From positions 3,830 to 67,829 of the forward strand of contig JAPOWB010000006.1 of the NCBI GenBank assembly GCA_026707815.1: 64,000 bases of DNA. Reading direction: 5' to 3'. Origin of the DNA: Candidatus Saccharimonadota bacterium (GTDB taxonomy: Bacteria > Patescibacteriota > Saccharimonadia > Saccharimonadales > VXPC01). Positions within the stretch are counted from its first letter, which is position 1, and every line of letters begins with the position of its first letter. The translations under genes and the position numbers were made by a program. Shown piece by piece: positions 1 through 64,000 of this stretch. The notes beneath the pieces were generated by a model, which was given only the letters and a program-made list of their open reading frames with translations, made no database searches and had not been told where the DNA came from.

Positions 1-498
1 AATGCCTTGCCCAGTTTTGGCACTGATTAAAAAAATGTCTTCAGACTGACATTTGAGTAAACTTTGTAGTTGTTGATTAACTCGATGAGGCTCGGCTGTT
101 GGTAAATCTATTTTATTAATCACAGCAATAACTTTTAAATTATGTTGCTGAGCTAAATGTAGATTAGCCATAGTCTGAGCTTGAATGCCCTGAGTGGCAT
201 CGACAACTAGTAGACAGCCTTCACAAGCCATTAAGCTCCGAGAAACTTCGTAACTGAAATCAACATGACCAGGAGTATCAATTAGATTGAGATTGAAATT
301 TTTATAGACCATTCTCACGGGAGCTAACTTAATGGTGATACCTCTTTCCCTTTCTAGATCCATCTGGTCTAAAAGCTGGTCTTTCATCTGCCTTTGGTCA
401 ATTGTCTCAGTCAAGCCTAGCAAACGATCCGCTAATGTAGATTTACCATGGTCTATGTGGGCAATGATGCAAAAATTACGAATATTCTTCAAAATCAT
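1..498 (-). CDS. lepA: Elongation factor 4 (LepA), N-terminal GTPase part; gene continues beyond the window start
   Basis: Own reverse-strand translation from the ATG at complement 496-498 reads [27 protein letters not shown]...[17 protein letters not shown]...VINKIDL. It has GTPase G1 (AHIDHGKST), G3 (DTPGH) and G4 (NKID) motifs with a LepA-type N-terminus. It is absent from the ORF track because it runs off the window edge. Confidence 0.85.
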
Positions 499-508
499 TG
501 TGCTTTTA

Positions 509-2098
509 TTAAACTCCTCGATCATGATAAAAAATCTTCTTTATGCGAACAAATTGACGAGTTATATAACCTAGCAACTTGTAAGCTTCTGGAACTTTGA
601 AAAGATAAGATAGTCCAAAATGCATCAAGCCAACGACACTGAAAATTAGACCAATTTTGAAAATCGAATCAAAGGCTGAATCGTGGGCTTGAACAAAGAT
701 AAATCTAGTCAAAAGAAAGGTTATTGCTACTGTGCCAAGACTAACAACAATGATATGAAGTAATCTTTTTATAAAAGTAATATTAAAGAGATTGGGATTT
801 CTGATATGAATCAAGTAGATTAAAATGGCAATTTCCAAACCAGCCACAATACTGGTTGCCATGCCAAAGCCAATCACTCCAAACTCATAAGATAAATACC
901 AAGACAAACAAATATTAACTCCAAAACCAACCAAAGTAACTATTAGGGGAGTTTTGGTATCTTTTTGAGCATAGTAAAAACGAGAAATGATAGCGTAGAG
1001 AGTTCTAAATAAAATACCCAAGCATAACCAGCCAAAAATTAAAGCAATTTCTTGGTTACCTCGGCTAAAAATGATTTTAGCCATCAAATCTCGGCTAACA
1101 TAACTGACAACAACTACCGGTATGGTCGCCCAAAAAATGCCTCTTAAAATTTCTAAAAAATCTTTTTTAAATTTGCTAGGCTGTCCGCGGGCTAGATGAT
1201 TGGCAAAACGAGGGAAAGCAGCCATGCCCAGAGCTACTCCGAGCAAACTGATGGGAGCACTGTAAAGGATGAGAGCATTTTCAAAATTAGTAATGGCATG
1301 AATGGATAAACTGGAGGCTAAACGAGTTTGGACAATGGAGTTTATATAAATAATGCCTTGGTCGAAAGATCTAAAAGGCAAAGCTTTAAAAACTTGTTTA
1401 AAAGCTTTGTCTCTGAAATCAATAATCCAACGATGTCGAAAGCCTAATCGATTCATGCCAAAGCCCAAAATCATCAGATTTAAGACGCCCCCAAAGGCGG
1501 CTCCCAAACCTAAACAGACTATACCCATTGAATCTTTGAATAAATAGATACTAGCAATAATGGCTAGATTGTAGAAAATGGGAGCAATAGCTAAATAGAG
1601 AAACCGATTAATAGCTTGCTGGACTGAACTCAAAATCGAAGCTATCGAAAAAACAAACGGACCGATAGCTGCCAATCGCATAATTTGAGCCGTAATTTCA
1701 AGCCTTGCCTCAGAAAATCCTGGAACAATAATATATTTTAAAATTGGCTCGGGAAAAATAATCATAACTAAACATAAAGCCAGCATTAAAAGTGCGACAG
1801 CATTAAGTATGGAAGATGTCAATCTCCATGCTTCCAAACGAGATTTCAATTGTAATTTTTCAGATAGCACCGGAATAAAGGAAACACTCAAAGCTCCAGC
1901 CGCTAAAGTATAAAAAATGAATTCAGGTAATTTAAAGGCTCCAAAATAAGCCCCAGTTGTCCAGTGATTAAAAGTATCATTAATTAGTTTGGTTCTAATA
2001 ATGCCTAAAATAAGCCCTAAAAAGAGAGAGGCTCCAATGACCACCGTAGCTGAACCCAAAGTCATTGGTCGATTGATTTGCCGAGCAATAATATTCAT
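509..2098 (-). CDS. murJ: Lipid II flippase MurJ/MviN family
   Basis: 529-aa polytopic membrane protein. The N-terminal stretch [30 protein letters not shown] resembles the MurJ motif (AFxxPxxxxxLxxxGAxSxAFIPV). Length and hydrophobicity profile fit MurJ. Confidence 0.75.
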
Positions 2099-2192
2099 AA
2101 AAAATTAAATCAACATTAATAAAACTTCAAATAACTACACGTTTTGTGTAGTCTAACTGAATTAACAATCTTTTTAAAGATATCTCTTTATA

Positions 2193-4088
2193 TTAATGAG
2201 GTGTAGCCAGTCTCGGTAATTTTACCTCTCGAGGCAAACGAGCATCATTGAAAACTGTTTTGATTTCTTCGGCTTCTACCGTTTCTTTATCTAGCAGAGC
2301 ATCTTTGAGTTTTTCTATGCAATGCAAATTAGCTTTAATAATAATTTCTGCCCGATAAGCTGCTTCTTTGATTAAACCTAAAATTTCTTGATCAATCCGA
2401 TCGGCTGTTTTTTCGGAATAAAGTTTTTCATGCATCATCCGATCAAACATCAAGCCCTCCTCTGTATGAAAAACCTGATCTCTTAAATCATTGCTACCCA
2501 TGCCCTGATTCATAATCATATCTCTGGCTAATTCAGTAGCCTTTTGTAAATCACTGCCAGCTCCAGTCGTTACAGCTTCAGATCCATAAATAACTTTCTC
2601 TGCCACTCTGCCTCCGAGCATGCGAGCTAAAACATCTTTGAATTCCAAAATGGAATGATAACTTTTATCATCGGGCGGTAAAAACCAAGTTACTCCGCCA
2701 GCGTGTCCTCGGCTAACAATGGTAACTTTGTGAACTTCGTCTGAGTGAGGCAAAACGAAACCAACAATAGCATGTCCAGCTTCATGATAAGCTGTTAATT
2801 CTTTTTCCTTATCAGACATAAAATTGTTTTTTCGAGCTGGACCAATAGCAACCTTTTCAAAGGCCTCCACTACATCACGATCAGCGATTTGCTTGGAGTT
2901 GCGCCGAGCGGCTCGAATAGCTGATTCATTGACAATATTGGATAAATCAGCTCCACTACTACCAGCAGTCTTGGCGGCCAAAGCTTTAATATCAATATCA
3001 TCTGCCAAAGGCTTGTCTTTGAAGTAAATTTCTAAAATCGCTTGGCGATCTTTGCGATCAGGTAGACTAATGTTAACTCGTCGATCAAATCGACCCGGTC
3101 TTAAGAGGGCTGGATCCAAAACATCAGCTCGATTGGTAGCAGCTAAGACAATGACATTTTCTTCTTGTTCAAAACCATCCATTTCAACTAGGATCTGATT
3201 TAAAGTTTGTTCTCTTTCATCATGACCCCCACCCATGCCACTGCCTCGGCGTCGACCAACCGCATCAATTTCATCAATAAATAAAATGCAAGGAGCATTC
3301 TTCTTGGCCTTAGCAAAGGAATCTCGAACCCGAGAAGCTCCGACTCCGACGAACATTTCAACAAATTCCGAACCAGACATATTATAAAAGGGAACTTTAG
3401 CCTCTCCAGCCACGGCTCGGGCAATCATAGTTTTACCTGTTCCAGGTGGACCAACCAATAAGACACCTTTAGGCATTTTAGCTCCGACATTTTTAAATTT
3501 AACGGGGTGCTTCAAGAAATCCACAACTTCTTCTAAATCTTCTTTAGCATGGTCATTGCCGGCAATATCTTTAAAACTGATGCTTTTGGCATCATTGCCA
3601 TAAAGTCGAGCTTTGGAGCGACCAAAACTTAAAGCTTGCGAACCTTGACCTTGAGCTGATTTAAAAAGAAAAATTAAAACAAAAATAATACCTGCTGAGA
3701 TAACTAAACTAGTAATAATACCAACCCAAGCAGCAGCTCCCTCATCATCAGTTTCATTGAAACGCTCGATAGAGCTTGGAACATGGACACCCTGCTCTTC
3801 TAAAGTTATATCCTTGCTATCACGAATGGTATAGGCTATAGGATCAGCTTCTTCATCCAAATCATCGTAGATATCTATTCGTTCAGCTTTGATGATAATT
3901 TTTTTAATTTTTGTTGGGGTTTGACTGAGCTGGGTATTAAATTCAGTTAAAGAAATTTCTTCTGGATCTGAATCGTTGGGAGAAATTTGAATGAGTAGCA
4001 AAATGATGCTAACAACCAAAATAACCCAAAGGATATTCTTAATTTTGCGTCTCTGAGATTTAGGCTTATTGATGCGTTGAGGTTTCAT
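2193..4088 (-). CDS. ftsH: ATP-dependent zinc metalloprotease FtsH
   Basis: N-terminal TM segments, Walker A GPPGTGKT, Walker [10 protein letters not shown], a second region of homology, and the zinc motif HEAGHA. Confidence 0.95.
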
Positions 4089-4136
4089 TTATCTTGAAAA
4101 ATAATTTCTGAATCTGACTACTATAGTATCACTCTT

Positions 4137-5030
4137 TTAAAGTTCTAATCTTAAAGAACGTTTGCTGAATTTAATGGATTGTCCATCACTGATTATAATA
4201 GTTTTACCAGACGATAGAGTCCTCAATTTAACAACAATATAGAGAATTTGTGAAGTCGTATAATTAGGAACTTTGTATTTGATTAACCAACTTGTTACAA
4301 CTTCACAAGCCTGATTATGATCAAGCTGGTTAAACCATTGTCGACTAAAAACTCGACCTTGACGACGATAGCTTTTGGATTCTAAATAGTGATTTAGAAA
4401 ATTATCTAAATCTAGGTTAATTTTTAATAGCTTATCGTGGAGAGCTAAAAGTTCTATTTTTTGGTTGGAGCTAATTTTGGGTAAAATTTGATGGCGGATG
4501 CGATTTCTTAAGTATTTTAAATTTTGATTGGTGGGATCTTCTGACCAAGTTAATTGGTGTTGCTGAGCATAGTTAATCAAAGCTTGTTTTGGCATACTTA
4601 AGAGTGGTCTCAATAAAAAAGGTGTAGATTTAAGGCTGGTTAGACCTCGTCGCCGGCTGCCTCTGATGAAATTTAGAATCATAGTTTCAATTAAATCATC
4701 TTGATGATGGGCAGTCACGAGAGCTTGAGCTTGGTATTTATCAACAATCTGGTGGAAAAAATTATAGCGAGCTACTCGGGCTTGATTTTGACCACTAGAT
4801 TTACTGAGGTTGAGTTTGGTTGTTTCAAAATCTAATTTATATGCTTTGGCTAGATTGTGAACTCTTTGGGATTCAAGTTCTGATTGTTGCCTCAGACCAT
4901 GATTAACATGGGCAACTATAAATTTAGATTTTGGTCTTTGATTAACCAACATATGCAATAAAACCACTGAATCAACCCCGCCACTAATGGCTAAAACATA
5001 ACTTTTAGAATCTTGAAAATTTTCAAACAT
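4137..5030 (-). CDS. tilS: tRNA(Ile)-lysidine synthase TilS
   Basis: PP-loop motif SGGVDS near the N-terminus and a 297-aa TilS-like layout. Three CAU-anticodon tRNA genes lie 1.4-2.3 kb away. Confidence 0.8.
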   Translation of the reverse strand: MFENFQDSKSYVLAISGGVDSVVLLHMLVNQRPKSKFIVAHVNHGLRQQSELESQRVHNLAKAYKLDFETTKLNLSKSSGQNQARVARYNFFHQIVDKYQAQALVTAHHQDDLIETMILNFIRGSRRRGLTSLKSTPFLLRPLLSMPKQALINYAQQHQLTWSEDPTNQNLKYLRNRIRHQILPKISSNQKIELLALHDKLLKINLDLDNFLNHYLESKSYRRQGRVFSRQWFNQLDHNQACEVVTSWLIKYKVPNYTTSQILYIVVKLRTLSSGKTIIISDGQSIKFSKRSLRLEL

Positions 5031-5104
5031 GAATTTGTAGTTTAATCATTCTTAGTTTACAAAAAAGTAATGAATAAGTCATAATAGCATCAGAGAAAAT
5101 CTCT

Positions 5105-6361
5105 ATGGATAACTTGCCTCAACAATCACCCTTAAATCAAATTCAATCTTTTGGCAAAAAAGAAGATCACGAATTAATGAAAGCTCTTTTTTTAATGCGC
5201 AATTTAGTACTTCTTTTTAGTTGCGGTTTGGTCTTTGCAATTAGTTATATGGTCAGCTCTGTTTATGACCAACAAAGATCGCAATCAGAGAATCAACCGC
5301 CTAGCATTCAAGCAGTCTTGAGCGAGGATATGGTAGCTGAAGAAAGGCCTCATCCTCAAACATCTGAAACAGAAGAAACAGAAGAGGCGATTTTACCCGA
5401 ATTGATCGTTAGCCCAACTCCGTCATCACCAACCGTTCCCAGTCCGATTGATGACCCGATAGTCACTGTCAACCCTCAAGCCACAGCTCAGCCAGCCTCT
5501 AACCAAGCTGGTATTCAGATCGTCGAAGAACCGCCAGCTAATCCATTGCAGGTAATAGTGGCGACTCCAGAAGAACCGACAATTCAACCAACTCCAATAT
5601 CTGAACCAAATGTGGATGATGAATACCCTAATCTACCCATTAATATTAAGACCCTAGCCCAACGATTGAGCTTTACGGATAGAGCTAAAATCATTTTTTA
5701 TGACCATAATCCCAAAATCTTTACTGATACCAGTCATCCTGAATTCAAGTGTAAAAACCTTGAGAATCAAGACAATATCATTATTCATGGCTGTTGGATT
5801 TCCAGTCAAGAGATTATATTGTTAGATACTTTACTGCTTGAAACCACAGCCGCTCATGAATTGCTGCATGCTGTCTACCATAAGCTAAGCACTCAAGAAC
5901 GTTCTCATATTAATGATTTAATTAATAAAGTTATTGAGCAAAATCCTGATAAAATTGCGGAAATCTTAGCGTTATATCCCCATCTGACAGAATCAAGCAA
6001 ATATGATGAACTGCATGCCTTTATCGGCACCGAGTTTCGCACTATTCCCTTTGAATTCGAAAACCACTATGCTAAATACTTTAAAAATCGCCAAACTGTA
6101 GTTGATTTTTATCAGGCAGTCATTGATTCTCACCAAGCAAAAAATCAGGCTTTGACCAATCTTCAGGATATCTATAATCAACAACAAACTTTTTATTACA
6201 AATGCACTTTTGATAGCAATTCTAATGATTGTCAAGATTATTGGCCTGATAGCGATACCTACAACCTATTTAGCGAATGCCTGCAAGACCAAGCTACTTT
6301 GTGGTCTGACTGCCAAAATCTGCAACCAGCAAAACTCCCTTATCCCCCTGCAGTATCTTAA
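5105..6361 (+). CDS. Membrane-anchored Pro/Thr/Glu-rich protein with a C-terminal HExxH (AAHELLHAVYH) domain; possible Zn-metallopeptidase-like, function unknown
   Basis: One N-terminal TM segment (LVLLFSCGLVFAISYMV), a low-complexity P/T/E-rich linker, then a globular part with an HELLH motif and several Cys. Confidence 0.5.
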   Translation: MDNLPQQSPLNQIQSFGKKEDHELMKALFLMRNLVLLFSCGLVFAISYMVSSVYDQQRSQSENQPPSIQAVLSEDMVAEERPHPQTSETEETEEAILPELIVSPTPSSPTVPSPIDDPIVTVNPQATAQPASNQAGIQIVEEPPANPLQVIVATPEEPTIQPTPISEPNVDDEYPNLPINIKTLAQRLSFTDRAKIIFYDHNPKIFTDTSHPEFKCKNLENQDNIIIHGCWISSQEIILLDTLLLETTAAHELLHAVYHKLSTQERSHINDLINKVIEQNPDKIAEILALYPHLTESSKYDELHAFIGTEFRTIPFEFENHYAKYFKNRQTVVDFYQAVIDSHQAKNQALTNLQDIYNQQQTFYYKCTFDSNSNDCQDYWPDSDTYNLFSECLQDQATLWSDCQNLQPAKLPYPPAVS

Positions 6362-6423
6362 AAATTAAATGAATTATAAAAAAAGAAATTATTAATCTTG
6401 ATATACAATAAAGTCATCCGTTT

Positions 6424-6500
6424 GGCAGTATAGCTCAGTTGGTTAGAGCGTGGGACTCATAAGCCCAAGGTCACTGGTTCGATTCCAGTTACTGCCACCA
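6424..6500 (+). tRNA. tRNA with CAU anticodon, elongator tRNA-Met-like
   Basis: Cloverleaf by eye: acceptor GGCAGTA/TACTGCC, D arm GCTC..GAGC, anticodon loop CTCATAA, T arm ACTGG-TTCGATT-CCAGT, encoded CCA. G1-C72 is paired, so it is not an initiator. The D and T arms resemble E. coli elongator tRNA-Met. Confidence 0.8.
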
Positions 6501-6657
6501 CAAAACCTTCTAGAATCAGAAAGTTATCCGCAAATTAACCTGTTCTTTTTCAAAAAAATAAAAAAATACCCCAAATAATACTCATGGTTATCAGCGATAA
6601 ATTTATTGTTCATCCTCTAGTTGTTAGAAAATATTGAAATTGATTATCTGAAATAAG

Positions 6658-6733
6658 TGGTGGGGCTGGCAGGGTTCGAACCTGCGGCCAATCGGTTATG
6701 AGCCGACTGCTCTGACCACTGAGCTACAGCCCC
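6658..6733 (-). tRNA. tRNA with CAU anticodon; likely tRNA-Ile2 (lysidine-modified) or a second tRNA-Met
   Basis: The reverse complement GGGGCTGTAGCTCAGTGGTCAGAGCAGTCGGCTCATAACCGATTGGCCGCAGGTTCGAACCCTGCCAGCCCCACCA folds as a cloverleaf. Its overall pattern resembles remembered E. coli/B. subtilis tRNA-Ile2(CAU). tilS is nearby. Confidence 0.75.
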
Positions 6734-6810
6734 AAACTCTTTATCGCTTTACAATAAACAGTGTAAGCTAATTATAAACTTCAAGGCAAATCCATTATAA
6801 TCAGTAACAA

Positions 6811-7224
6811 ATGTTTTCAGGCAATCAGTCCGTTAAATCTTGGTTTGGTGATATAGTTTTAGCATTTTGCATTGGTTTAATGCCTTTTATAGCTTGGCAA
6901 ATTATTAACCAAACTGTTACTACTTCAGACATTGAACAGCAAAAACTGGAAAAAGAAGCTCAAATTCAACTCTTGGAACAGCAAAACCAACGCCAAAAGT
7001 TGGAAAATCAATTTCTAGCTTCAGACTATTATGTGGACTTAGCCATCAGAAGACAGCAAGGCTACACTTTGGAGGATGAAAATCTTTATGTCATCGGTCA
7101 TGATAAAATCCAAAGATTAAAAAAAATCTACCAGCCTCCACAAACAACAGAAAAAACACAGATAGACCAAGTTGAGCAATCTAATTTAGATGCTTGGTTT
7201 GATTTTCTGTTCGGCGAATCCTAG
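6811..7224 (+). CDS. Septum-formation initiator FtsB/DivIC-like protein (tentative)
   Basis: N-terminal TM segment followed by a coiled coil (QQKLEKEAQIQLLEQQNQRQKLENQ), then YYVDLAIRRQQGYTLEDENLYVI, which resembles the FtsB/DivIC C-terminal motif. Confidence 0.4.
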   Translation: MFSGNQSVKSWFGDIVLAFCIGLMPFIAWQIINQTVTTSDIEQQKLEKEAQIQLLEQQNQRQKLENQFLASDYYVDLAIRRQQGYTLEDENLYVIGHDKIQRLKKIYQPPQTTEKTQIDQVEQSNLDAWFDFLFGES

Positions 7225-7295
7225 TCTTCAAAAACATCTCTCCATTAATCTGTCTCTAGAAAATTGTAGTAATTTGTTGTAATATGCCAGCACAA

Positions 7296-7370
7296 TGCGG
7301 GGTGGAGCAGCGGCAGCTCGCGTGACTCATAATCACGAGGTCGTAGGTTCGAGTCCTACCCCCGCAACCA
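7296..7370 (+). tRNA. Initiator-type tRNA-fMet (CAU)
   Basis: TGCGGGGTGGAGCAGCGGCAGCTCGCGTGACTCATAATCACGAGGTCGTAGGTTCGAGTCCTACCCCCGCAACCA. The acceptor and D arm are near-identical to the E. coli initiator (GCGGGGTGGAGCAG..GCTCG, CCCCCGCAACCA), including the initiator-type A11:U24 pair. Confidence 0.8.
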
Positions 7371-7385
7371 AACCAACTGACCAAT

Positions 7386-8327
7386 CTAGATTGTCTCCAT
7401 GCAATCTTTTAGAATTGTTTTTGCTTCTGCAGCTGTCTGACTCTGGGCTATCTGAAGTCTTAAGTTAGAAGCTTGATTAAAATTAGTCAGATAAACTTTC
7501 ATGAATTTTTTCAAGGGCTGAAAACTGCGTTCAGATTCTTTGTATGTCTGTTGAAAAAGTTCAAGATGTCGATAGTAAAGCTTTAGCCGATCGAGAGTTT
7601 TAACATCTGACCAATTTTTGGTTTTAGAAAAAGCTAAAGGATTAGCAAAAATGCCCCGACCAATCATTGCCCCATCCCAAGAATATTTAGAGCACAAAGC
7701 TAAAGCTTGATCTCGGCTGACAATATCGCCGTTACCAATAATCTTAGTCTCAACCTTTAAATTATTGGCTAATTGCTTAATTAGTCCAATACAACCATAG
7801 TCTGCTGGAGTTAGACTTTTCTGACGAGTAGTCCGACCATGGATAGTTAGCATATCTAGGTTTTGTTCTAGCAAAAACTGATGCCAAGTTAAATCAATCT
7901 CATTAAAGCCTAATCGAGTCTTAACACTGACTGGAAGTTGCCCAGCCCCCTCTTGAGTGGCCCGAATAATTTCCAAAGCTTTGGGGCGATTGGCTGGTTT
8001 AATTAAAGCTGAGCAATTATTATTCTTAATGACTGTTTTATCGGGGCAACCCATATTAATATCTATGCCTGCAAAATTTCTGGAGGCTAATTCTTTGGCG
8101 GTTTGGTAATAATTTTCAGGATTAGTCCCCCAAATTTGAGCAATCAGAGGGATTGAGCTTGGCTCTTGATATAGAAAAGGTAGTAATTTAGTCCGCCCTC
8201 GACTTTGCAAACCATCAACATTAACAAATTCTGTCATATATAAATCAGGTGGCGACAAATAGCTAATCATCTGTCGAAAAACTGAATCAGTGACGTTATA
8301 CATGGGGGCTAGAATCAAAAGGGGCAT
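7386..8327 (-). CDS. tRNA-dihydrouridine synthase (Dus family)
   Basis: LAPMYNVTDSVFRQM and INMGCP motifs and a TIM-barrel Dus-like length of 313 aa. Confidence 0.85.
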   Translation of the reverse strand: MPLLILAPMYNVTDSVFRQMISYLSPPDLYMTEFVNVDGLQSRGRTKLLPFLYQEPSSIPLIAQIWGTNPENYYQTAKELASRNFAGIDINMGCPDKTVIKNNNCSALIKPANRPKALEIIRATQEGAGQLPVSVKTRLGFNEIDLTWHQFLLEQNLDMLTIHGRTTRQKSLTPADYGCIGLIKQLANNLKVETKIIGNGDIVSRDQALALCSKYSWDGAMIGRGIFANPLAFSKTKNWSDVKTLDRLKLYYRHLELFQQTYKESERSFQPLKKFMKVYLTNFNQASNLRLQIAQSQTAAEAKTILKDCMETI

Positions 8328-8383
8328 AAATTTTAGTATTAGATCTTAATATTTAAAATAGTAGGGGGTTAAAAAAAATGAAA

Positions 8384-8426
8384 GCATTAAAAAAACTTCC
8401 CTCAATTCAGGGAAGTTTTTGCTTTT
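8384..8426 (-). terminator. Rho-independent terminator (potentially bidirectional) downstream of the 8441-8638 gene
   Basis: Perfect 9-bp stem AACTTCCCT / AGGGAAGTT (8394-8402 / 8409-8417) with a 6-nt loop. An A7 run lies on the left, giving U7 on the minus-strand RNA, and TTTTGCTTTTT lies on the right. Confidence 0.6.
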
Positions 8427-8440
8427 TGTGATAACAAAAT

Positions 8441-8638
8441 TTATTTTTTCTTCAAAAAGGGAACACCATTTCGAGGATTTTCAACAACCTTGTGTGTATT
8501 AGGTAAATCACAGGCTGTTTCTGATTTTGGCTTGCCACTGAAATAATAAATAGGTGCACTATATCCACCTGTCAATTTGGATTGACCTTTATTTAGATAG
8601 TACGTTATACCCTTTGAATTTTTGTGTGAATATCCCAT
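8441..8638 (-). CDS. Small basic hypothetical protein (65 aa)
   Basis: ORF followed by a good terminator. The pattern GITYYLNKG...GGYSAPIYYFSGKP...LPNTHKVVENPRNGVPFLKKK resembles a recurrent small-protein family I cannot name. Confidence 0.4.
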   Translation of the reverse strand: MGYSHKNSKGITYYLNKGQSKLTGGYSAPIYYFSGKPKSETACDLPNTHKVVENPRNGVPFLKKK

Positions 8639-8789
8639 AACTTAAAACACTCCTTTATTAATATTTCTATAATATATCTTATCTGTTAGTCATTAGTCAA
8701 GTATTTCAAGGGATCAGATATGGCTATGCAAATTACTCAAGATTCTTTTCAGCTAATAGCTGGAAAACTGAATTTTCAAATCATTGGCC

Positions 8790-9374
8790 TTAAAAGAGTA
8801 GCCTTAAAACAAAGATTGACAGAGTCATAAAAAAGAGAACCAAACTAACTCCAGCCAAGTCCGTTGAAAACCTCGGACTAGTAAAATTATACGTATAATC
8901 TGCCTTAGCGATTAAAGGGGGATCAGGCATAAAATCAATATTGCGAGTTTTCTCTTTTAAACAGAGTAATCTTTCAGAAGTTAAAGAATCTTCTGTTTGG
9001 CATTGTTTTTTGATGTCCTTGAACTGATCAACTAATTTGGCATCAATATTATTCATGCGTTTTTGCCATTGAACTAAAGTATCTCGGTAATGGCGATAGC
9101 TCAATTGAATTGGGTCTTCTTCGGAATCACTATCCTGTTGTAAATTAGCATTCATGTGATTTTCGACATGAGCTTTAAGTCTGAGAATTAATTGATCAAC
9201 TTTATAATCTGGTTGACCTTGACGATCAGCCTCAAAAACTGCTTGCTTGTATTCCTCCATAATTAAATGATTGTGCCTTAAGCCATATAAGCTTAAGCCT
9301 CCACTGACTAATAAAATAATCATTAAAACAAGTAATAAAATATAGCCACCCCTAGAAGTTCCCCGACTAATCAT
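8790..9374 (-). CDS. Hypothetical membrane protein (N- and C-terminal TM segments)
   Basis: 194-aa ORF with hydrophobic ends (YILLLVLMIILLVSGGLSLYG; GVSLVLFFMTLSIFVLRLLF). No recognisable domain. Confidence 0.4.
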   Translation of the reverse strand: MISRGTSRGGYILLLVLMIILLVSGGLSLYGLRHNHLIMEEYKQAVFEADRQGQPDYKVDQLILRLKAHVENHMNANLQQDSDSEEDPIQLSYRHYRDTLVQWQKRMNNIDAKLVDQFKDIKKQCQTEDSLTSERLLCLKEKTRNIDFMPDPPLIAKADYTYNFTSPRFSTDLAGVSLVLFFMTLSIFVLRLLF

Positions 9375-9417
9375 AAGCCTTATTATACTTTATGAGTGGG
9401 ACTATATAATATATGTT

Positions 9418-10707
9418 ATGCATCTTTATATTGCCGGAATAAACGGAGCTGGAATGAGTGCTTTGGCTGAAATTACCCATCAGCTTGGCCATCAAGTCTC
9501 TGGATCAGATTTGAAGCATTCTGAATTCATGTCAAAAATTCAAAACTGGCATCCCAAACCCATGATCAACATTGGACAAACTGAAAATCAGATTAGTAAG
9601 ATTCACAAGCAAAGCCCCATTGATTGGTATATTTATTCTTCAGCCCTATCTTGGGTTAAGCCTCCGAATGAAGAGTTAGCTTGGGCAAAGCAATATTTAC
9701 CTAAAGTCAGCAAAAGAGATGAATTTTTTAATTTTCTTATTAAAAAGCAAAATTTAAAACTTTTAGCTATTAGCGGAAGCCATGGCAAAACAACTACAAC
9801 TGCCATGTTAATTTGGGCTTCTCAGCAGTTAAATCTGAATATTAGTTATGCTGTAGGAGGTCGGTTAGCCGACCAGTCTTCAGCCCATTTATCATCAGAC
9901 AGTCGCTGGTTTATCTATGAAGCTGATGAATTTGATCGCAATTTTTTAGCCTTTAAGCCTGATTTAAGCGTCATTACGGGAGTTGAACATGATCATCAAG
10001 AAGTCTATCCGACTAAAGCTTCGTATTATCAGGCTATGATTGATTTTATCAAACAAAGTCATCAAGTCATCATGCATTATGGTGACTGGCAAACTTTGAA
10101 TCAATTTCAAAATCTTGAAGAATTAAATCACATAACTTTTATACCAAAAATCATTCATTCTTCTTTTCGGCTTTTAGGTGAGGTTAATCGGTTGAATGCT
10201 GAAGTTGTCAGACAGACTATCAAAATCTGGCAAAATCAAACTAACGACCAGGAAATTATGAATATCTTGAATAAATTCCCCAGTTTATGGAGGAGATTTG
10301 AACAAATTGCCCCCAGCGTCTATACAGATTATGCTCACAATATTGCTAAAATTCAGGGTTGTTTACAAATAGCCTCGGAATTAAAGAAACCTCTAGCAAT
10401 TATCTATGAACCCCACTCTAATGTCAGACAACATCATATTCAAAATCAATATATTAATCTATTTAAATCTATTGATAAGCTTTACTGGTTGCCAACATAT
10501 CTAGCCCGTGAAGATGATGACTTGCCAATCTTATCACCCGATGATTTAACAAAAAACATCAAGTATCCTCCGAAGATTATCATCTCCAAAATGAACGAGC
10601 AATTAGTACAGCAACTTAAAAAAGATATTGAGAATAGATTAGTCATTGTGGGAATGACTGCAGGTAATTTAGATACTTGGTTGAGGCAGAATTTTAGACA
10701 AGATTAA
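9418..10707 (+). CDS. murC: UDP-N-acetylmuramate--L-alanine ligase (MurC)-type Mur ligase
   Basis: N-terminus IAGINGAGMSALAEITHQLGHQVSGSDL, P-loop GSHGKTTTTAML, EADEFDRNFL...VEHDHQEVY, and TDYAHN, all as in MurC. Confidence 0.75.
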   Translation: MHLYIAGINGAGMSALAEITHQLGHQVSGSDLKHSEFMSKIQNWHPKPMINIGQTENQISKIHKQSPIDWYIYSSALSWVKPPNEELAWAKQYLPKVSKRDEFFNFLIKKQNLKLLAISGSHGKTTTTAMLIWASQQLNLNISYAVGGRLADQSSAHLSSDSRWFIYEADEFDRNFLAFKPDLSVITGVEHDHQEVYPTKASYYQAMIDFIKQSHQVIMHYGDWQTLNQFQNLEELNHITFIPKIIHSSFRLLGEVNRLNAEVVRQTIKIWQNQTNDQEIMNILNKFPSLWRRFEQIAPSVYTDYAHNIAKIQGCLQIASELKKPLAIIYEPHSNVRQHHIQNQYINLFKSIDKLYWLPTYLAREDDDLPILSPDDLTKNIKYPPKIIISKMNEQLVQQLKKDIENRLVIVGMTAGNLDTWLRQNFRQD

Positions 10708-10710
10708 TAT

Positions 10711-11073
10711 TTAAAATTCTAAAAACTGTTGGATTAACTGATCTTCTGGTAATTGCCAATGTTGTTGATTCTCAATATTAGCAGTCATTTGAGTGATTTG
10801 ATCATAAATATGGTGCAGCTCACCTGTTGTCAGTATGTGATCCTCAAAATCTACTTCGCTATTCTCTGTGGGTAGAAAAAATGGACTATCTAAGCTATTT
10901 TCGGTTGCCCGTTGAATGCTAATAGCAGTTTCGTGGGCGGGAGAATTCCAGAATAATCGCAAAGAGATAAAACTTAAACCAATTGAAATCAATATAACAA
11001 TGAATAAATACATCCTCAAGCTACAGTTTAATTCCAGTCTTGACTTCTTGGCGGGATGGATTCTAGATGGCAT
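10711..11073 (-). CDS. Hypothetical membrane-anchored protein
   Basis: 120-aa ORF with one TM segment (MYLFIVILISIGLSFISLRLF). It overlaps the upstream gene by 11 nt. Confidence 0.35.
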   Translation of the reverse strand: MPSRIHPAKKSRLELNCSLRMYLFIVILISIGLSFISLRLFWNSPAHETAISIQRATENSLDSPFFLPTENSEVDFEDHILTTGELHHIYDQITQMTANIENQQHWQLPEDQLIQQFLEF

Positions 11074-11704
11074 GTTGCTGATTCTCTGCGGTTAATAAAT
11101 CGGCCTGAATTTCGGCTAAGACTTCTTCTATTTCTTTGTTTATATAATCAAGCATTGCTTCAGCTGATGCCTCAATTAATTGCCGACGACTATCGGCTTC
11201 TTGTAGCCCAGCAACAAAAGCTTGAGGATGATAATGACAATTAACATTCAAGCTTAATAATTCATTTAAACTCAATTTATATGCCCTTAAATCAGTCTGA
11301 AAATTAGCTTCCAGCTGACTGAAATCGACTAAAACTAGATCAATATTGGAGCTGTCTACAGTCATATGTCTTAAATCGTCGCTAATGAAATTTAAGCTGG
11401 ATTGAATTATCTCAATTAGAGATTGATAAACTTGAGCTGTTTGGTTAGTATCGTCTAAAAGTTGAGGGATAGAAGTTTTCAAGATATCTTGACAGTTATC
11501 AGTAACCAAATTAATTTCTGCAGTATTCAAAGAAATATTGTAAGTTTTAATTAAACGAGTTAAATGCTTTAAAGCTGTCTGCCTAAAACTTGCTGACGGC
11601 ACTGAAATATCGGCTTGAGCTTGAGCTGAAAAAGGAGATTGGAGATGAAAGCCTAAAATGACAACACTTAAGATTAGTAAACGACTAAAATTAATAAATA
11701 TCAT
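11063..11704 (-). CDS. Hypothetical exported protein
   Basis: Signal-peptide-like N-terminus (LLILSVVILGFHLQSPFSAQAQA). Its start overlaps the aspS stop (ATGA), indicating translational coupling. Confidence 0.4.
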   Translation of the reverse strand: MIFINFSRLLILSVVILGFHLQSPFSAQAQADISVPSASFRQTALKHLTRLIKTYNISLNTAEINLVTDNCQDILKTSIPQLLDDTNQTAQVYQSLIEIIQSSLNFISDDLRHMTVDSSNIDLVLVDFSQLEANFQTDLRAYKLSLNELLSLNVNCHYHPQAFVAGLQEADSRRQLIEASAEAMLDYINKEIEEVLAEIQADLLTAENQQHAI

Positions 11705-13458
11705 GATTTATGTATACCAAGCTCTTTGGCTTGGGTCTTATTAATATTTGATGGCGAGTCCATCATCAAATCCACGCCTGAACCACTCTTCGGAAAAGCT
11801 ACTAGTTGCCTAATATTTGACTCCCTCAATAGAATCATAAGCAGTCGATCAAGACCAAAAGCACAACCAGCATGGGGTGGAGCTCCATACTGAAAAGCTT
11901 CCAGCAATGCACCAAATTTTTGTTCGACTTCATCTTGGCTATAACCAATATTCTGAAAAGCTAAAATTAATTGTTTGGGATCATGATTTCTAACTGCTCC
12001 CGAACAAACTTCATAGCCATTAAGCACTAAATCATACTGGTCAGCTAAAATTTGTAATTTATCCTTGTTGTCTAAAGAATTCTTGGGCTTGGAAAAAGGA
12101 TTGTGACCAAAAACTAACTGCCCCGATTGTTCATCCTGCTCATAAAAAGGAAAATCAACAATCCAGACAGCTGACACAATTGCCTCATTCTTAAGATTAA
12201 GCCAGTCTGCCAATTGCTCTCTGACAGCCCCCAAAACTGTTAGAGCCAATTTGGAGCTTTGATCAGCTAATAAAAAAACTGTTTGATGATTTTGGAGTTT
12301 AAAGGTTGTTCGAATTTGTTTCAATTCTTCAATAGATAAAAATTTGGCTAGTGGACCTTGCCAGTGTTGATCGGTATAGGTTAACCAGGCTAATCCTTTC
12401 GCTCCCCGTGATTGAGCCAATACAATTAAATCACTAAACTGCTTATTGGATAAAGTTGAATCGATGGCCAAAGACTTAATGCTACCCCCAGCTTCCAAAG
12501 CCTTCTTTAAAACTTCAGCCTCGGTTGATTTGAAGATAGTCGACAAATCTTGAATCTTTAAATCATACCTTAAATCAGGTTTATCAGTACCATAAGCTTC
12601 AAAGGCTTGACGATAAGTCATTTCAAAAAACTTATCACCCAATAAGGACATCTGACCAAAATCTACAATCAATTTTTTAACCAAAGGCTCAACTGTTTGA
12701 CGAACTACCCGACCTTCAGAAACAAAAGACATTTCTAAATCTAGTTGGTAAAAATCTCCATATAGGCGATCGGCTCGAGGATCTTCATCTCTAAAACAAC
12801 TAGCAATTTGGTAATAGCGAGATAATCCGCCCACCATCAGCAATTGCTTAAATTGCTGCGGGGCTTGAGGCAGAGCGTAGAATTTACCCTGATGTAATCG
12901 GGAGGGAACCAGAAAATCCCGAGCTCCTTCGGGTGATGAATTGGCTAAAATTGGCGTTGGTACTTCAGTAAATTCTGCCTCTTCCATGAAATCACGAATA
13001 ACCTTATAAAAACTTGCCCGATATTTCAGATTTTTTTGCATTGTCGGTCGCCTTAAATCTAAATAACGATACTTCAGCCTCTTGTCTTCGTTGGGTAATA
13101 TCGCCTGGTCGGTAGTAGTAATTGGGGGTGTTTTAGCTTGGTTTAGAATAATCAGATTGTCAACGGCTATCTCTAACTGTCCAGTTGCAACCAAGGGGTT
13201 TTCCATGCCAGCAGTTCGTTTTTGCAAACGACCACCAACTTCAATAACCCATTCTTTTCTCAAAGTCTGAGCTTGATCAAACAAAGCTTTGTTTTCTGGT
13301 CTAAAAACAATCTGAATAATTCCGTGACAGTCTCTTAAATCAATAAAAATCAAGCCCCCATGGTCTCGACGAGCTTGAACCCAGCCTGCTACAGTCGGGG
13401 ATTGGTCTGATGATTGAAATACTTTATTAAGATCTCTAGTTGGAGTCAGGGGCATCAT
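11701..13458 (-). CDS. aspS: Aspartate--tRNA ligase
   Basis: GWVQARRDHGGLIFIDLRD (OB-fold region), class II motif 2 FRDEDPRADR, and motif 3 GCAFGLDRLLMIL. The ORF-track start at 13542 overlaps the upstream CBS gene by more than 100 nt. I place the start at an internal Met (about 13458/13455), which is uncertain. Confidence 0.88.
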   Translation of the reverse strand: MMPLTPTRDLNKVFQSSDQSPTVAGWVQARRDHGGLIFIDLRDCHGIIQIVFRPENKALFDQAQTLRKEWVIEVGGRLQKRTAGMENPLVATGQLEIAVDNLIILNQAKTPPITTTDQAILPNEDKRLKYRYLDLRRPTMQKNLKYRASFYKVIRDFMEEAEFTEVPTPILANSSPEGARDFLVPSRLHQGKFYALPQAPQQFKQLLMVGGLSRYYQIASCFRDEDPRADRLYGDFYQLDLEMSFVSEGRVVRQTVEPLVKKLIVDFGQMSLLGDKFFEMTYRQAFEAYGTDKPDLRYDLKIQDLSTIFKSTEAEVLKKALEAGGSIKSLAIDSTLSNKQFSDLIVLAQSRGAKGLAWLTYTDQHWQGPLAKFLSIEELKQIRTTFKLQNHQTVFLLADQSSKLALTVLGAVREQLADWLNLKNEAIVSAVWIVDFPFYEQDEQSGQLVFGHNPFSKPKNSLDNKDKLQILADQYDLVLNGYEVCSGAVRNHDPKQLILAFQNIGYSQDEVEQKFGALLEAFQYGAPPHAGCAFGLDRLLMILLRESNIRQLVAFPKSGSGVDLMMDSPSNINKTQAKELGIHKS

Positions 13459-14509
13459 TAGTTTTAACATTAGAGGTTTTGGCTTGGTTTTCCAAGCTGT
13501 TAACAATGTCTTGAGCATCATTGTAGTTTGGTAAATTCTCAAGTTTTTGTTGACCTAAATATTGCTTTAAAACATCAAAGACAGTGATTGAGCCGACAAC
13601 TTTTTGCCTATCATTAATGACTAAAAATAAATATTCTTCAGTGACAAAAAAGGCATTTAAAACCTGGTCTAAAGCTGATTGCTCGTGAACATAATAAATA
13701 GATGATCTCATAACTTGAGCAATTTTATGATTCTCTTTGTCAGAAGCTTCTATATCCTTATAATGCAAAACTCCAACAAAATCTTCTGTTGATTGATTTT
13801 GAACCGGGAAAATAGATAATCCTGTTTGATGTAAATCCTTCAAAAAAGATAAACTCAAACTCTGGTCGGGGGCAACTACCCTCATATCTGCTAAAGGAAT
13901 CATATAATTTATAATCTTTTTAGAATAGAAAGTCAGAGTAGCAATTGTTAAATCTAAGTCTGTCTGGGCTTGAGGGTTATTAATCCGATCTCTTAGCTCT
14001 TTGATAATGTCTATAAGATCCTCTTTGGAATGAATGTGCAGTGGTTTGTCGGCACTAATTCTTTGACTTAATCCTAAAGGTTTAAATATTCTGAAAAAGA
14101 GCTCCATCCTATCTAAAAATTTACCCAAAAATCCACTTACTCGGGCAGCTGAAACCAGACTGGGAACTGGCCATTTAGCCCAAGGCAGAGCAAAAACCAA
14201 ACTTGTCAGAAGAACAATGCTAATCAAAATAACTAAATAAGTTGATTCTATGAGATTGCCTAAAACTTGAATCATAATCACAATAACTAAAGCCAGCAGA
14301 ATCCATAAGACAAACCACAGCCTCAAGCCATGTTCTCGAGCTTTGAGAACTTGTCGGGCTTGACGACTGCCCTTCAAAGCTCTTCTTCTGAGTTCATTGA
14401 GATTCATATAGCTGAAACTTTTAATCAATTGCATTAAATGAATAGCGAGACTGAAGCTAATAATAAAAATGGCTAAATCTAAAAGATTCGACGAAGTTTC
14501 TGTATCCAT
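13436..14509 (-). CDS. DUF21/CNNM-type membrane protein with a CBS-domain pair (HlyC/CorC family-like)
   Basis: About four N-terminal TM segments followed by a region with CBS-pair character (MIPLADMRVVAPD..., VHYKDI..., VVGSITVFDVL). Confidence 0.6.
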   Translation of the reverse strand: MDTETSSNLLDLAIFIISFSLAIHLMQLIKSFSYMNLNELRRRALKGSRQARQVLKAREHGLRLWFVLWILLALVIVIMIQVLGNLIESTYLVILISIVLLTSLVFALPWAKWPVPSLVSAARVSGFLGKFLDRMELFFRIFKPLGLSQRISADKPLHIHSKEDLIDIIKELRDRINNPQAQTDLDLTIATLTFYSKKIINYMIPLADMRVVAPDQSLSLSFLKDLHQTGLSIFPVQNQSTEDFVGVLHYKDIEASDKENHKIAQVMRSSIYYVHEQSALDQVLNAFFVTEEYLFLVINDRQKVVGSITVFDVLKQYLGQQKLENLPNYNDAQDIVNSLENQAKTSNVKTNDAPDSN

Positions 14510-14591
14510 AAGAACAAAATTTTAATTTTCTCTATTTTACTCTATAATGAACTAATATTGATTTTTTTAATGGAATTTTCATCAAAATTTA

Positions 14592-15326
14592 ATGAATAAT
14601 AAAATTTTTATCTTTCTGATTGCCCTTATTGTAATCCTTTTCTTGGGATTTGTGATCTTAGGCGATAATCAAGATGCTCCGACTGTCAGTCAGCGTAGCA
14701 ACAATACTTACGGAGTTAGTCCACAAAATATTGTTTTAGAAGAAGCTTATTCCTTGGGTTGTCCTGCCTGTGCTCAACATCATCCAGTTTTAAAGCCTCT
14801 TAGACAAGAATTCCAAGATAAAATTATTTTTCAACCAGTTCACTTTCCTTTAACTGCTAGTTTTAGAAATGCTTTGGCTGCTCATCGGGCTGTTGAGGCC
14901 GCCCGTCAGCAGAGTTTAGATTTATTCTGGGCGTTGCATGACAAATTATTCGAAGAGCGAGAAGCTTGGGTTAATCTTGACGATCCCATTAATCAAATCC
15001 GAGTTTTTGCTGAAGAAGCTGGAGTTGATTTAGAGCAATTTGATGTTGATTTCAAAAGTAGCAAAATTAACGATATCATCAATAATGATATTAAATATGT
15101 TGAGAGCTTAGGTATTACGGGTACTCCGACTTTCATTCTTGATGGTCAGGTTTTAGAGGAAGCTGACGATGAAGCCTTCAGTCGAATTGAAACAGCCAGA
15201 GAATTTATCAATCAATATTTGGAGAATCTAGAAACTGCCTCTGCGGCCGAAGATAATGAAGCTGATATTGAGACTTCTTCCCCATCAAGCGAAGAAGTTG
15301 AGTCAGACAATGCAGAAACTCAATAG
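14592..15326 (+). CDS. DsbA-family thiol:disulfide oxidoreductase (membrane-anchored or exported) with an acidic C-terminal tail
   Basis: N-terminal TM or signal segment, thioredoxin-fold CxxC (GCPACAQ), and a GITGTPTFILDG motif typical of DsbA-like proteins. Confidence 0.7.
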   Translation: MNNKIFIFLIALIVILFLGFVILGDNQDAPTVSQRSNNTYGVSPQNIVLEEAYSLGCPACAQHHPVLKPLRQEFQDKIIFQPVHFPLTASFRNALAAHRAVEAARQQSLDLFWALHDKLFEEREAWVNLDDPINQIRVFAEEAGVDLEQFDVDFKSSKINDIINNDIKYVESLGITGTPTFILDGQVLEEADDEAFSRIETAREFINQYLENLETASAAEDNEADIETSSPSSEEVESDNAETQ

Positions 15327-15374
15327 TTTGTTACATTCAACTCAGATAGCTCTTAAAATTGAAGGTTAAGGCTG

Positions 15375-17138
15375 GTGGATAATATTTTCATTGAACTAAG
15401 TTTCGTTATTGGAGTGGTTTTAGTTATCTCTTTAATAATGAGACTTCTGAAACAGCCCCTCATGATTGGCTATATCATTGCCGGGGTTTTGGTTGGACCT
15501 CTAGTTTTGAATATTGTTCACACCGCTGATCAACTGGATATTTTTGCTCATTTAGGTATTGCCTTACTCCTCTTTATTGTTGGCTTGGGTTTAAGCCCAA
15601 AAATTATTAAAGATGTCGGTAAGCCAGCCGTTTTAACAGGAGTTAGTCAGGTTATCTTTACCACTGCCGTGGGTTGGATTATTGTTCATAGCCTAGGTTA
15701 TGATCCCCTGATTGCCTTGTATATCGCTGTAGCTTTAGCCTTTTCCTCAACCATTATTGTTTTAAAACTTTTATCAGACAAACGAGAACATCATCGATTA
15801 TATGCCAAAATTTCAGTGGGATTTTTGTTAGTCCAAGATATTTGTGCTGCTGCTATTTTGATTGTTGTTCCAGCTTTAAATAATGATGCCTTATCAAGCA
15901 GTTTTATCTATGAACTGATTGCTAAAAGTTTGCTGTTGTTTGCTAGCTTAGCCTTTATTTCAATTTGGCTTCTGCCAAAATTAAAAAATCTGATAAGTGC
16001 CAATCAAGAATTTTTGTTTATTTTTGCTATTGCTTGGGGTTTGGGGGTGGGAGCTATTTTTTATGAAACTGGCTTATCTTTAGAGGTTGGAGCTTTAGCG
16101 GCCGGAGTGGCTTTAGCTAGCCAGCCCTATGCTGCAGAAATAGCTTCACGCTTGAGACCTCTCAGGGATTTCTTCATTGTTTTGTTCTTTGTGGCTCTGG
16201 GAACTTCAATAGAGCTGACAATCTTGGGTGAAATTATTCCTCAGGCTGTGTTGCTATCTCTATTTGTTCTGATTGGCAACCCAATTATTGTCATGATTAT
16301 TATGAAAATTTTGGGCTTTACTAAAAAAACTGGCTTCAAAGCCGGTTTAGCAGTAGCCCAGATTTCCGAATTCTCTTTAATCTTCATCGCTTTAATTGGA
16401 GCGAATTTAGAGCTTGAATTAAGTCAAAAAATTATTGGTCTGACAACAGTTATTGCTTTGATTACCATTACTTTATCTTCATATATGATTATTTATTCTG
16501 ACAAGTTATATGCTTTTCTGGAACGCTTTCTGAAAATTTTTGAGAGCCAAAACACTCAAGAAGAAAACCGGTTAGCTCAACAACCTGAACTGGTTTTAAT
16601 CGGCTATGTTAGGGGCGGTGAACAATTCATTAAAACTTTTAAAACCCTCAAAAAACCATATTTAATTATTGATTACAATCCAAGGATTGTAGAACATTTG
16701 GAACAAAATAATTTACCTCATGCTTATGGGGATATATCTGATTTAGAACTAATAGAAGAAATTGGCTTAGATAAAGTTAAACTTCTTATATCAACCATTT
16801 CTGAATTTCAAATCAACAAGTTTTTAGCCGATTACATTACCAAAAAGAATTTGCCAACTATTTTTATTTGCTCTGCCGAAACTCCGCTTCAAGCTCAAGA
16901 ATTGTATCAATGTGGAGCAAATTATGTGATGCTTCCTCATTATATTGGGGGTGAGCAAATCTTAAGCTTCATCAAAAAAACAGGCTTAGATAAAAAAGCC
17001 TTTATTGAATTCAGGGATCATCACTTGTTGCAATTAACGCAGTTGACTGATCCAGCTCATCCCTCAAAATCTCAACCGTCTTTGTTGAAAAAAATTAGAA
17101 AAATCAAGTCTTCTAACAGAAAAGAAAATTCAGCTTAG
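15375..17138 (+). CDS. Cation:proton antiporter (CPA2/Kef-type) with a C-terminal RCK/TrkA-N-like domain
   Basis: About 12 TM helices with a Kef-like start (QPLMIGYIIAGVLVGP), then a soluble nucleotide-binding-like C-terminal domain (LVLIGYVRGG...). Confidence 0.75.
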   Translation: MDNIFIELSFVIGVVLVISLIMRLLKQPLMIGYIIAGVLVGPLVLNIVHTADQLDIFAHLGIALLLFIVGLGLSPKIIKDVGKPAVLTGVSQVIFTTAVGWIIVHSLGYDPLIALYIAVALAFSSTIIVLKLLSDKREHHRLYAKISVGFLLVQDICAAAILIVVPALNNDALSSSFIYELIAKSLLLFASLAFISIWLLPKLKNLISANQEFLFIFAIAWGLGVGAIFYETGLSLEVGALAAGVALASQPYAAEIASRLRPLRDFFIVLFFVALGTSIELTILGEIIPQAVLLSLFVLIGNPIIVMIIMKILGFTKKTGFKAGLAVAQISEFSLIFIALIGANLELELSQKIIGLTTVIALITITLSSYMIIYSDKLYAFLERFLKIFESQNTQEENRLAQQPELVLIGYVRGGEQFIKTFKTLKKPYLIIDYNPRIVEHLEQNNLPHAYGDISDLELIEEIGLDKVKLLISTISEFQINKFLADYITKKNLPTIFICSAETPLQAQELYQCGANYVMLPHYIGGEQILSFIKKTGLDKKAFIEFRDHHLLQLTQLTDPAHPSKSQPSLLKKIRKIKSSNRKENSA

Positions 17139-17191
17139 TATAATGTTTAGGTAAGATATTTAGAATTATAGTATTATGAGTGAATCTTTGT

Positions 17192-17266
17192 TCTGGGGTA
17201 GCTCAGCGGTAGAGCAGGCGGCTGTTAACCGCCAGGTCGCTGGTTCGAATCCAGTCCCCAGAGCCA
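17192..17266 (+). tRNA. tRNA-Asn (GUU)
   Basis: Acceptor TCTGGGG/CCCCAGA, anticodon stem-loop GGCGG-CTGTTAA-CCGCC, T arm GCTGG-TTCGAAT-CCAGT, encoded CCA. Confidence 0.9.
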
Positions 17267-17269
17267 GTC

Positions 17270-17695
17270 ATATTGGTGAGCCAAAGATTGCTGAGCAGGA
17301 TAACTGCTGATTACAACATAGACACGCCAGCCACCGATACAATGCTATATTGAAGCAACATGAAAATCAGACCCTCCACATCAGTCCGGGAGCCTATAAT
17401 ATGTCTAATTGTGACATGGTTGTAACATGCTCTAAAAGTATGGTGTATTGGATTCCAGTGTGATGGATAGTGAAGACCTGCTGAAGGAATGTAATTACAG
17501 TGAATCTGAATTACTTGAATTCAAGGTTGACAACAAAGACCCTGAAAGGACTGGTAAAAGCATCTCCGCCCTTGAGGTATTGCCAACTCTGGACTTCATA
17601 GTGCTTTTTAGTCTATCAGAATTATTGTTGACGCAATCAGCTAGCTCTCAGCTCCATAACGCAAGCGGACTTAATCACGCACTAAATGATATAGT
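17270..17695 (+). ncRNA. rnpB: RNase P RNA (bacterial type A-like, divergent); ends approximate (+/- 40 nt)
   Basis: In order on the plus strand, compared with E. coli M1 RNA recalled from memory:
- AGTCCGGGAGCCTATAAT vs AGUCCGGGCUCCAUAGGG.
- CCAGTGTGATGGATAGTGAAGACC vs CCAGUGCAACAGAGAGCAAACC.
- CTGAAAGGACTGGTAAAAGC vs GUGAAAGGGUGCGGUAAGAGC.
- CTCCGCCCTTGAGGTATTGCCAA vs CUCCACCCGGAGCAAGGCCAAA.
- CCATAACGCAAGCGGACTTAATC vs CCACGACAGAACCCGGCUUAUC.
AGTCCG and CGGACT can form helix P4. Confidence 0.65.
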
Positions 17696-17805
17696 ACTTC
17701 CTAATCAGGATTCTTACTTCCTTTACCACAGAGAGCCATGCTGTAAATTGATTCTCAAACACTGTTTTTACAAAGAGCATCTAGATTTTATTATTTTAGC
17801 GCAAG

Positions 17806-18264
17806 CTACGATTCAGTTACTGGCTCCAAAACCACGTGGCGTTGATCACCCTGTCCAAAACTTTTAGTTTGTAGCCCCTGAGCATTAGCCAATTGATGAA
17901 CAAGCCGTCGTTCGGCTGCTCCCATTGGGTTTAATTGCTTAGAAGAGCCTTTTTCTTTAACTTCCTTGATCCAAAAACCAATTTGTCGAGTTAAACGCTC
18001 AGCTTTATGTCTCTTGTAGCCGGCAACATCAATATTTAACTTATATGGTTGCTTCTTATATTGTTGGACAGCTGATGAAGTTAGAATGTGAAGAGCCTTT
18101 AAGGTTTGAGAAGACTTGCCAATCAAAAAACCATTTAAATGTGTGGATGGTATATCTAGCTGGATATACTCGTCCTCTATGACAAAAGAAACGTCAACTC
18201 TAAGACCAAAAAAACTTAGGATATCCTCTAGATATTGTTTAGCAAATAAAGCTGCGTCATTCAT
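17806..18264 (-). CDS. jag: Jag/KhpB-type RNA-binding protein (KH + R3H domains)
   Basis: C-terminal R3H-like motif ERRLVHQLANAQGLQTKSFGQGDQRHVVL. Conserved position downstream of yidC with a 4-nt overlap. Confidence 0.75.
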   Translation of the reverse strand: MNDAALFAKQYLEDILSFFGLRVDVSFVIEDEYIQLDIPSTHLNGFLIGKSSQTLKALHILTSSAVQQYKKQPYKLNIDVAGYKRHKAERLTRQIGFWIKEVKEKGSSKQLNPMGAAERRLVHQLANAQGLQTKSFGQGDQRHVVLEPVTES

Positions 18265-19274
18265 GACTTCCTCCTTGGGTTATTTTTAGATTTTTTAACG
18301 GTTTTAGCGGTGGCAGAGACTCTTTTTCTGCCAGTCTTAGAATTTTTAGTTTGATTAAACTGTCTCTGTTTTTTCTCTTTAGCATTCAAGGTTTTGCTGA
18401 CAAAGCCGTCCACTGTTTGACCATTGACTTGGGCAGTGGTCTTATTTTGTTCTTGTTTTTGATTGAATTGATTGAATTGCCAATATTGCATTAGGGAACT
18501 TGTTAGCCAAAAGAAAGATAAGGCTGTATAGAATCTCAAGCCCACAATCAAAAATAAGCCGGGTAAAACAAATCTCATAGAGCGACTGACGCTAGCATTG
18601 ATTTCTGTTTGATCTAATTTTTGTCCTGCGGCTGATGCTTTGAAGATTTGCCTTAAGGTTTTTTGAGGCTTACTGGTATCAGCTGTTTGAGCCGACATTT
18701 GTTTAGAGATAAAATATTGAGAGATTGCTCCCAATAACAACACAATAAACCCAGCTATATATAATCCGCCCGTCTCTAGTGGTTGGCGAGTCAAGTCAAC
18801 TAAACTCAGAAAAGTTGGATCAAAGATTTCCGGATTAATAGCTAAATCCTGCATCCAGCTTAAATCCTTAACAAAGGTATAGGCATGTTCCAGAAGATTC
18901 TGGCTAGAAATTTGTCTGGCAATTTGATAGATACAAATAAAGATGGGAATCTGAAGCAATAAATAGCCTAAAACAGCAAAAGGATTGAAACTGTGTTCCC
19001 GATAAAGAGCTAGAGTTTCAAAAGCTTCTTTTTGCCTATTACCTTTATTAGCCTGTTTGATTTTAGCTATTTCAGGCTGCAAATCTCTTTGCTTTTTTAA
19101 CTGTATTAACTGCTTTTTAATTATTGGATATATCGCTAATCTGATTAAGATAATCAAGATTAGCAAGGCGACTCCAAGATTATGACCCGGAATAATAGCC
19201 ATAAGAACGGCTAAAAGATTGAAAATTGGTTCAAAGATTAATGTATTCCACAGATTAACTATCAAATCCCACAT
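18261..19274 (-). CDS. yidC: Membrane protein insertase YidC (short, Gram-positive-like form) with a basic C-terminal tail
   Basis: Polytopic protein with YidC/Oxa1-like core motifs (RLAIYPIIKKQ, FNPFAVLGYLLLQIPIF) and a K/R-rich tail. It lies in the rpmH-rnpA-yidC-jag synteny. Confidence 0.85.
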   Translation of the reverse strand: MWDLIVNLWNTLIFEPIFNLLAVLMAIIPGHNLGVALLILIILIRLAIYPIIKKQLIQLKKQRDLQPEIAKIKQANKGNRQKEAFETLALYREHSFNPFAVLGYLLLQIPIFICIYQIARQISSQNLLEHAYTFVKDLSWMQDLAINPEIFDPTFLSLVDLTRQPLETGGLYIAGFIVLLLGAISQYFISKQMSAQTADTSKPQKTLRQIFKASAAGQKLDQTEINASVSRSMRFVLPGLFLIVGLRFYTALSFFWLTSSLMQYWQFNQFNQKQEQNKTTAQVNGQTVDGFVSKTLNAKEKKQRQFNQTKNSKTGRKRVSATAKTVKKSKNNPRRKS

Positions 19275-19433
19275 GTATCTATATCTTAATTACTTAATAC
19301 ATATTAGCAGAAGTTAATAAAACTTAGTATTTAATTTGCTTATAAAGTGTGCTAATTTTGTATGCAAAATAAATTTATTTTATGAAAGTTTAACGATTGT
19401 TCTTAAAATTGCTAATAATATATCTGTATATTT

Positions 19434-19790
19434 TTAGATCTTTTTTGAGTAATTTTTTTGCAAGGCTTGAAAAACTGGTTGAAGCTGTTTGCTCAGATCA
19501 GGTGCTGGCAAGAAGGCTAATTGATTATCGTGAATGACAAAAATCAAATCCACATGAATAGCATGTTGCTGGAAATATAGTCGAAAAGTTTCATATAGTC
19601 GACGGCGAATTCTATTGCGTACAACAGCTTTTTTATCCACTTTTTTACTAACAACAATAGCAATGCGATAATTCTGGCGATAATTCTGGCGATAATATAA
19701 TTTACCGAAGCTGTATCGTTGAACTTTACCCCTCCTCAATATCGGAAACAGACTCCGCCGACCTCTAAAACGGTTGACTCGGTTAATCAT
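19434..19790 (-). CDS. rnpA: Ribonuclease P protein component
   Basis: RNR motif region VSKKVDKKAVVRNRIRRRLYE and a position directly downstream of rpmH. It contains an in-frame 12-nt tandem duplication (QNYR repeat). Confidence 0.85.
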   Translation of the reverse strand: MINRVNRFRGRRSLFPILRRGKVQRYSFGKLYYRQNYRQNYRIAIVVSKKVDKKAVVRNRIRRRLYETFRLYFQQHAIHVDLIFVIHDNQLAFLPAPDLSKQLQPVFQALQKNYSKKI

Positions 19791-19826
19791 GATAAATACT
19801 GATTCTAAGAAAATAACAGCTTAATT

Positions 19827-19964
19827 CTAAGCACTTAGCTTTTTACGTTCTTTGTTGCGACGACGTTTCAGAACAGCTCGACCGACTCGATTTTTCATGC
19901 GCTTCATAAAGCCGTGCTTCTTAGCACGCTTTCTTTTGTTTGGTTGATAAGTTCGTTTTGACAT
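19827..19964 (-). CDS. rpmH: 50S ribosomal protein L34
   Basis: Own translation: [45 protein letters not shown], a canonical L34 sequence. It is too short for the ORF track. Confidence 0.9.
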
Positions 19965-20059
19965 TTATTAGTCTTTACAAGCTCCCTAATTATACAGTTT
20001 CAGCCAGTGACAGACAAATGCCCCACAATGATTTTAGACATCAGGAAAACTTAATCTAG

Positions 20060-20190
20060 AAAAATTTCCACACTTCGCCTAGGATTTATCCACCGATTCT
20101 AATCTGTAAAATAGTAAGTGTGGATAATTTAACTTATATAGCTGATTGGATTGCTGAAGTTTTTTTTGCAAATTTTATCCACACAATTTT
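20060..20190. promoter_or_regulatory. oriC-associated DnaA-box cluster upstream of dnaA
   Basis: TTATCCACC at 20086-20094, TGTGGATAA (reverse-complement perfect box) at 20119-20127, a perfect TTATCCACA at 20175-20183, and a weaker TTTCCACA at about 20065-20072. The context between rpmH and dnaA is AT-rich. Confidence 0.7.
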
Positions 20191-20267
20191 GAAAAAATTT
20201 GGCATAATTGAAACAACGGATTTGTTGTTACAAAATTCAAGTAAATAGAGTTTAAAAAGGAAGGAAA

Positions 20268-21644
20268 TTGTTGGAAACAAGTTTAATTTGGAAATCAGTT
20301 TTAGGCGAAATCGAATTAAATGTTGATCCCTCTATTTATGCTACTTGGTTTAAAAAAACTCGGCTTTTGAGTTTTGATAATCAGAAGCTTATTGTCGGTG
20401 TCCCCAACGCTTTTGCTCAAAGACAGCTGGAAACTCAATTTCAGCCCCTAGTTAAAAAAGCTTTGGTGAAAAACAAAATTTCTGATCAAGACTTAGTGTA
20501 TCGCATCATCTCGCATGCCAGCTCTAAAACAGAAGAGGGTGATTCTACCCAAATAAACAATGGTGTGAATTTTGGTAAAAGCAATCAAATTGGTCGCAAT
20601 CGATGGGCTCAAGCTTACCAACAAGGCTTAAATCCTAAATACACTTTCGAAACCTTTATTACTGGATCAGGTAATGACTTGGCTCACGCTGCTTGTCAAG
20701 CAGTTGTGAATAATTTAGGCTCAAAATATAATCCTTTGTTTGTTTATGGTGGGGTTGGCATTGGTAAAACTCACCTAATTCAAGCCGCAGGCAATGCCAT
20801 TTTAGCTCATAAACCCCAACTGCAAGTTGTTTATGTCACCATTGAACAGTTTGTCCAAGAATTCACCAATGCTATTCGCTATAAGCAGGTGGGTGATTTC
20901 ACTCGGTGTTATCGAAATGCCGATATTTTAATTATTGATGATATTCAATTCATTGCTAATAAGGAAAAAACTCAGGAAGAGTTTTTTCACACATTCAATG
21001 TTTTGCATGAAGCCGGCAAACAAATTATTATCAGTAGCGATAAACCCCCTCATGCTATTCCCACCTTGGAAGCTCGGCTTCAAAGCAGATTTGAGATGGG
21101 TATGACTATAGATATGCAGGTTCCCGATCTAGAGACAAGGTGTGCTATTTTGAAAGCCAAGGCAGATAAAATTAATCTTAAAATCGAATCTGAGTGCGTG
21201 GAATTTTTAGCCTCTCATATTTCTACCAATATTCGAGTTTTGGAGGGGGCTTTGAATCAATTAAATGCTTTCTGTGAAGCTCACCAAATTGTCTTAGCCA
21301 CCCCTCAACTGGCTCAACAAATTTTTGAAAAACATTTTATTAAATCAAAAAATCCAAGAATTACCCCTAAACAAGTAATTGAGAAAGTTGCTCAACACTA
21401 TCATTTAAAAACTTCTGAATTATTAAGTCCTAAGAGGGATAAAGATATTGTTTTGCCTCGTCAAATTGCTATGTATTTACTCAGACAACACCTGCACTTA
21501 AGCTACCCCCGAGTAGCCAAATCCTTAAATCGCAAAGACCACACAACTGCTATTCATTCTGTAGACAAAATTAAAAAGCAGATTTTATACAATCACGAAT
21601 TAAAAGAGGCTTTGATAGAGCTAAAACAAGCTTTGAATTTTTAA
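20268..21644 (+). CDS. dnaA: Chromosomal replication initiator protein DnaA (TTG start)
   Basis: AAA+ module GGVGIGKTHL, DDIQF, a sensor region, and a C-terminal DNA-binding helix-turn-helix (RQIAMYLLRQ...DHTTAIHS). The TTG start is preceded by AAAGGAAGG. Confidence 0.95.
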   Translation: MLETSLIWKSVLGEIELNVDPSIYATWFKKTRLLSFDNQKLIVGVPNAFAQRQLETQFQPLVKKALVKNKISDQDLVYRIISHASSKTEEGDSTQINNGVNFGKSNQIGRNRWAQAYQQGLNPKYTFETFITGSGNDLAHAACQAVVNNLGSKYNPLFVYGGVGIGKTHLIQAAGNAILAHKPQLQVVYVTIEQFVQEFTNAIRYKQVGDFTRCYRNADILIIDDIQFIANKEKTQEEFFHTFNVLHEAGKQIIISSDKPPHAIPTLEARLQSRFEMGMTIDMQVPDLETRCAILKAKADKINLKIESECVEFLASHISTNIRVLEGALNQLNAFCEAHQIVLATPQLAQQIFEKHFIKSKNPRITPKQVIEKVAQHYHLKTSELLSPKRDKDIVLPRQIAMYLLRQHLHLSYPRVAKSLNRKDHTTAIHSVDKIKKQILYNHELKEALIELKQALNF

Positions 21645-21819
21645 TTTTTTTGGAAAACTTGAGAATTTAATGTGTAATAAATGTGTAAGTCTTGGGATTA
21701 AATTTGCAAACAAAGATGACGATACTAAATTTTATAAACCTTCACTCATTAAATACCCTGCTTATTATTAGTTAATTCACACAGACAAAACACCTTCTAT
21801 CTATCTGATGATCTTTTAT

Positions 21820-21828
21820 TTATCCCCA
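21820..21828 (+). promoter_or_regulatory. DnaA-box-like site (TTATCCCCA, one mismatch) in the dnaA-dnaN spacer
   Basis: Read directly from the sequence. The direct repeat ACAAGTTTTGA occurs twice immediately downstream, at about 21832-21842 and 21849-21859. Confidence 0.35.
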
Positions 21829-21885
21829 AAACAAGTTTTGACCTATAACAAGTTTTGAAAGAAATTTGTTAAAATAGTTTTAGTT

Positions 21886-23058
21886 ATGAAGTTTCAAGTC
21901 ACTCAAAAAAATCTCAGCAATTGTCTAAGGGATGTTACTCCTTTCTCAGACAAGAATCATCAACTAGAAATAATTAAAAATATTTTTCTTAAAACCAATA
22001 AAAATTTATTAGAAATTTCGGCCACAGACTTGGAGGTTTCTATTATTGAAAGAATTCCTGGATCTTGTCAAAAAGATGGCTCTATCACCATCCCAGCAGG
22101 ACTTTTGAGAGAGTATATTCAAGGATTGCCTTCCGAAACCTCTAAAACCAAGCCTGCAACCATAGATTTAGGGGTCGAAAAAACAAAGCTAAAAATAAGC
22201 TGTCAAAATATTAATGGAGTTATTAATGGTTTAACTCCAGAAAATTACCCCTCCTTTCCCGTAAATCAAAAAACCAAACCTCTACTAGAGATCAAGGCTT
22301 CAGTTTTAAAAAGTGTTTTGGATCAAACTATTTTTGTTGCCAACAAAGACCTAAGTAACCCAATTCTGACCGGAGTTTTACTTCATATCTTTAACAAGGA
22401 ATTATATTTAGTTTCTATTGATCGCCACCGATTGGCTGAAAAAAAGATTACCAACCTTGTCACCAAGCCTAGTGCTAAGGCAGATTTTCAAATTTTAATT
22501 CCAGCCACCACCTTTTTGAAACTTGATCGGATTTTAGTAGCCCATCCCCAAGCTAAAATCTCAATTTTCAAACAAGAAGATAAGAAGCAGCACATTCTAT
22601 TTACCGTCAACGATCAGGAAATAGAGATCACCTCATCTTTAATAGAGGGGACTTATCCAGATCATCGCAAATTAATTCCAGATAAATTTATAACAAAATT
22701 AATTGTTGATAAACAACTTCTCCAAGAGTCAGTTAAGCGAAGTCGATTATTCTCACAAGAACTGACTCCAGCTATTGTTTTAAACTGGCAACCAAAAGCC
22801 ACTAAACTCCAGATTAAATCTGTGACCTCCCAAATGGGTGAAAACATTGAAGAAATTAAAGCTAAGATTACCACGCCCCCAGACGGGGATCACGCTATAA
22901 CTTTAAATGCCAAGTATCTTCAAGAAGCCCTCCAAGCCCTAGAAGGTGATCAGGTTGAAATTAATCTTAATTCCAAATTAGATCTTTGCCTCTTAAAGGG
23001 CTATGATAAGCAATCTCTAGATGATTATCGCCACGCAGTTATGCCCCTGCGACTTTAA
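21886..23058 (+). CDS. dnaN: DNA polymerase III beta sliding clamp
   Basis: 390 aa, position after dnaA, and beta-clamp-like N- and C-termini (MKFQVTQKNL...; ...AVMPLRL). Confidence 0.9.
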   Translation: MKFQVTQKNLSNCLRDVTPFSDKNHQLEIIKNIFLKTNKNLLEISATDLEVSIIERIPGSCQKDGSITIPAGLLREYIQGLPSETSKTKPATIDLGVEKTKLKISCQNINGVINGLTPENYPSFPVNQKTKPLLEIKASVLKSVLDQTIFVANKDLSNPILTGVLLHIFNKELYLVSIDRHRLAEKKITNLVTKPSAKADFQILIPATTFLKLDRILVAHPQAKISIFKQEDKKQHILFTVNDQEIEITSSLIEGTYPDHRKLIPDKFITKLIVDKQLLQESVKRSRLFSQELTPAIVLNWQPKATKLQIKSVTSQMGENIEEIKAKITTPPDGDHAITLNAKYLQEALQALEGDQVEINLNSKLDLCLLKGYDKQSLDDYRHAVMPLRL

Positions 23059-23082
23059 ACACCTCTTTTTGAGAGATTAATT

Positions 23083-24126
23083 TTAAGGAACGGGGACATT
23101 TTCTCTGTCTAGACGATTATATCTTCGAGAAGAATGATCACAAGCCAAACCATCTTCAGTTTCTTGGCGGACTTGTTGAAGGATTCTCTGAGTTCTTTGG
23201 CTAACAGGAAACTCCCAATGATGTTTTTCTGTTAGCCAACCTGAACTAGAAGTGAAAGGATTGATTAACCCATATTGATGGGCATTACATTTGATCCAAT
23301 CAAGAGCTAAATTTCCGTCCTCACTGCATCTCCCTCCTTGATTTACAGACCACCACGTTCTGTTTTCGTCTAGACAAAATAAATCAAATCCCAGTCCAAG
23401 CTGATGTTTTGAGTAGCCGGGGGTAGTTAAGGGGGTAGGACAAGTTATATCAATAATGCCATGCTCTCTATCGGCTTGATCGTAATAGGCGTGCCGAGGC
23501 TGAAACTTATCACCAATTCTGACCTGTTCTAGACTATACGAGCCAAAACCAAGGGGATTGTTGTCAGTTTCGTTGAGCTGGCTGAGGTAGTATTGGACGC
23601 CTTGATATCGAAAAGAACATCTTCTATTCTCCATGGCTCGGAGCTCAACTTGTCGTTCTTGACTTCTCCAACCATCGGCATGAATACTGTATCGAGGTTG
23701 AACAATCTGATTTAAATCAGTAAGAAACTGTTGAATATTTTCCTCGACACAACGATGAGATCGACGAACTTCAACAGTTTTTCCATTTACAGAAAGATTG
23801 CTTGTTCGAATGAATTCACCATAAAAGTTTCTTTGATTAGAGTTATTATGAGCTTGAGGATTTGGAATATAGGAGAAGCCATTGACTCTCAAGTCTTCAA
23901 TAGAATCAGCCACACAATCACCAAAGGGTTCAGCTCGGCTAACAATGATGGGCTTTGAGGGGCTTGGTTGATAGATGCCATCTTCCCCACCTTCACTATC
24001 AGGTACATAGTAGGGAAAAACATATTGAATGGCTTTATTGTAGCTACTCTCTGCCCTAACCAAAGGGATGGTTATAGTAATCAGTATTAAACTAACGGCT
24101 AAACTGTGAATTAAGTTAATTTTCAT
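23083..24126 (-). CDS. Secreted peptidase M15 (VanY / D-Ala-D-Ala or L,D-carboxypeptidase-like) cell-wall hydrolase; last gene of the T4SS-like operon
   Basis: Signal peptide (SLAVSLILITITIPLVRAES). Motifs HADGWRSQERQ (SxxRSxxxQ-like), PGYSKHQLGLGFDLF (PGxSxHxxGxAxD) and EKHHWEF (ExWH) match the M15 zinc-peptidase signature. The protein is Cys-rich. Confidence 0.65.
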   Translation of the reverse strand: MKINLIHSLAVSLILITITIPLVRAESSYNKAIQYVFPYYVPDSEGGEDGIYQPSPSKPIIVSRAEPFGDCVADSIEDLRVNGFSYIPNPQAHNNSNQRNFYGEFIRTSNLSVNGKTVEVRRSHRCVEENIQQFLTDLNQIVQPRYSIHADGWRSQERQVELRAMENRRCSFRYQGVQYYLSQLNETDNNPLGFGSYSLEQVRIGDKFQPRHAYYDQADREHGIIDITCPTPLTTPGYSKHQLGLGFDLFCLDENRTWWSVNQGGRCSEDGNLALDWIKCNAHQYGLINPFTSSSGWLTEKHHWEFPVSQRTQRILQQVRQETEDGLACDHSSRRYNRLDRENVPVP

Positions 24127-24141
24127 ATATCAACAAGACCC

Positions 24142-27100
24142 TCATGCCACGAGTTGCTCTGATTTTAGTTTAGGTAGTCTCAACCAATTCAAGCCCCAAG
24201 CTATCCGTTGATTCAGCATTTCAATTGGATTTAAGCAAGACTGAGCATCTTCACTAGCGACAGTTAAAATTTTATCAGTTTGATCTATGACTTCTGAAAC
24301 TTGAGAGATGGGTTCTGTTGATGGCTGGACGGGTTCAGAAAAGGTGCCTAACTCTAATTCAGTATCAGCCTCTATCAATGTCTCCCGCTGTTGCTCAACC
24401 AATAAAGAATCACAAGCATTAGAAAACATTGGCGAAGTATCGGTGTTTGCTAATTGAATATAGTTAATAGCTAGACAATCTTGATAATACAAATTATATC
24501 TTAATATTTTAATGCGTTCAGCAGCGTCGTCATTTTTAAAGCAGAAATCATAGCGATCGCTTTCTTCTAATTCAGCCCCCTGCACGTAAAGATACCAATC
24601 AGCCATATCTAAATTAATGCATTGAGCGTACCGATTAGTATCTAGTCCTCCCGACTCTACCTCAATGCCAGCCACCCCCTCAATTCCCTCGACATAGACG
24701 GCATTATCAAAGATATCGGTGCTTATGTTATCCCTTAGAATTCCACTGCCGTCCATCATTTCAGGCCAAAAACCTATCACCCTTTGTTGACCTGGATAAA
24801 GCAGACTTGCTAGAGCTTCAGCCTCCTGAGGAGTTGAGTGATTGTCTGCATAGGCTTGATCAAAAAGATTTATCCCCGGCTGAAAATTTTTAGTTAAACC
24901 AGCGATATATGTTTTGGCTTTTTCTTCAAAACTGTCTTGATAATGGTGAGAAGCTAACAGAGATGAGGCGGTTGAATAAGGATTATTCAAGGCAAAGATA
25001 TTGCTCCAAATACCCTGTTCAGCATAATAATTCCTTTGAAGAGCTAGAGATATTTGGGTCTGTCGCAAGGCTTCATCAACTCCAATTGCCACTCCGCCGT
25101 GTCCACTAGCTTCAGCCTGAGCCAAGTGATGCTTGCCATAATCTACCAAGGCGTAATTTCGGGCACCATTAGCTGAATTATTGATATCATTCAAAAGAGA
25201 AGTGTTGATGCCAGTAGCTTCCTCAACGACGCTACCCATGACTTTATTAAAAATAAAATGATCGAAAACAAAACCCGACCCCACAGTTCCGCCTGCAATG
25301 AGAATATTTTTAACAACCTGCCCTATAAGTAATTGGCCACCAGTCTTAGCAAGTACCCCAATTCCCAGACTGAAAAGCATGGCTCCCAGCTCTACTATGG
25401 CAATAACTATCTGAGCGACTGGATTTAAAAGCATATTGCAAAGCTGTTCAAATACATCTCCTAAATAGTTAAACACAGGCTTTAAAGCCCATTCTGCTAC
25501 TGCTCCAAAAACTTTTAAAAAAGGAAAAAGAACAACACTAAAAAAACTCTTAAAAACTCCTCGCCATGAACTAGTATCAAAATGCGGAATAGCAGCACCC
25601 GCTAAACTGCTTCTATAAGTGTAATTATCCAGACCGCTATTTTTGAGTTCATTGGTTAAGTCTGTATCACTGATTTGTTTGACATTGCTTTTGAAGCTAT
25701 CTTGATCGCTGTTTTGAAAGAGATTTGCATCATCAATGCTGATCTCTCCCTCATATTGATTGGGATTATCAAAAATCCCTTGGAGTTTTTGAAAGCCATG
25801 AGCAGGGTTGAAGTATTGACCATATTGGAGAATCTTTTTTAGGCTTAAGCCACCAGGTCCAGCTTCGACTGAGTATTCATTTGAATAATCTACGCCTTCA
25901 ACATCTTTGTAGACTGAAGCTGAACGACCCAAAATCCCAACCTGATAATTAGCTGAGGTTGCAAAACCATTGAATCGAGAAGATAAATCTGCCACGACAT
26001 GGCTTTCAGCTTCTCCAGCTTTAATCTGGCTTGTGACGGTATCCATGGTAACGGCTGTATCAATCATTCCATTTATTTTAGTTTTAAAAGTTTTTTGAAT
26101 AACCTGACTTAATTCATACAGAACACAAACCACCGTGCTGATGCCAATAGCCAAAGATACCTGACTAGCCCCCCGAAGAACATGAGTATTAAAGTTATTC
26201 AACTGAGCTTGCCTGCCCTCAGAAATCCCAGATCTGATTTGCTCACCAGTCGCTCCAGTTTTATAGTCTTGGCGAGCCGCTTCCAATTCGGCATCAGTAA
26301 TTCCCATCTTCTTCAAAGCACTATCTGCTCCAACCAATCGCCTTAATCTAGATTTTCCCTCTGAAATATTATGATTAATTTCTTGATTAACTGCAGTTTT
26401 CAAAGCTCCAGGCGAACCCCTAATTCTATTTTTCAAAGTGCCATTTTTTAAATCATGGATCAAAAGCCTAAATCTAACAAAAGGCATTCCAGTTATTTTG
26501 GCTATATAAACTGCCGAGCGATGAGCCCTATACGAGTCAAATCGTCCACCATTATAAAGATTGCGATTGATGTCATCTCTAAAATTGTTGAGGTCTTTAA
26601 TATCGTTTAAGGGAATGGGTCTCCCATCCGGAGAGCGAACTCCCGATAAAGTTTTCCGACCCCAAGTCCACCACGGAGAATGTCTAAAACGATTAAACTC
26701 CCCCATATCATAGTCTGCACCTGTTAGATGATTAAAAATCTGATTGGGGGTTGTACCAAACAGTCTATCTGTTAGGACAATTCTTTTGTTTGGCGGGATA
26801 TCCTTGCCAGACAGACTCTTCCCATTGAAGTGAGCTCGATTATAGGCATGATACAAATGATTAAATCTTCGACTTAAAGAAAAATGAAAATGCCCAAATC
26901 TTAGTCCAGTGGAGATACGATTAACATGTTCTAAAATTCCTCCAACATGAGAAAACAGCAACAGCAATAAAACCCCAATCAGGGTCGGCATCAGAAAACT
27001 TCCAATACCCAGCAAAATCTTCCTCCGATTTCTGTTCGAAGATTGATTAGGTTGTTGCTGTCTTTGTCTGAGGCGTCGTATTAATGATGTTTCTTTTTGA

Positions 27101-27342
27101 TCTTCAGACTCTTCATTAATAAAAGCTGGAGCATCATCGCTTGGAGGCTGATCTGGAAATTCTAAGTCTTGGAGATCTTGGCTTTCTTGATCTGATTCAT
27201 TTTCAGTGGCTGAATATGTAAGAGGCTGATCTTGGAATCTAGATCGCTGGAGATTGAGTTGCTGAAGTTCATCTGAATAAAGAATCTCTTCTTCAATTTC
27301 CTCTTCTATTTCTGGTTCATCTTCTGAGCGAAAAACAGCCAT
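24142..27342 (-). CDS. Large (1066 aa) polytopic membrane protein of unknown family, T4SS-like operon
   Basis: Acidic N-terminus, a basic stretch (RRLRQRQQQPNQSSNRNRRK), and a first TM segment. A further TM lies near residue 400, a TM cluster near residues 600-700, and a long C-terminal soluble region follows. No motif I can assign. Confidence 0.5.
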   Translation of the reverse strand: MAVFRSEDEPEIEEEIEEEILYSDELQQLNLQRSRFQDQPLTYSATENESDQESQDLQDLEFPDQPPSDDAPAFINEESEDQKETSLIRRLRQRQQQPNQSSNRNRRKILLGIGSFLMPTLIGVLLLLLFSHVGGILEHVNRISTGLRFGHFHFSLSRRFNHLYHAYNRAHFNGKSLSGKDIPPNKRIVLTDRLFGTTPNQIFNHLTGADYDMGEFNRFRHSPWWTWGRKTLSGVRSPDGRPIPLNDIKDLNNFRDDINRNLYNGGRFDSYRAHRSAVYIAKITGMPFVRFRLLIHDLKNGTLKNRIRGSPGALKTAVNQEINHNISEGKSRLRRLVGADSALKKMGITDAELEAARQDYKTGATGEQIRSGISEGRQAQLNNFNTHVLRGASQVSLAIGISTVVCVLYELSQVIQKTFKTKINGMIDTAVTMDTVTSQIKAGEAESHVVADLSSRFNGFATSANYQVGILGRSASVYKDVEGVDYSNEYSVEAGPGGLSLKKILQYGQYFNPAHGFQKLQGIFDNPNQYEGEISIDDANLFQNSDQDSFKSNVKQISDTDLTNELKNSGLDNYTYRSSLAGAAIPHFDTSSWRGVFKSFFSVVLFPFLKVFGAVAEWALKPVFNYLGDVFEQLCNMLLNPVAQIVIAIVELGAMLFSLGIGVLAKTGGQLLIGQVVKNILIAGGTVGSGFVFDHFIFNKVMGSVVEEATGINTSLLNDINNSANGARNYALVDYGKHHLAQAEASGHGGVAIGVDEALRQTQISLALQRNYYAEQGIWSNIFALNNPYSTASSLLASHHYQDSFEEKAKTYIAGLTKNFQPGINLFDQAYADNHSTPQEAEALASLLYPGQQRVIGFWPEMMDGSGILRDNISTDIFDNAVYVEGIEGVAGIEVESGGLDTNRYAQCINLDMADWYLYVQGAELEESDRYDFCFKNDDAAERIKILRYNLYYQDCLAINYIQLANTDTSPMFSNACDSLLVEQQRETLIEADTELELGTFSEPVQPSTEPISQVSEVIDQTDKILTVASEDAQSCLNPIEMLNQRIAWGLNWLRLPKLKSEQLVA

Positions 27343-27401
27343 TTTTAAGATATTATAACACTGCCGTTAGAGAAGATTGTTCTCTAATAAGGGGATTGGA
27401 A

Positions 27402-29261
27402 TCAAGATTTTTGCGAGGATTGTTGAGGGGATTTTTGTTCTTGTAAAGCTAAAAGTTCATCAGGGGAAGTGGTGATTAAGTCTTGTTCCGATGGTGAAGC
27501 TAAAACCTGCATCTCGACATGTCTGCGTCCGGCAAAAAACAATCCTTGACCAACGGGGAATTGATTAAGAAGCTTCTTTTCATTTTGAGTTAATTTAAAA
27601 ACCTCGCTCAGCAGATCAATAGCTGTTGAAGATTGCTTTAAAAGTAATTGCATGCTGGAATTAGCGATGATTGACCGACCCAATCTAGAAGATGTGAAAT
27701 CTTCTACATCTTGAGTAATATTTGTAATCCCTAAATTATATTTTCTAGCCCTCTTAGTTAAGCCGAACATAAAATTTGCTGAATCCTCATATTTCATAAT
27801 TTGCCAAGCTTCGTCAACAATTAAAATACGTTTTCGCTTATCACTTCGAGTTTTGTTCCAGATATAATTTAAAACCATGTACATTCCGATAGGTCTAATT
27901 TCATCCTCTAAATCTCGAATATTAAAAACCACCAATTGATTATCTATTTTGACATTACTTTGCTGACTAAATAGTCCAGCAAAAGTGCCAGACATATATT
28001 TACGCAACCTTTGAGCCAGTTTTGGTCCACTACCGCCCATATGAGACAAAGTGTCATGGAGATCTGCCAATATTGGTGGCGGACTGCTATGAGTTAAGGG
28101 ATCTCTGGTAATACCAGCTTTGGCATAGGTGTCAATCAGAGCAACATCTAAATCAGCTTCTTCTGTTGGATTTAAAATAACCTGTATGCCAGCTGAGGTC
28201 TGCATACCTCCAAGCATTAGCCTCAACAAGCCATGCAGATCAATCAAATTATTCCTTAAAACATCTTCATCATCGTCATCATGCTCGACTTTTGGCAAAT
28301 CAAAAGGATTAATCCGACTTGGACTGGATAAACTGAGATTAATATATGTCCCGCCGACAGCCTCAGCCATTCTCTGGTATTCGTTTTCTGGATCAATAAT
28401 AATAACCTCAACCCCCAGCATCATTAATCTCAAAGCCTCCAGTTTGACAGCAAAACTTTTACCAGCTCCAGACTCGGATAGAACCACAGAATTACTATTT
28501 TCTAGACTAAATCTGTCAAAAATAACTAAACCTGAATTATGCAAATTAATGCCATATAAAATACCTCGATCCTGAGTTAAATTAGCGCTAGTGAAGGGAA
28601 AGGTGGTTCCTAAAGCCCCAGTATTCATATTGCGTCGAATCATTAATTGGTCTAAACCCAGAGGAGCAACAGAATTGAAAGCTTCTTCCTGTTGAGCCGA
28701 AGCCGGTTTGGAATAAATTAATTGACGATTCAGCAAGGCTTCAATTCTTTTGTGGTCTATTTCTAAGCCCTCCAAATCCTGAGCGTAGACTGTGTAGTAA
28801 AAACCAAATCTAAAGAATCTCTCTTCCCCCATTTGGAGTCGATCCCTCATATCTTCAGTGTCTAAAAGTTGAGCTTCTTTACCTGGGTCTCGGACTCGAC
28901 CCTTTTCTCTATCTAGGGTGATACTAGCTTCAAGCTGAGTAGTTTTACGCCTTAAATTTTTTAAAATTGTGGCTGTCTGAACTGGGTAAATATGCAGAGT
29001 AATATCCATAATTTGAGGCAGTGAAATCACCTGTCCCAACCAACCGCTATAAACCTCCCGGGGATAGCCGAAAACATAGGCGCTTCTAACATAACTAACC
29101 CCCATTCTGAAATAGGTGCTAAAAAATTCTAAACTTGGCGGGGCAATAAAATCCAGTAAACTAGTTATTCCCTGTTGATAAGCGGCTTGGACAGCCTGTT
29201 GTTCTTGAAGTCGCTTTTCTTCTATTAAGGCTTGGGGATCTTTAGGCTTAGATTTAAACAT
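27402..29261 (-). CDS. virB4: VirB4/TrbE/CagE-type T4SS ATPase (C-terminal two-thirds of a canonical VirB4)
   Basis: Walker A SESGAGKSF and Walker B RILIVDEAW. The upstream VirB4-typical region reads YVRSAYVFGYPREVYSGWLGQVISL...LHIYPV, and a TQDVEDF-like motif lies downstream. Confidence 0.85.
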   Translation of the reverse strand: MFKSKPKDPQALIEEKRLQEQQAVQAAYQQGITSLLDFIAPPSLEFFSTYFRMGVSYVRSAYVFGYPREVYSGWLGQVISLPQIMDITLHIYPVQTATILKNLRRKTTQLEASITLDREKGRVRDPGKEAQLLDTEDMRDRLQMGEERFFRFGFYYTVYAQDLEGLEIDHKRIEALLNRQLIYSKPASAQQEEAFNSVAPLGLDQLMIRRNMNTGALGTTFPFTSANLTQDRGILYGINLHNSGLVIFDRFSLENSNSVVLSESGAGKSFAVKLEALRLMMLGVEVIIIDPENEYQRMAEAVGGTYINLSLSSPSRINPFDLPKVEHDDDDEDVLRNNLIDLHGLLRLMLGGMQTSAGIQVILNPTEEADLDVALIDTYAKAGITRDPLTHSSPPPILADLHDTLSHMGGSGPKLAQRLRKYMSGTFAGLFSQQSNVKIDNQLVVFNIRDLEDEIRPIGMYMVLNYIWNKTRSDKRKRILIVDEAWQIMKYEDSANFMFGLTKRARKYNLGITNITQDVEDFTSSRLGRSIIANSSMQLLLKQSSTAIDLLSEVFKLTQNEKKLLNQFPVGQGLFFAGRRHVEMQVLASPSEQDLITTSPDELLALQEQKSPQQSSQKS

Positions 29262-30159
29262 TATTAGGCTCTTTTTGACTTTGACTTAAATCTTCAGAAG
29301 ATTGAGTAACTTTAGCTAAATCTTCAGCCTGATTCCAGGTTTTTTGGAAGTCAGTTATATTTGCTGGAGCAGCTTTTTGAGTCTGTTGTTGAACAACAGG
29401 TTCTAACATATCTTCAACTTCAGGCAGGGGTTCAACTAGGTTTTGTAAGGGGTTATAAAAATCATGGTACAAAACAATTAACTCTTTAGTTTTAAGGGGT
29501 CGATTTCGAATTCCACACAAACCTAAACCACTGCTAATAGAGTTAATCCGGTAATTCAACTCAGTCTTAGCTTTTTTTAAATTTCGTTCATCGACGATTA
29601 GGGGGGCTGATTTATTGCTGAATATGGCAGTGAATTTATTGAGAAAGTTTTTGCCAGTTGTAGTGAAAGTTTCAGGACTAAATTCAGAATTGAAAAATGG
29701 TAAAACTATGTAGAATTTTTTCTCCATTACATGAGTGTTATCGACCAAATTAGCAATGAAATCCAAATAATCCGAAGTTATAACTTGAAGCAACATATTA
29801 TTTTGTTTTTGCAGAGAATTCTCCAAAGTTTTAATGTAATTTTCAACATCAACTGGTCTTGATTGAATATTTATTTGAATTGGAAAGGATAAAGAATTTA
29901 AGAAGTTCTGATAGGCATATTCAACAGATTCTTGTTCTGATTGACTCATCAAATCGAAGTTAATAGCCTCAGCCTCAATCACTGCTCGGAAAGAACCATC
30001 TTTTAAAATGACAATTCCGTCTTTAATCTCGGCAATCTGCAGGGTATTTTGAGTTGAATGAGAGCTAATTTTAGCTTTTTGTTCTAAAATCTTTTTATCT
30101 TGAGGATTTTGAACAATTGCCTGAGATACTTGTGGTTGTTGATTAGATTGTGAATCCAC
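29254..30159 (-). CDS. Protein resembling the N-terminal (non-ATPase) domain of Gram-positive-type VirB4; possibly a split VirB4 subunit
   Basis: IAEIKDGIVILKDGSFRAVIEAEAINFDLMSQSEQESVEYAYQNFLNSLSFPIQINIQSRPVDVENYIKTLE resembles, from memory, the start of PrgJ/TrsE-like VirB4 proteins. Its stop overlaps the VirB4 start by 8 nt (AATAATGTTTAA). Confidence 0.45.
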   Translation of the reverse strand: MDSQSNQQPQVSQAIVQNPQDKKILEQKAKISSHSTQNTLQIAEIKDGIVILKDGSFRAVIEAEAINFDLMSQSEQESVEYAYQNFLNSLSFPIQINIQSRPVDVENYIKTLENSLQKQNNMLLQVITSDYLDFIANLVDNTHVMEKKFYIVLPFFNSEFSPETFTTTGKNFLNKFTAIFSNKSAPLIVDERNLKKAKTELNYRINSISSGLGLCGIRNRPLKTKELIVLYHDFYNPLQNLVEPLPEVEDMLEPVVQQQTQKAAPANITDFQKTWNQAEDLAKVTQSSEDLSQSQKEPNNV

Positions 30160-30173
30160 CCCTCTGAAGTCCT

Positions 30174-30911
30174 TTATTTCTGTATTTTATTAATGATACT
30201 TTCTAAAACAGCGATTTTCAAATCTTTGGCTTCAGCTAATTTGGGAATCATGCCAAAAACTGGAGATGATTTTTGGCTGCTTTGGGCTTGTGGATCAAGG
30301 GTTGGTTGATCTGTCTGACTCAACTGTTGCTGTTTGACATTTGTCTTAATGCGAGATTTGTGGTTTTGATGATGATGATTTAAGAGACTATAAAAATGTT
30401 GATTAAGAGATAACTGTTGACGTTCATGTTCTTGGTCTACTGTGATGGTTTCAGAAGTTGCTAGGTTGCTTTGATGATTTAAAATGGATTGACCTCGACT
30501 ATCTAAAACTTCCGTAATATTCTGAATTTCTTGATTAGCTTGTTGAGCATCCAATTCTTTGCGGGGATCAGTAACAATCTTTTCAGAAGGGGTCTTTTTT
30601 TGAATGATAATTTCAGGCTGTCCCCCCTGAATCCACAGCCGAGTTTTAGATTTGAATAAGAAATTTAATTTAGCCAATAACCAAACTTCATTTGGTTGAT
30701 CTTGCCCCAAGGGTAAAGCCAGAAAAATAAGAGGTGCAGCAAATAAACTGAATAAGAACAAAAAGAAAAGATGCCCAAAGGTTGAGACTGATAAATAACC
30801 AACGAAGAGCAACCCACAGCCAATAAAGGCAAAGATAAATTGTTTCAGGCTTAACCGCCAAATTATCTTGTCTTCAGCTTCAATGTCTTGGAGGATTTTA
30901 TATGAGGCCAT
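30174..30911 (-). CDS. PrgI-family / VirB3-like small membrane protein
   Basis: The N-terminus YKILQDIEAEDKIIWRLSLKQFIFAFIGCGLLFVGYL is followed by a second TM segment. This matches the PrgI-family pattern (xIPxxIxxEDKIxxxLTxRQ + 2 TM). It sits upstream of VirB4, as VirB3 usually does. Confidence 0.55.
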   Translation of the reverse strand: MASYKILQDIEAEDKIIWRLSLKQFIFAFIGCGLLFVGYLSVSTFGHLFFLFLFSLFAAPLIFLALPLGQDQPNEVWLLAKLNFLFKSKTRLWIQGGQPEIIIQKKTPSEKIVTDPRKELDAQQANQEIQNITEVLDSRGQSILNHQSNLATSETITVDQEHERQQLSLNQHFYSLLNHHHQNHKSRIKTNVKQQQLSQTDQPTLDPQAQSSQKSSPVFGMIPKLAEAKDLKIAVLESIINKIQK

Positions 30912-30922
30912 GTATCAAGCTG

Positions 30923-31906
30923 TTATTGATTAGATTGTGGATTCTTGGAGTCAATCCCCCGACTTTCAAATAATTCCGTAACTTCTGGTTTGAGGTTGAC
31001 TCTAGCGACTGGCAAATCGACTATACTTTGGGCTCTATCTCTCATGCGGGTAGAGGGGTCATTGTCTAGGGCATTTTCCCAAGCACCTCTTGACCATTTT
31101 TGAGAATGGATTTCTGGTAACTGGAATAGAATATCAGTACCTAATCGCACTGATCCATCTTGTTGCCTGCTGGCGGTAGCTAAATCTGGGTCACTTTCAA
31201 GGAGAGATTCCCGCCATTTTTCAGAAGTCATAGCATCCGCCAATGTTTGTCTAGCAGCCGTGTTTTCGGGATGTGCAGTAGATTGAACCATGTTGCGAAT
31301 TATTGAAGTCTCTCCTCGCCTCATTAGTTCATTAACAGCCGCCAAGGATTGAGCTCTGGTTGCTTTAGTGCTGGTTGCAATATTTTCAAGCTGGCTGGCA
31401 TCCACATTGTAAGTACTTGCAGCAAGCTGTTGAGCTTCTTCTTGAAGGTGAATCTGATCGACCATATTTCTTGCTTGGGATCTTCCGTCGGCTCTATTAT
31501 GGCGCTTCTCTCTGCGACTTCCGGGAGAAGCTTCTTGTCTTCTTTGTCTTCTTCTAGTTCGCCAATCATGTATATTTTTCTGATCTCTAAATCGTCCTCC
31601 CTGCTCTAATCTTTTCAACTCCCCCCCTGCCTTATGGACGAGTTTTTGTAAAGGACCAGCTGTTCCTGCCATTAGTTGATGTTGACGCCTGATTCCACGA
31701 GCTATACCTTTATTCTTCATCCGATTTTTGCCAAATTCTCTCAACCTATTTCTTGGTCTATCTATTAAGCCCTTACTTCTATCATTAATAGTCCCCGTCA
31801 GTTGACCCAATAAACCACCAAATCGCTTAGCCATAAAGGGAATAGCCAAGAAAGCTCCAATATAGACAATTAAAGCCAACAATCGTTTAATGGGATCAAT
31901 TTCCAT
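30923..31906 (-). CDS. Single-TM, highly basic (Arg-rich) protein of unknown function, T4SS-like operon
   Basis: N-terminal TM (LLALIVYIGAFLAIPFMA), then R/K/Q-rich stretches (RTRRRQRRQEASPGSRREKRHNR). No family recognised. Confidence 0.4.
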   Translation of the reverse strand: MEIDPIKRLLALIVYIGAFLAIPFMAKRFGGLLGQLTGTINDRSKGLIDRPRNRLREFGKNRMKNKGIARGIRRQHQLMAGTAGPLQKLVHKAGGELKRLEQGGRFRDQKNIHDWRTRRRQRRQEASPGSRREKRHNRADGRSQARNMVDQIHLQEEAQQLAASTYNVDASQLENIATSTKATRAQSLAAVNELMRRGETSIIRNMVQSTAHPENTAARQTLADAMTSEKWRESLLESDPDLATASRQQDGSVRLGTDILFQLPEIHSQKWSRGAWENALDNDPSTRMRDRAQSIVDLPVARVNLKPEVTELFESRGIDSKNPQSNQ

Positions 31907-31946
31907 AATCTGTAACCTATTATATCATTGACATAAATTCCACCAC

Positions 31947-34328
31947 CTACCAATCAGTCTGAATAATTAACCAAGAAAAGAATTTACCAAAGGCAATAAT
32001 AGTGACAATTACTGGATATAAAAGTAATAAGTAGAAGAAGGTTTTAAAATAAAACCGCCAAGCCCGGTCATTGCCTGGCAAAATCCAAAGAGCTAAACCA
32101 ATAGGCCCAAAAACTAAAAGAGCAATTATAAGAATTTTTCTAAAGACCAAAAATAAATAAGCAATAAATAAGCCAATAGCCAAAGTAAACATCACGGGCA
32201 ACAAAAGAACCCACCCCCAGACTGCTCCACCTACTGCTATGATGGATAAGCCATCAGTCTCAATTCCACCACCACCCAGTATTTTATCCAGACCCCACCC
32301 CCTTAATTCAGTTGGGGCAATACCATAGATGATGCTTGCCATCAAATCGCCTAATTGAGTAAAACCTTGAATCATTAAATCTCCTAAAATCCATGAAAAT
32401 TGGATAAAGATAGTTCCAGCCACTAATTTTGGCAGATATTTTTTAACGGTATAATTTTTAAAAACACCAATATCAAAGGCAGTTGAAATAATCATAAACA
32501 GAGCCGTGCCAATAATGGCATAGGTGACAAAATCTCGCATAGTTGACCACAGCTCGTACAGATAATGTGGATCGTTGTCACCAGCTAGTTGATTATGATC
32601 GTCGTCAACAGCTGGTTGATTATATTTGCTGCTATCAATTCTTAAACTGTCTGTAGCCTGAGTTTCAGCCCAGTTTAAAATCCCAGTTGCCGCTTCCAGT
32701 AATGGACATATCACCCAGCTCAACCATCCAGCCAAAACTTCGCAATTTTGGGGGGCTGGATTTGAAGATGAAGAATTGCCTTGGACTACATTCTGACCAG
32801 AAACAGCAGTATCCCCTGTTGGGGATTCCAATACTATTACCACTAAAGTGCTTTTCTTGTTACCATTAGCTGGACCCTCGTCACACTTATCTTTCCAGTC
32901 TTGCCATATACCAAAACCAAAACCTTTATCAACAGCACTGCTGAAGGAGTTTTTTTCAATGAGAATACGACTGCCACATTTACGAACATTTTCCTCTGTA
33001 AGTTCTGTTAGATATTCCGTAAAAACATAAAAATCATCTGTGTCCATCTCACTATGCCTGTGATTGTGATTGGGGGATTTATAGGATTCTGTTTTCCTGC
33101 GATCCGACTCTGCATTGCATTCCCATTTATTTTCTGTACCATCTCTTCGCTCTAAATTATCGCCCCAAATCCCAGACATCGCCGTACCATCACATTTCCC
33201 CTCATCTTTAATTTGTTCTATAACGTCAGATTCCATGACATAATCCACTCTATCCAATCCTTGCTCGATGGGATCTATATCAATAATCGCTAAGCCATCG
33301 TTTTTATACGAGTACCTCTTGCAGGGGTCAGTATTGTGCGCATCATTATCTTGAACTATTCCACGTATTGGGTAAGTGGAATCATTTTCAAAATTTGTAA
33401 ACTCATCCTTATGAATAAGGATGCGATTACCACATTTATTAGTTCTCTGCTCTATGAAGACATAATAATTGTTGCTAGCGTCTTGTAGCTCATCAGATTT
33501 CGATGAATCATAGCCTTCAAAATGATCATACTCATCTGATATTCCCGGTAAGTATAATGCTTGATTGGCTTTGAAAAAATCATCATAACAAAACCATTGT
33601 CTGCTACCTGATTTCAACTCATCTCCGCCCTTACCCCATAAGATGACATTTCTGCAACTATTGCCCTCGGGTAGTTCATTCAAAGAATATTTATTCAATA
33701 AATGACTTGGCGGAGGCTGATTACCTTCTTCTGCGCCTATCCTGATAGTCTTTACTCGCAGTCCAATCTCGTTCTGTGTCACCACCCATTGGTATTCAGA
33801 GGGTGGATCAGTCCCACCATCACTAGTCTGAGTGTGGTTAGGTCCATCTTTGCAACTTGCTGACCAGTATATTAACTCTGCTTCGCGAGCGGAATTATTA
33901 TTGTTGTTAAAGACGTCTTGATTAACAGCTATGACATGCCCACAACCAAACTCGCCAAAAGCGTGAAAACCCAATTTGCCGGGAGTTCTTTCCAAAAAGA
34001 TATAGCTTTCTTGGGCAATGGCTTGAAAATCCCCATCTTCGTCATCTAAGGATATATATTTTTTAATATCATCATAGCAATCCCAGAGAGTATCGCCCTC
34101 AGTATTCGCAGTTGAAGATGTTGTTGAAGTCGGTGCTGAAGGCGGTCCAAAAAGCACAACTCCCATACATGAATCCCCATCGGGCGCTCTATTAAACCCA
34201 TATACTGGTATATCGTAAGCTGATACTGGGGTCGAGAAACAAAGACAGACTAAAATAAATATTAGAAGCCAACTTCCTAAAATTAACTGATTATTGACCC
34301 CCTGAATGCTTTTCAGAATATGATGCAT
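31947..34328 (-). CDS. VirB6/TrbL-like polytopic membrane protein with a large triplicated Cys-rich N-terminal ectodomain
   Basis: Signal or TM start, about 520 aa of extracytoplasmic sequence with three related modules, then about 6 TM helices in the last roughly 260 aa, as in VirB6/TrbL-type channel subunits. Confidence 0.6.
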   Translation of the reverse strand: MHHILKSIQGVNNQLILGSWLLIFILVCLCFSTPVSAYDIPVYGFNRAPDGDSCMGVVLFGPPSAPTSTTSSTANTEGDTLWDCYDDIKKYISLDDEDGDFQAIAQESYIFLERTPGKLGFHAFGEFGCGHVIAVNQDVFNNNNNSAREAELIYWSASCKDGPNHTQTSDGGTDPPSEYQWVVTQNEIGLRVKTIRIGAEEGNQPPPSHLLNKYSLNELPEGNSCRNVILWGKGGDELKSGSRQWFCYDDFFKANQALYLPGISDEYDHFEGYDSSKSDELQDASNNYYVFIEQRTNKCGNRILIHKDEFTNFENDSTYPIRGIVQDNDAHNTDPCKRYSYKNDGLAIIDIDPIEQGLDRVDYVMESDVIEQIKDEGKCDGTAMSGIWGDNLERRDGTENKWECNAESDRRKTESYKSPNHNHRHSEMDTDDFYVFTEYLTELTEENVRKCGSRILIEKNSFSSAVDKGFGFGIWQDWKDKCDEGPANGNKKSTLVVIVLESPTGDTAVSGQNVVQGNSSSSNPAPQNCEVLAGWLSWVICPLLEAATGILNWAETQATDSLRIDSSKYNQPAVDDDHNQLAGDNDPHYLYELWSTMRDFVTYAIIGTALFMIISTAFDIGVFKNYTVKKYLPKLVAGTIFIQFSWILGDLMIQGFTQLGDLMASIIYGIAPTELRGWGLDKILGGGGIETDGLSIIAVGGAVWGWVLLLPVMFTLAIGLFIAYLFLVFRKILIIALLVFGPIGLALWILPGNDRAWRFYFKTFFYLLLLYPVIVTIIAFGKFFSWLIIQTDW

Positions 34329-34411
34329 CGTCTGTTTTCTATTTTTTATTTAACATAAACTGCTAAGTTTATTATAACTACTTTAAGATATTTAATAAAT
34401 TAGATTCTTAA

Positions 34412-34440
34412 TTGATAAATAGAGTCTTGAGTATTATAAT
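34412..34440 (+). promoter_or_regulatory. Candidate sigma-70-type promoter for the pilin-like operon
   Basis: TTGATA (34412-34417), a 17-nt spacer, then TATAAT (34435-34440), about 125 nt upstream of the ATG at 34567 in the divergent intergenic region. Confidence 0.4.
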
Positions 34441-34566
34441 TTGACTTAAATAGCAAGATATTGTCTTATCATAAAATAAATAGCTATGTTGCAAGTTTTC
34501 AAAAAGGTTATTTCTTTAATTTACCCAGAGTACCATGCTAAAGGGGAGATTTACATAGGCAAGTAG

Positions 34567-35754
34567 ATGATTACGAAATTAAGTTTTCATTCTCGGATTG
34601 TATTTTGGGGATCGCTAATCATCCTTGTAATTATTAGTCAGCTATCTTTTGGTATAGTCATGGCTGATTCTTTCAATTCTTTAATTTCAGGCACAGAAGA
34701 TGATTCCCCAACAATTACTATAACCAGTGCATCTACTGGGTTGGTAGACACGATAAAAAAGTGGGAATATAAAGTTCTACATGGCAATCAACCACGAGCA
34801 GTTTGTAAAGAACCCGAAACAAGGCATGTTATCGGTGGAGGCCGCATCGCAACTCTTTGGCAACTCGGCTGGCGAGAGGGTAGACAATACGCAAAGACTT
34901 TAGGGGATGCTGGAAAAGTACTTTGTTTTAGGGGCGAATTTTCTGACAGTCGACTTGGCAGACGAAGCTATCATTATAAAGGAGTGTATCTCGATCCTCT
35001 AAAAACTAGTGAATTAAGTTCTGAGTCTCAAGAAGGGGATTCTGCGATTTCGGTAGACCAAGATACGATCACAATCGAAACCAAATTTCAAGGGGGAGGG
35101 CTTGGTAGGTCTCCGACTCCAATTATCAATTCTGATACTTGGGTGCGACGGATAATCCCCCGAACCACCACTTGTGATGGCTTTGTTTTTTTAAAATACA
35201 CGCGACCAAGCCCCCTTCATCCCATCCCAGCTACTTGGCGACATGCCTGGACTGATTACTCCGGTTCAAGCTATACAATTCCCAAATCGGAATATAATAA
35301 AAACATCAGAATATGTTTTGCTGGTCAATATCTTAATAAAGAGGACAAATGGCATTTTAAACATCACGATGAATTTTATCGTGATCCTGCTTCGAATTTC
35401 CGGTCTTATGAATTTGATCGTGCTAATTCGAATTCCCAGCCTTCTAGTAGTGGGGGTTCCAGCAATCGCAATGTTGATCCGACAGTTGATAGCACTTGCG
35501 AAGACATTAATAATAATTGCCAAGCCTTAGAAACGCTAAATAGTATTCTTAACTATATGGCTATCATTATTTTTCCGATTACCATCATCATGATTATTGT
35601 TGGAGGTATCCAATATTCAATTGCTCGGGATAATCCCGAGGCTGTGGCTTCAGCTAGATCTCGAATTTACAAGGCAGTTTTAGCTTTAATTCTTCTAATT
35701 AGTTTGTGGACATTTTTGCAGTGGTTAATTCCGGGTGGAATTTTGGGAGGTTAA
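34567..35754 (+). CDS. T4SS pilin-like protein with a roughly 330-aa N-terminal ectodomain (internal 2x Cys-containing repeat)
   Basis: N-terminal TM or signal segment. The C-terminal module IIFPITIIMIIVGGIQYSIARDNPEAVASARSRIYKAVLALILLISLWTFLQWL is homologous to the module in the four downstream genes. Confidence 0.55.
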   Translation: MITKLSFHSRIVFWGSLIILVIISQLSFGIVMADSFNSLISGTEDDSPTITITSASTGLVDTIKKWEYKVLHGNQPRAVCKEPETRHVIGGGRIATLWQLGWREGRQYAKTLGDAGKVLCFRGEFSDSRLGRRSYHYKGVYLDPLKTSELSSESQEGDSAISVDQDTITIETKFQGGGLGRSPTPIINSDTWVRRIIPRTTTCDGFVFLKYTRPSPLHPIPATWRHAWTDYSGSSYTIPKSEYNKNIRICFAGQYLNKEDKWHFKHHDEFYRDPASNFRSYEFDRANSNSQPSSSGGSSNRNVDPTVDSTCEDINNNCQALETLNSILNYMAIIIFPITIIMIIVGGIQYSIARDNPEAVASARSRIYKAVLALILLISLWTFLQWLIPGGILGG

Positions 35755-35759
35755 TAAGA

Positions 35760-36230
35760 ATGAAGCGACATTTTTTTCAAATTTTTTGCTTAATTATCAG
35801 CTTACTGAGTTTGTCAGCAGTTTTTAGTCCCTCCGTCGAAGCTAATAGGCACATACCCGATAATTGCCAAGGTCGATCGTTATTGGGTATTCCTTCATGG
35901 GATCGAGGCATATGTTTGGATGAACAGGAGGAATTGTCAGAGTTTTTAGCAGCTAATCGGACTGAAATTTTAGCCACCAATATTATAGTTATTTTAGTCT
36001 CTATCGCTGGCTTAGTGGCGGTGGCTTTTATAATAGTTGGCGGCTTTCTATATGTCTTGGCTTCAGGCAATTCTGAAAAAGCTAAAAATGCTCGGCAAAC
36101 AATCATCCATGCTTTGGTTGGTTTGGTGATTGCCATTATGGCTAGAGTGGTAGCTGAAGTTGTTTGGAGAAACTTAACTGCTGATAATCCACCCAGCCTA
36201 GAAACAGCTTATTTATTAATGAGGTTATAA
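35760..36230 (+). CDS. T4SS pilin-like protein (TrbC/VirB2-type membrane hairpin)
   Basis: I moved the start to the ATG at 35760, with GGGAGG 10 nt upstream. The signal peptide is MKRHFFQIFCLIISLLSLSAVFSPSVEA and there is a Cys pair. The module reads VAFIIVGGFLYVLASGNSEKAKNARQTIIHALVGLVIAIMA. Confidence 0.6.
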   Translation: MKRHFFQIFCLIISLLSLSAVFSPSVEANRHIPDNCQGRSLLGIPSWDRGICLDEQEELSEFLAANRTEILATNIIVILVSIAGLVAVAFIIVGGFLYVLASGNSEKAKNARQTIIHALVGLVIAIMARVVAEVVWRNLTADNPPSLETAYLLMRL

Positions 36231-36784
36231 TGTTTGCTCCATTATTTTCGGTTTTAAGGGCGAATATTGAAATTAATAATTCAGATATTCCCGCCATTCC
36301 CAAGCCTGCTGATCAAACCATTTTGGAAGGTACTCTAAATTTAGTTTTTATAGTTTTGGGAAGCATCAGTTTATTAATTCTGGTGATTCAGGGCATGAAA
36401 TATGCCCTATCTTTAGGTAACTCCGAGCAAGTCAATAGAGCCCGCAATGGCATTATCTATTCCTTGGTTGGGTTAACTGTTGCTACGACAGCTTGGTCTT
36501 TAGTGACCTTTACCTTAGACAGTGTTACTGGACCAGAGACTGTAAATGGTCAGACGTCATCAATAGTTAATTTGCTGGCTAATATTTCTGGTTATTTAAT
36601 TTTTATCACTGCCATTATTTCAATCATTGTCGTTATTATTGGCGGTTTTCAGCTGGTTTTCTCGGAAGGTAATTCCGAGCAAGCTAAAAAAGCTCGGAGT
36701 ACCATCATCTATGCTGTAATTGGTTTACTAATAGCAATCATTGCTGGACCAGTTTTAAAATTTTTCTTTGGTTTTTTTGAATAA
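36230..36784 (+). CDS. T4SS pilin-like protein with two tandem pilin modules
   Basis: Two copies are present: LILVIQGMKYALSLGNSEQVNRARNGIIYSLVGLTVATTA and VIIGGFQLVFSEGNSEQAKKARSTIIYAVIGLLIAIIA. The start overlaps the previous stop (TAATG). Confidence 0.6.
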   Translation: MFAPLFSVLRANIEINNSDIPAIPKPADQTILEGTLNLVFIVLGSISLLILVIQGMKYALSLGNSEQVNRARNGIIYSLVGLTVATTAWSLVTFTLDSVTGPETVNGQTSSIVNLLANISGYLIFITAIISIIVVIIGGFQLVFSEGNSEQAKKARSTIIYAVIGLLIAIIAGPVLKFFFGFFE

Positions 36785-36929
36785 CTTTTGATTTTTTAAC
36801 TGCTACTAGATTAATTATGAGCTACCCTTTAAAAGTCAAAGTTTTAAAATTAAATTTGAGATGGACTTGTAATTGTTAATTGCTATTTTTTATGGTAAAA
36901 TATATTTGACTAATTTAAACAAACAAAAG

Positions 36930-37334
36930 ATGTCAAAGCTTACAATTTTGTCCTTTATTTCTGCTGTGATTTGCTTATTGGTGATTTCTTTAGCTAATCC
37001 TGTTTTGGCAGCTGTCGATTGTGATAACTTACCCCCTCTTAGCGAACTCGCCCCAGCTGAACAAGCCGAGGCGGCTCTCTGCCCTGTAATTGGTAATGAT
37101 ACTGAGACCACAACAGTGCCTGAAATTATTCAAATTATTATTGGGATATTATCTTGGGTGATAGGAATCGCATCTGTGATTGTCATCTTAGTCCAAGGTT
37201 TAAGGCTAATTTTATCCGGAGGTAATTCTCAAACTGCCACCGAAGCTAGAAATGGCATCATTTACGCTCTGGTTGGTCTGGCAGTGGCTATTTCAGCGGC
37301 TATTCTTGTTAGGTATATAGTTGATCAACTTTAA
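36930..37334 (+). CDS. T4SS pilin-like protein
   Basis: I moved the start to the ATG at 36930 (MSKLTILSFISAVICLLVISLANPVLA signal peptide). It has a Cys pair and the module ILVQGLRLILSGGNSQTATEARNGIIYALVGLAVAISA. Confidence 0.6.
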   Translation: MSKLTILSFISAVICLLVISLANPVLAAVDCDNLPPLSELAPAEQAEAALCPVIGNDTETTTVPEIIQIIIGILSWVIGIASVIVILVQGLRLILSGGNSQTATEARNGIIYALVGLAVAISAAILVRYIVDQL

Positions 37335-37409
37335 GGCTTATCTGTCTTTAAGAGGGTTCTCTGGCTTGGGATTTTACTCACTCACCTTAAAGTGTTATAA
37401 TTTGCAATT

Positions 37410-37928
37410 ATGAGTCCAATAAAAATCTTGTCTTTGAATTTAATTTATTTATATAAATCAACCAGTAGATTATTGATAATAGGTTCGGTGAGTTTGTTAT
37501 TTCTTGTTGGCATTCAAATAGCTATTTTTAATCAATCTGCTCATGCATCATGCAGCATAATTACTCATACGACTGAATCTGCTTGTGAAGCTGCCGATGG
37601 TACATGGACAGAACCAGCTTCCACGACCAATTCTATTCAGGGAGGGGTTCAGGAAGGGATAGTGACTGCTGGGGGCGACAACAATGTCAATGCCGAAGAA
37701 TCTTTGAAGGAGACAGTTAATGATATTATTAGTATTCTCGGCTGGATTGTTGGGATTGTTTCAGTTTTAATGTTGATTTATGCAGGTCTGCGTTACATTG
37801 TTTCTGGTGGTTCGGAAAAAGGAGTGACCGCTGCCAAAAAGACCATTATCTATGCTGTTATTGGTTTAGTGGTTGTCTTGCTTTCTCAAACTCTGGTTAG
37901 ATATATTTTTGATCAATTTCTCGACTAA
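37410..37928 (+). CDS. T4SS pilin-like protein
   Basis: Signal-like N-terminus ending AHA, the Cys pair CSIITHTTESAC, and the module LMLIYAGLRYIVSGGSEKGVTAAKKTIIYAVIGLVVVLLS. Confidence 0.55.
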   Translation: MSPIKILSLNLIYLYKSTSRLLIIGSVSLLFLVGIQIAIFNQSAHASCSIITHTTESACEAADGTWTEPASTTNSIQGGVQEGIVTAGGDNNVNAEESLKETVNDIISILGWIVGIVSVLMLIYAGLRYIVSGGSEKGVTAAKKTIIYAVIGLVVVLLSQTLVRYIFDQFLD

Positions 37929-38128
37929 GTTCAACTTAAATTCTAGTTGATTTAAATACCGAAAGGGGTCTCTGGGGGATCTTTTATACCCCACCCCTTG
38001 CGGTCTGTCTCAGTTTGAGTATTCTGAATACTTAAATTTTGCACTAAGATGAGATCCAAGCTCCATAAACATAAGAGGAATCATATCTGATACCTCTTTC
38101 CTTGTTTTTTGAGGGTGACTGGCTCTCT

Positions 38129-38677
38129 CTATAGATTAGTTTGAATTCTAATTTTTTTAATGGCTTCTTGCTTGAGTTTAGTGAAAGCAATCTTTAAAAT
38201 TCCATTTTCTAGGGTTGCTTTAATATCTTCTTTCTTCACATCAACAGGCAGTTCAATACTCCGAGAAAATTGCCCCCAATAACATTCTTGGACATAGTGA
38301 TTTTCAACAGTCTCAGTAATTGGCATTCCCAAAGTTCCTCGTATACTTAAGACATTATTGGAAATACTAACATCCATTTCTTTTTCATCAACTCCAGCTA
38401 CTCGGCATAAAACAATTAAATAATCCTTAGTTTCATAAACATCTAAAGCTAATTGACCGGGTAGATCAATTTTTTCGGATTCAACCCAATCTTGAGGATC
38501 ACTCTCTTGGACTTCCTTAGCCATTTCTTCATTTTGCTGAGGTTGATGATTTGATGCATCAGAATCAGTGGCTGTGGTTGGGTTTACCTGATTAATGGCA
38601 TTATCAACCTCTTCGAGGAAACCAATCAAATCATCTCCACTGTTGGGATTATAATCTTTACTCTTATCGATAGCCAT
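38129..38677 (-). CDS. Small heat-shock protein (Hsp20/alpha-crystallin family)
   Basis: Alpha-crystallin domain: LDVYETKDYLIVLCRVAGVDEKEMDVSISNNVLSIRG...LENGILKIAFTK. Confidence 0.85.
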   Translation of the reverse strand: MAIDKSKDYNPNSGDDLIGFLEEVDNAINQVNPTTATDSDASNHQPQQNEEMAKEVQESDPQDWVESEKIDLPGQLALDVYETKDYLIVLCRVAGVDEKEMDVSISNNVLSIRGTLGMPITETVENHYVQECYWGQFSRSIELPVDVKKEDIKATLENGILKIAFTKLKQEAIKKIRIQTNL

Positions 38678-38779
38678 TTCTCTTTGTTATTTCCACCCTT
38701 TATCCATCTAATGTAACGAGCTTATCCGTCACTATTTTATATAGTAAATATAACATAACTCAGATTGATAAGTAAGTTG

Positions 38780-38811
38780 ATTCTTAATCCTCTGTTGAGA
38801 GGCTTAAGAAT
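38780..38811. repeat. 32-bp near-perfect palindrome in the hsp20 / 38868-gene divergent intergenic region
   Basis: ATTCTTAATCCTCT-GTTG-AGAGGCTTAAGAAT: 14-nt arms with one mismatch and a 4-nt centre. No flanking T-run, so it is not a terminator. Confidence 0.6.
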
Positions 38812-38867
38812 GATATACTAAATATAGTTTGCTAATTGGATACTGGCTGATTATTGAGAGATAATTT

Positions 38868-39371
38868 ATGGAGCATTATAGAGTTGATACCACTAATCAA
38901 ACAGACGAATCTTCCATCAACTGGGAAATGGATGAGTATCTTCATCGTAAAAGAGGTTTATTTTGGTATGTTGGGCTTGTTGGTCTGGCAATTAGTTTAA
39001 GTTGGCTGGGGTTTTGGTTAACTGATGGTGAAGTGATTGTTCCTATTTCTATTGTCAGCATGATAGCTATCCTATTAATTTTTTCCCTAAAACAACCCTC
39101 GCGTCAAATATATAGCCTCAATCAAGAAGGCGTGCATATTGGTTCAGAATTTTATGATTATAATCATTTTAAAAACTTCTCTCTTTTTGAAGAGGATAAT
39201 TTAATCATCGTTCAGCTTTTCATCAATCAGAGATTTAAACCAGTCATAAATCTAAATCTACCCTCCAATCAAAAGGGTGACGAAATTCTAGATATTCTTG
39301 CAGAACACATAATTTACACTCCTCGAAATACTTCCGTTTTAGATCGTTTATTGCACATTTTAAAATTTTAG
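38868..39371 (+). CDS. Hypothetical 2-TM membrane protein (possibly a bacterial PH-like / YdbS-like fold)
   Basis: Two adjacent TM helices (LFWYVGLVGLAISLSWLGFWL; VIVPISIVSMIAILLIF) followed by a beta-rich soluble part. The fold guess is weak. Confidence 0.35.
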   Translation: MEHYRVDTTNQTDESSINWEMDEYLHRKRGLFWYVGLVGLAISLSWLGFWLTDGEVIVPISIVSMIAILLIFSLKQPSRQIYSLNQEGVHIGSEFYDYNHFKNFSLFEEDNLIIVQLFINQRFKPVINLNLPSNQKGDEILDILAEHIIYTPRNTSVLDRLLHILKF

Positions 39372-39373
39372 AT

Positions 39374-39450
39374 GTACCCGTAGCTCAGCTGGATAGAGCG
39401 TTGGTTTGCGGTACCAGAGGTCACAGGTTCAAATCCTGTCGGGTACGCCA
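39374..39450 (+). tRNA. tRNA-Arg (GCG anticodon)
   Basis: Acceptor GTACCCG/CGGGTAC, D arm GTAGCTCAGCTGGATAGAG (identical to the remembered E. coli tRNA-Arg D arm, with A20). Anticodon stem TTGGT/ACCAG with loop TTGCGGT (U33, G34-C35-G36, G37). T arm ACAGG-TTCAAAT-CCTGT and encoded CCA. Confidence 0.85.
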
Positions 39451-40318
39451 GAACGAATGCTATGGAACTTACTCTTACTTTTTAACTGTTTCACCTCTGT
39501 TAATTCTGAATTTAAACTGGTTCCACCTACATTTTTTAAAACATCTTCCGCTTTGATCAAAAACAGTGAATTTACCCCCGTTAAACTAGTGGTTCCACCA
39601 ACTAATTCTCTATAAGTTGGTAATCTATGGAAAAGTAATCCAAAAAGCTTAGCCTTCATGAAATTATCTAGCTTATTGTTGGCAAAATCTCCCAAATGAC
39701 TCATCAAATGTTGAATCTTTATCTTCAATTTACTTAGGTCTGGCATCCTTTCAGAAGACAAAGCTTGCTTCTCATTTTTAAGTTTTGCAATCGCTACTTC
39801 TAGACTAGATATGTCTTGTTCCAGAGATTTAATAGTTGATTCGTTGCTTAAAAGTTTAATTTTAGCAATATAAGACTGCAATTCTAGCTCTAAATTAGTG
39901 ATTTGCTTTTCAAAACTAACCACTTTATTTTGATGCCCAGCTTGAACCGCATTAAAAGATTCCTCTAAAACTTCAAAGATCTGCTCCATTTTTTGGGGAG
40001 ATAGTCGCAATTTAGATACAAAACTATCTACAGTAGCTTCTAAATCTTTTTTACTCACTCTAAAACTGTGATTTTTACCCCTGCTACAATGATAAGCAGG
40101 ATAATATTTACCACTTCTGCCCCTAGAAGCACTGCCTAATAATGGCTTATGACAATCTGGACATAAAAAAATTTCTTATAAGGATATTCGTGGCTACGCT
40201 TACCTTTATCTGTGTGGCGAACATCTTTAAAATCTTTAACTTCAATCGCTCCATCTTCTTTTTCAAGAATAACTCTACTGCCTCTATTGACCTTATTAAA
40301 CAAATGTATCAACTGCAA
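39429..40318 (-). pseudogene. Large serine recombinase-like gene, N-terminally truncated and frameshifted
   Basis: Two ORFs (40318-40136 and 40058-39429) join through a frame change at an A7/T7 run (40165-40171). The restored reading ...YPYKKFLCPDCHKPLLGSASRGRSGKYYPAYHCSRGKNHSFRVSKKDLE... is a zinc-ribbon motif followed by a coiled coil, as in the C-terminal half of large serine recombinases. No catalytic N-terminal domain is present. Confidence 0.6.
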
Positions 40319-40791
40319 TGAATAAATTCCACTTCTTTCATTATGTCGAGAGGATATCTTTTGCAGTCAATGTTTAATTTTAAACAAACATCAGGAATTT
40401 TCATTTGAGGTTGGTCCTTTCTGCGTCTACTTTCATAACTTAAAATAGATAGGGAATATTCTTGAGCATAAGCAATCATATGAGTATCAGCTATAGATCT
40501 GCTGTTACCAACATTATCTTTAGTAATCATTTTGAATCTTTTATTGATTTCTTGAGCTTGATCAATAATATTCTCATTAACTGCTTTAATCAGTTTTTGC
40601 TTTCTTAAATCAGTAATCCACTCCTTTAATCGTGATGGATATTTGCATTCATTCGCTATAGAATCAATTAATACAATTTGACCTTTTTCAATCTTATCTC
40701 TTAAATCTTGCCAAAAATTCTTGTGATAATCATGGGGACAAAAATTAGCAAAATAAATCAAAATATTAGCATCTATTAGATAAGATCTCAT
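40309..40791 (-). CDS. DUF4411 (PIN-like nuclease fold) protein; putative toxin/effector
   Basis: MRSYLIDANILIYFANFCPHDYHKNFWQDL...IADTHMIAYAQEYSLSILSYE...KIPDVCLKLNIDC matches the remembered DUF4411 pattern (YLLDANVFI...FW..L / ADP.lIA.A / kIPdvC). Confidence 0.7.
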   Translation of the reverse strand: MRSYLIDANILIYFANFCPHDYHKNFWQDLRDKIEKGQIVLIDSIANECKYPSRLKEWITDLRKQKLIKAVNENIIDQAQEINKRFKMITKDNVGNSRSIADTHMIAYAQEYSLSILSYESRRRKDQPQMKIPDVCLKLNIDCKRYPLDIMKEVEFIHCS

Positions 40792-40794
40792 GGC

Positions 40795-41925
40795 TTAAAA
40801 ACTCCCCAGTGGTAAACGTAATAATTTCTGAGTCTCTGAAGCACTTAATCTATTATCTAAATGTAGTGAAAAAATATATTCATTAAACAAAGATCCATTG
40901 CCAGATTTAATAGATGCATGGGGCGAAAACCCCCGTCTATCACTGCCTCGAAATGATTTTTTATTTTCCAAATTCTGCTGTATCTCAGATTTAAAGAAAT
41001 TCTCCAATCCATTTAAATCACTATAATTAATTTTCTTGAGATCTTTTAGTCTATAAAAGCAAGCAAGACTGCTAACTTGAAATTTTTTAGCTAAATCCTT
41101 GATGCCTTCAACATTTTCATACACCAATTGAGGTATTTCTGATTTGGGCATTAAGAAGTGAGCAGCTACTTGATTACAAAAAATCTCCTCTTTATCTTTA
41201 ATTTGATCAAATTGCCTAAAATCGATACTGTCCAAACTATCTTCTGCTCTAAACAGGTGGACTAGTTCGTGGGCTAGAGTAAATAATTGACCTGTTGAAG
41301 AATCTTCTCTATTCAATGCTATCAAAGGAGCATATTGATCATTAATATATATACCCCTCATTTCTGCTAAATCTATCTTCTCATTTCTTAAAACCGTGTT
41401 TTTGAAAACAAAAATATATTGTTTTTCTAGCAGTTCTCTTAAGTGAGCTGGAGCTTTTTTATTATTTAAATCTTTAATACGATAACCAATTTTACTTGTT
41501 ATAAATTTAGCTAGAGATTCTGCATCCTTATAATTGCAACCAGAACCTACTAAGTTATTACTAGATGTTTTATCAAATAGCATATTGTAACGAATAATAC
41601 TCTGTCTAGTCTTTAATAAACTAATAAATCGCTTTAGGTAATAGCTTTCTTCAATCTTTGTACTACGATATGCTGGAATAGTCTTAGAAATTTCTAGATT
41701 TTCTTTCATTAGAAGGTGAAAAGGTGAAATATTATAAATATCAGCTAATTTTTCTAACTGTTTATAACTCGGAGATTTATCTGTAATATTACCCGCTTCC
41801 CATAAAGCAACTTTGTCTTTCTTGGTTTTTGGATTAATTTTATGAGTAGCTTCTTGAGTAGATAAATCCATATTTTCCCTAGCAATTTTTAAGTTACTAA
41901 AATTAATATCTTGACGCCAACTCAT
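40795..41925 (-). CDS. XRE-type HTH fused to an ImmA/IrrE (M78, COG2856) zinc metallopeptidase; putative antitoxin/sensor-regulator
   Basis: N-terminal HTH (LSTQEATHKIN...ALWEAGN...SYKQLEKLADIYNISPFHLL) and an HExxH motif in FTLAHELVHLF. It lies 3 nt upstream of the DUF4411 gene. Confidence 0.75.
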   Translation of the reverse strand: MSWRQDINFSNLKIARENMDLSTQEATHKINPKTKKDKVALWEAGNITDKSPSYKQLEKLADIYNISPFHLLMKENLEISKTIPAYRSTKIEESYYLKRFISLLKTRQSIIRYNMLFDKTSSNNLVGSGCNYKDAESLAKFITSKIGYRIKDLNNKKAPAHLRELLEKQYIFVFKNTVLRNEKIDLAEMRGIYINDQYAPLIALNREDSSTGQLFTLAHELVHLFRAEDSLDSIDFRQFDQIKDKEEIFCNQVAAHFLMPKSEIPQLVYENVEGIKDLAKKFQVSSLACFYRLKDLKKINYSDLNGLENFFKSEIQQNLENKKSFRGSDRRGFSPHASIKSGNGSLFNEYIFSLHLDNRLSASETQKLLRLPLGSF

Positions 41926-41973
41926 ATTCTTCAGTCCTTAATTAAGTTTAATTCTAACATTGGATTAAATCTC

Positions 41974-42357
41974 TTACACAAAAAAGAGGTCTGAACACAG
42001 CATTTTCAATATGCGAACCTTTTCCTCTTTATTGGCTTGCTCATACAGATAAGATGACTGGTTTACCATCTCAATTAAATCAATGGTTTGATTATGGTAA
42101 TTATTCGATGATTTATTTATGTTATCTAACCGTTGCTCAAGTTGATTAATCCTCGACATCTCACTATTCGGACTTTTCGAATATTTAATTTTAGCCCAGT
42201 TTTTATTTTTTAATCTAATGTCAAAAAACTTTTTGTGAAATTCATGCAATATATCTTCTCGAGTCCATATTGCCCCAAAAATTGCATGAGATTCTGTAAA
42301 CTTTCTTGGGCTGAATGGATATGATATATCGTGGATGCTCAGAATGTGTTTATTCAA
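41974..42357 (-). CDS. Hypothetical protein (TTG start); C-terminus faintly recombinase-tail-like, possibly a gene fragment
   Basis: Coiled-coil stretch plus the ending YLYEQANKEEKVRILKMLCSDLFFV, reminiscent of large-serine-recombinase C-terminal tails. This is weak. Confidence 0.3.
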   Translation of the reverse strand: MNKHILSIHDISYPFSPRKFTESHAIFGAIWTREDILHEFHKKFFDIRLKNKNWAKIKYSKSPNSEMSRINQLEQRLDNINKSSNNYHNQTIDLIEMVNQSSYLYEQANKEEKVRILKMLCSDLFFV

Positions 42358-42755
42358 TTGATTAATTGATAAATGCTTTTTTGAACTTTGAAAATTGCTT
42401 CGGAGTTTTGTTGATTATCTTGGTAGTTAGCAGGATTTTCTATGTAAATCTGGTTGAGGCATATTTCTCTCAATATTGAAAATTCGTTTTCGGTTAACTC
42501 TAATTTTATCTTTGAGGATTGTTTATTTCTCTGTCCATCCTCCAAATCTCTAATTTTTGAGATAAGATTTTCTGTTATTAGCCTCCAATTTGTCTCGGCA
42601 TATTTTTTGTTGCCTGATTTTTGATGATATTTAAATCCCATAACATCAACCTGATTTTTAACATAGGCAATGATAATCTTAGCAGTTGCATCGTCCAATT
42701 CTAACAATTTTGTTTTACCTGATGACTTATATTTTTTCTTAAACAATTGAATCAT
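42354..42755 (-). CDS. Hypothetical protein (133 aa), no recognisable domain
   Basis: ORF only. It overlaps the downstream ORF by 4 nt (TTGA). Confidence 0.3.
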   Translation of the reverse strand: MIQLFKKKYKSSGKTKLLELDDATAKIIIAYVKNQVDVMGFKYHQKSGNKKYAETNWRLITENLISKIRDLEDGQRNKQSSKIKLELTENEFSILREICLNQIYIENPANYQDNQQNSEAIFKVQKSIYQLIN

Positions 42756-42842
42756 CTTCTTTCTTTATTTGTCATCTTATCATTTAATCTCCAAACAATC
42801 TATATGCAGACTTCCATTGGATCATTCATACAATATTGAAAA

Positions 42843-44696
42843 TTAGATAGCTTCTGGTTGAGAATTATTTACTGTATTAGTTGGTCTTGTAGAACCACCG
42901 CTTAGACATCGACCATTGTCTGCTCTAATCTTGGTTGTGTCATGACAGCCATAAGGATTAAGTCGAATCTTTTCTATAACACTTAAATTTGCCCAATTAG
43001 CTGGCAAGACAACATCCGTCTCAGTGGTTGGCGTTGGATCCACTTCAGGGGGTTGTTGTGAATCTTCAGCTTCTGGTTGAGAATTATTTACTGTATTAGT
43101 TGGTCTTGTAGAACCACCGCTTAGACATCGACCATTGTCTGCTCTAATCTTGGTTGTGTCATGACAGCCATAAGGATTAAGTCGAATCTTTTCTATAACA
43201 CTTAAATTTGCCCAATTAGCTGGCAAGACAACATCCGTCTCAGTGGTTGGCGTTGGATCCACTTCAGGGGGTTGTTGTGAATCTTCAGCTTCTGGTTGAG
43301 AATTATTTACTGTATTTTCAGCCTCATCATTTTCATCATCAATCTCTGCTGATTCACTTATGTTGGACTCATCTTCTAAAACATTAGTCAAACCTTTAAC
43401 TTTAAAAGTTAATTTTATGGGTTGACCTCTTAAATATCGAGCATCCCCCTCAAGGAGCATAAAAGACTGGGTAATAGAAGCCGCTAATTCGGGGATAGTT
43501 AAAAAGAATTCGAAATTAGCCTCGGCTTGAGGGGCTACTGAATTTTCTTTCAAAACAATGCTCTTAGGGCATGCAGATTGCGTTGTTGGGGCAGTTTGGC
43601 AAATATGATTTTGATAACCATCAGCTTTGTAAGGGACTAAAGATACTTGTTGCTGATCTGAGACTTGATGCCAAGCCTGATTAGAAGTATTCGTGAATGC
43701 CACAGAAATATAGACCTGCTTTTGGGGGTCTACTGGAGTAGTTTCTAAATCAATCTCAGTTGTTTTGGTGAAATCAGTATAAACTGCCAGAGTTTTTAAT
43801 TTAAATTCATCACCAGTCTCTTCTTCAACCTCAGTAGTAGAAGTTCGGCTTGAGCCAAACCAATGATTGAAGTATGTCCAGAAATTCCGATTACCATAAC
43901 TGCTACAAGCATCTCCTTCACCATAAAAATTATCTAAAGCAGCTTGATTGGGTAAATAGGGAGTGTATAGGTATAAAGCTACTGTGGCTTCATTTTTTAA
44001 ATTTAAAACTGTAGAACCACAATTTCTATTGGGATGATAGTAAATAGTGTTATCACCTAGGCTATACCACCAATCATCCAAATTATCTAAATAATGTCGC
44101 AACTGCCAAGCCAGTCCATTAATTTGATTAATAAAACCCAAAGTTTTGCTATTGCAATCCGCATGATCAGGGCAACCATAACCGGTTGCTTTAGAGAATT
44201 GCCTTGGCCAAGGCCAGGTATCCGTTAATAAGCTTTGTTCCTTTTGTAAAACAGCTAATAAGACCTGAGGATTTATTTTATAAGTTTGAGCTGCTTGATA
44301 GATGATTTGAGCGGATGATTGTCCACCCTCAATATTAGTTGGGTCACCATTTTCATCAAATAAACCATAGTTATCTGCCCCAGTCTCGGGATTTTGCTGA
44401 TATTCCGCTAAACAAGTATAGGGAGGTATGGGTAGAGCTGCGTAGATGTTTTCATGATGATGTTCACAACCTCCGACTGAAGCTAAAGTTTCATTCAAGA
44501 AAGCTTGAATGTCTTCAGTTGTCATAGTTTCATAATCGGTAAAAACCTCATTATCAATAATATGTCCAGCATTAAACTGAGAAGTATCCAAATTAGCAGA
44601 CAAAGCACTCACTGAGCTCGAATTCAAGCTAATGAAACTAATCAACAAGAGGCTAATCAAACTTAGCCAAGATAAAGAAATAGTTCTATGATACAT
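42843..44696 (-). CDS. Secreted protein of a conserved family (possible cell-wall/glycan-active), with C-terminal 73-aa perfect tandem repeats
   Basis: Signal peptide. The N-terminal 300 aa carry motifs I recognise from a widespread secreted-protein family: FNAGHIIDNEVF...IQAFLN, SAQIIYQAAQTYKINPQVLLAVLQKEQSLLTD, GYGCPD, YLYTPYLPNQAAL, CSSYGNRNFW..F..WFG. The C-terminus holds 2.1 copies of a 73-aa unit. Confidence 0.6.
   Translation of the reverse strand: MYHRTISLSWLSLISLLLISFISLNSSSVSALSANLDTSQFNAGHIIDNEVFTDYETMTTEDIQAFLNETLASVGGCEHHHENIYAALPIPPYTCLAEYQQNPETGADNYGLFDENGDPTNIEGGQSSAQIIYQAAQTYKINPQVLLAVLQKEQSLLTDTWPWPRQFSKATGYGCPDHADCNSKTLGFINQINGLAWQLRHYLDNLDDWWYSLGDNTIYYHPNRNCGSTVLNLKNEATVALYLYTPYLPNQAALDNFYGEGDACSSYGNRNFWTYFNHWFGSSRTSTTEVEEETGDEFKLKTLAVYTDFTKTTEIDLETTPVDPQKQVYISVAFTNTSNQAWHQVSDQQQVSLVPYKADGYQNHICQTAPTTQSACPKSIVLKENSVAPQAEANFEFFLTIPELAASITQSFMLLEGDARYLRGQPIKLTFKVKGLTNVLEDESNISESAEIDDENDEAENTVNNSQPEAEDSQQPPEVDPTPTTETDVVLPANWANLSVIEKIRLNPYGCHDTTKIRADNGRCLSGGSTRPTNTVNNSQPEAEDSQQPPEVDPTPTTETDVVLPANWANLSVIEKIRLNPYGCHDTTKIRADNGRCLSGGSTRPTNTVNNSQPEAI
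42849..43316. repeat. Perfect 219-bp tandem repeat, 2.14 copies, in-frame within the CDS 42843-44696
   Basis: Unit starts at 42849, 43068 and 43287 were located by matching AGCTTCTGGTTGAGAATTATTTACTGTATT. Copies 1 and 2 read identically base for base. Copy 3 is the first 30 nt only. Confidence 0.95.
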
Positions 44697-44698
44697 AT

Positions 44699-45325
44699 TT
44701 AATCTTCTATTTTAATTAGTGATTCTAAAGATGTAATTCTTTTTGTTAATTTTAACAACTCTTGGTTATTTAATGTCTGCACTGTTGAGGTAACCAACCA
44801 AAAATTATTATTGGATATTTCTAAGTCTGCTAGGGAGCTTAAATCTAATTGCTTAAATTTGCAACCAGTTCTACCTTGTTGAGTGACAACTGTAGCAGTA
44901 GCAGTAGCAATTTGCATCTTTGAATCTTCTATTGTTAGACGGCAATTGTGAGCTACGAGATCACGCTGATCTAAAGTAAAAATGATGCCTATATCAGCAG
45001 TTTGATCATTTAGATTATGATTTACCGTAGTAAAGGCGATAAATTGCTCCGTTGATGATTCTATTGTTGATGTATTAGTTTTAAGATTTTCGGCAGTCAA
45101 TCTAGGTAAGTCCTCAATAGTTGAATATCGCTCGTTGGCTTCAACTAAAGAGGTTGAGTCAGCCTCAAGAGATTCTGTCGTAGGAGTCGATTCTTGGATT
45201 TCTTTCGAAGTATTTTCTAAGGTATGATCTTGAACATAAACATAAATACCATAGGCAATAAAACCCAATAAAACTATGATTACCAGATTAAATAATTTCG
45301 AAGACTTAGAGTTAGAGACAGACAT
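44699..45325 (-). CDS. Hypothetical membrane-anchored protein, upstream partner of the repeat-containing secreted protein
   Basis: N-terminal TM (LFNLVIIVLLGFIAYGIYVYV). Its stop lies 2 nt before the next gene's start. Confidence 0.4.
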   Translation of the reverse strand: MSVSNSKSSKLFNLVIIVLLGFIAYGIYVYVQDHTLENTSKEIQESTPTTESLEADSTSLVEANERYSTIEDLPRLTAENLKTNTSTIESSTEQFIAFTTVNHNLNDQTADIGIIFTLDQRDLVAHNCRLTIEDSKMQIATATATVVTQQGRTGCKFKQLDLSSLADLEISNNNFWLVTSTVQTLNNQELLKLTKRITSLESLIKIED

Positions 45326-45644
45326 TTTATGAGTTTTATGACATAAAAATTACTTTTGAAATCTCAAAAATGTGACAAGAAACCAAATTGTCTAATTTTG
45401 TTTATCGTAAATTTTATTTCTCAATGATTTTTAAAATCAGAATAATATTTTGTCATAATATCATTCTTTCATTGTTGAGTAAATAATTGGCTGACAAATA
45501 TCTAATAAATTGAATTTGATTAAGGGGATTGAATTTTAACGAATAAATTTTTTAAGAGTCTTTTTGCAGATATACGTTGGATCAAAGAGTTGATTTTTAT
45601 ATTTTTGAATACATTTTTAATCTGGTTTATCGTTTTCATAATTT

Positions 45645-45736
<92 letters not shown>

Positions 45737-45924
45737 TCTAATTACTGTATATTTTAATTCAAAACTCTGAAAAATCTATATAGATTAAAACATATTCTAA
45801 CTAAGAGATTCTACCATTAAATTTAATTTTTCATCAAATCAGTGTTAATATCTCGCTATCTTATGATGCTTTAATTTATAAATATTGTTAATATAAGCTT
45901 ATTGTCAATAAGTCATTCATCGTT

Positions 45925-46020
<96 letters not shown>

Positions 46021-46045
46021 CTGGATTTTATTAACTCATATTGTG

Positions 46046-46747
46046 ATGTTTAAAAGAATTTTGCGGTGGTTATTCTCTTTTAAGTACGGCTTGTTGATTT
46101 TCATTATTATCTCAGTAATTATTGCTTTCCTTTTGGGAGTATGGTCGGCAAAACAAGATATTTCAACTCCATATCGCACTCCCCCTGAAACCGAGCAGGA
46201 GAAACAATGGCGTCAATCTGGTCTATTATTAGTTGATGGCATCTATTCTGTTCCATCCGAAGTTAAACCAGGCATTTATCGCACTACTGGCAGAGAGACT
46301 AGTATCTACGGTTGCCGTTGGCAAAGATTATCTGGTTTTGGAGCAGAGCAAAACAATATTATTGTTGATTACAATGAACCAAGAGGTCGACCGACTATAG
46401 TTGAAATTGCTTTGACTGATAAGGGTTTTAAAACTCAAGGTTGTGGTCAATGGTATGCATCCTCTGTACCGATTACTGATAGTCAGACTCAATTTGGGGA
46501 TGGAGCTTATATCGTTGGTTTAGATATAGAGCCCGGCACCTATAGAAGTTCTGCCCCATGGGGATGTTATTGGGAGAGACTTAGTGGCTTTAATCGTTTG
46601 AGCTACAATGGGCGACTTTTCGGGCAAGATCAGGAGTTAATTGCTCACAGCTCAAATACCATTGCCACCATCCAGCCCAGTGACAAGGGTTTTATTTCTG
46701 ATGGTTGCCAAATGTGGGTTAAACAGAAATTATCATCAACAGATTGA
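46046..46747 (+). CDS. Membrane-anchored protein with two copies of a Cys-containing beta-rich domain (GxYR...CxWxRLSGF...GC..W)
   Basis: I moved the start to the ATG at 46046 because the ORF-track start lies inside tRNA-Ser. The two internal repeats are PGIYRTTGRETSIYGCRWQRLSGFGAEQNNIIV...GFKTQGCGQWY and PGTYRSSAPWGCYWERLSGFNRLSYNGRLF...GFISDGCQMWV. Confidence 0.5.
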   Translation: MFKRILRWLFSFKYGLLIFIIISVIIAFLLGVWSAKQDISTPYRTPPETEQEKQWRQSGLLLVDGIYSVPSEVKPGIYRTTGRETSIYGCRWQRLSGFGAEQNNIIVDYNEPRGRPTIVEIALTDKGFKTQGCGQWYASSVPITDSQTQFGDGAYIVGLDIEPGTYRSSAPWGCYWERLSGFNRLSYNGRLFGQDQELIAHSSNTIATIQPSDKGFISDGCQMWVKQKLSSTD

Positions 46748-46799
46748 ATGAGATTAAACTTCGTCCGTTGTTTACTTGCATTGATATAATCTAAATGTC

Positions 46800-47183
46800 A
46801 TGAAGTATAAATCAGAAAATTTAGAAGTTTATTTAAAAACAATTTCTAATCGTCATAAAAATTATCTGCCGACAGATATGATGCCGTACAAAGTTTTAAA
46901 TGAACAACACCTAAGTCGCCCCCTTTTTGACATGTGGGAGACTTCAATCGCTAATGGAGAGGGTTGGGTCGGCATAGTGATTCAAGATCAAATAGACAGC
47001 GATATAACCATTAAAGGTCAATATACTACTTATATTCACCAAGGCGAATATTCAAAGCTTGGGCAAACCTATCAACAAATTATGATTGATTATCCCCAAG
47101 CTTCAGAATTTTATAATGTTTATTTGAATGATCCTCAAATTACGGAGTCCCAAGATTGTCTAACTAAGATAGTATTTAGATAA
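46800..47183 (+). CDS. GyrI-like / effector-binding-domain-like small protein (tentative)
   Basis: The C-terminal FYNVYLNDPQITESQDCLTKIVFR resembles the GyrI-like domain ending (xYxNDPxxTPxxxxxTxIxxP). Confidence 0.4.
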   Translation: MKYKSENLEVYLKTISNRHKNYLPTDMMPYKVLNEQHLSRPLFDMWETSIANGEGWVGIVIQDQIDSDITIKGQYTTYIHQGEYSKLGQTYQQIMIDYPQASEFYNVYLNDPQITESQDCLTKIVFR

Positions 47184-47271
47184 TTTGATCTTAAGAGTCT
47201 AAATTTAGCCCTCTAATTGAACATCTATGTACAAAATTAGGCTTTATTATGTATAATAAAGTTAAATTATC

Positions 47272-48399
47272 ATGATTCAAAGGTTTATTACATCGCAAAT
47301 TGCTGATCGTTTAGGTAGGGGTAAAGTTATTATCGTAACGGGTGCCAGACAGGTTGGTAAAACTACCTTGACTCAAGAATTGCTGAAACAATATTCTCCA
47401 GATAAAATTTTAGTTTTTAATGGGGATAATTTAGAAGCTCAAAAGTTATCCAAAATGTCCAGCAATCAAATTAAAGCTATGATTACTGGCTATGACTGTT
47501 TACTGATAGATGAAGCTCATAAGATTAATCGTATTGGAGATATTGTTAAATCTTTGGTTGACGAGCTGGGGAGTAGTTTGCAGATTATCTTAACTGGAAG
47601 TAGTACTATTAACTTGATAGATAACACCAAAGAACCCCTAACAGGTAGAAAAAGAGTTTTTGAGCTTTTCCCAATCAGTATTGGAGAAATGAACCTAAAG
47701 CCGCCTGAATTGCAACAAGAATTGGATACCATTTTACGATTTGGATTATATCCAGAGATCGTCAATGAAATTAGTTTTCAAGATAAACAAGAAGCTTTAC
47801 TAGAACTAGCTCAAAGCAGTATTTATCGAGATGTCTTGGATATTACCGGAACCCGAGCTTTTGGTGATTTGGTGGCTTTGTTGCGATATTTAGCCCAAAA
47901 TATCGGTCAAACTCTAAGCATTAATGAGGCCAGCAGTAAATTAAGTATTGATCGGCGAACGATTGATCGTTATATTAATCTTTTGATTAAAAGTTACGTT
48001 GTTTTCTCTCTTTACCCATATTCCAAGCGAGGTAGCATTAGTCGAGCTTATAAGGTTTATTTTTGGGATATTGGTATTAGGAACGCCCTAGCAGAGGATT
48101 TGACTGAAGTTAATCTACGACAAGATCGTCATGTGATTTGGCAAAATTTTTGTATCGCCGAAAGATTAAAGCAAATTAAATATCAACGCATCTTAAGTCA
48201 TCACTATTTTTGGAAAAGCTATGATGGAGCAGAGGTAGATCTGGTGGAGCTAATTGGTCAAGATTTATATGGCTTTAGATTTAGTTATGAGACTAAAAAT
48301 TTGCGACCTAGTACTGTTTTTCAAACCTTAAATCCCAAGTCCCAAGAGATTATTAATACCCAAAACTTTATTTCGAGTAGTTTTTGTCAGTTTTCTTGA
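47272..48399 (+). CDS. AAA-family ATPase with a DUF4143-type C-terminal domain
   Basis: Walker A GARQVGKTTL and Walker B CLLIDEAH. The 375-aa length and a C-terminal winged-helix plus restriction-endonuclease-like region are typical of the AAA_14/DUF4143 architecture. Confidence 0.7.
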   Translation: MIQRFITSQIADRLGRGKVIIVTGARQVGKTTLTQELLKQYSPDKILVFNGDNLEAQKLSKMSSNQIKAMITGYDCLLIDEAHKINRIGDIVKSLVDELGSSLQIILTGSSTINLIDNTKEPLTGRKRVFELFPISIGEMNLKPPELQQELDTILRFGLYPEIVNEISFQDKQEALLELAQSSIYRDVLDITGTRAFGDLVALLRYLAQNIGQTLSINEASSKLSIDRRTIDRYINLLIKSYVVFSLYPYSKRGSISRAYKVYFWDIGIRNALAEDLTEVNLRQDRHVIWQNFCIAERLKQIKYQRILSHHYFWKSYDGAEVDLVELIGQDLYGFRFSYETKNLRPSTVFQTLNPKSQEIINTQNFISSSFCQFS

Positions 48400-48575
48400 T
48401 AATCAAGAACTTTAGTGGACACAATTTTGTTTTGATCAAAGTTTTCAAATTCTTGCAACATGACAAGATTCATCAAAAAACTAATATCTGCTTCTTCGTC
48501 TAAATCTTCAAAAGAATCCCTCGGATTTTCTTGATGAGGCAGTTGAGACTGATGATCAAACTTAAATTTTTCCAT
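48387..48575 (-). CDS. Small acidic hypothetical protein (62 aa)
   Basis: ORF only. It lies 22 nt downstream of the HTH-HAD gene on the same strand. Its 3' end overlaps the convergent ATPase gene by 13 nt. Confidence 0.25.
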   Translation of the reverse strand: MEKFKFDHQSQLPHQENPRDSFEDLDEEADISFLMNLVMLQEFENFDQNKIVSTKVLDYQEN

Positions 48576-48597
48576 TATTATTCTTTACATTCAGCTC

Positions 48598-49482
48598 TCA
48601 ATCTTGGTTAGTTCGCCCCAAAAAAGCTTGGAAGCTTTCTAAAAAGTCATGTTTATTATGTTGAGGCAAGATATGATATCCATGCCAACCTTGATTTTGA
48701 GCCATCAGAATATTAATCGATCTATCATCAACCAGCAAGATTTCTTCAGGCTCAACTGAAGCTTTATTTTGAGCGTAGGCATAAATTTCTGGTTGGGGTT
48801 TAATTAATCCAACTTGGCTGCTATCAACGATAACATCATAATTTTTGGGGATAATATTATTATTAATCAACAGGGGTATATTGCCCGGAAAAGCGTTACT
48901 TAAAAGACCGACCTTATATTCTTTCATTGCCCATCGGCAAGCTTTTTGTATAGCTGTATTTGGCAGGGTTGTTTCTATGTATAATTTACTCCAGTCAGTG
49001 CCTCTTGTCTGAAAGGCTTGATCGATTACATGATTAAATTCCTGAATACTTATCTGTCCTCGACATAAAGGTTCATTATATCTCAACCAAAGTTTTTCCA
49101 TTTTCACTAATGGAATACCCAATTTAGCAGTGATACTAGCTATCATGCTAGTTGAGGAATTAATTAAAACTTGATGGACATCAAAATAAATAAATTTAAT
49201 TCGTTTATTTTGTACCTTATTATAATCATCTGTTCGAATATTTTTTAATGCTGTATCAACGGATAAATTTCTGTGATTAGTTAATAAATCTTCAATTTGC
49301 AAGTTGGTTGCTTGAGCAATCTTAAAGACTGTGAAAATATTAGGTTTTTTAATGGCTCCTCTTTCTATTTTGGTTAAAGTTGAATAAGCAATGCCAGTCT
49401 TAGAACATAATTCTAATTGTGTTAAATTGCTAGATTTTCGAGCTTTAGCTAGAGCTTGACCGAGAGCTATGAAATTATTCAT
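48598..49482 (-). CDS. XRE-type HTH domain fused to a HAD-superfamily hydrolase-like domain
   Basis: N-terminal HTH (LTQLELCSKTGIAYSTLTKIERG). The HAD-like motifs are IYFDVHQVL (motif I, with His in place of the second Asp), GLLSNA (motif II), and K..P.IY...LLVDD (motifs III/IV). Confidence 0.55.
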   Translation of the reverse strand: MNNFIALGQALAKARKSSNLTQLELCSKTGIAYSTLTKIERGAIKKPNIFTVFKIAQATNLQIEDLLTNHRNLSVDTALKNIRTDDYNKVQNKRIKFIYFDVHQVLINSSTSMIASITAKLGIPLVKMEKLWLRYNEPLCRGQISIQEFNHVIDQAFQTRGTDWSKLYIETTLPNTAIQKACRWAMKEYKVGLLSNAFPGNIPLLINNNIIPKNYDVIVDSSQVGLIKPQPEIYAYAQNKASVEPEEILLVDDRSINILMAQNQGWHGYHILPQHNKHDFLESFQAFLGRTNQD

Positions 49483-49567
49483 GTATTACTTTTACCACCA
49501 TTAAATTTGTAATACCAACATCTTAATCTATATTCTATGTAGCTATTTTAACATAAGCTGTTTTAAT

Positions 49568-52150
49568 TCAATCTATAGTTTTAAGAGCTTGTCTCAGTTG
49601 CTGAAGCTGTCTGTTGATTAATTGGCAACGTTCAGTGGTTTCTTTCAGATGTAGGCTGGATTCCTTAATTAAAGATTTTGGGGCTTTAGTTAAATATAAG
49701 GGATTATCTAGTCTTTGCTGGAGTTGTTGCATAAGTCTTTGTTGCTTGTTTAATTCTTGATTTAATTCTCGATGTTTGTGTTTTAGGAGATTGAGAGGTA
49801 ATTGAAGCCAACCTTGCAGTTTGGATTGCTGGAGATTTAATCCTTGCGCATCTGTTTCAGCTAGTTTTACAATTCTTATTTGAGTTAATTGTTGAATTGA
49901 ATCCATTGTTGATTGATGGATTTCAAAATCATCTGATTTCAAATAAAGACTGGTTTGCTTACGAAGATTTAGCTCTAAAAGTTGCCTAACATCAATAATG
50001 AATTTTTGGACATCAATAAAAATTTCAGCATCAACAGGATCATAAGTCAATCTAGGCATTTCTTCAGTATAAGTAATTAATAAAGGTTGTTTTTTATTGG
50101 CATATAACTCTTGATATAAGACTTCACTGACAAAGGGTGTCCAAGGATGAACTAATTTTAAAGTTGCTAGGAAAATATAGTGGAGTAAATTATTATTGGG
50201 TTGGTTTTTAGAAATTTCTAAAAACCAATCAGCTAAGTCATGCCAGATAAATTTATAAATACTGTCCCATGCTAAATTTAATCTGTAAGCTTGAAGTTGC
50301 TTATCAGTTTCTTGACAAGTATCATAGAGGCGTTTAAGAATCCACGCTTCAGCAGGAGTTTTTATGTCCGCAGATAAAGAAGTAGTCTGAGCTATTGTTT
50401 GAATATATCTGCCTATATTCCAAAGTTTATTACAAAAGTTACGTCCCATAGTCATTTTACTTAGACCAAATGGTTGGGGTTGTCCAGGAGTGACCCCGCT
50501 TATTAGAGCTAATCTCAGGGCATCTGAGCCATATTGTCCAACCATATCTATAGGATTGATGACATTACCCATTGATTTACTCATTTTTACCCCTCGTTCA
50601 TCAACAACCATCCCATGCAGATAAACATCCTTGAAAGGTATCTCCTGTGTGACGAATAGACTAAGCAGGATCATTCGACTAACCCAAGCTCGTAGCAAAT
50701 CCACTCCTGTTTCCATTAAACTAGTTGGATAATATTGAGGATTCTTTTGATAATCTAAACTGGCATATGGCCATTGGCTAGAACTCCACCAAGTATCAAA
50801 GACATCAGGATCTCTGCGGTAAGTCTGATTTTTAATTTGAATTATTTTCTGATCAACTCGCTCATCATAAACCCATTGACCGGGTTGTTCTACATTTTCA
50901 AACACTGGTATGGGAATACCCCAAGCAATTTGTCTAGAAATATTCCAATCTTGAAGATTATTCCAATAGGTAATCAATTCTTGTTTCTTCCCTTTAGGGT
51001 AAAAGGTAATTTTATTCTCTTTCAAAGCTTTAAGTCCAACTTGAATTAAAGGCCCCATTTTAACAAACCACTGATCCTTTAAAAGGGGTTCGAGTATTTG
51101 ACCACATTTATAGCAGTGAGCGACAACATTTTGATATGCTTCCTCCTTATTCAAAAGACCCAGTTCTTCCAAATCAGCTAGCACTAATTGGCGAGTTTCT
51201 AGCACTTTATGGTTACTATACTTCTCAGGAACTGCTGAGGTGAATTTACCTTCAGTATCAATAATTTCTAGAATCTTTAAATTATGGCGTTGCCCAATTT
51301 CAAAATCTAAGAAATCACTTCCAGGAGTAATCTTAACAGCTCCCGTCCCAAAATCTTTTTTAACAGCTTCATCAGCAATTATGGGGATTACACGATCTGT
51401 TAAGGGTAAAATCACTTTCTGACCAATTAAATTCTGATAACGTTGATCTTTCGGATTAACAGCGACTGCCATATCACCGAGCATAGTTTCAGGTCTAGTA
51501 GTTGCGACTGTTATCATTGTATTTTTGTTTTCTAAGGGATAATTAATATGCCAAAGATGAGTTTCAGTGGTTTGATATTCAACTTCTCGATCAGCAAAGG
51601 CAGTACCATGATTTACACAATAATTGACCAGTCTCTTAGCTCTGTAGATTAAATCTTTCTGCCACATTTTATGAAAAATTTTATAAGAGGATTTAACGAT
51701 TTTGTCATCTAGAGTGAAGGTAAATTTTTGCCAATCACAACTAATCCCCAACTGACGAATCTGATTTTCCATATTAAAGCGATTTTCTTCGACAAATTGA
51801 TATACCTGTTTATATAGTTCATCTCGATTGAAATCAAATCGGCTTTGACCTTTAGCATTTAGATGTTTTTCATACAAAGCCCAAGTTTCAAATCCTGCGT
51901 GATCAGCTCCTGGCAAAAGTAAGACCTCATAACCCTGCAATCTTTTATGTCGACCAATGATATCCTTGATTTGAAAATCTAAGGCATGTCCAACATGTAG
52001 ATTAGCATTAGCGTTAGGTGGGGGCAGGGTGATAACGAAGGGTATTTTTTTATTTTTTGTTTTGATGGGTTGAAAACCTTGAGCTTGCTCCCATTTCTTA
52101 TAGATAATGGACTCCCAATGGTTGGGCTGATATATTTTATTTAAACTCAT
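49568..52150 (-). CDS. valS: Valine--tRNA ligase
   Basis: PPPNANANLHVGHAL (HIGH-type), VKMSKSMGN (KMSKS), 860 aa, and a C-terminal coiled coil. Confidence 0.95.
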   Translation of the reverse strand: MSLNKIYQPNHWESIIYKKWEQAQGFQPIKTKNKKIPFVITLPPPNANANLHVGHALDFQIKDIIGRHKRLQGYEVLLLPGADHAGFETWALYEKHLNAKGQSRFDFNRDELYKQVYQFVEENRFNMENQIRQLGISCDWQKFTFTLDDKIVKSSYKIFHKMWQKDLIYRAKRLVNYCVNHGTAFADREVEYQTTETHLWHINYPLENKNTMITVATTRPETMLGDMAVAVNPKDQRYQNLIGQKVILPLTDRVIPIIADEAVKKDFGTGAVKITPGSDFLDFEIGQRHNLKILEIIDTEGKFTSAVPEKYSNHKVLETRQLVLADLEELGLLNKEEAYQNVVAHCYKCGQILEPLLKDQWFVKMGPLIQVGLKALKENKITFYPKGKKQELITYWNNLQDWNISRQIAWGIPIPVFENVEQPGQWVYDERVDQKIIQIKNQTYRRDPDVFDTWWSSSQWPYASLDYQKNPQYYPTSLMETGVDLLRAWVSRMILLSLFVTQEIPFKDVYLHGMVVDERGVKMSKSMGNVINPIDMVGQYGSDALRLALISGVTPGQPQPFGLSKMTMGRNFCNKLWNIGRYIQTIAQTTSLSADIKTPAEAWILKRLYDTCQETDKQLQAYRLNLAWDSIYKFIWHDLADWFLEISKNQPNNNLLHYIFLATLKLVHPWTPFVSEVLYQELYANKKQPLLITYTEEMPRLTYDPVDAEIFIDVQKFIIDVRQLLELNLRKQTSLYLKSDDFEIHQSTMDSIQQLTQIRIVKLAETDAQGLNLQQSKLQGWLQLPLNLLKHKHRELNQELNKQQRLMQQLQQRLDNPLYLTKAPKSLIKESSLHLKETTERCQLINRQLQQLRQALKTID

Positions 52151-52545
52151 TTACTTTTCTTGTTATTGGTGGTTTCTTGAAATTTTAAAGCCAAGCTATT
52201 GATACAATATCTAGTCTTGGTCGGAGTATCATAAGCATCTTTAAAAACATGTCCTAGATGGCTTTGACAACTCCGACACAGCACTTCAGTCCGTTTAAGA
52301 TTATGGGAATGATCTACTCGCTTTAAAATAGCTTGTTGATTAATAACCTTAAAAAAACTTGGCCAGCCAGATTTTGCATCAAATTTATGTTGGCTACTGA
52401 AAAGCTGTTGCTGACAAGCTCCACAGAGATAAAGCCCCGCCTTTTTGTTGTAGAGCAGTTTTCCGCTACCCGGTACCTCAGTTTGACTTTGCCTTAAAAC
52501 TGCATATGCTTGAGAGCTTAGCTTGTTACTCCAATTATCTTGCAT
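52147..52545 (-). CDS. msrB: Peptide-methionine (R)-S-oxide reductase MsrB
   Basis: Two CxxC pairs (CGACQQ, CRSCQSHLGHVF) and RYCINS with the catalytic Cys. Its stop overlaps the valS start. Confidence 0.9.
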   Translation of the reverse strand: MQDNWSNKLSSQAYAVLRQSQTEVPGSGKLLYNKKAGLYLCGACQQQLFSSQHKFDAKSGWPSFFKVINQQAILKRVDHSHNLKRTEVLCRSCQSHLGHVFKDAYDTPTKTRYCINSLALKFQETTNNKKSK

Positions 52546-52550
52546 AATAT

Positions 52551-54233
52551 CTACATTTTAGCAGGCAGTTGAATACCTAAAATATTGAGAGCAAAAACTA
52601 AATGCCGATAAAGGATATTGATAAACCATAAACGAGATGATTGTACCATTATAACTTCATCTAAAATTCTATTTTCTTCGTAATATCTGTTTAATTCTTG
52701 GGTAATTTCTAGAATATGGGTGGTAATTTTGTTGATTTCCAAGGTTTGGCAGGCATCCTCTAAGATATCTTCGAAATGAAGCAATTTCAGAAGCAGGGCA
52801 TGTTCTGGTTGCCAGTCATATTCCGTAATATAGGGTTGAAAATTATTTAATTGAGTTTTATCTAAAATTGCCTTCAATCTTAGAGTTGCATACTGCACAT
52901 AGGGACCAGAAATTTCTGAGGGATTAAAAATTCTATCCCAATCAAACAAAAAATTCCGTTGGCTACTTTGAGAGAATTCTTGAAATGCCAAAGCTCCGTA
53001 AGCAATTTTTTTAATGTCACTGGCGGAAAGCTCCGATTTTTGATTTAATTGCTCAGCTTTTTCGCAAGCAATTTGTAAAACATCCTGCAAATGAATTGCT
53101 TGTTTCCTTGACGACATTTTTTGTCGTTTGCCATCTCTTACCTCCTCTACTAAACCGTAGGAGTGATGTATAAGTTCTGATTGACAGATGTTTGCCATCT
53201 TATTAAAGACAAATAACTGTTTTAAGTAAAACTTTTGTTCAATACCAACGACATAAATAATTTTGCTTAGATCCCAAGTTTTTTGGCGGTAATGCAGTGT
53301 AGCAATATCACGAGTTGAGTAGAGTGTTCCGCCATTACTTTTTTGGATTAATAAAGGAATTTTAATTCCCTGTGATTTTAAATCAGCCACCAAAGAACCA
53401 TCAGCTTGTTCTTCAATCAGCCTTCTTTTTTTTAAATCCTCCAAAAGATTTGGAATAAATTGGTAATAGAATGATTCGGCTAAATTTTCATCAAATTTAA
53501 CATTTAATTCATCCAAAAGAGGTTCTAATTCTCTATATGAAATTTTAGTAAATAATTTATGGTATTGCCAAGCTTCTTGATCATTTTGCTCTAGCTTTAA
53601 AAACCATGCTTGGATTTGATTTTGTAAATCTGTCTTATTTTCTTGTTCTTCTTTTTTGAGGTCTTTATTGATAGCCACATAGATTTTCCCCAGCTCGTTT
53701 AAGCCATTTTGCTTCAAGGCTTTTTTATTGCCATATTTGAGAAATCCCACTACCCATAGTCCAAAAATAGTTCCCCAATCACCAATGTGATTGTCTGTAA
53801 TAACTCTCCATCCTCGAATTTTATAAAGGTTAGTTAAAGCTCTACCTTGAAATAAATTTCTAAGATGTCCAACAGAAGGTGGTTTAGCTATATTGGGGGA
53901 GAAATACTCAATTAAAATTGTTTTTGTTCCAATTTCTTTTTCTCCCAAGTTGAGAGAATTTGAACTAATCCGCCAGAGCAATCTAGCCAAATATTCAGAT
54001 GAAATCCAGAGATTAACATAACCATTAATTGCCTCAGCTTTCAAAATCTCGGGATGCTTAATTTTCTTGGCAATATTGTGAGCAATAACTTGAGGAGATT
54101 CAGATTGCTCTTTAGCTAATTGAAAGCAGGGCATAGCCAAATCCGATTTAATTTGAGGTAATCCAGGCTGTATCAAACTTGATTTCAAGCCATAGCCTTC
54201 CAAATCATTGATTAAGTCTTGCAATAATTTCAT
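52551..54233 (-). CDS. argS: Arginine--tRNA ligase
   Basis: SPNIAKPPSVGHLRN (HIGH-like region), 560 aa, an ArgRS-type anticodon-binding C-terminus ending in M, and DIAT..YR motifs. Confidence 0.9.
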   Translation of the reverse strand: MKLLQDLINDLEGYGLKSSLIQPGLPQIKSDLAMPCFQLAKEQSESPQVIAHNIAKKIKHPEILKAEAINGYVNLWISSEYLARLLWRISSNSLNLGEKEIGTKTILIEYFSPNIAKPPSVGHLRNLFQGRALTNLYKIRGWRVITDNHIGDWGTIFGLWVVGFLKYGNKKALKQNGLNELGKIYVAINKDLKKEEQENKTDLQNQIQAWFLKLEQNDQEAWQYHKLFTKISYRELEPLLDELNVKFDENLAESFYYQFIPNLLEDLKKRRLIEEQADGSLVADLKSQGIKIPLLIQKSNGGTLYSTRDIATLHYRQKTWDLSKIIYVVGIEQKFYLKQLFVFNKMANICQSELIHHSYGLVEEVRDGKRQKMSSRKQAIHLQDVLQIACEKAEQLNQKSELSASDIKKIAYGALAFQEFSQSSQRNFLFDWDRIFNPSEISGPYVQYATLRLKAILDKTQLNNFQPYITEYDWQPEHALLLKLLHFEDILEDACQTLEINKITTHILEITQELNRYYEENRILDEVIMVQSSRLWFINILYRHLVFALNILGIQLPAKM

Positions 54234-54342
54234 CTGTTTGCATTATAACAAAATTCATCTGATGGCATTTAACCAAAGAAACTCAACTATTTCAGAGTTT
54301 TTGGTTACAATAGACTAGATAAAACCAATACTTGTTATTGAA

Positions 54343-54435
54343 GGAGAGATGCAGGAGTGGTTGAACTGGCACGCTTGGAAAGCGTGTAGGGCTTTTCTCA
54401 AGCTCTCGTGGGTTCGAATCCCACTCTCTCCGCCA
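54343..54435 (+). tRNA. tRNA-Ser (GGA)
   Basis: GGAGAGATGCAGGAGTGGTTGAACTGGCACGCTTGGAAAGCGTG...GTGGGTTCGAATCCCACTCTCTCCGCCA. It has a long variable arm and the anticodon loop TTGGAAA. Confidence 0.9.
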
Positions 54436-54506
54436 ATAAAAGCAATTTACATCACATCTATAGAGCTAAATAGTTATATAATTTAAGTCAGAGTATATTT
54501 TAATCT

Positions 54507-55313
54507 ATGTCCTATATTAAGTTAGATAATATTAGCCAAGTTTTTGGTTTCGGCAATACCACCCGAGTAGCTTTGCAACAGATTAATTTGAATATTGAAG
54601 CTAAGAGTTTTGTGATTATTATGGGTCAGAGTGGATCTGGTAAAACCAGTTTACTTAATGTTTTAGGTCTAATTCGCCAGCCTATTCAAGGAGTTTACAA
54701 TTTGTCGGGTCAAGCTGTAACCGAATTATCTAATTCAGCCCGAGCTAAGTTGCGACGGCAAAAGATAGGCTTCCTTTTTGAAAATTTCAATCTCTCACCT
54801 AATCTTAATGTTTTCGATAACGTTTCCTTGCCCATTATTTACAATAGACCCCTTAATTTTACCTCTAGGTCTAATTTAGTTAAAGAAGCTCTAAATCGCT
54901 TAGGTCTTCATAATAAGGAATTTCTATACCCCAAACAGTTGAGCCTAGCTCAAGCTCAAAGAGTGGCTATTGCCCGAGCTATTATCCATAAACCAGATTT
55001 AATAATTGCTGATGAGCCGACAGGGAGGCTTGATTCTAAAGCTACTGACATGATTATGAAGATTTTAAAAACTTTGAATCAGCAGGGGATAACCATTATT
55101 ATGGCAACTCATAATCCCTTTTTAAGCCAATATGCTAATAGATTTGTTTATCTTCATGATGGTTTTTTAAAAGTTAACCAAACTCTTCAGCCAAACCAAC
55201 AAATAGATATAACTAAAATTCAAGAGGCTATCCAAAAACAGGCTTGGCGCCGAAAAAACAAGTCTGCTTCCACTGATCAACTTGTTAAAACAAAAACTGG
55301 ATTAAGAGATTAA
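54507..55313 (+). CDS. ABC transporter ATP-binding protein (MacB/LolD-type)
   Basis: Walker A GQSGSGKTS, signature LSLAQAQRVAIARA, and Walker B LIIADEPTG. Confidence 0.9.
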   Translation: MSYIKLDNISQVFGFGNTTRVALQQINLNIEAKSFVIIMGQSGSGKTSLLNVLGLIRQPIQGVYNLSGQAVTELSNSARAKLRRQKIGFLFENFNLSPNLNVFDNVSLPIIYNRPLNFTSRSNLVKEALNRLGLHNKEFLYPKQLSLAQAQRVAIARAIIHKPDLIIADEPTGRLDSKATDMIMKILKTLNQQGITIIMATHNPFLSQYANRFVYLHDGFLKVNQTLQPNQQIDITKIQEAIQKQAWRRKNKSASTDQLVKTKTGLRD

Positions 55314-55317
55314 AAGA

Positions 55318-56544
55318 ATGTTTTTCAAGTATATCTACACTGCTTGGCAAGAAATTAAGCAACATCCCAGCCGAAATTTACTAGCAACTGTTGAAATTAT
55401 CTTAGCTGTTGCCTGCGTAATCCTCTTTTTTGGCATTACAGCAGGAATTCAGCAACAGATAGAAAAAAATTATAATTTCAGCCAAAGAATTATCACCTTA
55501 CATTCAGGTCAGTCAGTTGTTCGTGATGTCGAGGGTCAAATTACTGAATATAACATTGCTCACAGTATTGGAGCTGAGCCTAATTTAACAAAGGCTGACT
55601 GGCAAGTTTTAAGAGAACATCCAGAAATTGAGGTCACAGCTCCGATTGTTAATCTTCACGCCCCCATTAGTAATGCTGAGGGTACTTTAATGGGTAATAG
55701 TCATGTGATTGGTACTGATGAAAATCTAATTTCGGTTTTAGGGCAATCTCTTGCCTATGGCAATAATGCTTTAGATAGCCATGCTCGGACAGCAATTATT
55801 GGCAATGAGGTTGCTAGAGAATTGTTTAATAATTCACAACCTATTGCTCATGAGATTAAAATCGCTAATCAGACATTTATCGTCACGGGTGTTTTAGAAT
55901 CAATTGACCAGTTGAATCTTTTTAATTTGGATGTTAATTACAATCGATCAGTTTTGATCTCTTTGGAGGCTGTCAATGGTTTGAAATCTCAACCAGCAGA
56001 AGATATTTCAATGTCTAAAATTTTAGCTTTAAGCTATCAGCTACCATCAGATCAGGCTTTGCAAGACATAGATGAAGAGATTTTAATCAACCATAATCAA
56101 CGAGATTTCAGTTTATATCGTAATAGTGAACTGTTGCCTCTTTTAGATTCTATTCTTCAATTTCTGAAAACCTTAGCCATTGTTTTGGTCATTGTATTTT
56201 TAGGAGTCGGAGGTTTTAGCTTGATGATTGCTTTGCAGTCTAGTTTAAGGCAAAGACGGATAGAGATTAATGTCAGAAAAATAGTCGGAGCGACTAATTT
56301 TCAGATTTTATATCAGATTATCATCGAAGCTACCGTTTTAAGTGTGTTGGGTGGATTTCTGGGCATTATTTTGGGTATTATGATCAGCATTTTCATTAGT
56401 TATTTAAGCCCAGTAGAGATTGTTTTACATCTAGATAGTTTAGCTTATGTCATTATTTCCATGCCAGTTTTAGGACTTATCTTCGGTCTGTATCCTGCCC
56501 TACAAGCCTCATCCCAAAATCCAGATCAACGTATTTATGAGTAG
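55318..56544 (+). CDS. ABC transporter permease (FtsX/MacB-type, 4 TM with a large periplasmic loop)
   Basis: TM1, a loop of about 230 aa, then three C-terminal TMs containing an FtsX-like motif (RRIEINVRKIVGAT). It follows the ATPase gene after 4 nt. Confidence 0.8.
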   Translation: MFFKYIYTAWQEIKQHPSRNLLATVEIILAVACVILFFGITAGIQQQIEKNYNFSQRIITLHSGQSVVRDVEGQITEYNIAHSIGAEPNLTKADWQVLREHPEIEVTAPIVNLHAPISNAEGTLMGNSHVIGTDENLISVLGQSLAYGNNALDSHARTAIIGNEVARELFNNSQPIAHEIKIANQTFIVTGVLESIDQLNLFNLDVNYNRSVLISLEAVNGLKSQPAEDISMSKILALSYQLPSDQALQDIDEEILINHNQRDFSLYRNSELLPLLDSILQFLKTLAIVLVIVFLGVGGFSLMIALQSSLRQRRIEINVRKIVGATNFQILYQIIIEATVLSVLGGFLGIILGIMISIFISYLSPVEIVLHLDSLAYVIISMPVLGLIFGLYPALQASSQNPDQRIYE

Positions 56545-56694
56545 TTTTTTAAGAGCATAAAACTAACGTTTAGGCAATCCAGTTTTTCTGAGACTTCATC
56601 TCAAAATCTATAAAAGACTTGTTTTTTCTCTTTGAGCTTTGCATAATATAGGGTATAAGCATAAGCAAAATATTGATAAGGGAGTGGGTGCAAA

Positions 56695-57096
56695 ATGAAT
56701 CTAAATAATCAAAAGTCAGCTGTCGATTTACCCGATGAGCTAGATGTTGCTACAGAAGATTCCAATACAGAGGATTCTATTTCACCGTTGGCAGGCATTA
56801 AGCCAGATACTGATAAGACTTTTGATCGGATTGTCAGCAATTCAGAGACTCCCAAAAATCAAGAATTATCTAATTTAAAGCAAAAGGCTTTAGAGCAATT
56901 AGTGCCTTTGGTAGATAACTTGGAACAGTCTCCGGATCAATACTTTAGAACTTTAATGATGATTATTCAGGAAACTGGCAATACAACTATGTTGGATCGA
57001 GCCTATGAGACAGTTTTGAAGTTTGATGACGACAAAGAAAGAGCTCAGGCTCTTCTAACCATTGCGAATGAGATTAGCTATTTAATGTCTAAATAG
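56695..57096 (+). CDS. Hypothetical soluble acidic protein
   Basis: 133-aa ORF preceded by GGGAGTGGG and followed by a terminator-like hairpin. Confidence 0.35.
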   Translation: MNLNNQKSAVDLPDELDVATEDSNTEDSISPLAGIKPDTDKTFDRIVSNSETPKNQELSNLKQKALEQLVPLVDNLEQSPDQYFRTLMMIIQETGNTTMLDRAYETVLKFDDDKERAQALLTIANEISYLMSK

Positions 57097-57101
57097 AAAT
57101 A

Positions 57102-57152
57102 CCCCCTCCTGTTTCTTTTATGGAAACAAAGAGGGGGATTTCTGTGTTTTTT
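57102..57152 (+). terminator. Terminator-like hairpin between convergent genes
   Basis: CCCCCTCCTGTTTC-TTTTATG-GAAACAAAGAGGGGG forms an interrupted stem and is followed by TTTCTGTGTTTTTT. Confidence 0.45.
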
Positions 57153-57179
57153 ATCTGTTATTCTTTCTCTTTTAAAATC

Positions 57180-57647
57180 TTATTTTCTGAAAGATTGTTT
57201 TGAAAGTTGACCTAAAAGAGCATGCCAGCCACTAACTCCGACAATTAGAAGAACTAAGCCTAGTGCAGTTACCCATGTTACATCATCTAACAAGCCTGTT
57301 TCAGTTAATTCTTCAGGGGTTGGGGGAGTAGCTTCTGACTTTTCAGCAGTATCACTAGTTTCAACTACGGCAACGGTTGTTTCAGTTGCAGTTTCTACTT
57401 CATCAACGACAGTTTCACTGCTTGAGACGGGCTGTTGATCATCGCCATCGTCCTGCCATATCCAGCGACCAACTAAGAAAAGAGCTAGAATAATACCAAC
57501 AACAACTAGGGCTTTGCCAAGACTGACAAGAAAATCTTTAGTCGGAGTAATTTCTTTATCTTTGAGGGTTTTCTTTAATTCTTCTGGTGATACCATACCA
57601 CCTTGAGCTTTGTCCTTTTCAGGATTACGTTTAAATAAACTATTCAT
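57180..57647 (-). CDS. Hypothetical membrane protein (two TM segments, acidic T/E-rich linker)
   Basis: 155-aa ORF with TM segments ALVVVGIILALFLVGRWIW and VTALGLVLLIVGVSGW. Confidence 0.4.
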   Translation of the reverse strand: MNSLFKRNPEKDKAQGGMVSPEELKKTLKDKEITPTKDFLVSLGKALVVVGIILALFLVGRWIWQDDGDDQQPVSSSETVVDEVETATETTVAVVETSDTAEKSEATPPTPEELTETGLLDDVTWVTALGLVLLIVGVSGWHALLGQLSKQSFRK

Positions 57648-57912
57648 AATTTTTTAATAAATATAATTAACAAACCCACCTCTTGATTGGCTAAATATAA
57701 ACAAAGCAAATCAATGTATTAGCAATTATATTACCATCTTTTTGCATTAAATACAAATTAAACTTTGAGCCAGCCACTAATCTTGGGATGATAAAAATGA
57801 TGTAATTCTTTCAGTTTTTATCTGTAGTAGAAGAATTCTGTTTCTTTTGCCCAAGACAATCATTGAAAAGGGTAGGATGCTGCTGTTGAAAAATTATTAA
57901 TTCTTTTATCTT

Positions 57913-59574
57913 CTACATTCCCATGCCGGGCATACCGCCTCCAACTGGGGTATCAGCGGGGGCATTCTTATCAGGGATATCAACGATCAAAGCTCCCATT
58001 GTTGCACTGGTGCCAGCGATAGAAACAGCATTTTGAATAGCTTCTCGGACTACTCGCACCGGATCAATAATTCCAACTTTTTTCATGTTGACCAGTTTCA
58101 TATTTTCAGACTGGCTAACATCAATGCCTTGCTCTATGTCTTTTTGTTCTAAAATTTTCGGCAACCATTCGTCGGCGTTAAGTCCGGCATTGTCTAAGAT
58201 AATACGGAATGGTTGACGGAGGGTGGTTTTGAGTAAATTAAATCCAGCCTTGATAGTATCCGAATCAGATTCTACTTCTTGGATATGTTCGGCTACATCT
58301 ATTAAAGTTACTCCACCACCGGGCACTATACCCTCATCTAAAGCAGCTTTGACTGCATGGACTGCATCATCAACCCTGAATTTTTTTTCTTCAATTTCTG
58401 TTTCGGTTGCTCCGCCAACTTTTATGACTGCTACCTTACCCTGCAAAGAAGCTCCTCTTTTAAGATATTCTTCTTTATCATATTCGCTGGAAGCGATGTT
58501 GGCTTGGCTTTTAATCTGAGCAATTCGATTTTTAATTTCAACCAAATCTCCGCTACCTTCGATCAAAGTGGTTTCATCTTTATTAACAATTACTCGGCGA
58601 GCTGAGCCTAAATGTTCTATTTCTACGGCTTCTAGACTGTATCCTTGTTTATCAGTAATCAGAGTTCCACCAGTTAAAATAGCGATATCTTCTAGAACTT
58701 CAATTCGTCGATCACCAAAAGCTGGAGCTTTGATAGCAACTGTATTAAAAACTCCCTTAAGTTTATTTAAAACTAAAGTCCCCAAAGCTTCACCATCAAC
58801 ATCTTCGCCGATAATGACTAAGTTTTTCTTACCAGCTGTAGCTAATTTTTCGATAATCGGCAAAATTTCTTTAACACTACTAATTTTTTTATCAGTGATT
58901 AAAATTGAGGGTTTATCATAGACAGCTTCCATTCGGGATGTATCGGTGACCATATATGGGCTGATAAAACCTTTGTCAAAGGTAAAGCCTTCAACAACAT
59001 CGCTTTCTAGCTGTAAGCTCTGCCCCTCTTCAACAGTTACAACCCCATCTTTGCCAACCTGATCCATGACATCAGCAATCAGATTACCAATGCTTTCATC
59101 TCCAGCTGAAATTGTCGCAATTTGAGCTACTTTTTTCTTATCCGTTCCAATATCTTCTCTTAAACTTTGCAATCTCTTTAGAGCAGAGCTAGAAGCTTTT
59201 TCTAATCCTTTTCTAAGTTGCATAGGGTTGTGACCAGCGCTAATCAATTGGTTGGCCTCCTTTAAAATATGATAGGTTAAAACTGTGACAGTTGTTGTTC
59301 CATCCCCAGCGACATCATTCATCTTCGAGGCGGCTTGTTTGATTAATTCTGCTCCAGTTTTATGTCCATAGTTTTCTTCCCCATCTTCAGACAAATCAAA
59401 TCCCTTAGCTACAGTTACTCCATCATGGGTAATAGTTGGAGCACCAAAGCTTTTGTTAATGATGACATTCCGTCCTTTTGGACCCATAGTTGTTTTGACT
59501 GCATTATAAAGTTGCTCCGCTCCAGCCAGTAAGCGAGACCGAGCATCATTATCATAAAAAATTTGTTTAGACAT
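57913..59574 (-). CDS. groL: Chaperonin GroEL (60 kDa)
   Basis: AARSRLLAGAEQLYNAVKTTMGPKGRNV, DGTTT, and a C-terminal GGMPGMGM tail. Confidence 0.97.
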   Translation of the reverse strand: MSKQIFYDNDARSRLLAGAEQLYNAVKTTMGPKGRNVIINKSFGAPTITHDGVTVAKGFDLSEDGEENYGHKTGAELIKQAASKMNDVAGDGTTTVTVLTYHILKEANQLISAGHNPMQLRKGLEKASSSALKRLQSLREDIGTDKKKVAQIATISAGDESIGNLIADVMDQVGKDGVVTVEEGQSLQLESDVVEGFTFDKGFISPYMVTDTSRMEAVYDKPSILITDKKISSVKEILPIIEKLATAGKKNLVIIGEDVDGEALGTLVLNKLKGVFNTVAIKAPAFGDRRIEVLEDIAILTGGTLITDKQGYSLEAVEIEHLGSARRVIVNKDETTLIEGSGDLVEIKNRIAQIKSQANIASSEYDKEEYLKRGASLQGKVAVIKVGGATETEIEEKKFRVDDAVHAVKAALDEGIVPGGGVTLIDVAEHIQEVESDSDTIKAGFNLLKTTLRQPFRIILDNAGLNADEWLPKILEQKDIEQGIDVSQSENMKLVNMKKVGIIDPVRVVREAIQNAVSIAGTSATMGALIVDIPDKNAPADTPVGGGMPGMGM

Positions 59575-59593
59575 ATTTAAATTCTCCTCTTTC

Positions 59594-59863
59594 TTAATTA
59601 ATGGTTGCCAAGATTTTTTCTTCCTTAACTAAGACGTAATCTTGGTCTTGATGTTTAATATCTGTACCAGAATAACTTTCATAAATAATAGTCTCTCCGA
59701 CTTTAATATTTTTAACATTAGTACCAATAGCCACTACAGTTGCTGTTTTTGGTTTTTCAGTAGCGTTCTCGGGTAAATATAGACCACTAGCAGTAGTGGT
59801 TGGGGCAACATCTATAGTCGCCAAGACTAATTTATCGAGAGGTTTAATACTGACTTTATTCAT
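59594..59863 (-). CDS. groS: Co-chaperonin GroES (10 kDa)
   Basis: MNKVSIKPLDKLVLA...GLYLPE...VVAIG. I prefer the second ATG (59863) because the first ATG (59875) lies inside the predicted -10 hexamer. Confidence 0.9.
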   Translation of the reverse strand: MNKVSIKPLDKLVLATIDVAPTTTASGLYLPENATEKPKTATVVAIGTNVKNIKVGETIIYESYSGTDIKHQDQDYVLVKEEKILATIN

Positions 59864-59901
59864 AATGTCACTCATTATACTAGAGTGCCAATTGATGTCA
59901 A
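59864..59901 (-). promoter_or_regulatory. groES promoter (TTGACA-16-TATAAT) overlapping a CIRCE-like inverted repeat
   Basis: The minus strand reads TTGACA-tcaattggcactctag-TATAAT-gagtgacatt-ATG. Embedded is TTGGCACTC-N9-GAGTGACAT, against the CIRCE consensus TTAGCACTC-N9-GAGTGCTAA (8/9 and 6/9 matches). Confidence 0.45.
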
Positions 59902-60130
59902 ATTAACAGATATAAGGGGATTATAAATCCCATGGGGATAGAATCAAATAGCGCCAAGAATTGTCAATAATAAGACAGTTGCTTAATCTGGGGAAGTATT
60001 TGAGGCATTCTATTGGGCTTCAGATATTTAAAAGTTTGGATTTAATTCTGTAATTCGGGTTATAAATTCATTGTCGGCGGTAACTCACAAGATCCAAGAC
60101 ATGAAATGTTATATACTGTAAATAGATATT

Positions 60131-60370
60131 ATGGCAAATCATAATAGTGGTTATTCAGTAGGTCACATGATTTTAGATATAGTGATTGTGATTGCAGTGG
60201 GTTCCATTCTTTTTGGTGTATTTCTCGCTCCTCTTTTAATTGCCGGACATATTTTTGCTAGCAAGGGTAAAAAATCTAATAACCAGTTTTGGATAAGCAG
60301 AGGCAGAACACTATATATTGCTAGCTGGGTTATGATTGCATTAGGTATTATTGTCCGCGTTTATCTATAA
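60131..60370 (+). CDS. Small hypothetical membrane protein (3 TM)
   Basis: 79-aa hydrophobic ORF with no recognisable family. Confidence 0.35.
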   Translation: MANHNSGYSVGHMILDIVIVIAVGSILFGVFLAPLLIAGHIFASKGKKSNNQFWISRGRTLYIASWVMIALGIIVRVYL

Positions 60371-60404
60371 TCCAAAATAGAGGATTAACATTTAGCAAGA
60401 AATC

Positions 60405-61751
60405 TTATTTAGTTTTGCTATTATGATCTGATTGTTTTAAATATTGTCGGAGCAGTTTGCGAGTTTCAGTAATTTCATCCCAAGGATCATCTCCCCCAGC
60501 TCTTGCGAGGCTTTTTTCATGACCTTTGCCTAAAAGTAAAACCATATCTAGTTTTGAAGTAGCTAAATTAATAGCCTTACGAATGGCTTGACGACGATTT
60601 TCTATCAAGAAAACTGTTTCATTTAGGTGTTTACCCTGTGATTCAACACCTTTCAAAATATCGTCAGCGATTACTTGATAACCTTCATCTCGAGGATCAT
60701 CTTCAGTAATAATAATTAAATCAGCATATTTACCAGCAATTGTTCCCATCGGCTGTCTTTTAACTTTGTCTCTTCTGCCGGCTGAACCAAAAACAGCGAT
60801 TAGTTTGCCCTTGACCAAAGGTCTGAGATCTCGAAAAATCTTTAGGAAACTATCAGGAGTATGAGCAAAATCAATAATGACTGAAAAAAGTTGTTGTTCA
60901 TCAAGGCTAATCATTCGACCTTCAACTTCTTTCAAATTAGCTAGCCCAAGCTCTATATTTTTTTTATTCACTCCAATAGCTCGAGCAGATAGAATTGCCG
61001 CCATGGCATTTTCAACATTAAAACTGCCTGGCAGATTACAAACAATATCGTAGTTATCATTTTGAATTTTAATTGTAAATCGGCTACCAGTTGCCATAAG
61101 TTTTAAATTGCTGGGTCGGGCGATAGTTTGATCATTGTCAGTTATTTGACTGTAGCCAACAACATTTTTAATAGCCTCGGCAAAGTGAATAGCTTGTTCG
61201 TCATCGCTATTGATTATGCCTAAACGATAGCCAGCTTTATTGCGATTAGCCATTTTAAAGAGTTTCAATTTGGCTTTTAAATAGTTAGTAAAAGTTTTGT
61301 GATAATCGAGATGATCATGAGTAATGTTGGTCATAACAGCAATGCTGATTGGAATACCCAAAATACGAAATTGTGCTAAAGCTTGAGAAGTAACCTCTAA
61401 GACTAACCAATCTAACCCTTGTTGTTTCATGGTTTTGATTCTATTTAAAATAACTTCAACTGGATCAGTAGTCATATGAGAAGTCTGAGACTTTAGGTCG
61501 TTATTTAAGCCATGTGCTACCGTCGTCATCAGACCAACATTATAGCCAGCCTGACAAAGAATGCTGTGAATCATGAAGCAAGTTGTAGTTTTGCCATTTG
61601 TACCCGTTACTCCAATAACTTTTAAGTTGCGAGCAGGAAATTTACGCTTCAAATTAGCTGTTAAGGCAACTCCATAATGCTTTGGTATGACGGCTTTATC
61701 ATAAATATTGCCAAAAGTTTTCTTAGCAATTTTTTGGGCGACTTTCTTCAT
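60405..61751 (-). CDS. murE: UDP-N-acetylmuramoyl-L-alanyl-D-glutamate--diamino-acid ligase (MurE)
   Basis: GVTGTNGKTTT P-loop, TNITHDHLDYHKTFTNYLKAKLKLF, DFAHTPDS, and a GKGHE-type C-terminal motif. Confidence 0.85.
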   Translation of the reverse strand: MKKVAQKIAKKTFGNIYDKAVIPKHYGVALTANLKRKFPARNLKVIGVTGTNGKTTTCFMIHSILCQAGYNVGLMTTVAHGLNNDLKSQTSHMTTDPVEVILNRIKTMKQQGLDWLVLEVTSQALAQFRILGIPISIAVMTNITHDHLDYHKTFTNYLKAKLKLFKMANRNKAGYRLGIINSDDEQAIHFAEAIKNVVGYSQITDNDQTIARPSNLKLMATGSRFTIKIQNDNYDIVCNLPGSFNVENAMAAILSARAIGVNKKNIELGLANLKEVEGRMISLDEQQLFSVIIDFAHTPDSFLKIFRDLRPLVKGKLIAVFGSAGRRDKVKRQPMGTIAGKYADLIIITEDDPRDEGYQVIADDILKGVESQGKHLNETVFLIENRRQAIRKAINLATSKLDMVLLLGKGHEKSLARAGGDDPWDEITETRKLLRQYLKQSDHNSKTK

Positions 61752-61927
61752 TATTTAGCTATTCTATACTAAAGTCATATTTGTAAATGCTACATTCCCT
61801 TAATTAAGAGCTAAATCAAGCTGACAAAACCCCTAAATTCCCAGCAGTCGCTTATATTGTTTTATTAAGGATGAAGAAGGGGAGAATTCTTGTTTAGTAG
61901 AATTAACATTAGAAAATTATATTTAGA

Positions 61928-62983
61928 ATGAAAATTTTAGGCATTGAAACTAGTTGTGATGAAACGGGTATAGCTGTTGTCGAGAATGGTCAGAGGTTAT
62001 TGGGGCATGTTGTCTTAAGTCAGATTGATATTCATCAAGCTTTCGGGGGAATTGTTCCTGAAGTTGCTGCTCGGAGTCACCTTGAAGCTATTATTCCTAT
62101 TTGTCAGCAAGCTTTAGATGAAGCTCATCTGACTTGGGCGGAGATAGATGGTATAGGTGTTACTTATGGAGCAGGTTTGGCAGGTAGTCTACTAGTCGGA
62201 GTTTTGACAGCTCAAGTTCTAGCTGTCACTAAGAATAAGCCTCTTTATGCTTGCAACCATGTTGAGGGGCATGTCTATGCTAATTTTTTGACTGATTCTG
62301 AAAAATATTCAGTTTGTGAGGCTTTGCCCAAATTTCCTCTATTGGCGCTTATTATTAGTGGTAAGCATAGTCAATTAGTTTTATTCGAAAATCATTTCAA
62401 GTATCAATTATTGGGGCAGACAATCGACGATGCCGTCGGAGAGGCTTTTGATAAAGTTGCTAGATTGTTGGGTCTACCCTATCCGGGTGGACCTAGTATA
62501 GCTCAATTAGCTTTAAGGGGGGATGTCCAAGCTTTTGATTTTCCAGATGCTAAATTACAAAATCAATATGATTTTAGTTTTTCGGGCTTGAAAACTGCTG
62601 TTTTACGTCAAGCTCAATTGTTGGCTGGTGGAGATTATTCTTTATCAAGTTTGGAAGTTGCCAAGCATTTAGATTTATCAACTAGAGCCAATCTAGCAGC
62701 TAGCTTCCAAAGAGCAGCTGTTACCACCTTAGTCGACAAAACCATCAAAGCTTATCAAGAATTCAAGCCTCATTCAGTGGTAATTGCTGGCGGAGTAGCT
62801 TGCAATCAGGAATTAAGGCGAATTTTAAAGCATCAGCTACCAATCAATATTATTTATGCTCCCGCCCATCTTTGTACCGATAATGGAGCAATGATTGCCT
62901 GTTTAGCTTGTTATCAGGTGATGGAAAATCTGAAACCCATTAACCCTTTTGAAATTACTATCGATCCCAGTTTATCCATGTAA
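61928..62983 (+). CDS. tsaD: tRNA N6-adenosine threonylcarbamoyltransferase TsaD (Kae1/Gcp family)
   Basis: ILGIETSCDETGIAVV, HVEGHVYA, GGVACN, and CTDNGAMIA motifs. Confidence 0.9.
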   Translation: MKILGIETSCDETGIAVVENGQRLLGHVVLSQIDIHQAFGGIVPEVAARSHLEAIIPICQQALDEAHLTWAEIDGIGVTYGAGLAGSLLVGVLTAQVLAVTKNKPLYACNHVEGHVYANFLTDSEKYSVCEALPKFPLLALIISGKHSQLVLFENHFKYQLLGQTIDDAVGEAFDKVARLLGLPYPGGPSIAQLALRGDVQAFDFPDAKLQNQYDFSFSGLKTAVLRQAQLLAGGDYSLSSLEVAKHLDLSTRANLAASFQRAAVTTLVDKTIKAYQEFKPHSVVIAGGVACNQELRRILKHQLPINIIYAPAHLCTDNGAMIACLACYQVMENLKPINPFEITIDPSLSM

Positions 62984-63073
62984 TCAAACGTCGATCTTAT
63001 TTTTAAACTGAGTAAGCTATTAAGATTTTTGAGGGGAATCCAAGAGCTACTTTTATCATATAATAGGGGAATA

Positions 63074-63751
63074 ATGAATCTAGAAAACTTTAATCAATCA
63101 CTAGAATCTGATGATTTAAGAATGTCAAAATCAACTCAGTTGCACGAATCTCGTGATTTAGTTGTTGCCAAAGAGTTGCCATCAATGAATTTGCTCCAGC
63201 TATTGGAATTTTTAACGGATTTTCAGTCAATAGAACGAGAAGTCTATGTCCCGAAATTACATAGGCGGGAAAATGACACAGAACATTCTTATAACTTAGC
63301 CTTAGCAGGCTGGTTAATAGTTGAAAAAGATAAATTACCCTTAAATGCTGATTTAGTTATCAAATATGCATTAGTCCATGACTTGGTGGAAGTCTATGCT
63401 GGTGACACTTCAGCTTTGGATGATGAAGGGCGAAAGACCAAGATTGCCAGAGAAAAAACTGCCCTAAAGCGCCTTGATAACGATCAATTGACAACGGAGT
63501 TAGCTGCAATGATCGAAGAATATGAAGAACAGGCTAATCCAGAAAGCCGGTTTGTTTATTCATTGGATAAATTAATGGCAACATTCATGTTAATTCATGG
63601 ACAGAGTTCGGTCTGGAGAGAACATGGTATAACCTATACTGATTGGCAAGATAGGTTTTTAAGCAAATTGCAAGTATCACCCTATTTACAGCCCTATACT
63701 CAAGAACTTCTCCATCAACTTAGAATGAATCCACACTTGCTGGCAGATTGA
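63074..63751 (+). CDS. HD-domain phosphohydrolase (YfbR-like 5'-nucleotidase family)
   Basis: RRENDTEHSYNLALAGW and LVHDLVEVYAGD (H...HD...D metal ligands). I moved the start to the ATG at 63074, preceded by AGGGGA. The ORF-track TTG at 63029 is also possible. Confidence 0.7.
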   Translation: MNLENFNQSLESDDLRMSKSTQLHESRDLVVAKELPSMNLLQLLEFLTDFQSIEREVYVPKLHRRENDTEHSYNLALAGWLIVEKDKLPLNADLVIKYALVHDLVEVYAGDTSALDDEGRKTKIAREKTALKRLDNDQLTTELAAMIEEYEEQANPESRFVYSLDKLMATFMLIHGQSSVWREHGITYTDWQDRFLSKLQVSPYLQPYTQELLHQLRMNPHLLAD

Positions 63752-64000
63752 CTCCCAACTGGCCTTTCAAAATAAAAATTAAGTGAGATTAATTTTACAA
63801 TAAGCTAGTTTGAGTCAATTATTGATTTTTTACTATATTTAACAGATATATTTTTCCAATTAACGAGTTGCTCATTCTTGTTGTAAAAAGCTAGTTTTAG
63901 ACTCTGATTTCCAGTTAATTGGTGTTAGTCTGACATAACTAATTTTTACCCATGATGTTTGTTAAGACCAAAATTAAGGATTTTTCAGATCAGCAACATA

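Follow-up and report, generated by a model that had tools for sequence, protein, structure and literature searches.

The question raised by this locus is what a VirB6-like protein of a type IV secretion system (T4SS) does with a long, cysteine-patterned region placed ahead of its membrane helices. The protein is encoded in a 64,000-nucleotide stretch of a Candidatus Saccharimonadota genome (the window, whose first letter is position 1 in all coordinates given here). A preliminary description of the sequence had read it as a VirB6-like channel protein fused to a triplicated, four-cysteine extracellular domain. In this study, we examine the surroundings of the gene, the repeats, the likely topology of the protein, and its variation between strains.

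The T4SS locus

The gene occupies the VirB6 (PrgH) slot of a T4SS cluster, directly upstream of PrgI (VirB3) and VirB4 (Table 1). The cluster adjoins dnaA, dnaN and yidC, and its gene order is common to six relatives. Its VirB4 scores 360 bits with the CD1110 family, for which the cut-off is 325. A monoderm-type VirB4, PrgI, TrsD and a VirB2-like pilin array near dnaA, which mark the MPF-FATA-like T4SS of Patescibacteria, are all present, and no relaxase, coupling protein (T4CP) or exclusion gene was detected among the 50 window ORFs scanned with Pfam. Judged by gene content and order, the locus is a chromosomal Patescibacteria (Saccharibacteria) T4SS. It has the published layout of such systems, in which VirB6 is often undetectable owing to divergence (PMC12102498).

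Table 1. Features of the T4SS locus and of the VirB6-like protein, with window positions
Feature	Position	Strand	Details	Basis
VirB6-like gene	31947-34328	-	793 aa	ATG-started ORF
Signal-peptide-like N-terminus	34218-34328	-	aa 1-37; K6, hydrophobic 15-31, VSA/YD	Hydropathy
Ectodomain, allelic cassette	32784-34217	-	aa 38-515	Sliding identity, codon-exact boundaries, dS/dN
Module 1	33729-34208	-	aa 41-200; Cys 54, 84, 129, 159	HMM envelopes; independent profile match
Module 2	33267-33695	-	aa 212-354; Cys 225, 247, 299, 336	Pairwise similarity, HMM envelopes, independent profile
Module 3, membrane-proximal	32820-33233	-	aa 366-503; Cys 379, 404, 451, 482	HMM envelopes, independent profile
Juxtamembrane helix	32646-32744	-	aa 529-561; nearly invariant Cys pair C529 and C541	Family alignments
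Polytopic membrane domain	31950-32534	-	aa 599-793; ~6 TM; motifs NYTVKKYLP, LPGND.AWR	Hydropathy, alignment, model
Downstream ORF	30923-31906	-	327 aa; one TM helix and basic tail	Homologue fusions
T4SS operon remainder	23083-30911	-		Pfam and NCBIfam; gene order shared with relatives
PrgI/VirB3	30174-30911	-		Pfam/NCBIfam
TraC-like/TrsD	29254-30159	-		Pfam/NCBIfam
VirB4 ATPase	27402-29261	-		Pfam/NCBIfam
1066-aa protein	24142-27342	-		T4SS operon
VanY-like peptidase	23083-24126	-		Pfam/NCBIfam
Five VirB2-like T4SS_pilin genes	34567-37928	+	Divergently transcribed array	PF18895
Membrane-anchored DsbA-like thioredoxin	14592-15326	+	CxxC at aa 57	Pfam DSBA and Thioredoxin_4; N-terminal hydrophobic segment

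Relation to VirB6 and TrbL

The protein runs from a signal peptide through three paralogous four-cysteine modules and a linker to a polytopic membrane domain, and the motifs that had been quoted for it are found in its 793 residues. Hydropathy places hydrophobic segments of the membrane domain at residues 599-624, 635-654, 692-754 and 759-792, and the AlphaFold model has long helices at 588-620, 632-669, 695-749 and 754-792. Both are consistent with five to six TM helices, in keeping with the approximately six proposed in the preliminary description. The membrane domain is 45-54% identical to that of the homologues.

Our own profile searches did not place the protein in a family. Pfam and NCBIfam hmmscan of the protein, its C-terminal part and 14 homologues returned no TrbL or VirB6 match, and neither collection assigned a meaningful family to an artificial fusion of the protein with the downstream ORF. 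Neither the protein nor two family profiles matched a PDB sequence, and the membrane domain had no tblastn match among plasmids. PrgH is the VirB6 counterpart, and PF04610 and PF19590 are the TrbL and TrbL_3 families. In hhalign comparisons, PrgH alone and a five-member PrgH family both gave weak matches that did not exceed shuffled controls; the family profile gave a colinear match scoring 23-26, against shuffled controls of 18.8 ± 4.0 with a maximum of 29. The full-length AlphaFold model is poor (pLDDT 43.7), which makes the Foldseek search of it against PDB, in which nothing was found, meaningless.

The downstream 327-aa ORF is fused to the VirB6-like protein in P0003, P0005, P0012, P0014 and L008, and a precomputed Pfam table lists PF19590 (TrbL_3) at E<=1e-5 for three of these fused homologues (P0003, P0012 and P0005), with a faint match for P0002. 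The fusions identify the downstream ORF as the C-terminal part of the VirB6-like protein and show that in this clade the VirB6 gene comes as two ORFs. Along with extreme sequence divergence, this split may explain the lack of profile matches to the protein. The designation VirB6-like is based on gene position, topology and the precomputed matches of fused homologues.

Three paralogous modules

The modules, each about 130-150 aa long, had been described as an internal triplication, and two kinds of evidence bear this out. In Smith-Waterman comparisons against 500 shuffles, similarity was significant between modules 1 and 2 (z=13; blastp E 7e-10) and between modules 2 and 3 (z=7.2; E 4e-6); for modules 1 and 3, taken alone, it was not. 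To avoid circularity, an HMM was built from 12 single-module homologues with the window protein left out, and this independent profile found three domains in the protein, at aa 51-166 (18.1 bits), 221-313 (55.7 bits) and 372-497 (45.9 bits). At the DNA level the modules share no repeat, which rules out a recent tandem duplication. By sequence comparison, the three are long-diverged paralogues of an alpha/beta module, about 130 aa long, that is specific to this family, and it is module 3 with which the lone module of homologues aligns.

The expected cysteine pattern is retained in relatives. P0002, the sole divergent orthologue (67% identical), keeps 12 of the 12 module cysteines. Of the four positions, C1, C2 and C4 never vary in 21 module instances; C3 is absent solely in both modules of P0003, where a cysteine lies about 25 residues upstream instead. 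The whole protein has 16 cysteines by sequence count, including Cys 28 and Cys 30 within the N-terminal hydrophobic segment. As its cysteine pattern suggests, two disulfides probably hold each module together. Consistently, in the mature part of each exported protein of the locus the cysteine count is even, and the cytoplasmic proteins have none or one. The DsbA-like protein encoded in the window may catalyze the formation of disulfides outside the cytoplasm.

When 1.84 billion proteins were searched exhaustively, the module was found in 14 related VirB6-like representatives alone. Most relatives carry one module together with a different N-domain, P0003 carries two, and the window protein three. 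A word-index homologue search, family profile included, returned only two proteins, and a JGI metagenome scan yielded no homologue. Two further candidates, P0016 and P0017, were rejected as unrelated repeat proteins with merely weak per-domain scores. This distribution marks a single module as the ancestral form of the ectodomain in this small VirB6-like family, with the triplication as a lineage-specific expansion, so that the arrangement is not the fresh fusion that its first reading implied.

That reading had also set the module outside known families, and here it holds. None of 20 isolated modules matched a Pfam family. The AlphaFold model of module 3 (pLDDT 80, pTM 0.78) found no match in PDB or BFVD by Foldseek (best E 0.3, TM<=0.34), and in these searches no lectin-like or adhesin-like fold, nor a binding partner, was recognized. 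The four-cysteine module is previously unclassified and a candidate for a new fold.

Export and topology

Several sequence features agree with the proposed extracellular position of the N-terminal region. A signal-peptide-like segment ends in VSA before YD, the N-termini of the homologues are all similar and end in AxA-like motifs, and the positive-inside pattern, from hydropathy and charge, puts the N-terminal region outside the cell. An N-out/C-in topology suits the loops KNYTVKKYLPK and RAWRFYFK and the basic tail. Residues 1-37 would thus direct Sec export as a predicted signal peptide, leaving a mature N-terminal region, aa 38-515, that is expected to sit outside the cytoplasmic membrane.

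A flexible linker and the cysteine-pair helix (residues 535-561 in the AlphaFold model) would join this ectodomain to the roughly six TM helices, which, with the one-TM, basic-tailed downstream ORF, would make up the translocon portion. In solved T4SSs, VirB6 is the membrane-embedded stalk base and a platform for the pilus (PMC12624023). By this analogy, the ectodomain would be expected to reach outward from the translocon across the thin wall, at the base of the VirB2-like pilus or around it, and there to contact the surface of the bacterial host, the pilus, or the two together.

An allelic cassette

Allelic surface cassettes, such as pilin or receptor-binding domains, are known to be swapped by recombination, and the ectodomain has this character. 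Strain L001 and the window share 98.6% nucleotide identity over about 21 kb outside the cassette and about 63% within codons 38-515. Codon-exact comparison shows sharp edges at codons 38 and 515, and codons 1-37 contain no nucleotide difference. Within the cassette dS is 1.30 and dN 0.325 (dN/dS 0.25), as compared to a dS of 0-0.03 in the flanks of the same gene, 0.03 in the adjacent membrane domain, and 0.01-0.08 in all neighboring genes. Strain L003 has the same allele as the window, on a backbone that is equally diverged (about 1.5%). The divergent ectodomain is, on these comparisons, an old allele exchanged by recombination. The cassette behavior, absent from the preliminary description, is the most informative feature of the ectodomain.

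The two alleles, the only ones known, differ in a structured way. In module 3 they are 69% identical in helices and strands and 40% identical in loops (Fisher p=5e-4); changes gather in the loops, with every cysteine and the strands that form the fold preserved. The dN/dS of 0.25 shows purifying, not positive, selection along the alleles, as read from the codons. In the neighboring gene, the surface-exposed ectodomain of pilin-1 has a dN/dS of 0.88.

The cassette probably moves from strain to strain by homologous recombination, and natural competence is a trait of Saccharibacteria. In the window we found no further DNA copy of any ectodomain segment, no silent donor copy, and neither a template nor a reverse transcriptase of a diversity-generating retroelement (DGR); a DGR or silent-cassette mechanism was rejected for lack of extra copies there. 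The divergence, with its indels and saturated synonymous sites, also speaks against the ectodomain as a DGR target.

Discussion

We interpret the ectodomain as an exported, probably disulfide-stabilized surface element of the translocon that takes part in partner contact or specificity, and give this reading a probability of about one half. It has the behavior of a specificity or antigenic cassette that can be exchanged, because it alone is swapped within some 21 kb, its loops changed, its strands and cysteines preserved. Location, architecture and cassette behavior are given by the sequence directly or nearly so; from them we infer the binding or specificity function. A more specific proposal makes the ectodomain the host-recognition (receptor-binding) determinant of the Saccharibacteria T4SS, a machine on which the epibiotic growth of Patescibacteria depends; strains would swap it as a cassette by natural transformation to switch or broaden their bacterial host range. 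We advance this only tentatively. If it is true, the channel subunit itself bears a swappable specificity domain of new fold, at the position that VirB5 or an adhesin takes in other systems.

Other explanations account for part of these data. The ectodomain may be a passive stalk or spacer in which copy number (one, two or three modules) sets the length through the wall, the divergent allele being a neutral by-product of recombination with a lineage further removed. Such a role would suit the varying copy number among relatives, the purifying dN/dS, the lack of a recognizable binding fold in the PDB and BFVD searches, and the stalk-base position of VirB6 in solved systems. A neutral import, however, is not expected to end exactly at the signal-peptide cleavage site and the linker; the membrane domain next to it kept its low dS, the changes are concentrated in loops, and the neighboring pilin-1 ectodomain is also fast-evolving. 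We find the passive role doubtful. Loop-biased change, and replacement that strikes the surface-exposed part of an essential machine, would equally be expected if the ectodomain were a phage receptor or a target of host or competitor defense, with allele replacement as escape. The T4SS is essential in the cultured relative S. epibionticum (PMC10633639; PMC12857230), and for this reason the VirB6-like protein cannot simply be lost. In the window, however, no evidence of phage or defense was found, and escape is compatible with a contact or specificity role; on its own we judge it unlikely.

A parallel with exclusion is also conceivable, in which the ectodomain serves kin discrimination between Saccharibacteria cells. 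TraG, a VirB6 homologue, is targeted in an allele-specific way by the TraS and Eex proteins of entry exclusion in SXT/R391 elements and F-like plasmids; exclusion usually acts on VirB6 homologues, and its groups are allele-specific (PMC11493245), a pattern that the discrete ectodomain alleles recall. The TraG/Eex determinants are cytoplasmic (PMC11493245), whereas the variable part here is extracytoplasmic, the scanned ORFs include no relaxase, coupling protein or exclusion gene, and the T4SS is chromosomal and housekeeping-linked rather than part of a mobile element, all of which makes exclusion highly improbable. It is very unlikely, too, that the protein is a lineage-specific polytopic non-VirB6 protein in the VirB6 slot, or that the allelic difference arose in metagenome assembly. 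Our hmmscan recovered TrbL or TrbL_3 for no family member and the hhalign signal lies inside the control range, but TrbL_3 is recorded for the fused homologues and faintly for P0002, and every relative keeps the place beside PrgI and VirB4. Assemblies from two samples agree at 100% over 16.3 kb in carrying the P0002 allele, which is recorded on five contigs, while the other is present in the window and in L003; since both alleles recur in independent assemblies, an assembly artefact is rejected as their source.

The contact or specificity reading can be set against several known systems. The Patescibacteria MPF-FATA-like T4SS (Quinonero-Coronel 2025; Wang 2023) has the same VirB4, TrsD, PrgI, VirB6 slot and VirB2-like pilin array, and is likewise dnaA-proximal with no relaxase or coupling protein seen. 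In these two studies neither a cysteine-module ectodomain nor VirB6 allelic cassettes are described; the window locus has both. With VirB6, TrbL and PrgH (PF04610, PF19590) the protein shares a polytopic domain of at least five TM helices, a place upstream of PrgI and VirB4, and an N-out/C-in topology. It differs in its 480-aa exported N-terminal ectodomain, in having the C-terminal TM helix and tail in a separate ORF, and in showing no detectable profile match of its own. Sharp-edged, deeply diverged alleles in otherwise near-identical genomes are shared with recombining surface cassettes. VirB5, the pilus tip adhesin of Gram-negative T4SSs, forms the stalk top on VirB6 and has a role in recipient contact (PMC12624023). 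The ectodomain may be its functional analogue, but no relation in sequence or fold was found, and the ectodomain is covalently part of the VirB6-like subunit.

The closest comparison is with the "extended VirB6" proteins (Rickettsiales RvhB6, Anaplasma VirB6-3/-4 and F-like TraG), which combine a VirB6 core with a large hydrophilic domain. Here, the additions to the TM core are the ectodomain and the basic tail, which lies in the next ORF and is fused in homologues. Known extensions are central or C-proximal, and their role is an acknowledged open question (PMC12857230); those of Anaplasma are repetitive, strain-variable and surface-exposed (PMC7648143). In contrast, the extension described here is N-terminal and predicted to be Sec-exported, its modules are old, structured and probably cysteine-stabilized rather than recent tandem repeats, and it varies by allele replacement rather than by repeat number. 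The best reading of the window protein is a new variant of extended VirB6. Its two natural alleles, in near-identical backgrounds, are effectively a ready-made swap experiment for host contact or specificity, and a module family carried on the channel subunit offers a concrete handle on T4SS contacts and cargo and on the role of the extensions of extended VirB6.

The VirB6-like protein and its triplicated cysteine module

The VirB6-like gene has an ATG start and encodes 16 cysteines: Cys 28 and 30 in the N-terminal hydrophobic segment, three groups of four with like spacings (54/84/129/159, 225/247/299/336 and 379/404/451/482), and a pair at 529/541. The preliminary description had read the three groups as related four-cysteine modules, and the repeat tests bear this out. 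In Smith-Waterman comparisons with 500 shuffles, module 1 matched module 2 with z=13 (blastp E 7e-10) and module 2 matched module 3 with z=7.2 (E 4e-6); modules 1 and 3 did not reach significance by themselves. A non-circular test, using an HMM built from single modules of 12 other proteins with the window protein left out, returned three domains, at aa 51-166, 221-313 and 372-497 (18, 56 and 46 bits). Since a DNA-level repeat was not found among the modules and their pairwise identity is only 18-25%, the triplication is evidently old. A separate 27-nt tandem repeat in the gene encodes a small variable loop that links the juxtamembrane helix to the first TM helix, and an indel distinguishes the alleles there.

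Coordinates of features in the window
Feature	Position (strand)	Remarks
VirB6-like gene	31947-34328 (-)	793 aa
27-nt tandem repeat	32570-32623 (-)	loop aa ~569-587
Downstream ORF	30923-31906 (-)	327 aa
TraC-like/TrsD	29254-30159 (-)	N-terminal part of VirB4
VirB4 ATPase	27402-29261 (-)	overlaps TraC-like/TrsD ORF
First pilin-like gene (pilin 1)	34567-35754 (+)	395 aa
DsbA-like thioredoxin	14592-15326 (+)	membrane-anchored, single CxxC motif
Region between pilin array and housekeeping genes	39374-41925
Mu Gam-like match	39429-40058	weak, below threshold
Peptidase_M78/DUF4411 pair	40309-41925
Secreted protein without Pfam match	42843-44696 (-)	617 aa
Tandem duplication in secreted protein	42849-43316	219 bp (73 aa), perfect
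Three tRNA-Met (CAT) genes	6424-7370 (both)	inside 1 kb

Distribution and fold of the module

A profile of six module copies (two alleles) was searched exhaustively against 1.84 billion representative proteins and found 16. Fourteen are VirB6-like proteins of the window protein's family, whose membrane domain is highly conserved: P0003-P0015 and P0002, a 67%-identical orthologue that carries the other allele and represents the 50%-identity cluster to which the window protein belongs. The two remaining matches are unrelated repeat proteins and were excluded. The window protein and P0002 have three modules and P0003 has two; most relatives have one, which aligns with membrane-proximal module 3 and follows a different N-domain (about 200 aa, two cysteines). 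For each of the ten homologues looked up within P0003-P0015, the cluster has no more than two sequences and occurs on no more than two contigs. Among GTDB species representatives a related membrane domain occurs at only four loci, all in Saccharibacteria or Patescibacteria MAGs, two of them with other ectodomains.

The cysteine pattern is kept across these relatives: C1, C2 and C4 occur in every one of 21 module instances, and C3 is missing only from both P0003 modules, which carry a cysteine elsewhere. That the module could not be placed in a known family also held, as Pfam had no family matching any module, and Foldseek searches with an alpha/beta AlphaFold model of module 3 (20-row alignment; pLDDT 80, pTM 0.78) gave nothing convincing against the PDB (best E 0.3, TM 0.31) or BFVD. 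A new fold is a possibility.

Export and topology

At the N-terminus of the window protein a lysine and a hydrophobic core precede a VSA|YD motif, and the N-termini of all relatives are similar. In the C-terminal 200 aa, hydrophobic stretches coincide with long helices in the AlphaFold model, which fits the roughly six TM helices proposed earlier. The positive-inside pattern, with the tail cytoplasmic, favours an ectodomain that faces out, six TM helices in this protein and one more, the seventh, encoded by the downstream tail ORF. Sec export of the ectodomain and disulfide formation within it are probable. The window encodes a DsbA-like thioredoxin; cysteine counts are even in the mature parts of the exported locus proteins (pilins 1, 2, 4, 5 and VanY), and cytoplasmic proteins of the T4SS locus have no cysteine or one.

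The ectodomain as an allelic cassette

P0002 lies on contig L001, which is identical to one from another assembly (L002). L001 is syntenic with the window and 98.6% identical to it over 20.9 kb outside the ectodomain, compared with 63% over the alignable part inside. The boundaries are codon-sharp: the 238-nt upstream spacer has 3 differences and codons 1-37 none, differences are dense from codon 38 through codon 515, and near-complete identity follows, except in a small loop (aa 574-583) that contains a repeat. For the ectodomain (aa 38-505) dS is 1.30 and dN 0.325 (dN/dS 0.25); both are 0 in the signal peptide, and the membrane domain has dS 0.028 and dN 0.010. Neighbouring T4SS genes have dS 0.01-0.08 and dN ≤0.009, except pilin 1 (dN 0.053, dS 0.06, dN/dS 0.88). 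A third strain, L003, shares the window-type allele, and its identity to the window stays at 98.5% throughout; therefore, backbone divergence does not follow the allele. The modules are orthologous between alleles, each 50-58% identical, and in module 3 identity is 69% in predicted helices and strands versus 40% in loops (p=5e-4). Neither a further copy of the ectodomain nor a silent cassette or DGR-like template is present in the window. The simplest explanation is a pair of old ectodomain alleles, both with the fold under purifying selection, swapped by homologous recombination in a near-clonal population; natural competence is known in Saccharibacteria (PMC12857230).

In pilin 1 a C-terminal T4SS_pilin domain follows a long N-terminal ectodomain that contains 6 cysteines. 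Its changes relative to L001 lie in the ectodomain. Non-synonymous changes are absent from pilins 2-4 and number four in pilin 5 (98.8% identical). The contrast suggests fast evolution in another exposed part of the machine as well.

The T4SS locus and the split C-terminus

Downstream of the VirB6-like gene, on the same strand, lie in order the 327-aa ORF, PrgI (VirB3-like), TraC-like/TrsD, the VirB4 ATPase (360 bits to the NCBIfam CD1110 family, whose cut-off is 325), a 1066-aa protein and a VanY-like peptidase; an array of five T4SS_pilin (VirB2-like) genes runs divergently. The two-ORF form of VirB4 is kept in all relatives examined. Directly beyond the cluster are dnaN, dnaA and yidC, and the remainder of the window carries housekeeping genes (tRNA synthetases, GroEL, Mur ligases, FtsH, MurJ); among the window ORFs scanned, neither a relaxase nor a coupling protein was found. 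Of the named relatives, a Candidatus Saccharibacteria MAG is the closest. A chromosomal, origin-proximal T4SS with a pilin array is known from Patescibacteria (PMC12102498), and the cluster is that system; the T4SS is essential for epibiotic growth of Southlakia epibionticum (PMC10633639; PMC12857230).

The 327-aa ORF starts 40 nt downstream of the VirB6-like gene in a different frame and encodes one TM helix followed by a strongly basic tail (33 K+R versus 13 D+E in 130 aa). In several relatives its counterpart is fused to the VirB6-like protein as a C-terminal continuation; by this comparison, the VirB6-like gene of the window is split.

Elsewhere, the stretch that separates the pilin array from the housekeeping genes, with a tRNA-Arg, the Mu Gam-like match and the Peptidase_M78/DUF4411 pair, could represent a small accessory or mobile remnant. 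The tandem duplication of the 617-aa protein is at its C-terminus, and its offset BLAST matches to L001 suggest that copy number or arrangement differs between strains.

VirB6 identity and possible role of the ectodomain

A less likely reading is that the window protein is not a VirB6 at all. Pfam and NCBIfam matched neither it, nor any of 14 homologues, nor an artificial fusion with the next ORF, and PDB sequence and plasmid searches with the family gave no match. On the other side, the gene sits in the slot of PrgH/VirB6 in monoderm systems; in pCF10, PrgH, which matches Pfam TrbL, is directly upstream of PrgI and VirB4. With hhalign, two family profiles aligned colinearly over 128 columns onto exactly the TrbL region of a five-member PrgH profile, at scores of 23-26 against block-shuffled controls of 18.8±4.0 (maximum 29). 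A precomputed Pfam table lists PF19590 TrbL_3 (E≤1e-5) for P0003, P0012 and P0005, all fused with the downstream ORF, and faintly for P0002, with no match in one split homologue; unlike that table, hmmscan of the three fused sequences (loci L014, L016, L017) did not return TrbL_3. With direct tests negative or weak against TrbL_3 on fused homologues, we treat the protein, in line with the earlier VirB6/TrbL reading, as a putative member of the family, VirB6-like by position, topology and indirect profile evidence.

In solved Gram-negative systems the VirB6 pentamer is the membrane-embedded stalk base; it recruits VirB2 and supports the base of the pilus, and VirB5 sits on top (PMC12624023). 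Since VirB2-like pilins are present at the window locus and VirB5 was not recognised there, we propose, at a probability of about 0.5, that the disulfide-stabilised ectodomain would extend out of the translocon, reach the cell surface around the base of the pilus and act there as a contact or specificity element, its exposed loops differing between alleles. It may instead be a purely structural spacer, or an evasion target for phages or defences. A TraG-like determinant of exclusion or kin recognition is a further alternative; however, TraG exclusion determinants are cytoplasmic (PMC11493245).

Comparison with known systems

The T4SS locus itself was already known; what is new is the N-terminal cysteine-module extension, cassette replacement and split C-terminus of its VirB6-like protein. 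The nearest concept is the extended VirB6, whose extensions are central or C-proximal and of open function (PMC12857230); those of Anaplasma are repetitive, strain-variable and surface-exposed (PMC7648143). Unlike these, the window protein has an N-terminal and probably Sec-exported extension, built of structured cysteine modules of an unclassified family, that varies by cassette replacement, and its C-terminus is split off.

Follow-up and report, generated by a model that had tools for sequence, protein, structure and literature searches.

A probable six-pilin array beside a monoderm-type T4SS in a Saccharimonadia genome

Described arrays and the setting of the locus

A six-pilin array has already been published for Saccharibacteria. 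It was described as a "secreted protein array" in Nanosynbacter lyticus TM7x (McLean 2020), in which it is expressed according to the literature, and as six pilins (SEML1_0014-0019) in Southlakia epibionticum ML1, the pilin subunits being called essential (Wang 2023; in the portion of the Tn-seq table that covers SEML1_0017-0019, these genes are scored ES). A survey listed 441 arrays of 2-11 pilins with a mean pilin identity of 25% and a maximum of 54% (Quinonero-Coronel 2025), to which the 21-42% found here fits. The role of the Saccharibacterial T4SS was nevertheless termed completely unknown in a 2024 perspective, and no filament was reported in the literature that we found on these systems.

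The stretch analysed here (64 kb in total; hereafter, the window) was identified as carrying the Saccharibacterial six-pilin array, because its six PF18895 modules are on the plus strand and, as in ML1, have a large divergent membrane protein on one side and Hsp20 on the other. The family, the number of modules and the strand layout are those of ML1 and TM7x; the flanks (divergent VirB6-like gene upstream, Hsp20 downstream) are also the same as in ML1, and the last array gene is set off by a gap in both (about 84 nt in ML1, 75 nt in the window). The window differs from ML1 in the fusion of positions 3 and 4 (184 aa), which leaves five genes instead of six, and its position-1 ectodomain is much larger (282 aa in the mature form; in relatives, the entire N-terminal part has a median length of about 135 aa). 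The array had been called unusual in a previous sequence-only reading; this holds against canonical Gram-negative T4SSs, but six modules are the published norm for Saccharibacteria, among which the window instance is ordinary.

The array is divergent from the adjoining monoderm-type T4SS operon, beside dnaA/dnaN, and VirB4-like, TrsD-like, PrgI/VirB3-like and VirB6-like genes are encoded on the opposite strand no more than 7 kb away (Table 1), in agreement with the T4SS pilin setting that had been claimed. A faint TrbL_3 match was found in a close homologue of the VirB6-like protein, the place of which is taken by SEML1_0013 in S. epibionticum. The Hsp20 arrangement downstream is the same in the related loci L081-L083 and in ML1 (SEML1_0020 after SEML1_0019). 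VirB4 was 62-68% identical to that of 80 Saccharibacteria loci, and the taxon is Saccharibacteria; no GTDB species representative comes closer to the lineage in VirB4 than 62-68%. The contigs of two close relatives belong to ENA scaffolds ROBB21/SHAF22, which we take to be sponge metagenomes. We consider it probable that the array consists of six VirB2-like pilin paralogues of a chromosomal monoderm-type (MPF-FATA-like) T4SS in a Saccharimonadia (TM7) bacterium, orthologous to SEML1_0014-0019, which serve as distinct subunits of one surface structure.

Table 1. Coordinates of the array, its modules and neighbouring features in the window
Feature	Position	Strand	Remarks
g1, position-1 pilin paralogue	34567..35754	+	395 aa; position-1 HMM 81.9 vs <=43 for other positions
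g1 signal peptide	34567-34665	+	aa 1-33
g1 ectodomain	34666-35511	+	strain-variable, 282 aa, six Cys
g1 pilin module	35512-35751	+	position-1 signature GGIQY...WLIPGG
g2, position-2 paralogue	35760..36230	+	156 aa; position-2 HMM best, 76.0
g2 module	35946-36227	+	
g3, fused two-module gene	36230..36784	+	184 aa; two PF18895 stretches
g3 module A, position 3	36296-36529	+	
g3 module B, position 4	36530-36781	+	by synteny
g4, position-5 paralogue by synteny	36930..37334	+	134 aa; HMM position 4 80.6, position 5 75.7
g4 module	37086-37331	+	
g5, position-6 paralogue, candidate major pilin	37410..37928	+	172 aa
g5 module	37680-37925	+	
Promoter-like site TTGATA-17-TATAAT	34412..34440	+	consensus scan 11/12; divergent intergenic region upstream of g1
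Promoter-like site TTTACT-17-TATAAT, upstream TG	37373..37401	+	consensus scan 10/12; in 75-nt gap before g5
Extended VirB6-like protein, divergent from array	31947..34328	-	793 aa; Cys-rich repeated ectodomain, polytopic C-terminal membrane domain
T4SS operon remainder	23083..31906	-	
327-aa protein	30923-31906	-	no function assigned
PrgI/VirB3-like	30174-30911	-	Pfam PrgI
TrsD-like / VirB4 N-terminal domain	29254-30159	-	NCBIfam TrsD, Pfam TraC-like
VirB4-like ATPase	27402-29261	-	Pfam TraG P-loop/AAA_10
1066-aa protein	24142-27342	-	no function assigned
VanY-type peptidase	23083-24126	-	Pfam VanY
Hsp20 gene, marks array end	38129..38677	-	Pfam HSP20; conserved downstream neighbour
DsbA-type thioredoxin, membrane-anchored	14592-15326		CPAC site

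Genes, modules and family membership

Translation of the open reading frames gave five consecutive genes (34567-37928, plus strand) with six copies of a helix-loop-helix module of about 80 aa. The claimed five-gene array with six module copies was confirmed, all six quoted strings being present in the translations, and the claimed TAATG overlap of the second and third genes (36228-36232) was exact. Longer starts are possible for g2 (GTG at 35706) and g4 (TTG at 36873). An HMM made from the six modules was run against the six-frame translation of the window and no further copy was found (next best E, 1.4). The modules were 21-42% identical to each other (pairwise blastp; E down to 5e-21), and likeness at the DNA level was detectable for four copies (61-72% over 61 nt). 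The parts N-terminal to the module (about 22, 52, 62, 90 and 315 aa) were mutually unrelated, as had been stated (blastp E > 0.3).

In the Pfam search, all five genes exceeded the gathering cut-off (26.6 bits) of PF18895 (T4SS_pilin) with the following whole-protein scores: g1, 40.9; g2, 41.2; g3, 60.5; g4, 39.4; and g5, 54.5 bits (E 2e-10 to 2e-16). A protein 99% identical to g5 is named 'pilin' at NCBI. Matches to PF04956 (TrbC/VirB2; cut-off, 27.9 bits) were sub-threshold for g5 (23.2 bits; 27.1 for its isolated module) and g3 (19.3 bits), and no match was obtained for g1, g2 and g4; among related modules, 18 of 31 matched TrbC/VirB2 at E < 0.01. This indicates that the window genes are related to PF04956 at the superfamily level and do not belong to the family itself. 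The sub-threshold matches cover the same module region, and VirB2/TrbC/TraA pilins share with the window proteins the signal peptide, the two long hydrophobic helices, the short basic loop and the location beside virB4, virB3 and virB6 homologues. However, those systems have one major pilin plus VirB5, whereas the window has six specialised paralogues; the bacterium is a monoderm without an outer membrane, unlike the hosts of Gram-negative VirB2, and conserved Cys pairs occur in its extracellular N-terminal peptides. No evidence of cyclisation exists for the window pilins.

The 80-residue model NF045849 (Mbov_0395 family, Mycoplasma ICEs) spanned the whole module in all five genes (NCBIfam; E 1e-4 to 4e-13), g3 passing the cut-off of 40 bits with 48.8 and the single-module genes remaining below it at 21-25 bits. 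Both systems are of the MPF-FATA type in wall-less or monoderm cells, and the ICE system is conjugative; no six-paralogue array is known from Mycoplasma ICE systems. No solved pilin was matched when the PDB was searched by sequence and by profile, and with the AF2 model of g3 (mean pLDDT, 65.5) Foldseek retrieved from the PDB only BAR and other helical proteins (best E, 0.28), simple hairpins being poorly discriminated by these methods.

Signal peptides were expected at most starts, and an AXA-type site after an N-terminal hydrophobic stretch was present in g1, g2, g4 and g5 and absent from g3, which also lacks Cys; by inspection, none of the five starts carries a class III (prepilin peptidase) signal. 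In g2, g4 and g5 the signal peptide is followed by a short ectodomain with a Cys pair and then by the module. The three pairs that had been named were correct (g2 C36/C52, CQGRSLLGIPSWDRGIC; g4 C31/C51; g5 C48/C59), but six Cys of g1 (80, 120, 203, 250, 311 and 318) had been overlooked. A motif C..FLGFPTWYKYL..C is common to the position-2 orthologues. As for the DsbA-like gene put forward for the disulfide requirement, a DsbA-type thioredoxin and the Cys pairs are indeed present, but the gene lies 20 kb off and has no specific link to the array.

By hydropathy and charge analysis, the ectodomains are acidic and the loops basic in net charge. Together with the signal peptides, this supports a predicted location of the N-terminal parts outside the cell and not in the cytoplasm. 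The array could alternatively encode secreted effectors or toxin subunits that are T4SS substrates, like pertussis toxin S1-S5 beside ptl, as was published for TM7x (McLean 2020), and the Sec-type signal peptides in four of the five genes and the adjoining T4SS genes are in line with this; we regard it as highly improbable, since every protein has two long C-terminal hydrophobic helices and a pilin-family match, g3 has no signal peptide, and the identity to pertussis S1 is only 11% in the same paper. Soluble pertussis-toxin-like subunits that lack membrane anchors and include an S1-type ADP-ribosyltransferase are ruled against by these helices and by the searches of Pfam and NCBIfam, in which no toxin domain was matched by the array proteins.

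The predicted helices are 31-35 residues long; the g3 model has four (H28-60/H65-99 and H111-143/H149-183); the g1 module was modelled as H317-355/H357-387, the pLDDT of the g1 ectodomain being below 50 and its model unusable. Such long helices may be akin to those of solved conjugative pilins. They also exceed what a bilayer needs, which speaks against a second alternative, namely, that no extended pilus is made and the hairpins are bundled like a c-ring, as a ring, a stalk or the lining of a channel embedded in the membrane or wall, and act as a translocation pore or pore base. Pili are normally absent from Gram-positive-type T4SSs according to the literature, polypeptides of 2-10 modules ill fit a mechanism in which pilin monomers are pulled singly out of the membrane, and ATP synthase subunit c is among the ECOD matches of SEML1_0018 in a structure-based annotation; nevertheless, the conserved basic loop and the extracellular Cys-pair peptides suit a surface-exposed polymer, and we consider the ring or channel unlikely.

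Position-specific orthologues and strain variation

Modules of this kind were carried by 50 of the 80 related loci, always in the same place; complete arrays have 5-8, and exactly six were found in 38 loci. The ten best cross-genome matches of positions 1, 2, 3 and 6 fell on the same position in more than 97% of cases, and position-specific HMMs classified 215 of 222 modules correctly, each module being in its own training set; positions 4, 5 and 6 were not cleanly separable by sequence. By these comparisons, the six modules are orthologous position by position. Exactly two Cys occur in the N-terminal part of 30-36 of 37 orthologues at positions 2, 4, 5 and 6, and the pairs are kept within each paralogue. 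Position 6 was the most conserved module (mean pairwise identity, 60% versus 38-46% for the others). With intergenic gaps of about 0 nt in the related loci, positions 2-5 are probably translationally coupled.

The double module that had been claimed for g3 was found as two PF18895 stretches. The gene is colinear with the fused gene of the related locus L060 (40% identity over 159 aa), the modules of which classify as positions 3 and 4, and the same architecture occurs in nine further clusters (179-192 aa); on these comparisons, g3 joins positions 3 and 4 in a fusion that is conserved. Single polypeptides with 2-10 modules in tandem occur in the pilin family. We propose that positions 3 and 4 are in contact, in view of the natural gene fusion and, more broadly, of the polypilins of up to 10 tandem modules.

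All six modules were 100% identical across three strains (the window and two close relatives; dS 0.02-0.06), which supports purifying selection on the array genes. The reading as unexpressed duplicates is thereby countered, orthologues in cultured relatives having been scored essential or expressed. Essentiality for epibiotic growth is a Tn-seq result of S. epibionticum only, the finding for the window genes being purifying selection. Both close strains were 99-100% identical in g2, 100% in g4 and 99-100% over g2-g5 as a whole. Divergence was confined to the g1 ectodomain and the VirB6-like ectodomain (pN/pS about 1-2). In the former, which has homologues in the two close relatives only, Nd:Sd was 27:4 and 46.5:14.5, an excess over the pooled remaining codons, which gave 25:38 and 20:54 (Fisher p = 1.7e-5 and 1.4e-8), and none of the six Cys was lost; the latter was hypervariable (67% amino acid identity to L082, with indels) beside a near-invariant membrane domain. 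Note that relaxed constraint on the g1 ectodomain would also yield a pN/pS of about 1. The 'variable tips' of the sequence-only reading are therefore limited to g1, the ectodomains of g2-g5 being paralogue-specific, conserved among orthologues and at least 99% identical between strains.

These data bear on the proposal of alternative major pilins, that is, of a single pilin in exchangeable versions, one or another of which is expressed to escape recognition or to suit different host strains. Variation of this type was proposed for VirB2 of Bartonella and Anaplasma, and the idea was raised for Patescibacteria (Quinonero-Coronel 2025). Bartonella, Anaplasma and Rickettsia likewise have divergent tandem virB2 copies at a T4SS locus, read as antigenic or host-range variation; the low identity among the window paralogues and the strain-variable g1 are in favour. 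In contrast to those arrays, the window set is conserved in number, order and sequence, with one variable member: six positions recur in the same order in 38 loci with position-specific orthology, g2-g5 hardly differ between strains, positions 2-5 are coupled, and two different positions are joined in one polypeptide. The pilin subunits were moreover called essential (Wang 2023), as are SEML1_0017-0019 in the Tn-seq rows. We regard interchangeable pilins as quite unlikely and favour the reading of the array as a heteromeric set of fixed composition. The minor-pilin or pseudopilin sets found in type IV pili and in the T2SS (e.g. GspG plus GspH-K) offer a functional analogy only; they similarly have fixed syntenic paralogues, a common hydrophobic assembly module, differing exposed parts and one abundant major subunit, but neither their fold nor their targeting signal nor their machinery is related.

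Proposed subunit roles and promoter-like sites

For the fixed heteromeric set, each module would enter the cytoplasmic membrane via Sec or YidC as a two-helix hairpin, its two ends facing outward and its basic loop the cell interior, and the adjoining T4SS would employ the six as non-interchangeable subunits of one pilus or cell-wall-spanning conduit, needed for the interaction of the epibiont with its host bacterium. Position 6 (g5), driven by a separate promoter, would be the abundant major subunit, and positions 2-5 would be adaptors or minor pilins of low copy number from the coupled operon. Position 1 (g1) would place a large, disulfide-bonded, strain-variable ectodomain at the distal or host-facing end, where the VirB6-like ectodomain, which is just as variable, would act with it. 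This division into major, minor and host-facing positions, for which we relied on conservation, gene spacing and the promoter motif, is offered tentatively. Equally tentative is the reading of all six as obligate subunits of one heteromeric filament or conduit, the host range of which is set by position 1 and the VirB6-like ectodomain as a rapidly diversifying end for host recognition. A VirB5/TrbJ-type pilus-tip protein was also considered for g1 and was rejected, as no VirB5/TrbJ model was matched (in Pfam, only PF18895, DUF6112 and a spurious RMF were hit at E <= 0.1); any likeness would be functional only.

As judged by Tn-seq in S. epibionticum, the T4SS is essential for the epibiotic lifestyle, and the present analysis adds testable handles on its build and on the way in which it may recognise hosts. 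New here are the fixed position-specific paralogues, the separately promoted and most conserved position 6, the position 3+4 fusion, and the confinement of diversification to the g1 and VirB6-like ectodomains. If the heteromeric reading is true, a dedicated minor-pilin set would be documented for the first time in a T4SS pilus; position 6 would be the subunit suited to tagging for imaging, and position 1 and VirB6 would be candidates for host-range swaps.

Two promoter-like sites were recorded (Table 1). The number of TTGATA-type sites upstream of g1 was not above the shuffled expectation, and the site there is weak evidence for a g1 promoter. Before position 6, a gap of 51-122 nt was present in all 37 related loci, and TTGnnn-N15-19-TATAA was found in 27 of the 37 (0.55 expected from shuffles), a sequence motif by which position 6 has a putative dedicated, conserved promoter. 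The site before g5 in the window ends 9 nt before the ATG, versus 27-37 nt in relatives.

Pilin genes and their T4SS context

The five plus-strand ORFs (g1 to g5, 34567-37928) and all six module strings quoted in a sequence-only reading were found in the translations of the window, and the overlap of g2 and g3 was confirmed (Table). All five genes exceeded the gathering cut-off of Pfam PF18895 (T4SS_pilin), with two matches in g3; the pilin-like reading of the array was correct. Pairwise identity among the modules was 21-42% (blastp E-values as low as 5e-21), and no seventh copy was found in the window with an HMM of the six modules. The N-terminal parts (ectodomains) had no detectable mutual similarity, as had been stated. 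The expected signal-peptide-like starts, a hydrophobic segment with an AXA-type site, were present in g1, g2, g4, and g5 and absent from g3. The Cys pairs were as described, and six Cys in g1 had been overlooked. The window genes fell narrowly short of the TrbC/VirB2 (PF04956) cut-off of 27.9 bits (23.2; 27.1 when the g5 module was scored in isolation), and 18 of 31 related modules matched that model at E < 0.01. The nearest NCBIfam model was NF045849 (Mbov_0395 pilin-like conjugal transfer protein, Mycoplasma ICE), for which single modules were sub-threshold and g3 scored 48.8 against a cut-off of 40. Since all five genes match this model, VirB2-like hairpin proteins occur in MPF-FATA-type systems of Mollicutes, which bears on the published claim that Gram-positive-type T4SSs are without virB2 homologues.

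Table. Features of the window
Feature	Position	Strand	Remark
Three tRNA-Met genes	6424-7370		grouped within 1 kb
DsbA-like gene	14592-15326		CPAC site
YidC gene	18261-19274
dnaA and dnaN	20268-23058	+	immediately past T4SS operon
Divergent T4SS operon	23083-34328	-	VirB6-like, PrgI/VirB3-like, TrsD-like, VirB4-like, two large unknown-function proteins, VanY-type peptidase
VirB4-like ATPase gene	27402-29261	-	619 aa
TrsD/TraC-like gene	29254-30159	-	301 aa
VirB6-like gene	31947-34328	-	ectodomain of ~500 aa
g1	34567-35754	+	ORF; PF18895 match
WLIPGG motif of g1	35722-35739		residues 386-391
g2	35760-36230	+	ORF; PF18895 match
g2/g3 overlap	36228-36232		TAATG
g3	36230-36784	+	ORF; PF18895 matched twice
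g4	36930-37334	+	ORF; PF18895 match
Promoter-like site	37373-37401		related to sites upstream of position 6
g5	37410-37928	+	ORF; PF18895 match
209-aa ORF, 160-aa ORF, IrrE/Peptidase_M78 gene	39429-41925	-	just past array and tRNA-Arg
617-aa ORF	42843-44696	-	no Pfam match
Perfect 219-nt tandem repeat	42849-43316		two full copies + 30 nt

The pilin-family hairpins sit in a T4SS locus, whose VirB6-like protein is of the extended form, whose TrsD-like protein is the VirB4 N-terminal domain, and whose VirB4-like protein is the ATPase. VirB4 appears split between two genes, which overlap by 8 nt. The operon lies directly beside dnaA and dnaN, which places it near the origin, a location reported for some Patescibacteria. 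The gene read earlier as DsbA-like does encode a membrane-anchored DsbA-type oxidoreductase. The VirB4-like protein was 62-68% identical to those of 80 loci, recorded mostly under the titles Saccharibacteria or Saccharimonadales, and the same five-gene array was found on three near-identical contigs (NCBI GCA_026708245.1 and two ENA metagenome scaffolds).

Such arrays have been described before. McLean 2020 likened the array to pertussis toxin; the two C-terminal membrane helices of each protein contradict the reading as an effector array. In Wang 2023 the genes were newly annotated as pilins. The text calls them essential in Southlakia epibionticum, and in the tables six genes with PF18895 (SEML1_0014-0019) are flanked by a large, divergent membrane protein and by Hsp20, an arrangement exactly as in the window. 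Quinonero-Coronel 2025 reported 441 arrays of 2-11 VirB2-like genes (mean identity, 25%) in 383 Patescibacteria assemblies. The window array is therefore an orthologous instance of a known, class-wide feature of Saccharibacteria and not novel as a kind, and the earlier judgement that it is unusual holds only relative to canonical Gram-negative T4SSs. What remains of interest is the positional orthology, the joining of positions 3 and 4 in one gene, a promoter specific to position 6, and the strain variation confined to g1 and VirB6, none of which was found in the literature searched.

With their signal peptides, acidic N-terminal peptides, and basic loops, the proteins fit an N-out/C-out topology. 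A less likely reading is that the modules form a ring or stalk embedded in the membrane. No pilin was found by a PDB sequence search with g5 or a profile search with 31 modules; the best matches, a phosphate transporter (E 0.076) and MacB (E 0.031), were rejected as spurious. Foldseek against the PDB with an AF2 model of g3 gave nothing significant, a method that does not discriminate helical hairpins.

Positional orthology and the two-module gene

Modules were present in 50 of the 80 related loci, with exactly six in 38, and these six-module arrays were always divergent-upstream of the T4SS operon. When the modules were numbered along the array (g1, position 1; g2, 2; g3, 3 and 4; g4, 5; g5, 6), more than 97% of the ten best cross-genome matches of positions 1, 2, 3, and 6 fell on the same position; positions 4, 5, and 6 were nearer to one another. 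Position-specific HMMs placed 215 of 222 modules correctly, each module being within its own training set, and classified the window modules as 1, 2, 3, ambiguous, 4/5, and 6. The N-terminal parts also differ by position: that of position 1 is long and Cys-rich (46-221 aa in relatives); position 2 carries the conserved motif C..FLGFPTWYKYL..C, of which CQGRSLLGIPSWDRGIC in the window is a version; that of position 3 is short, without a signal peptide and in most cases without Cys; and at positions 4-6 a signal peptide is followed by a short mature peptide, with exactly two Cys in the N-terminal part in 30-36 of 37 orthologues. We infer that the T4SS would build one surface structure from the six paralogues as non-redundant subunits, in which positions 2-5 may be minor or adaptor subunits.

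Position-1 paralogues share an invariant C-terminal WLIPGG, a GGIQY motif, and, immediately before the module, a near-invariant Cys (C311) followed in most members by a second one. None of these features occurs at the other five positions, and they could mark a site of processing or docking.

The major subunit would be position 6, whose module shows the highest conservation (60% mean pairwise identity versus 38-46% for the others). A gap of 51-122 nt always precedes it, positions 2-5 abutting or overlapping. TTGnnn-N15-19-TATAA was found in 27 of 37 such gaps, 27-37 nt from the ATG (shuffles, 0.55 matches), as was an extended -10 motif (TGnTATAA; 27/37).

In g3, positions 3 and 4 are fused. 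The layout of five genes and six modules recurs at L060, which ranks second among the loci in VirB4 identity, and its fused gene is colinear with g3 (40% identity over 159 aa), with modules classified as positions 3 and 4; g3-like architecture occurred in nine more clusters (179-192 aa). An assembly artefact or frameshift was rejected, the fusion being identical in three strains and found at 40-80% identity in other lineages. The fusion is consistent with the topology: hairpins whose two ends both lie outside can be joined in tandem, and the second module can then do without a signal peptide.

A two-module gene profile matched 25,204 representatives (E <= 1e-3). Most of the best 150 (among P0063-P0210; e.g., P0165 and P0070) had several tandem modules per polypeptide: two in 63, three in 35, four in 19, five in eight, six in five, seven in eight, and eight, nine, and ten (P0112, 1147 aa) in one each. 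We found no mention of these polypilins in the literature consulted. Their modules were mostly ambiguous under the position HMMs, and the two inspected, P0068 and P0074, have near-identical internal repeats; they provide weaker Rosetta-stone evidence than does the fusion of positions 3 and 4. When metagenomes were scanned for the surroundings of P0068 (six modules), only a distant locus (L084) with separate pilin genes was obtained.

Strain-level variation of g1 and the VirB6-like protein

The window was compared with two close strains. At the protein level, all modules were 100% identical and g2-g5 at least 99%; the g1 ectodomain was 90% and 86% identical, with indels, and all six Cys were retained. 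Its non-synonymous:synonymous ratios were 27:4 and 46.5:14.5 (pN/pS, 1.9 and 0.9), versus 25:38 and 20:54 for the other pilin and T4SS codons pooled (Fisher p = 1.7e-5 and 1.4e-8). No homologue of this ectodomain was found besides those of the two strains, and its pLDDT was below 50 in an AF2 model built with 18 sequences. The VirB6-like ectodomain, hypervariable between close strains, varied similarly, its membrane domain being nearly invariant. Against the close strain L082, the ectodomain was 67% identical with 72 gapped alignment columns, the C-terminal membrane domain differed at only a few positions, and the ectodomain looks like an exchanged allele (pS 0.58). The proposal of variable tips thus holds for g1 only. 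Alternative pilins or antigenic variation, as suggested in Quinonero-Coronel 2025, fit only g1; within the single surface structure, position 1 would form, with VirB6, a variable host-facing element.

A diversity-generating retroelement behind the g1 variation was rejected because no template/variable repeat pair was found in 20000-45000; the g1 differences are scattered and include indels. By blastp, the g1 ectodomain had no internal repeats and no similarity to the VirB6-like ectodomain. In the latter, three Cys-containing repeats (W.CYDD ... YVF.E ... KCG.RILI.K..F) were seen by eye, which blastp self-comparison did not recover.

Strain differences were also seen past the array. The 209-aa ORF, coiled-coil-like with a weak Mu Gam-like match, is 209 or 296 aa depending on the strain, and homologues of the neighboring 160-aa ORF carry DUF4411; these two and the IrrE/Peptidase_M78 gene may represent a small toxin-antitoxin or mobile-element remnant. 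The 617-aa ORF, which contains the tandem repeat, is 544 aa long in L081 and L083, two of the close strains; the difference is exactly one 73-aa unit, and the repeat copy number therefore varies between strains.

Follow-up and report, generated by a model that had tools for sequence, protein, structure and literature searches.

Two adjacent minus-strand genes in a 64,000-nucleotide stretch of a Candidatus Saccharimonadota contig (the window), one encoding a predicted metallopeptidase of 376 aa and the other a protein of 160 aa, raise the question of what such a pair does in a saccharibacterial chromosome. Their present labels are "ImmA/IrrE family metallo-endopeptidase" and "DUF4411 family protein" only. 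The initial annotation had read them as a toxin-antitoxin (TA) or candidate defence module in which an HTH-M78 protein accompanies a PIN-like DUF4411 effector, a reading that is borne out by domain, profile and adjacency evidence; we consider it likely that the pair is a type II TA module of the VapBC52 or Rosmer-like kind, brought into the chromosome on a small, decayed integrase island beside a tRNA-Arg gene, and its role is probably anti-phage. In the ORF listing the two genes are separated by a 3-nt spacer, as follows from the junction sequence TTT TAA GCC ATG, and the 376-aa gene is the upstream, translationally coupled partner of the 160-aa gene. This spacing and the motifs AHELVHLF, YLIDANILIY and KIPDVC, all singled out earlier, are present, and contigs from at least six samples carry both ORFs intact, with no or almost no sequence difference. 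The features of the locus are collected in Table 1.

Table 1 Features of the locus, in window coordinates (AF2, AlphaFold2).
Feature	Position	Strand	Basis
Antitoxin/sensor gene, VapB52-like / RmrA-like, 376 aa	40795..41925	-	Pfam, PADLOC, PHROG, 63-sequence profile, AF2, Foldseek
N-terminal HTH domain, residues ~3-71	41713..41919	-	model helices 3-6, 9-18, 23-30, 38-43, 54-64, 68-71
Y86-R87 in the NTD/MD linker, corresponding to the VapB52 "FR motif"	41665..41670	-	alignment of 63 homologues
HELVH zinc-binding/catalytic motif: H219, E220, H223	41257..41271	-	sequence and 63 homologues
D232, aligned to VapB52 "cysteine switch" C229	41230..41232	-	pairwise and profile alignments agree
E247, predicted third zinc ligand (ExxCN motif)	41185..41187	-	aligns with VapB52 E245
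C-terminal helical domain, residues ~301-376	40798..41025	-	model helices 301-325, 335-343, 345-356, 362-369
Toxin gene, VapC52-like DUF4411-type PIN-like nuclease, 160 aa	40309..40791	-	Pfam, profile, AF2, Foldseek
Upstream intergenic region, 48 nt: AAGGA ribosome-binding site and TGTTAGAAT extended -10-like element	41926..41973	-	read from sequence
Large serine integrase, C-terminal remnant (Zn ribbon and coiled coil)	39429..40318	-	phrog_95, Zn_ribbon_recom
tRNA-Arg(gcg), bordering the low-GC segment with the module	39374..39450	+	ARAGORN

The product of the downstream gene is a predicted nuclease of the PIN fold that retains the complete set of four catalytic acidic residues. It matches DUF4411 in Pfam (E = 6.8e-24, 84.9 bits, cut-off 23.5), and a PIN match (PF01850) is sub-threshold (E = 3.6e-4, 21.6 bits against a cut-off of 23.6). 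YLIDANILIY occupies residues 4-13 and KIPDVC residues 131-136, and the PIN acidic residues D7, E48, D102 and E120 are kept here and invariant in 68 homologues. The best Foldseek matches of the AF2 model (pLDDT 96.3) are VapC toxins, namely VapC2, VapC11, VapC21 and Pyrococcus horikoshii VapC4, all at probability 1.0. The pair resembles canonical VapBC in its predicted PIN-fold, Mg-dependent RNase-type toxin with VapC proteins as best structural matches, but departs from it in that the toxin lies below the PF01850 cut-off and in its antitoxin, a multidomain peptidase of 376 aa, whereas canonical VapB antitoxins are RHH, AbrB or Phd proteins of 8-13 kDa in 2:2 or 4:4 complexes (PMC13273310).

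The upstream protein carries a Peptidase_M78 domain (E = 1.6e-16, 60.7 bits, cut-off 22; Pfam), so that the earlier assignment of M78, like that of DUF4411, has HMM support well above what chance would give. Its domains are, in order, an N-terminal Xre-type HTH, a linker, an IrrE/ImmA-type M78 zinc peptidase that contains an HTH motif of its own, and a helical domain at the C terminus, a plan with which the secondary structure of the AF2 model (pLDDT 88.8, pTM 0.87) agrees. The model has its best Foldseek matches in CapP (7t5t), PprI bound to ssDNA (8sln) and IrrE (3dti), and phrog_2439 covers the protein at full length (E = 1.7e-37; PHROG). The XRE HTH claimed at the outset is absent from Pfam matches at E <= 0.1 when the 376-aa sequence is used alone. 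It does emerge from a profile of 63 homologues, which matched the Xre-type HTH structures 2mez (1.7e-6), ICEBs1 ImmR (7t8i, 1.2e-4) and C.Csp231I (9e-4), from a Foldseek search with the AF2 N-terminal domain, which matched the DNA-binding domains of SinR, NHTF and BldD (target TM 0.6-0.8, probability 0.97-1.0), and from precomputed PF01381, PF12844 or PF13560 matches in several of the homologues. By homology, the N-terminal domain would bind both toxin and DNA, and the C-terminal helical domain would occlude the toxin active site. Within the peptidase, AHELVHLF spans residues 218-225, H219 and E220 are invariant in the 63 homologues and H223 is kept in 62 of 63; E247 and N251 are likewise invariant (n = 63), and C250 is found in 62 of 63.

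As judged by sequence comparison, both proteins are full-length homologues of VapB52 and VapC52 (Rv2515c/Rv2514c) of Mycobacterium tuberculosis, strongly so at the profile level only. The 63-homologue antitoxin profile aligned with VapB52 (9vzy_A) from profile position 7 to 363 and chain position 2 to 369 (E = 7e-52), a stretch that takes in the GGNxY motif region, and an eight-sequence toxin profile matched VapC52 (9vzy_D/9vzz_A, "DUF4411 family protein") at E = 2.6e-10; the corresponding single-sequence values were 6e-10 for the antitoxin and 9e-4 for the toxin. The two loci share a gene for an HTH-IrrE/M78 antitoxin of ~380 aa followed by one for a DUF4411 PIN toxin of ~160 aa, the HExxH motif with a Glu ligand, the C-terminal helical domain, an intact PIN acidic tetrad and an [F/Y]R linker motif with an invariant Arg. 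They differ in that the sequences are very distant, the host here belongs to a CPR episymbiont lineage rather than to the actinobacteria, and the locus here lies on a decayed integrase island beside a tRNA gene. The initial annotation was aware of no experimental work on this pairing, but Rv2514c was reported in 2019 to be toxic and rescued by Rv2515c (PMC6504116), and crystal structures of VapBC52 (9vzy, 9vzz) with a mechanism appeared in June 2026 (PMC13273310). The family is thus known already as predicted, toxic and rescuable, and structurally solved in VapBC52, and the pair described here is one more member, in Saccharibacteria.

VapC52 cleaves tRNA and VapBC52 forms a 1:2 antitoxin:toxin complex, in which the VapB52 N-terminal domain is needed for toxin binding and the C-terminal domain occludes the toxin active site; ssDNA triggers self-cleavage of VapB52, for which the "FR" linker motif is the proposed site (PMC13273310). 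By analogy with that system (PMC13273310), one antitoxin would at rest hold a toxin dimer through its N-terminal domain, with the C-terminal domain blocking the nuclease site, and the antitoxin HTH probably also autoregulates the operon. The trigger would most likely be ssDNA or DNA fragments arising from phage infection or DNA damage; on such a stress signal the peptidase would cut its own linker near Y86-R87, and the complex would disassemble and set the PIN toxin free. The free toxin would then cleave tRNAs, of the host and/or the phage, so that translation stops, with abortive infection or arrest as the outcome. Tyr-Arg stands here for the Phe-Arg of VapB52, and F or Y precedes the Arg in 62 of 63 homologues (column 86, F40/Y22/L1); the profile consensus "pdfR" lines up with VapB52 "RDFR". 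R87 itself is invariant (n = 63), and such invariance in distant homologues supports a role as cleavage or recognition site. Linker residues 81-90 form a low-confidence stretch of the AF2 model (mean pLDDT 54).

One element of the published mechanism is not seen in this clade. VapB52 has a "cysteine switch loop" in which a Cys 13 residues past the first His caps the zinc at rest (PMC13273310), and CapP too has such an autoinhibitory switch. The aligned residue here is Asp, and Cys is missing from this column in all 63 homologues, close and mid-distance (S29 D17 F13 T2 E1 L1). No Cys occurs between residues 224 and 246 of the antitoxin, whose sole cysteines are C130, C250 and C289. The loop at the switch position is disordered and acidic/polar (D229-S-L-D232-S-I-D235; pLDDT <50 at residues 232-234), and together with the YR linker it makes up the sole disordered spots of the two models. 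Since the switch column lacks Cys throughout, activation may differ from that of VapBC52. An alternative, which we consider unlikely, is that the clade, which takes in many CPR/Patescibacteria members, lost or never had the cysteine switch and that the acidic/polar loop replaces it, in which case gating may differ, perhaps through an Asp "switch" on the zinc, and the trigger may be something other than ssDNA; a phage protein, for example, might serve. In the general view Saccharibacteria rely on nucleic acids taken up from outside, so that routine DNA uptake would be a further, speculative, candidate signal. The cysteine switch is not general to the family, and the published activation model is therefore incomplete; this and the invariance of the linker Arg are of wider use for work on VapBC52, Rosmer or CapP. 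The VapBC52-like pair found here does not overturn current understanding.

The peptidase fold with its internal HTH motif is also shared with CapP/CapH, IrrE(PprI)/DdrO and ImmA/ImmR, and DNA damage or ssDNA activates the peptidase in those systems (PMC13273310). Another interpretation is therefore that the HTH-peptidase is a DNA-damage repressor/anti-repressor of a mobile element, of the ImmA/ImmR or CapP/CapH type, controlling the integrase or other genes, with DUF4411 as an accessory nuclease and not a toxin that it controls: the M78 domain belongs to the ImmA/IrrE/CapP family, the N-terminal domain resembles ICEBs1 ImmR, and an integrase remnant directly follows the pair, which recalls the ICEBs1 gene order immR-immA-int (PMC10440598, also established knowledge). 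We consider this very unlikely because the pair travels together in contexts that have no integrase, because its same-strand arrangement 3 nt apart is the typical layout of a TA operon, and because the homology to VapB52, which neutralizes a DUF4411 partner, runs over the full length and includes the toxin-occluding C-terminal domain; nor is a CBASS or other effector operon adjacent. CapP, PprI and ImmA cut separate repressors (CapH, DdrO and ImmR) and so turn transcription on, whereas here peptidase and substrate domain form one protein, and cleavage is proposed to set a bound toxin free. No separate repressor gene, CBASS or SOS-like regulon was found beside the pair, which has a truncated integrase on one side and two ORFs that could not be assigned on the other, and no CBASS or other PADLOC system matched nearby.

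The name Rosmer-like, given to the module in the initial annotation, fits one of the two partners. RosmerTA (RmrT/RmrA) systems were reportedly described as anti-phage by Millman et al. in 2022. The present pair has the same two-gene TA layout, and its antitoxin has the RmrA architecture of an HTH plus an M78 zinc peptidase in ~360-400 aa: seven RmrA models in PADLOC match it, the best two at E = 1e-14 and 1.8e-14, and the best alignment is near end to end (residues 8-300 against profile positions 11-294 of 380); the capP model matches as well (E = 9e-17). The toxin, by contrast, is matched by no PADLOC model at E <= 0.1, RmrT included, so that formal membership is unsupported, and it is of PIN type, whereas the Rosmer toxins that have been validated either depolarize membranes or have no known function, and are not PIN nucleases (Ernits et al. 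2023, PMC10440598). In NetFlax, the ImmA/Rosmer antitoxin node is paired with PIN-like toxins (PMC10440598). The arrangement is exactly that predicted for Xre-COG2856(DUF955)-PIN "three-component" TA systems: Makarova (2009) tied the COG2856-Xre fusion to PIN toxins, with Rv2515c as an example (PMC2701414), and Matelska (2017) placed DUF4411.1 downstream of a fused HTH-DUF955 gene (PMC5499597), both papers being purely computational and leaving the toxin component and the interactions open.

The module sits on a segment of low GC content (0.309 over 39451-42842 against 0.364 for the window) at whose edge the 3' end of an integrase remnant overlaps tRNA-Arg. This remnant matches phrog_95 (integrase; E = 3.5e-15, profile positions 363-519 of 651; PHROG) and Zn_ribbon_recom (E = 7e-3; Pfam); its ORF is an intact 291-296 aa in the sister contigs L002-L004 and is split here into 60 + 209 aa by a frameshift through a single-base indel at ~40172. 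Direct repeats of the tRNA-Arg 3' end resembling att sites were sought as island limits and none was found, and the island borders are therefore set by GC content and gene content only. Recombinase debris had been claimed on both sides of the pair, which holds downstream but is ruled out upstream: the ORFs at 41974..42357 and 42354..42755 have no recombinase similarity in Pfam, NCBIfam, PADLOC or PHROGs, gave no match in a tblastn search with a full-length Patescibacteria serine recombinase, and matched neither the downstream integrase remnant (BLASTP) nor plasmids (tblastn). Between these ORFs and the antitoxin gene, the 48-nt intergenic region is a putative promoter/operator as read from its sequence elements; generic sigma-70 and terminator scans returned sites no more numerous than in shuffled sequence, and no promoter or operator is therefore claimed.

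It could be argued that intact-looking ORFs on a decaying island are a non-functional relic, unexpressed or inactive, given that the neighbouring integrase is truncated and frameshifted, that no convincing promoter was found and that two strain variants of the antitoxin gene differ by seven nonsynonymous against two synonymous changes. This seems hardly credible, as neither ORF is truncated, every catalytic and motif residue is conserved and the toxin is 100% identical across all sister contigs; a free active toxin without a working antitoxin would be counter-selected, and the joint integrity of the two genes thus argues for function.

A somewhat unlikely alternative is that the same module serves as a selfish addiction element that stabilizes the island or itself, with the peptidase merely tuning antitoxin turnover. 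Its location on a low-GC segment (0.31 against 0.36) beside tRNA-Arg and an integrase remnant is in keeping with this, as are the decay of the integrase next to a TA pair that is intact and invariant, as expected of an addictive module, and the lack of recognizable defence genes immediately next to the pair in the window. Relatives elsewhere argue otherwise. Some are nested in type I R-M operons (L018, L019) and others lie beside Mrr, SIR2, AAA_15/21 or Panacea genes, a typical defence-island context, with HigB and Fic genes also among the neighbours (L008, L010, L011); the antitoxin, moreover, fits the RmrA and CapP defence models, and the homologous VapBC52 gave phage resistance in M. smegmatis, only with overexpressed toxin (PMC13273310). 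One module could serve addiction and defence alike.

In all 13 of the independent loci compared (L007-L019; a count of loci and not a census), the DUF4411 gene is directly preceded by an M78-family gene of the same orientation, which agrees with the earlier expectation that the two genes co-occur in other genomes; a related-locus search with the eight-sequence toxin alignment gave one genome locus and two metagenome loci. Gene pair and gene order are conserved across unrelated genomic contexts, often defence-island settings. The presence of the pair in a tiny genome was previously considered notable, a view that finds no support here: its closest relatives come largely from CPR/Patescibacteria MAGs, and the members of the DUF4411 family number in the thousands. 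For annotation, the pair can be named a VapBC52-like (Rosmer-like) TA with a specific proposed mechanism, and it is a further case of a reduced CPR genome that retains a self-contained abortive-infection/TA module gained on a small integrative island. A phage-borne origin of this clade was also considered and dropped: a tblastn search of 50,697 phage records found no close homologue of the toxin, and the antitoxin had weak or partial phage matches only. PHROG families exist for both proteins.

The 376-aa antitoxin gene and the 160-aa toxin gene are tightly coupled as an operon, the antitoxin gene coming first and the toxin gene following after a gap of 3 nt (junction TAA GCC ATG), and this M78–DUF4411 pair is present once in the window. 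Both domain identities assigned in the initial annotation are established, with each domain matched above its Pfam cut-off, and the sequence motifs that it quoted for the two proteins were all found in the ORFs. The smaller protein was assigned to DUF4411 (E = 6.8e-24, 84.9 bits, cut-off 23.5), with a PIN match below threshold (3.6e-4), and the larger to Peptidase_M78 (E = 1.6e-16, 60.7 bits, cut-off 22); in PHROGs they correspond to phrog_11126 (5e-18) and, over the full length, phrog_2439 (E = 1.7e-37), respectively. The XRE-type HTH claimed for the 376-aa protein was not found by Pfam in the single sequence but is supported at profile and structure level: ICEBs1 ImmR and C.Csp231I are among the Xre-type HTH structures matched by the 63-sequence antitoxin profile, the N-terminal domain of the antitoxin model superposes on the DNA-binding domains of SinR, NHTF and BldD, and some homologues carry HTH_3, HTH_31 or HTH_19 matches. 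Among PADLOC models, the 376-aa protein matched capP (9e-17) and, with seven models, the Rosmer antitoxin RmrA (best E = 1e-14, residues 8–300); the 160-aa protein matched none at E ≤ 0.1.

Features of the gene pair and its surroundings (positions in the window)
Feature	Position	Strand	Source or remark
Antitoxin ORF, 376 aa	40795..41925	minus	ORF listing
Toxin ORF, 160 aa	40309..40791	minus	ORF listing
tRNA-Arg(gcg)	39374-39450		bounds one side of low-GC segment
Large serine integrase remnant, Zn ribbon and coiled coil only	39429-40318	minus	phrog_95, Zn_ribbon_recom
Repeat protein ORF, 617 aa	42843..44696	minus	
tRNA-Ser(tga) and tRNA-Ser(gct)	45645-46017		divergent
AAA_14 + DUF4143 ATPase gene	47272-48399	plus	
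VanY-like peptidase	23083..24126		T4SS cluster
TraG/VirB4-like ATPase	27402..29261		T4SS cluster
PrgI family protein	30174..30911		T4SS cluster
TrbL-like protein, 793 aa	31947..34328		T4SS cluster
T4SS_pilin paralogues, five consecutive	34567-37928		T4SS cluster

A PDB sequence search placed both proteins on a single entry, 9vzy, whose two chains are a 393-aa ‘HTH cro/C1-type domain-containing protein’ and a 162-aa ‘DUF4411 family protein’. The toxin also matched 9vzz, the DUF4411 protein alone. Entry 9vzy is the Mycobacterium tuberculosis toxin–antitoxin pair VapBC52 (Rv2515c/Rv2514c; Nucleic Acids Res., June 2026, PMC13273310). The antitoxin family profile matches it with E = 7e-52, profile positions 7–363 falling on chain positions 2–369 in an essentially end-to-end alignment, and the toxin family profile matches with E = 2.6e-10. 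The pair thus has full-length homology to a solved toxin–antitoxin complex. The initial interpretation as a toxin–antitoxin or defence module was right in kind. The accompanying view that the pairing lacked experimental work does not stand: a 2009 prediction, which named Rv2515c, already associated the COG2856–Xre fusion with PIN toxins (PMC2701414), DUF4411.1 was described downstream of HTH–DUF955 fusions in 2017 (PMC5499597), Rv2514c was shown to be toxic and rescued by Rv2515c in 2019 (PMC6504116), and ImmA/Rosmer antitoxin nodes were tied to PIN-like toxins in 2023 (PMC10440598). The pair is a new, distant member, from a CPR genome, of a family predicted since 2009, validated as toxin–antitoxin in 2019 and characterized in structure and mechanism in 2026.

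VapC52 is a PIN-fold tRNase that is inactivated by D6A and that, when overexpressed in M. smegmatis, cleaves tRNAs of phage D29 and gives phage resistance (PMC13273310). Its antitoxin, VapB52, has three domains: an N-terminal HTH-like domain on which toxin binding depends, a middle IrrE-type peptidase domain with HExxH, a Glu ligand, a Cys229 ‘cysteine switch loop’ and an HTH motif, and a C-terminal helical domain that occludes the PIN active site in a complex of 1:2 stoichiometry (PMC13273310). In response to single-stranded DNA, VapB52 cuts off its own N-terminal domain in an HExxH-dependent reaction, at a site that the authors propose to be a conserved ‘FR’ motif in the linker (PMC13273310).

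The catalytic and motif residues of the window pair are intact. In the toxin, D7, E48, D102 and E120 are invariant across 68 homologues, as are I132, P133 and V135, while D134 and C136 are conserved in 90% or more; its AF2 model (pLDDT 96.3) adopts an alpha/beta/alpha PIN fold with VapC toxins as best PDB neighbours. In the antitoxin, R87, H219, E220, E247 and N251 are invariant across 63 homologues, and H223 and C250 are each present in 62 of the 63. The middle domain groups by Foldseek with CapP, the PprI–ssDNA complex, IrrE and PrpR. The ‘DFR’ of VapB52 aligns with the family consensus ‘pdfR’ and with A85-Y86-R87 in the window protein, and column 86 of the 63 homologues holds 40 F and 22 Y. 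The antitoxin model (pLDDT 88.8, pTM 0.87) is of low confidence only at linker 81–90, where cleavage is proposed to occur, and at loop 231–240, the switch loop. One defining feature, the cysteine switch, is absent: the position aligned with Cys229 is D232, there is no cysteine between the HExxH and ExxCN motifs, and the aligned column holds Cys in 0 of 63 homologues (S 29, D 17, F 13, T 2, E 1, L 1). The missing cysteine switch is the one real deviation of the pair from the published VapBC52 model. By homology, we propose a resting 1:2 complex in which the N-terminal domain would hold the toxin and the C-terminal domain would block it, with the antitoxin HTH probably autoregulating the operon. 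A nucleic-acid danger signal would then activate the peptidase, the antitoxin would cleave itself near Y86-R87, and the freed PIN toxin would cut tRNAs, arresting translation and aborting infection.

The DUF4411 family is common, since exhaustive profile searching recovered 7,163 cluster representatives (E ≤ 1e-3), of which 3,692 pass the stricter E ≤ 1e-10; word-index searches had returned 8 and then 501 relatives of the DUF4411 protein and 189 of the M78 protein, and many of the nearest named relatives come from CPR/Patescibacteria MAGs. Among 13 independent loci with toxin homologues at 25–61% identity (L007–L019), an M78-family gene lies directly upstream on the same strand in 13/13, and the concern that the two genes might not co-occur in other genomes therefore falls away; gene order is conserved. 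The upstream protein is 362–389 aa long except in L009, a 3x-coverage assembly in which the gene (605–1765) is a remnant in five frameshifted pieces that may reflect sequencing errors. L009 also holds a second DUF4411 fragment 4 kb away (6177–6350), and in L010 the opposite strand carries an additional, more distant M78-family gene (3960–5006). The pair occurs in varied contexts, several of them resembling defence islands. Within type I R-M operons it is flanked by HsdS and HsdR in a metagenome contig (L019, 2856–4501) and directly follows HsdR in a Sedimenticola MAG (L018, 2818–4489); elsewhere it lies beside Mrr, SIR2-like, AAA_15/21, HigB and Panacea genes (L011), a DUF4011 helicase, DUF3800, Fic and a DNA methylase (L008) or MrcB_N/NucS_C (L010). 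Conservation of the pair in integrase-free contexts also argues against an ImmA/ImmR-like regulatory switch, a reading that we disfavour because the HTH and peptidase are fused and the C-terminal domain is homologous to the toxin-occluding domain. An AAA_14 ATPase gene directly adjoins the homologous pair in L007 (6727–8142) and the window has another at a distance of ~5 kb from its own pair, which may be coincidence.

In the window, the pair lies within a 3.4-kb low-GC segment (39451–42842; GC 0.309 against 0.364 for the window). Att-like repeats were looked for, and none was found. Recombinase debris had been described as flanking the pair, and this holds for the downstream side, where the C-terminal third of a large serine integrase (CPDC...YHC zinc ribbon and coiled coil) directly adjoins the toxin gene, but not for the upstream side, where neither relatives nor recombinase similarity was detected for the two ORFs. 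The remnant matches phrog_95 (integrase; E = 3.5e-15, profile positions 363–519 of 651) and Zn_ribbon_recom (7e-3), is without the catalytic N-terminal domains, and overlaps tRNA-Arg in antisense at its 3' end. Its ORF is unbroken (291–296 aa) in the sister contigs L002–L004, whereas in the window, as in L001, L005 and L006, an indel of one base within a T-run near 40172 shifts the frame and splits it. A decayed integrase beside an intact pair is compatible with a purely addictive role in which the pair stabilizes the island, although addictive and defence roles are not mutually exclusive. A Gram-positive-type T4SS cluster lies further off (23083–37928), and the two tRNA-Ser genes form a 29-nt perfect inverted repeat, 315 nt apart, made of their identical 3' (acceptor/T-arm) ends.

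The Candidatus Saccharibacteria MAG GCA_026706615.1 has identical proteins among its annotations, and contigs of at least six samples encode them. Between the two strain types (the window and L002–L004), the antitoxin gene has 2 synonymous and 7 nonsynonymous differences (M19I, S94G, S109N, F117L, C130R, T143I, P159L), counts too small for a test; all fall in residues 19–159, leaving the C-terminal two-thirds of the gene identical, and the toxin gene has 0 differences, an asymmetry worth noting. With every functional residue in place and a toxin sequence that does not vary between strains, we disfavour the interpretation of the pair as a dead relic. The 617-aa repeat protein, which has no Pfam matches, contains a perfect tandem repeat with a 219-nt unit, 73 aa in translation (42849–43316; two complete copies and a further 30 nt), and is 544 aa (one repeat fewer), 617 aa or broken/gapped in sister contigs, which indicates copy-number variation or assembly collapse between strains. 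In a comparison of two strain variants otherwise ~99% identical, 61 substitutions and small indels cluster within 34500–35500 in a T4SS_pilin-like ORF (34567..35754, 395 aa), against at most 12 substitutions per 500 nt elsewhere (outside the gapped tandem-repeat region, 43.0–43.5 kb); the first of the five tandem pilin paralogues therefore looks hypervariable between strains.
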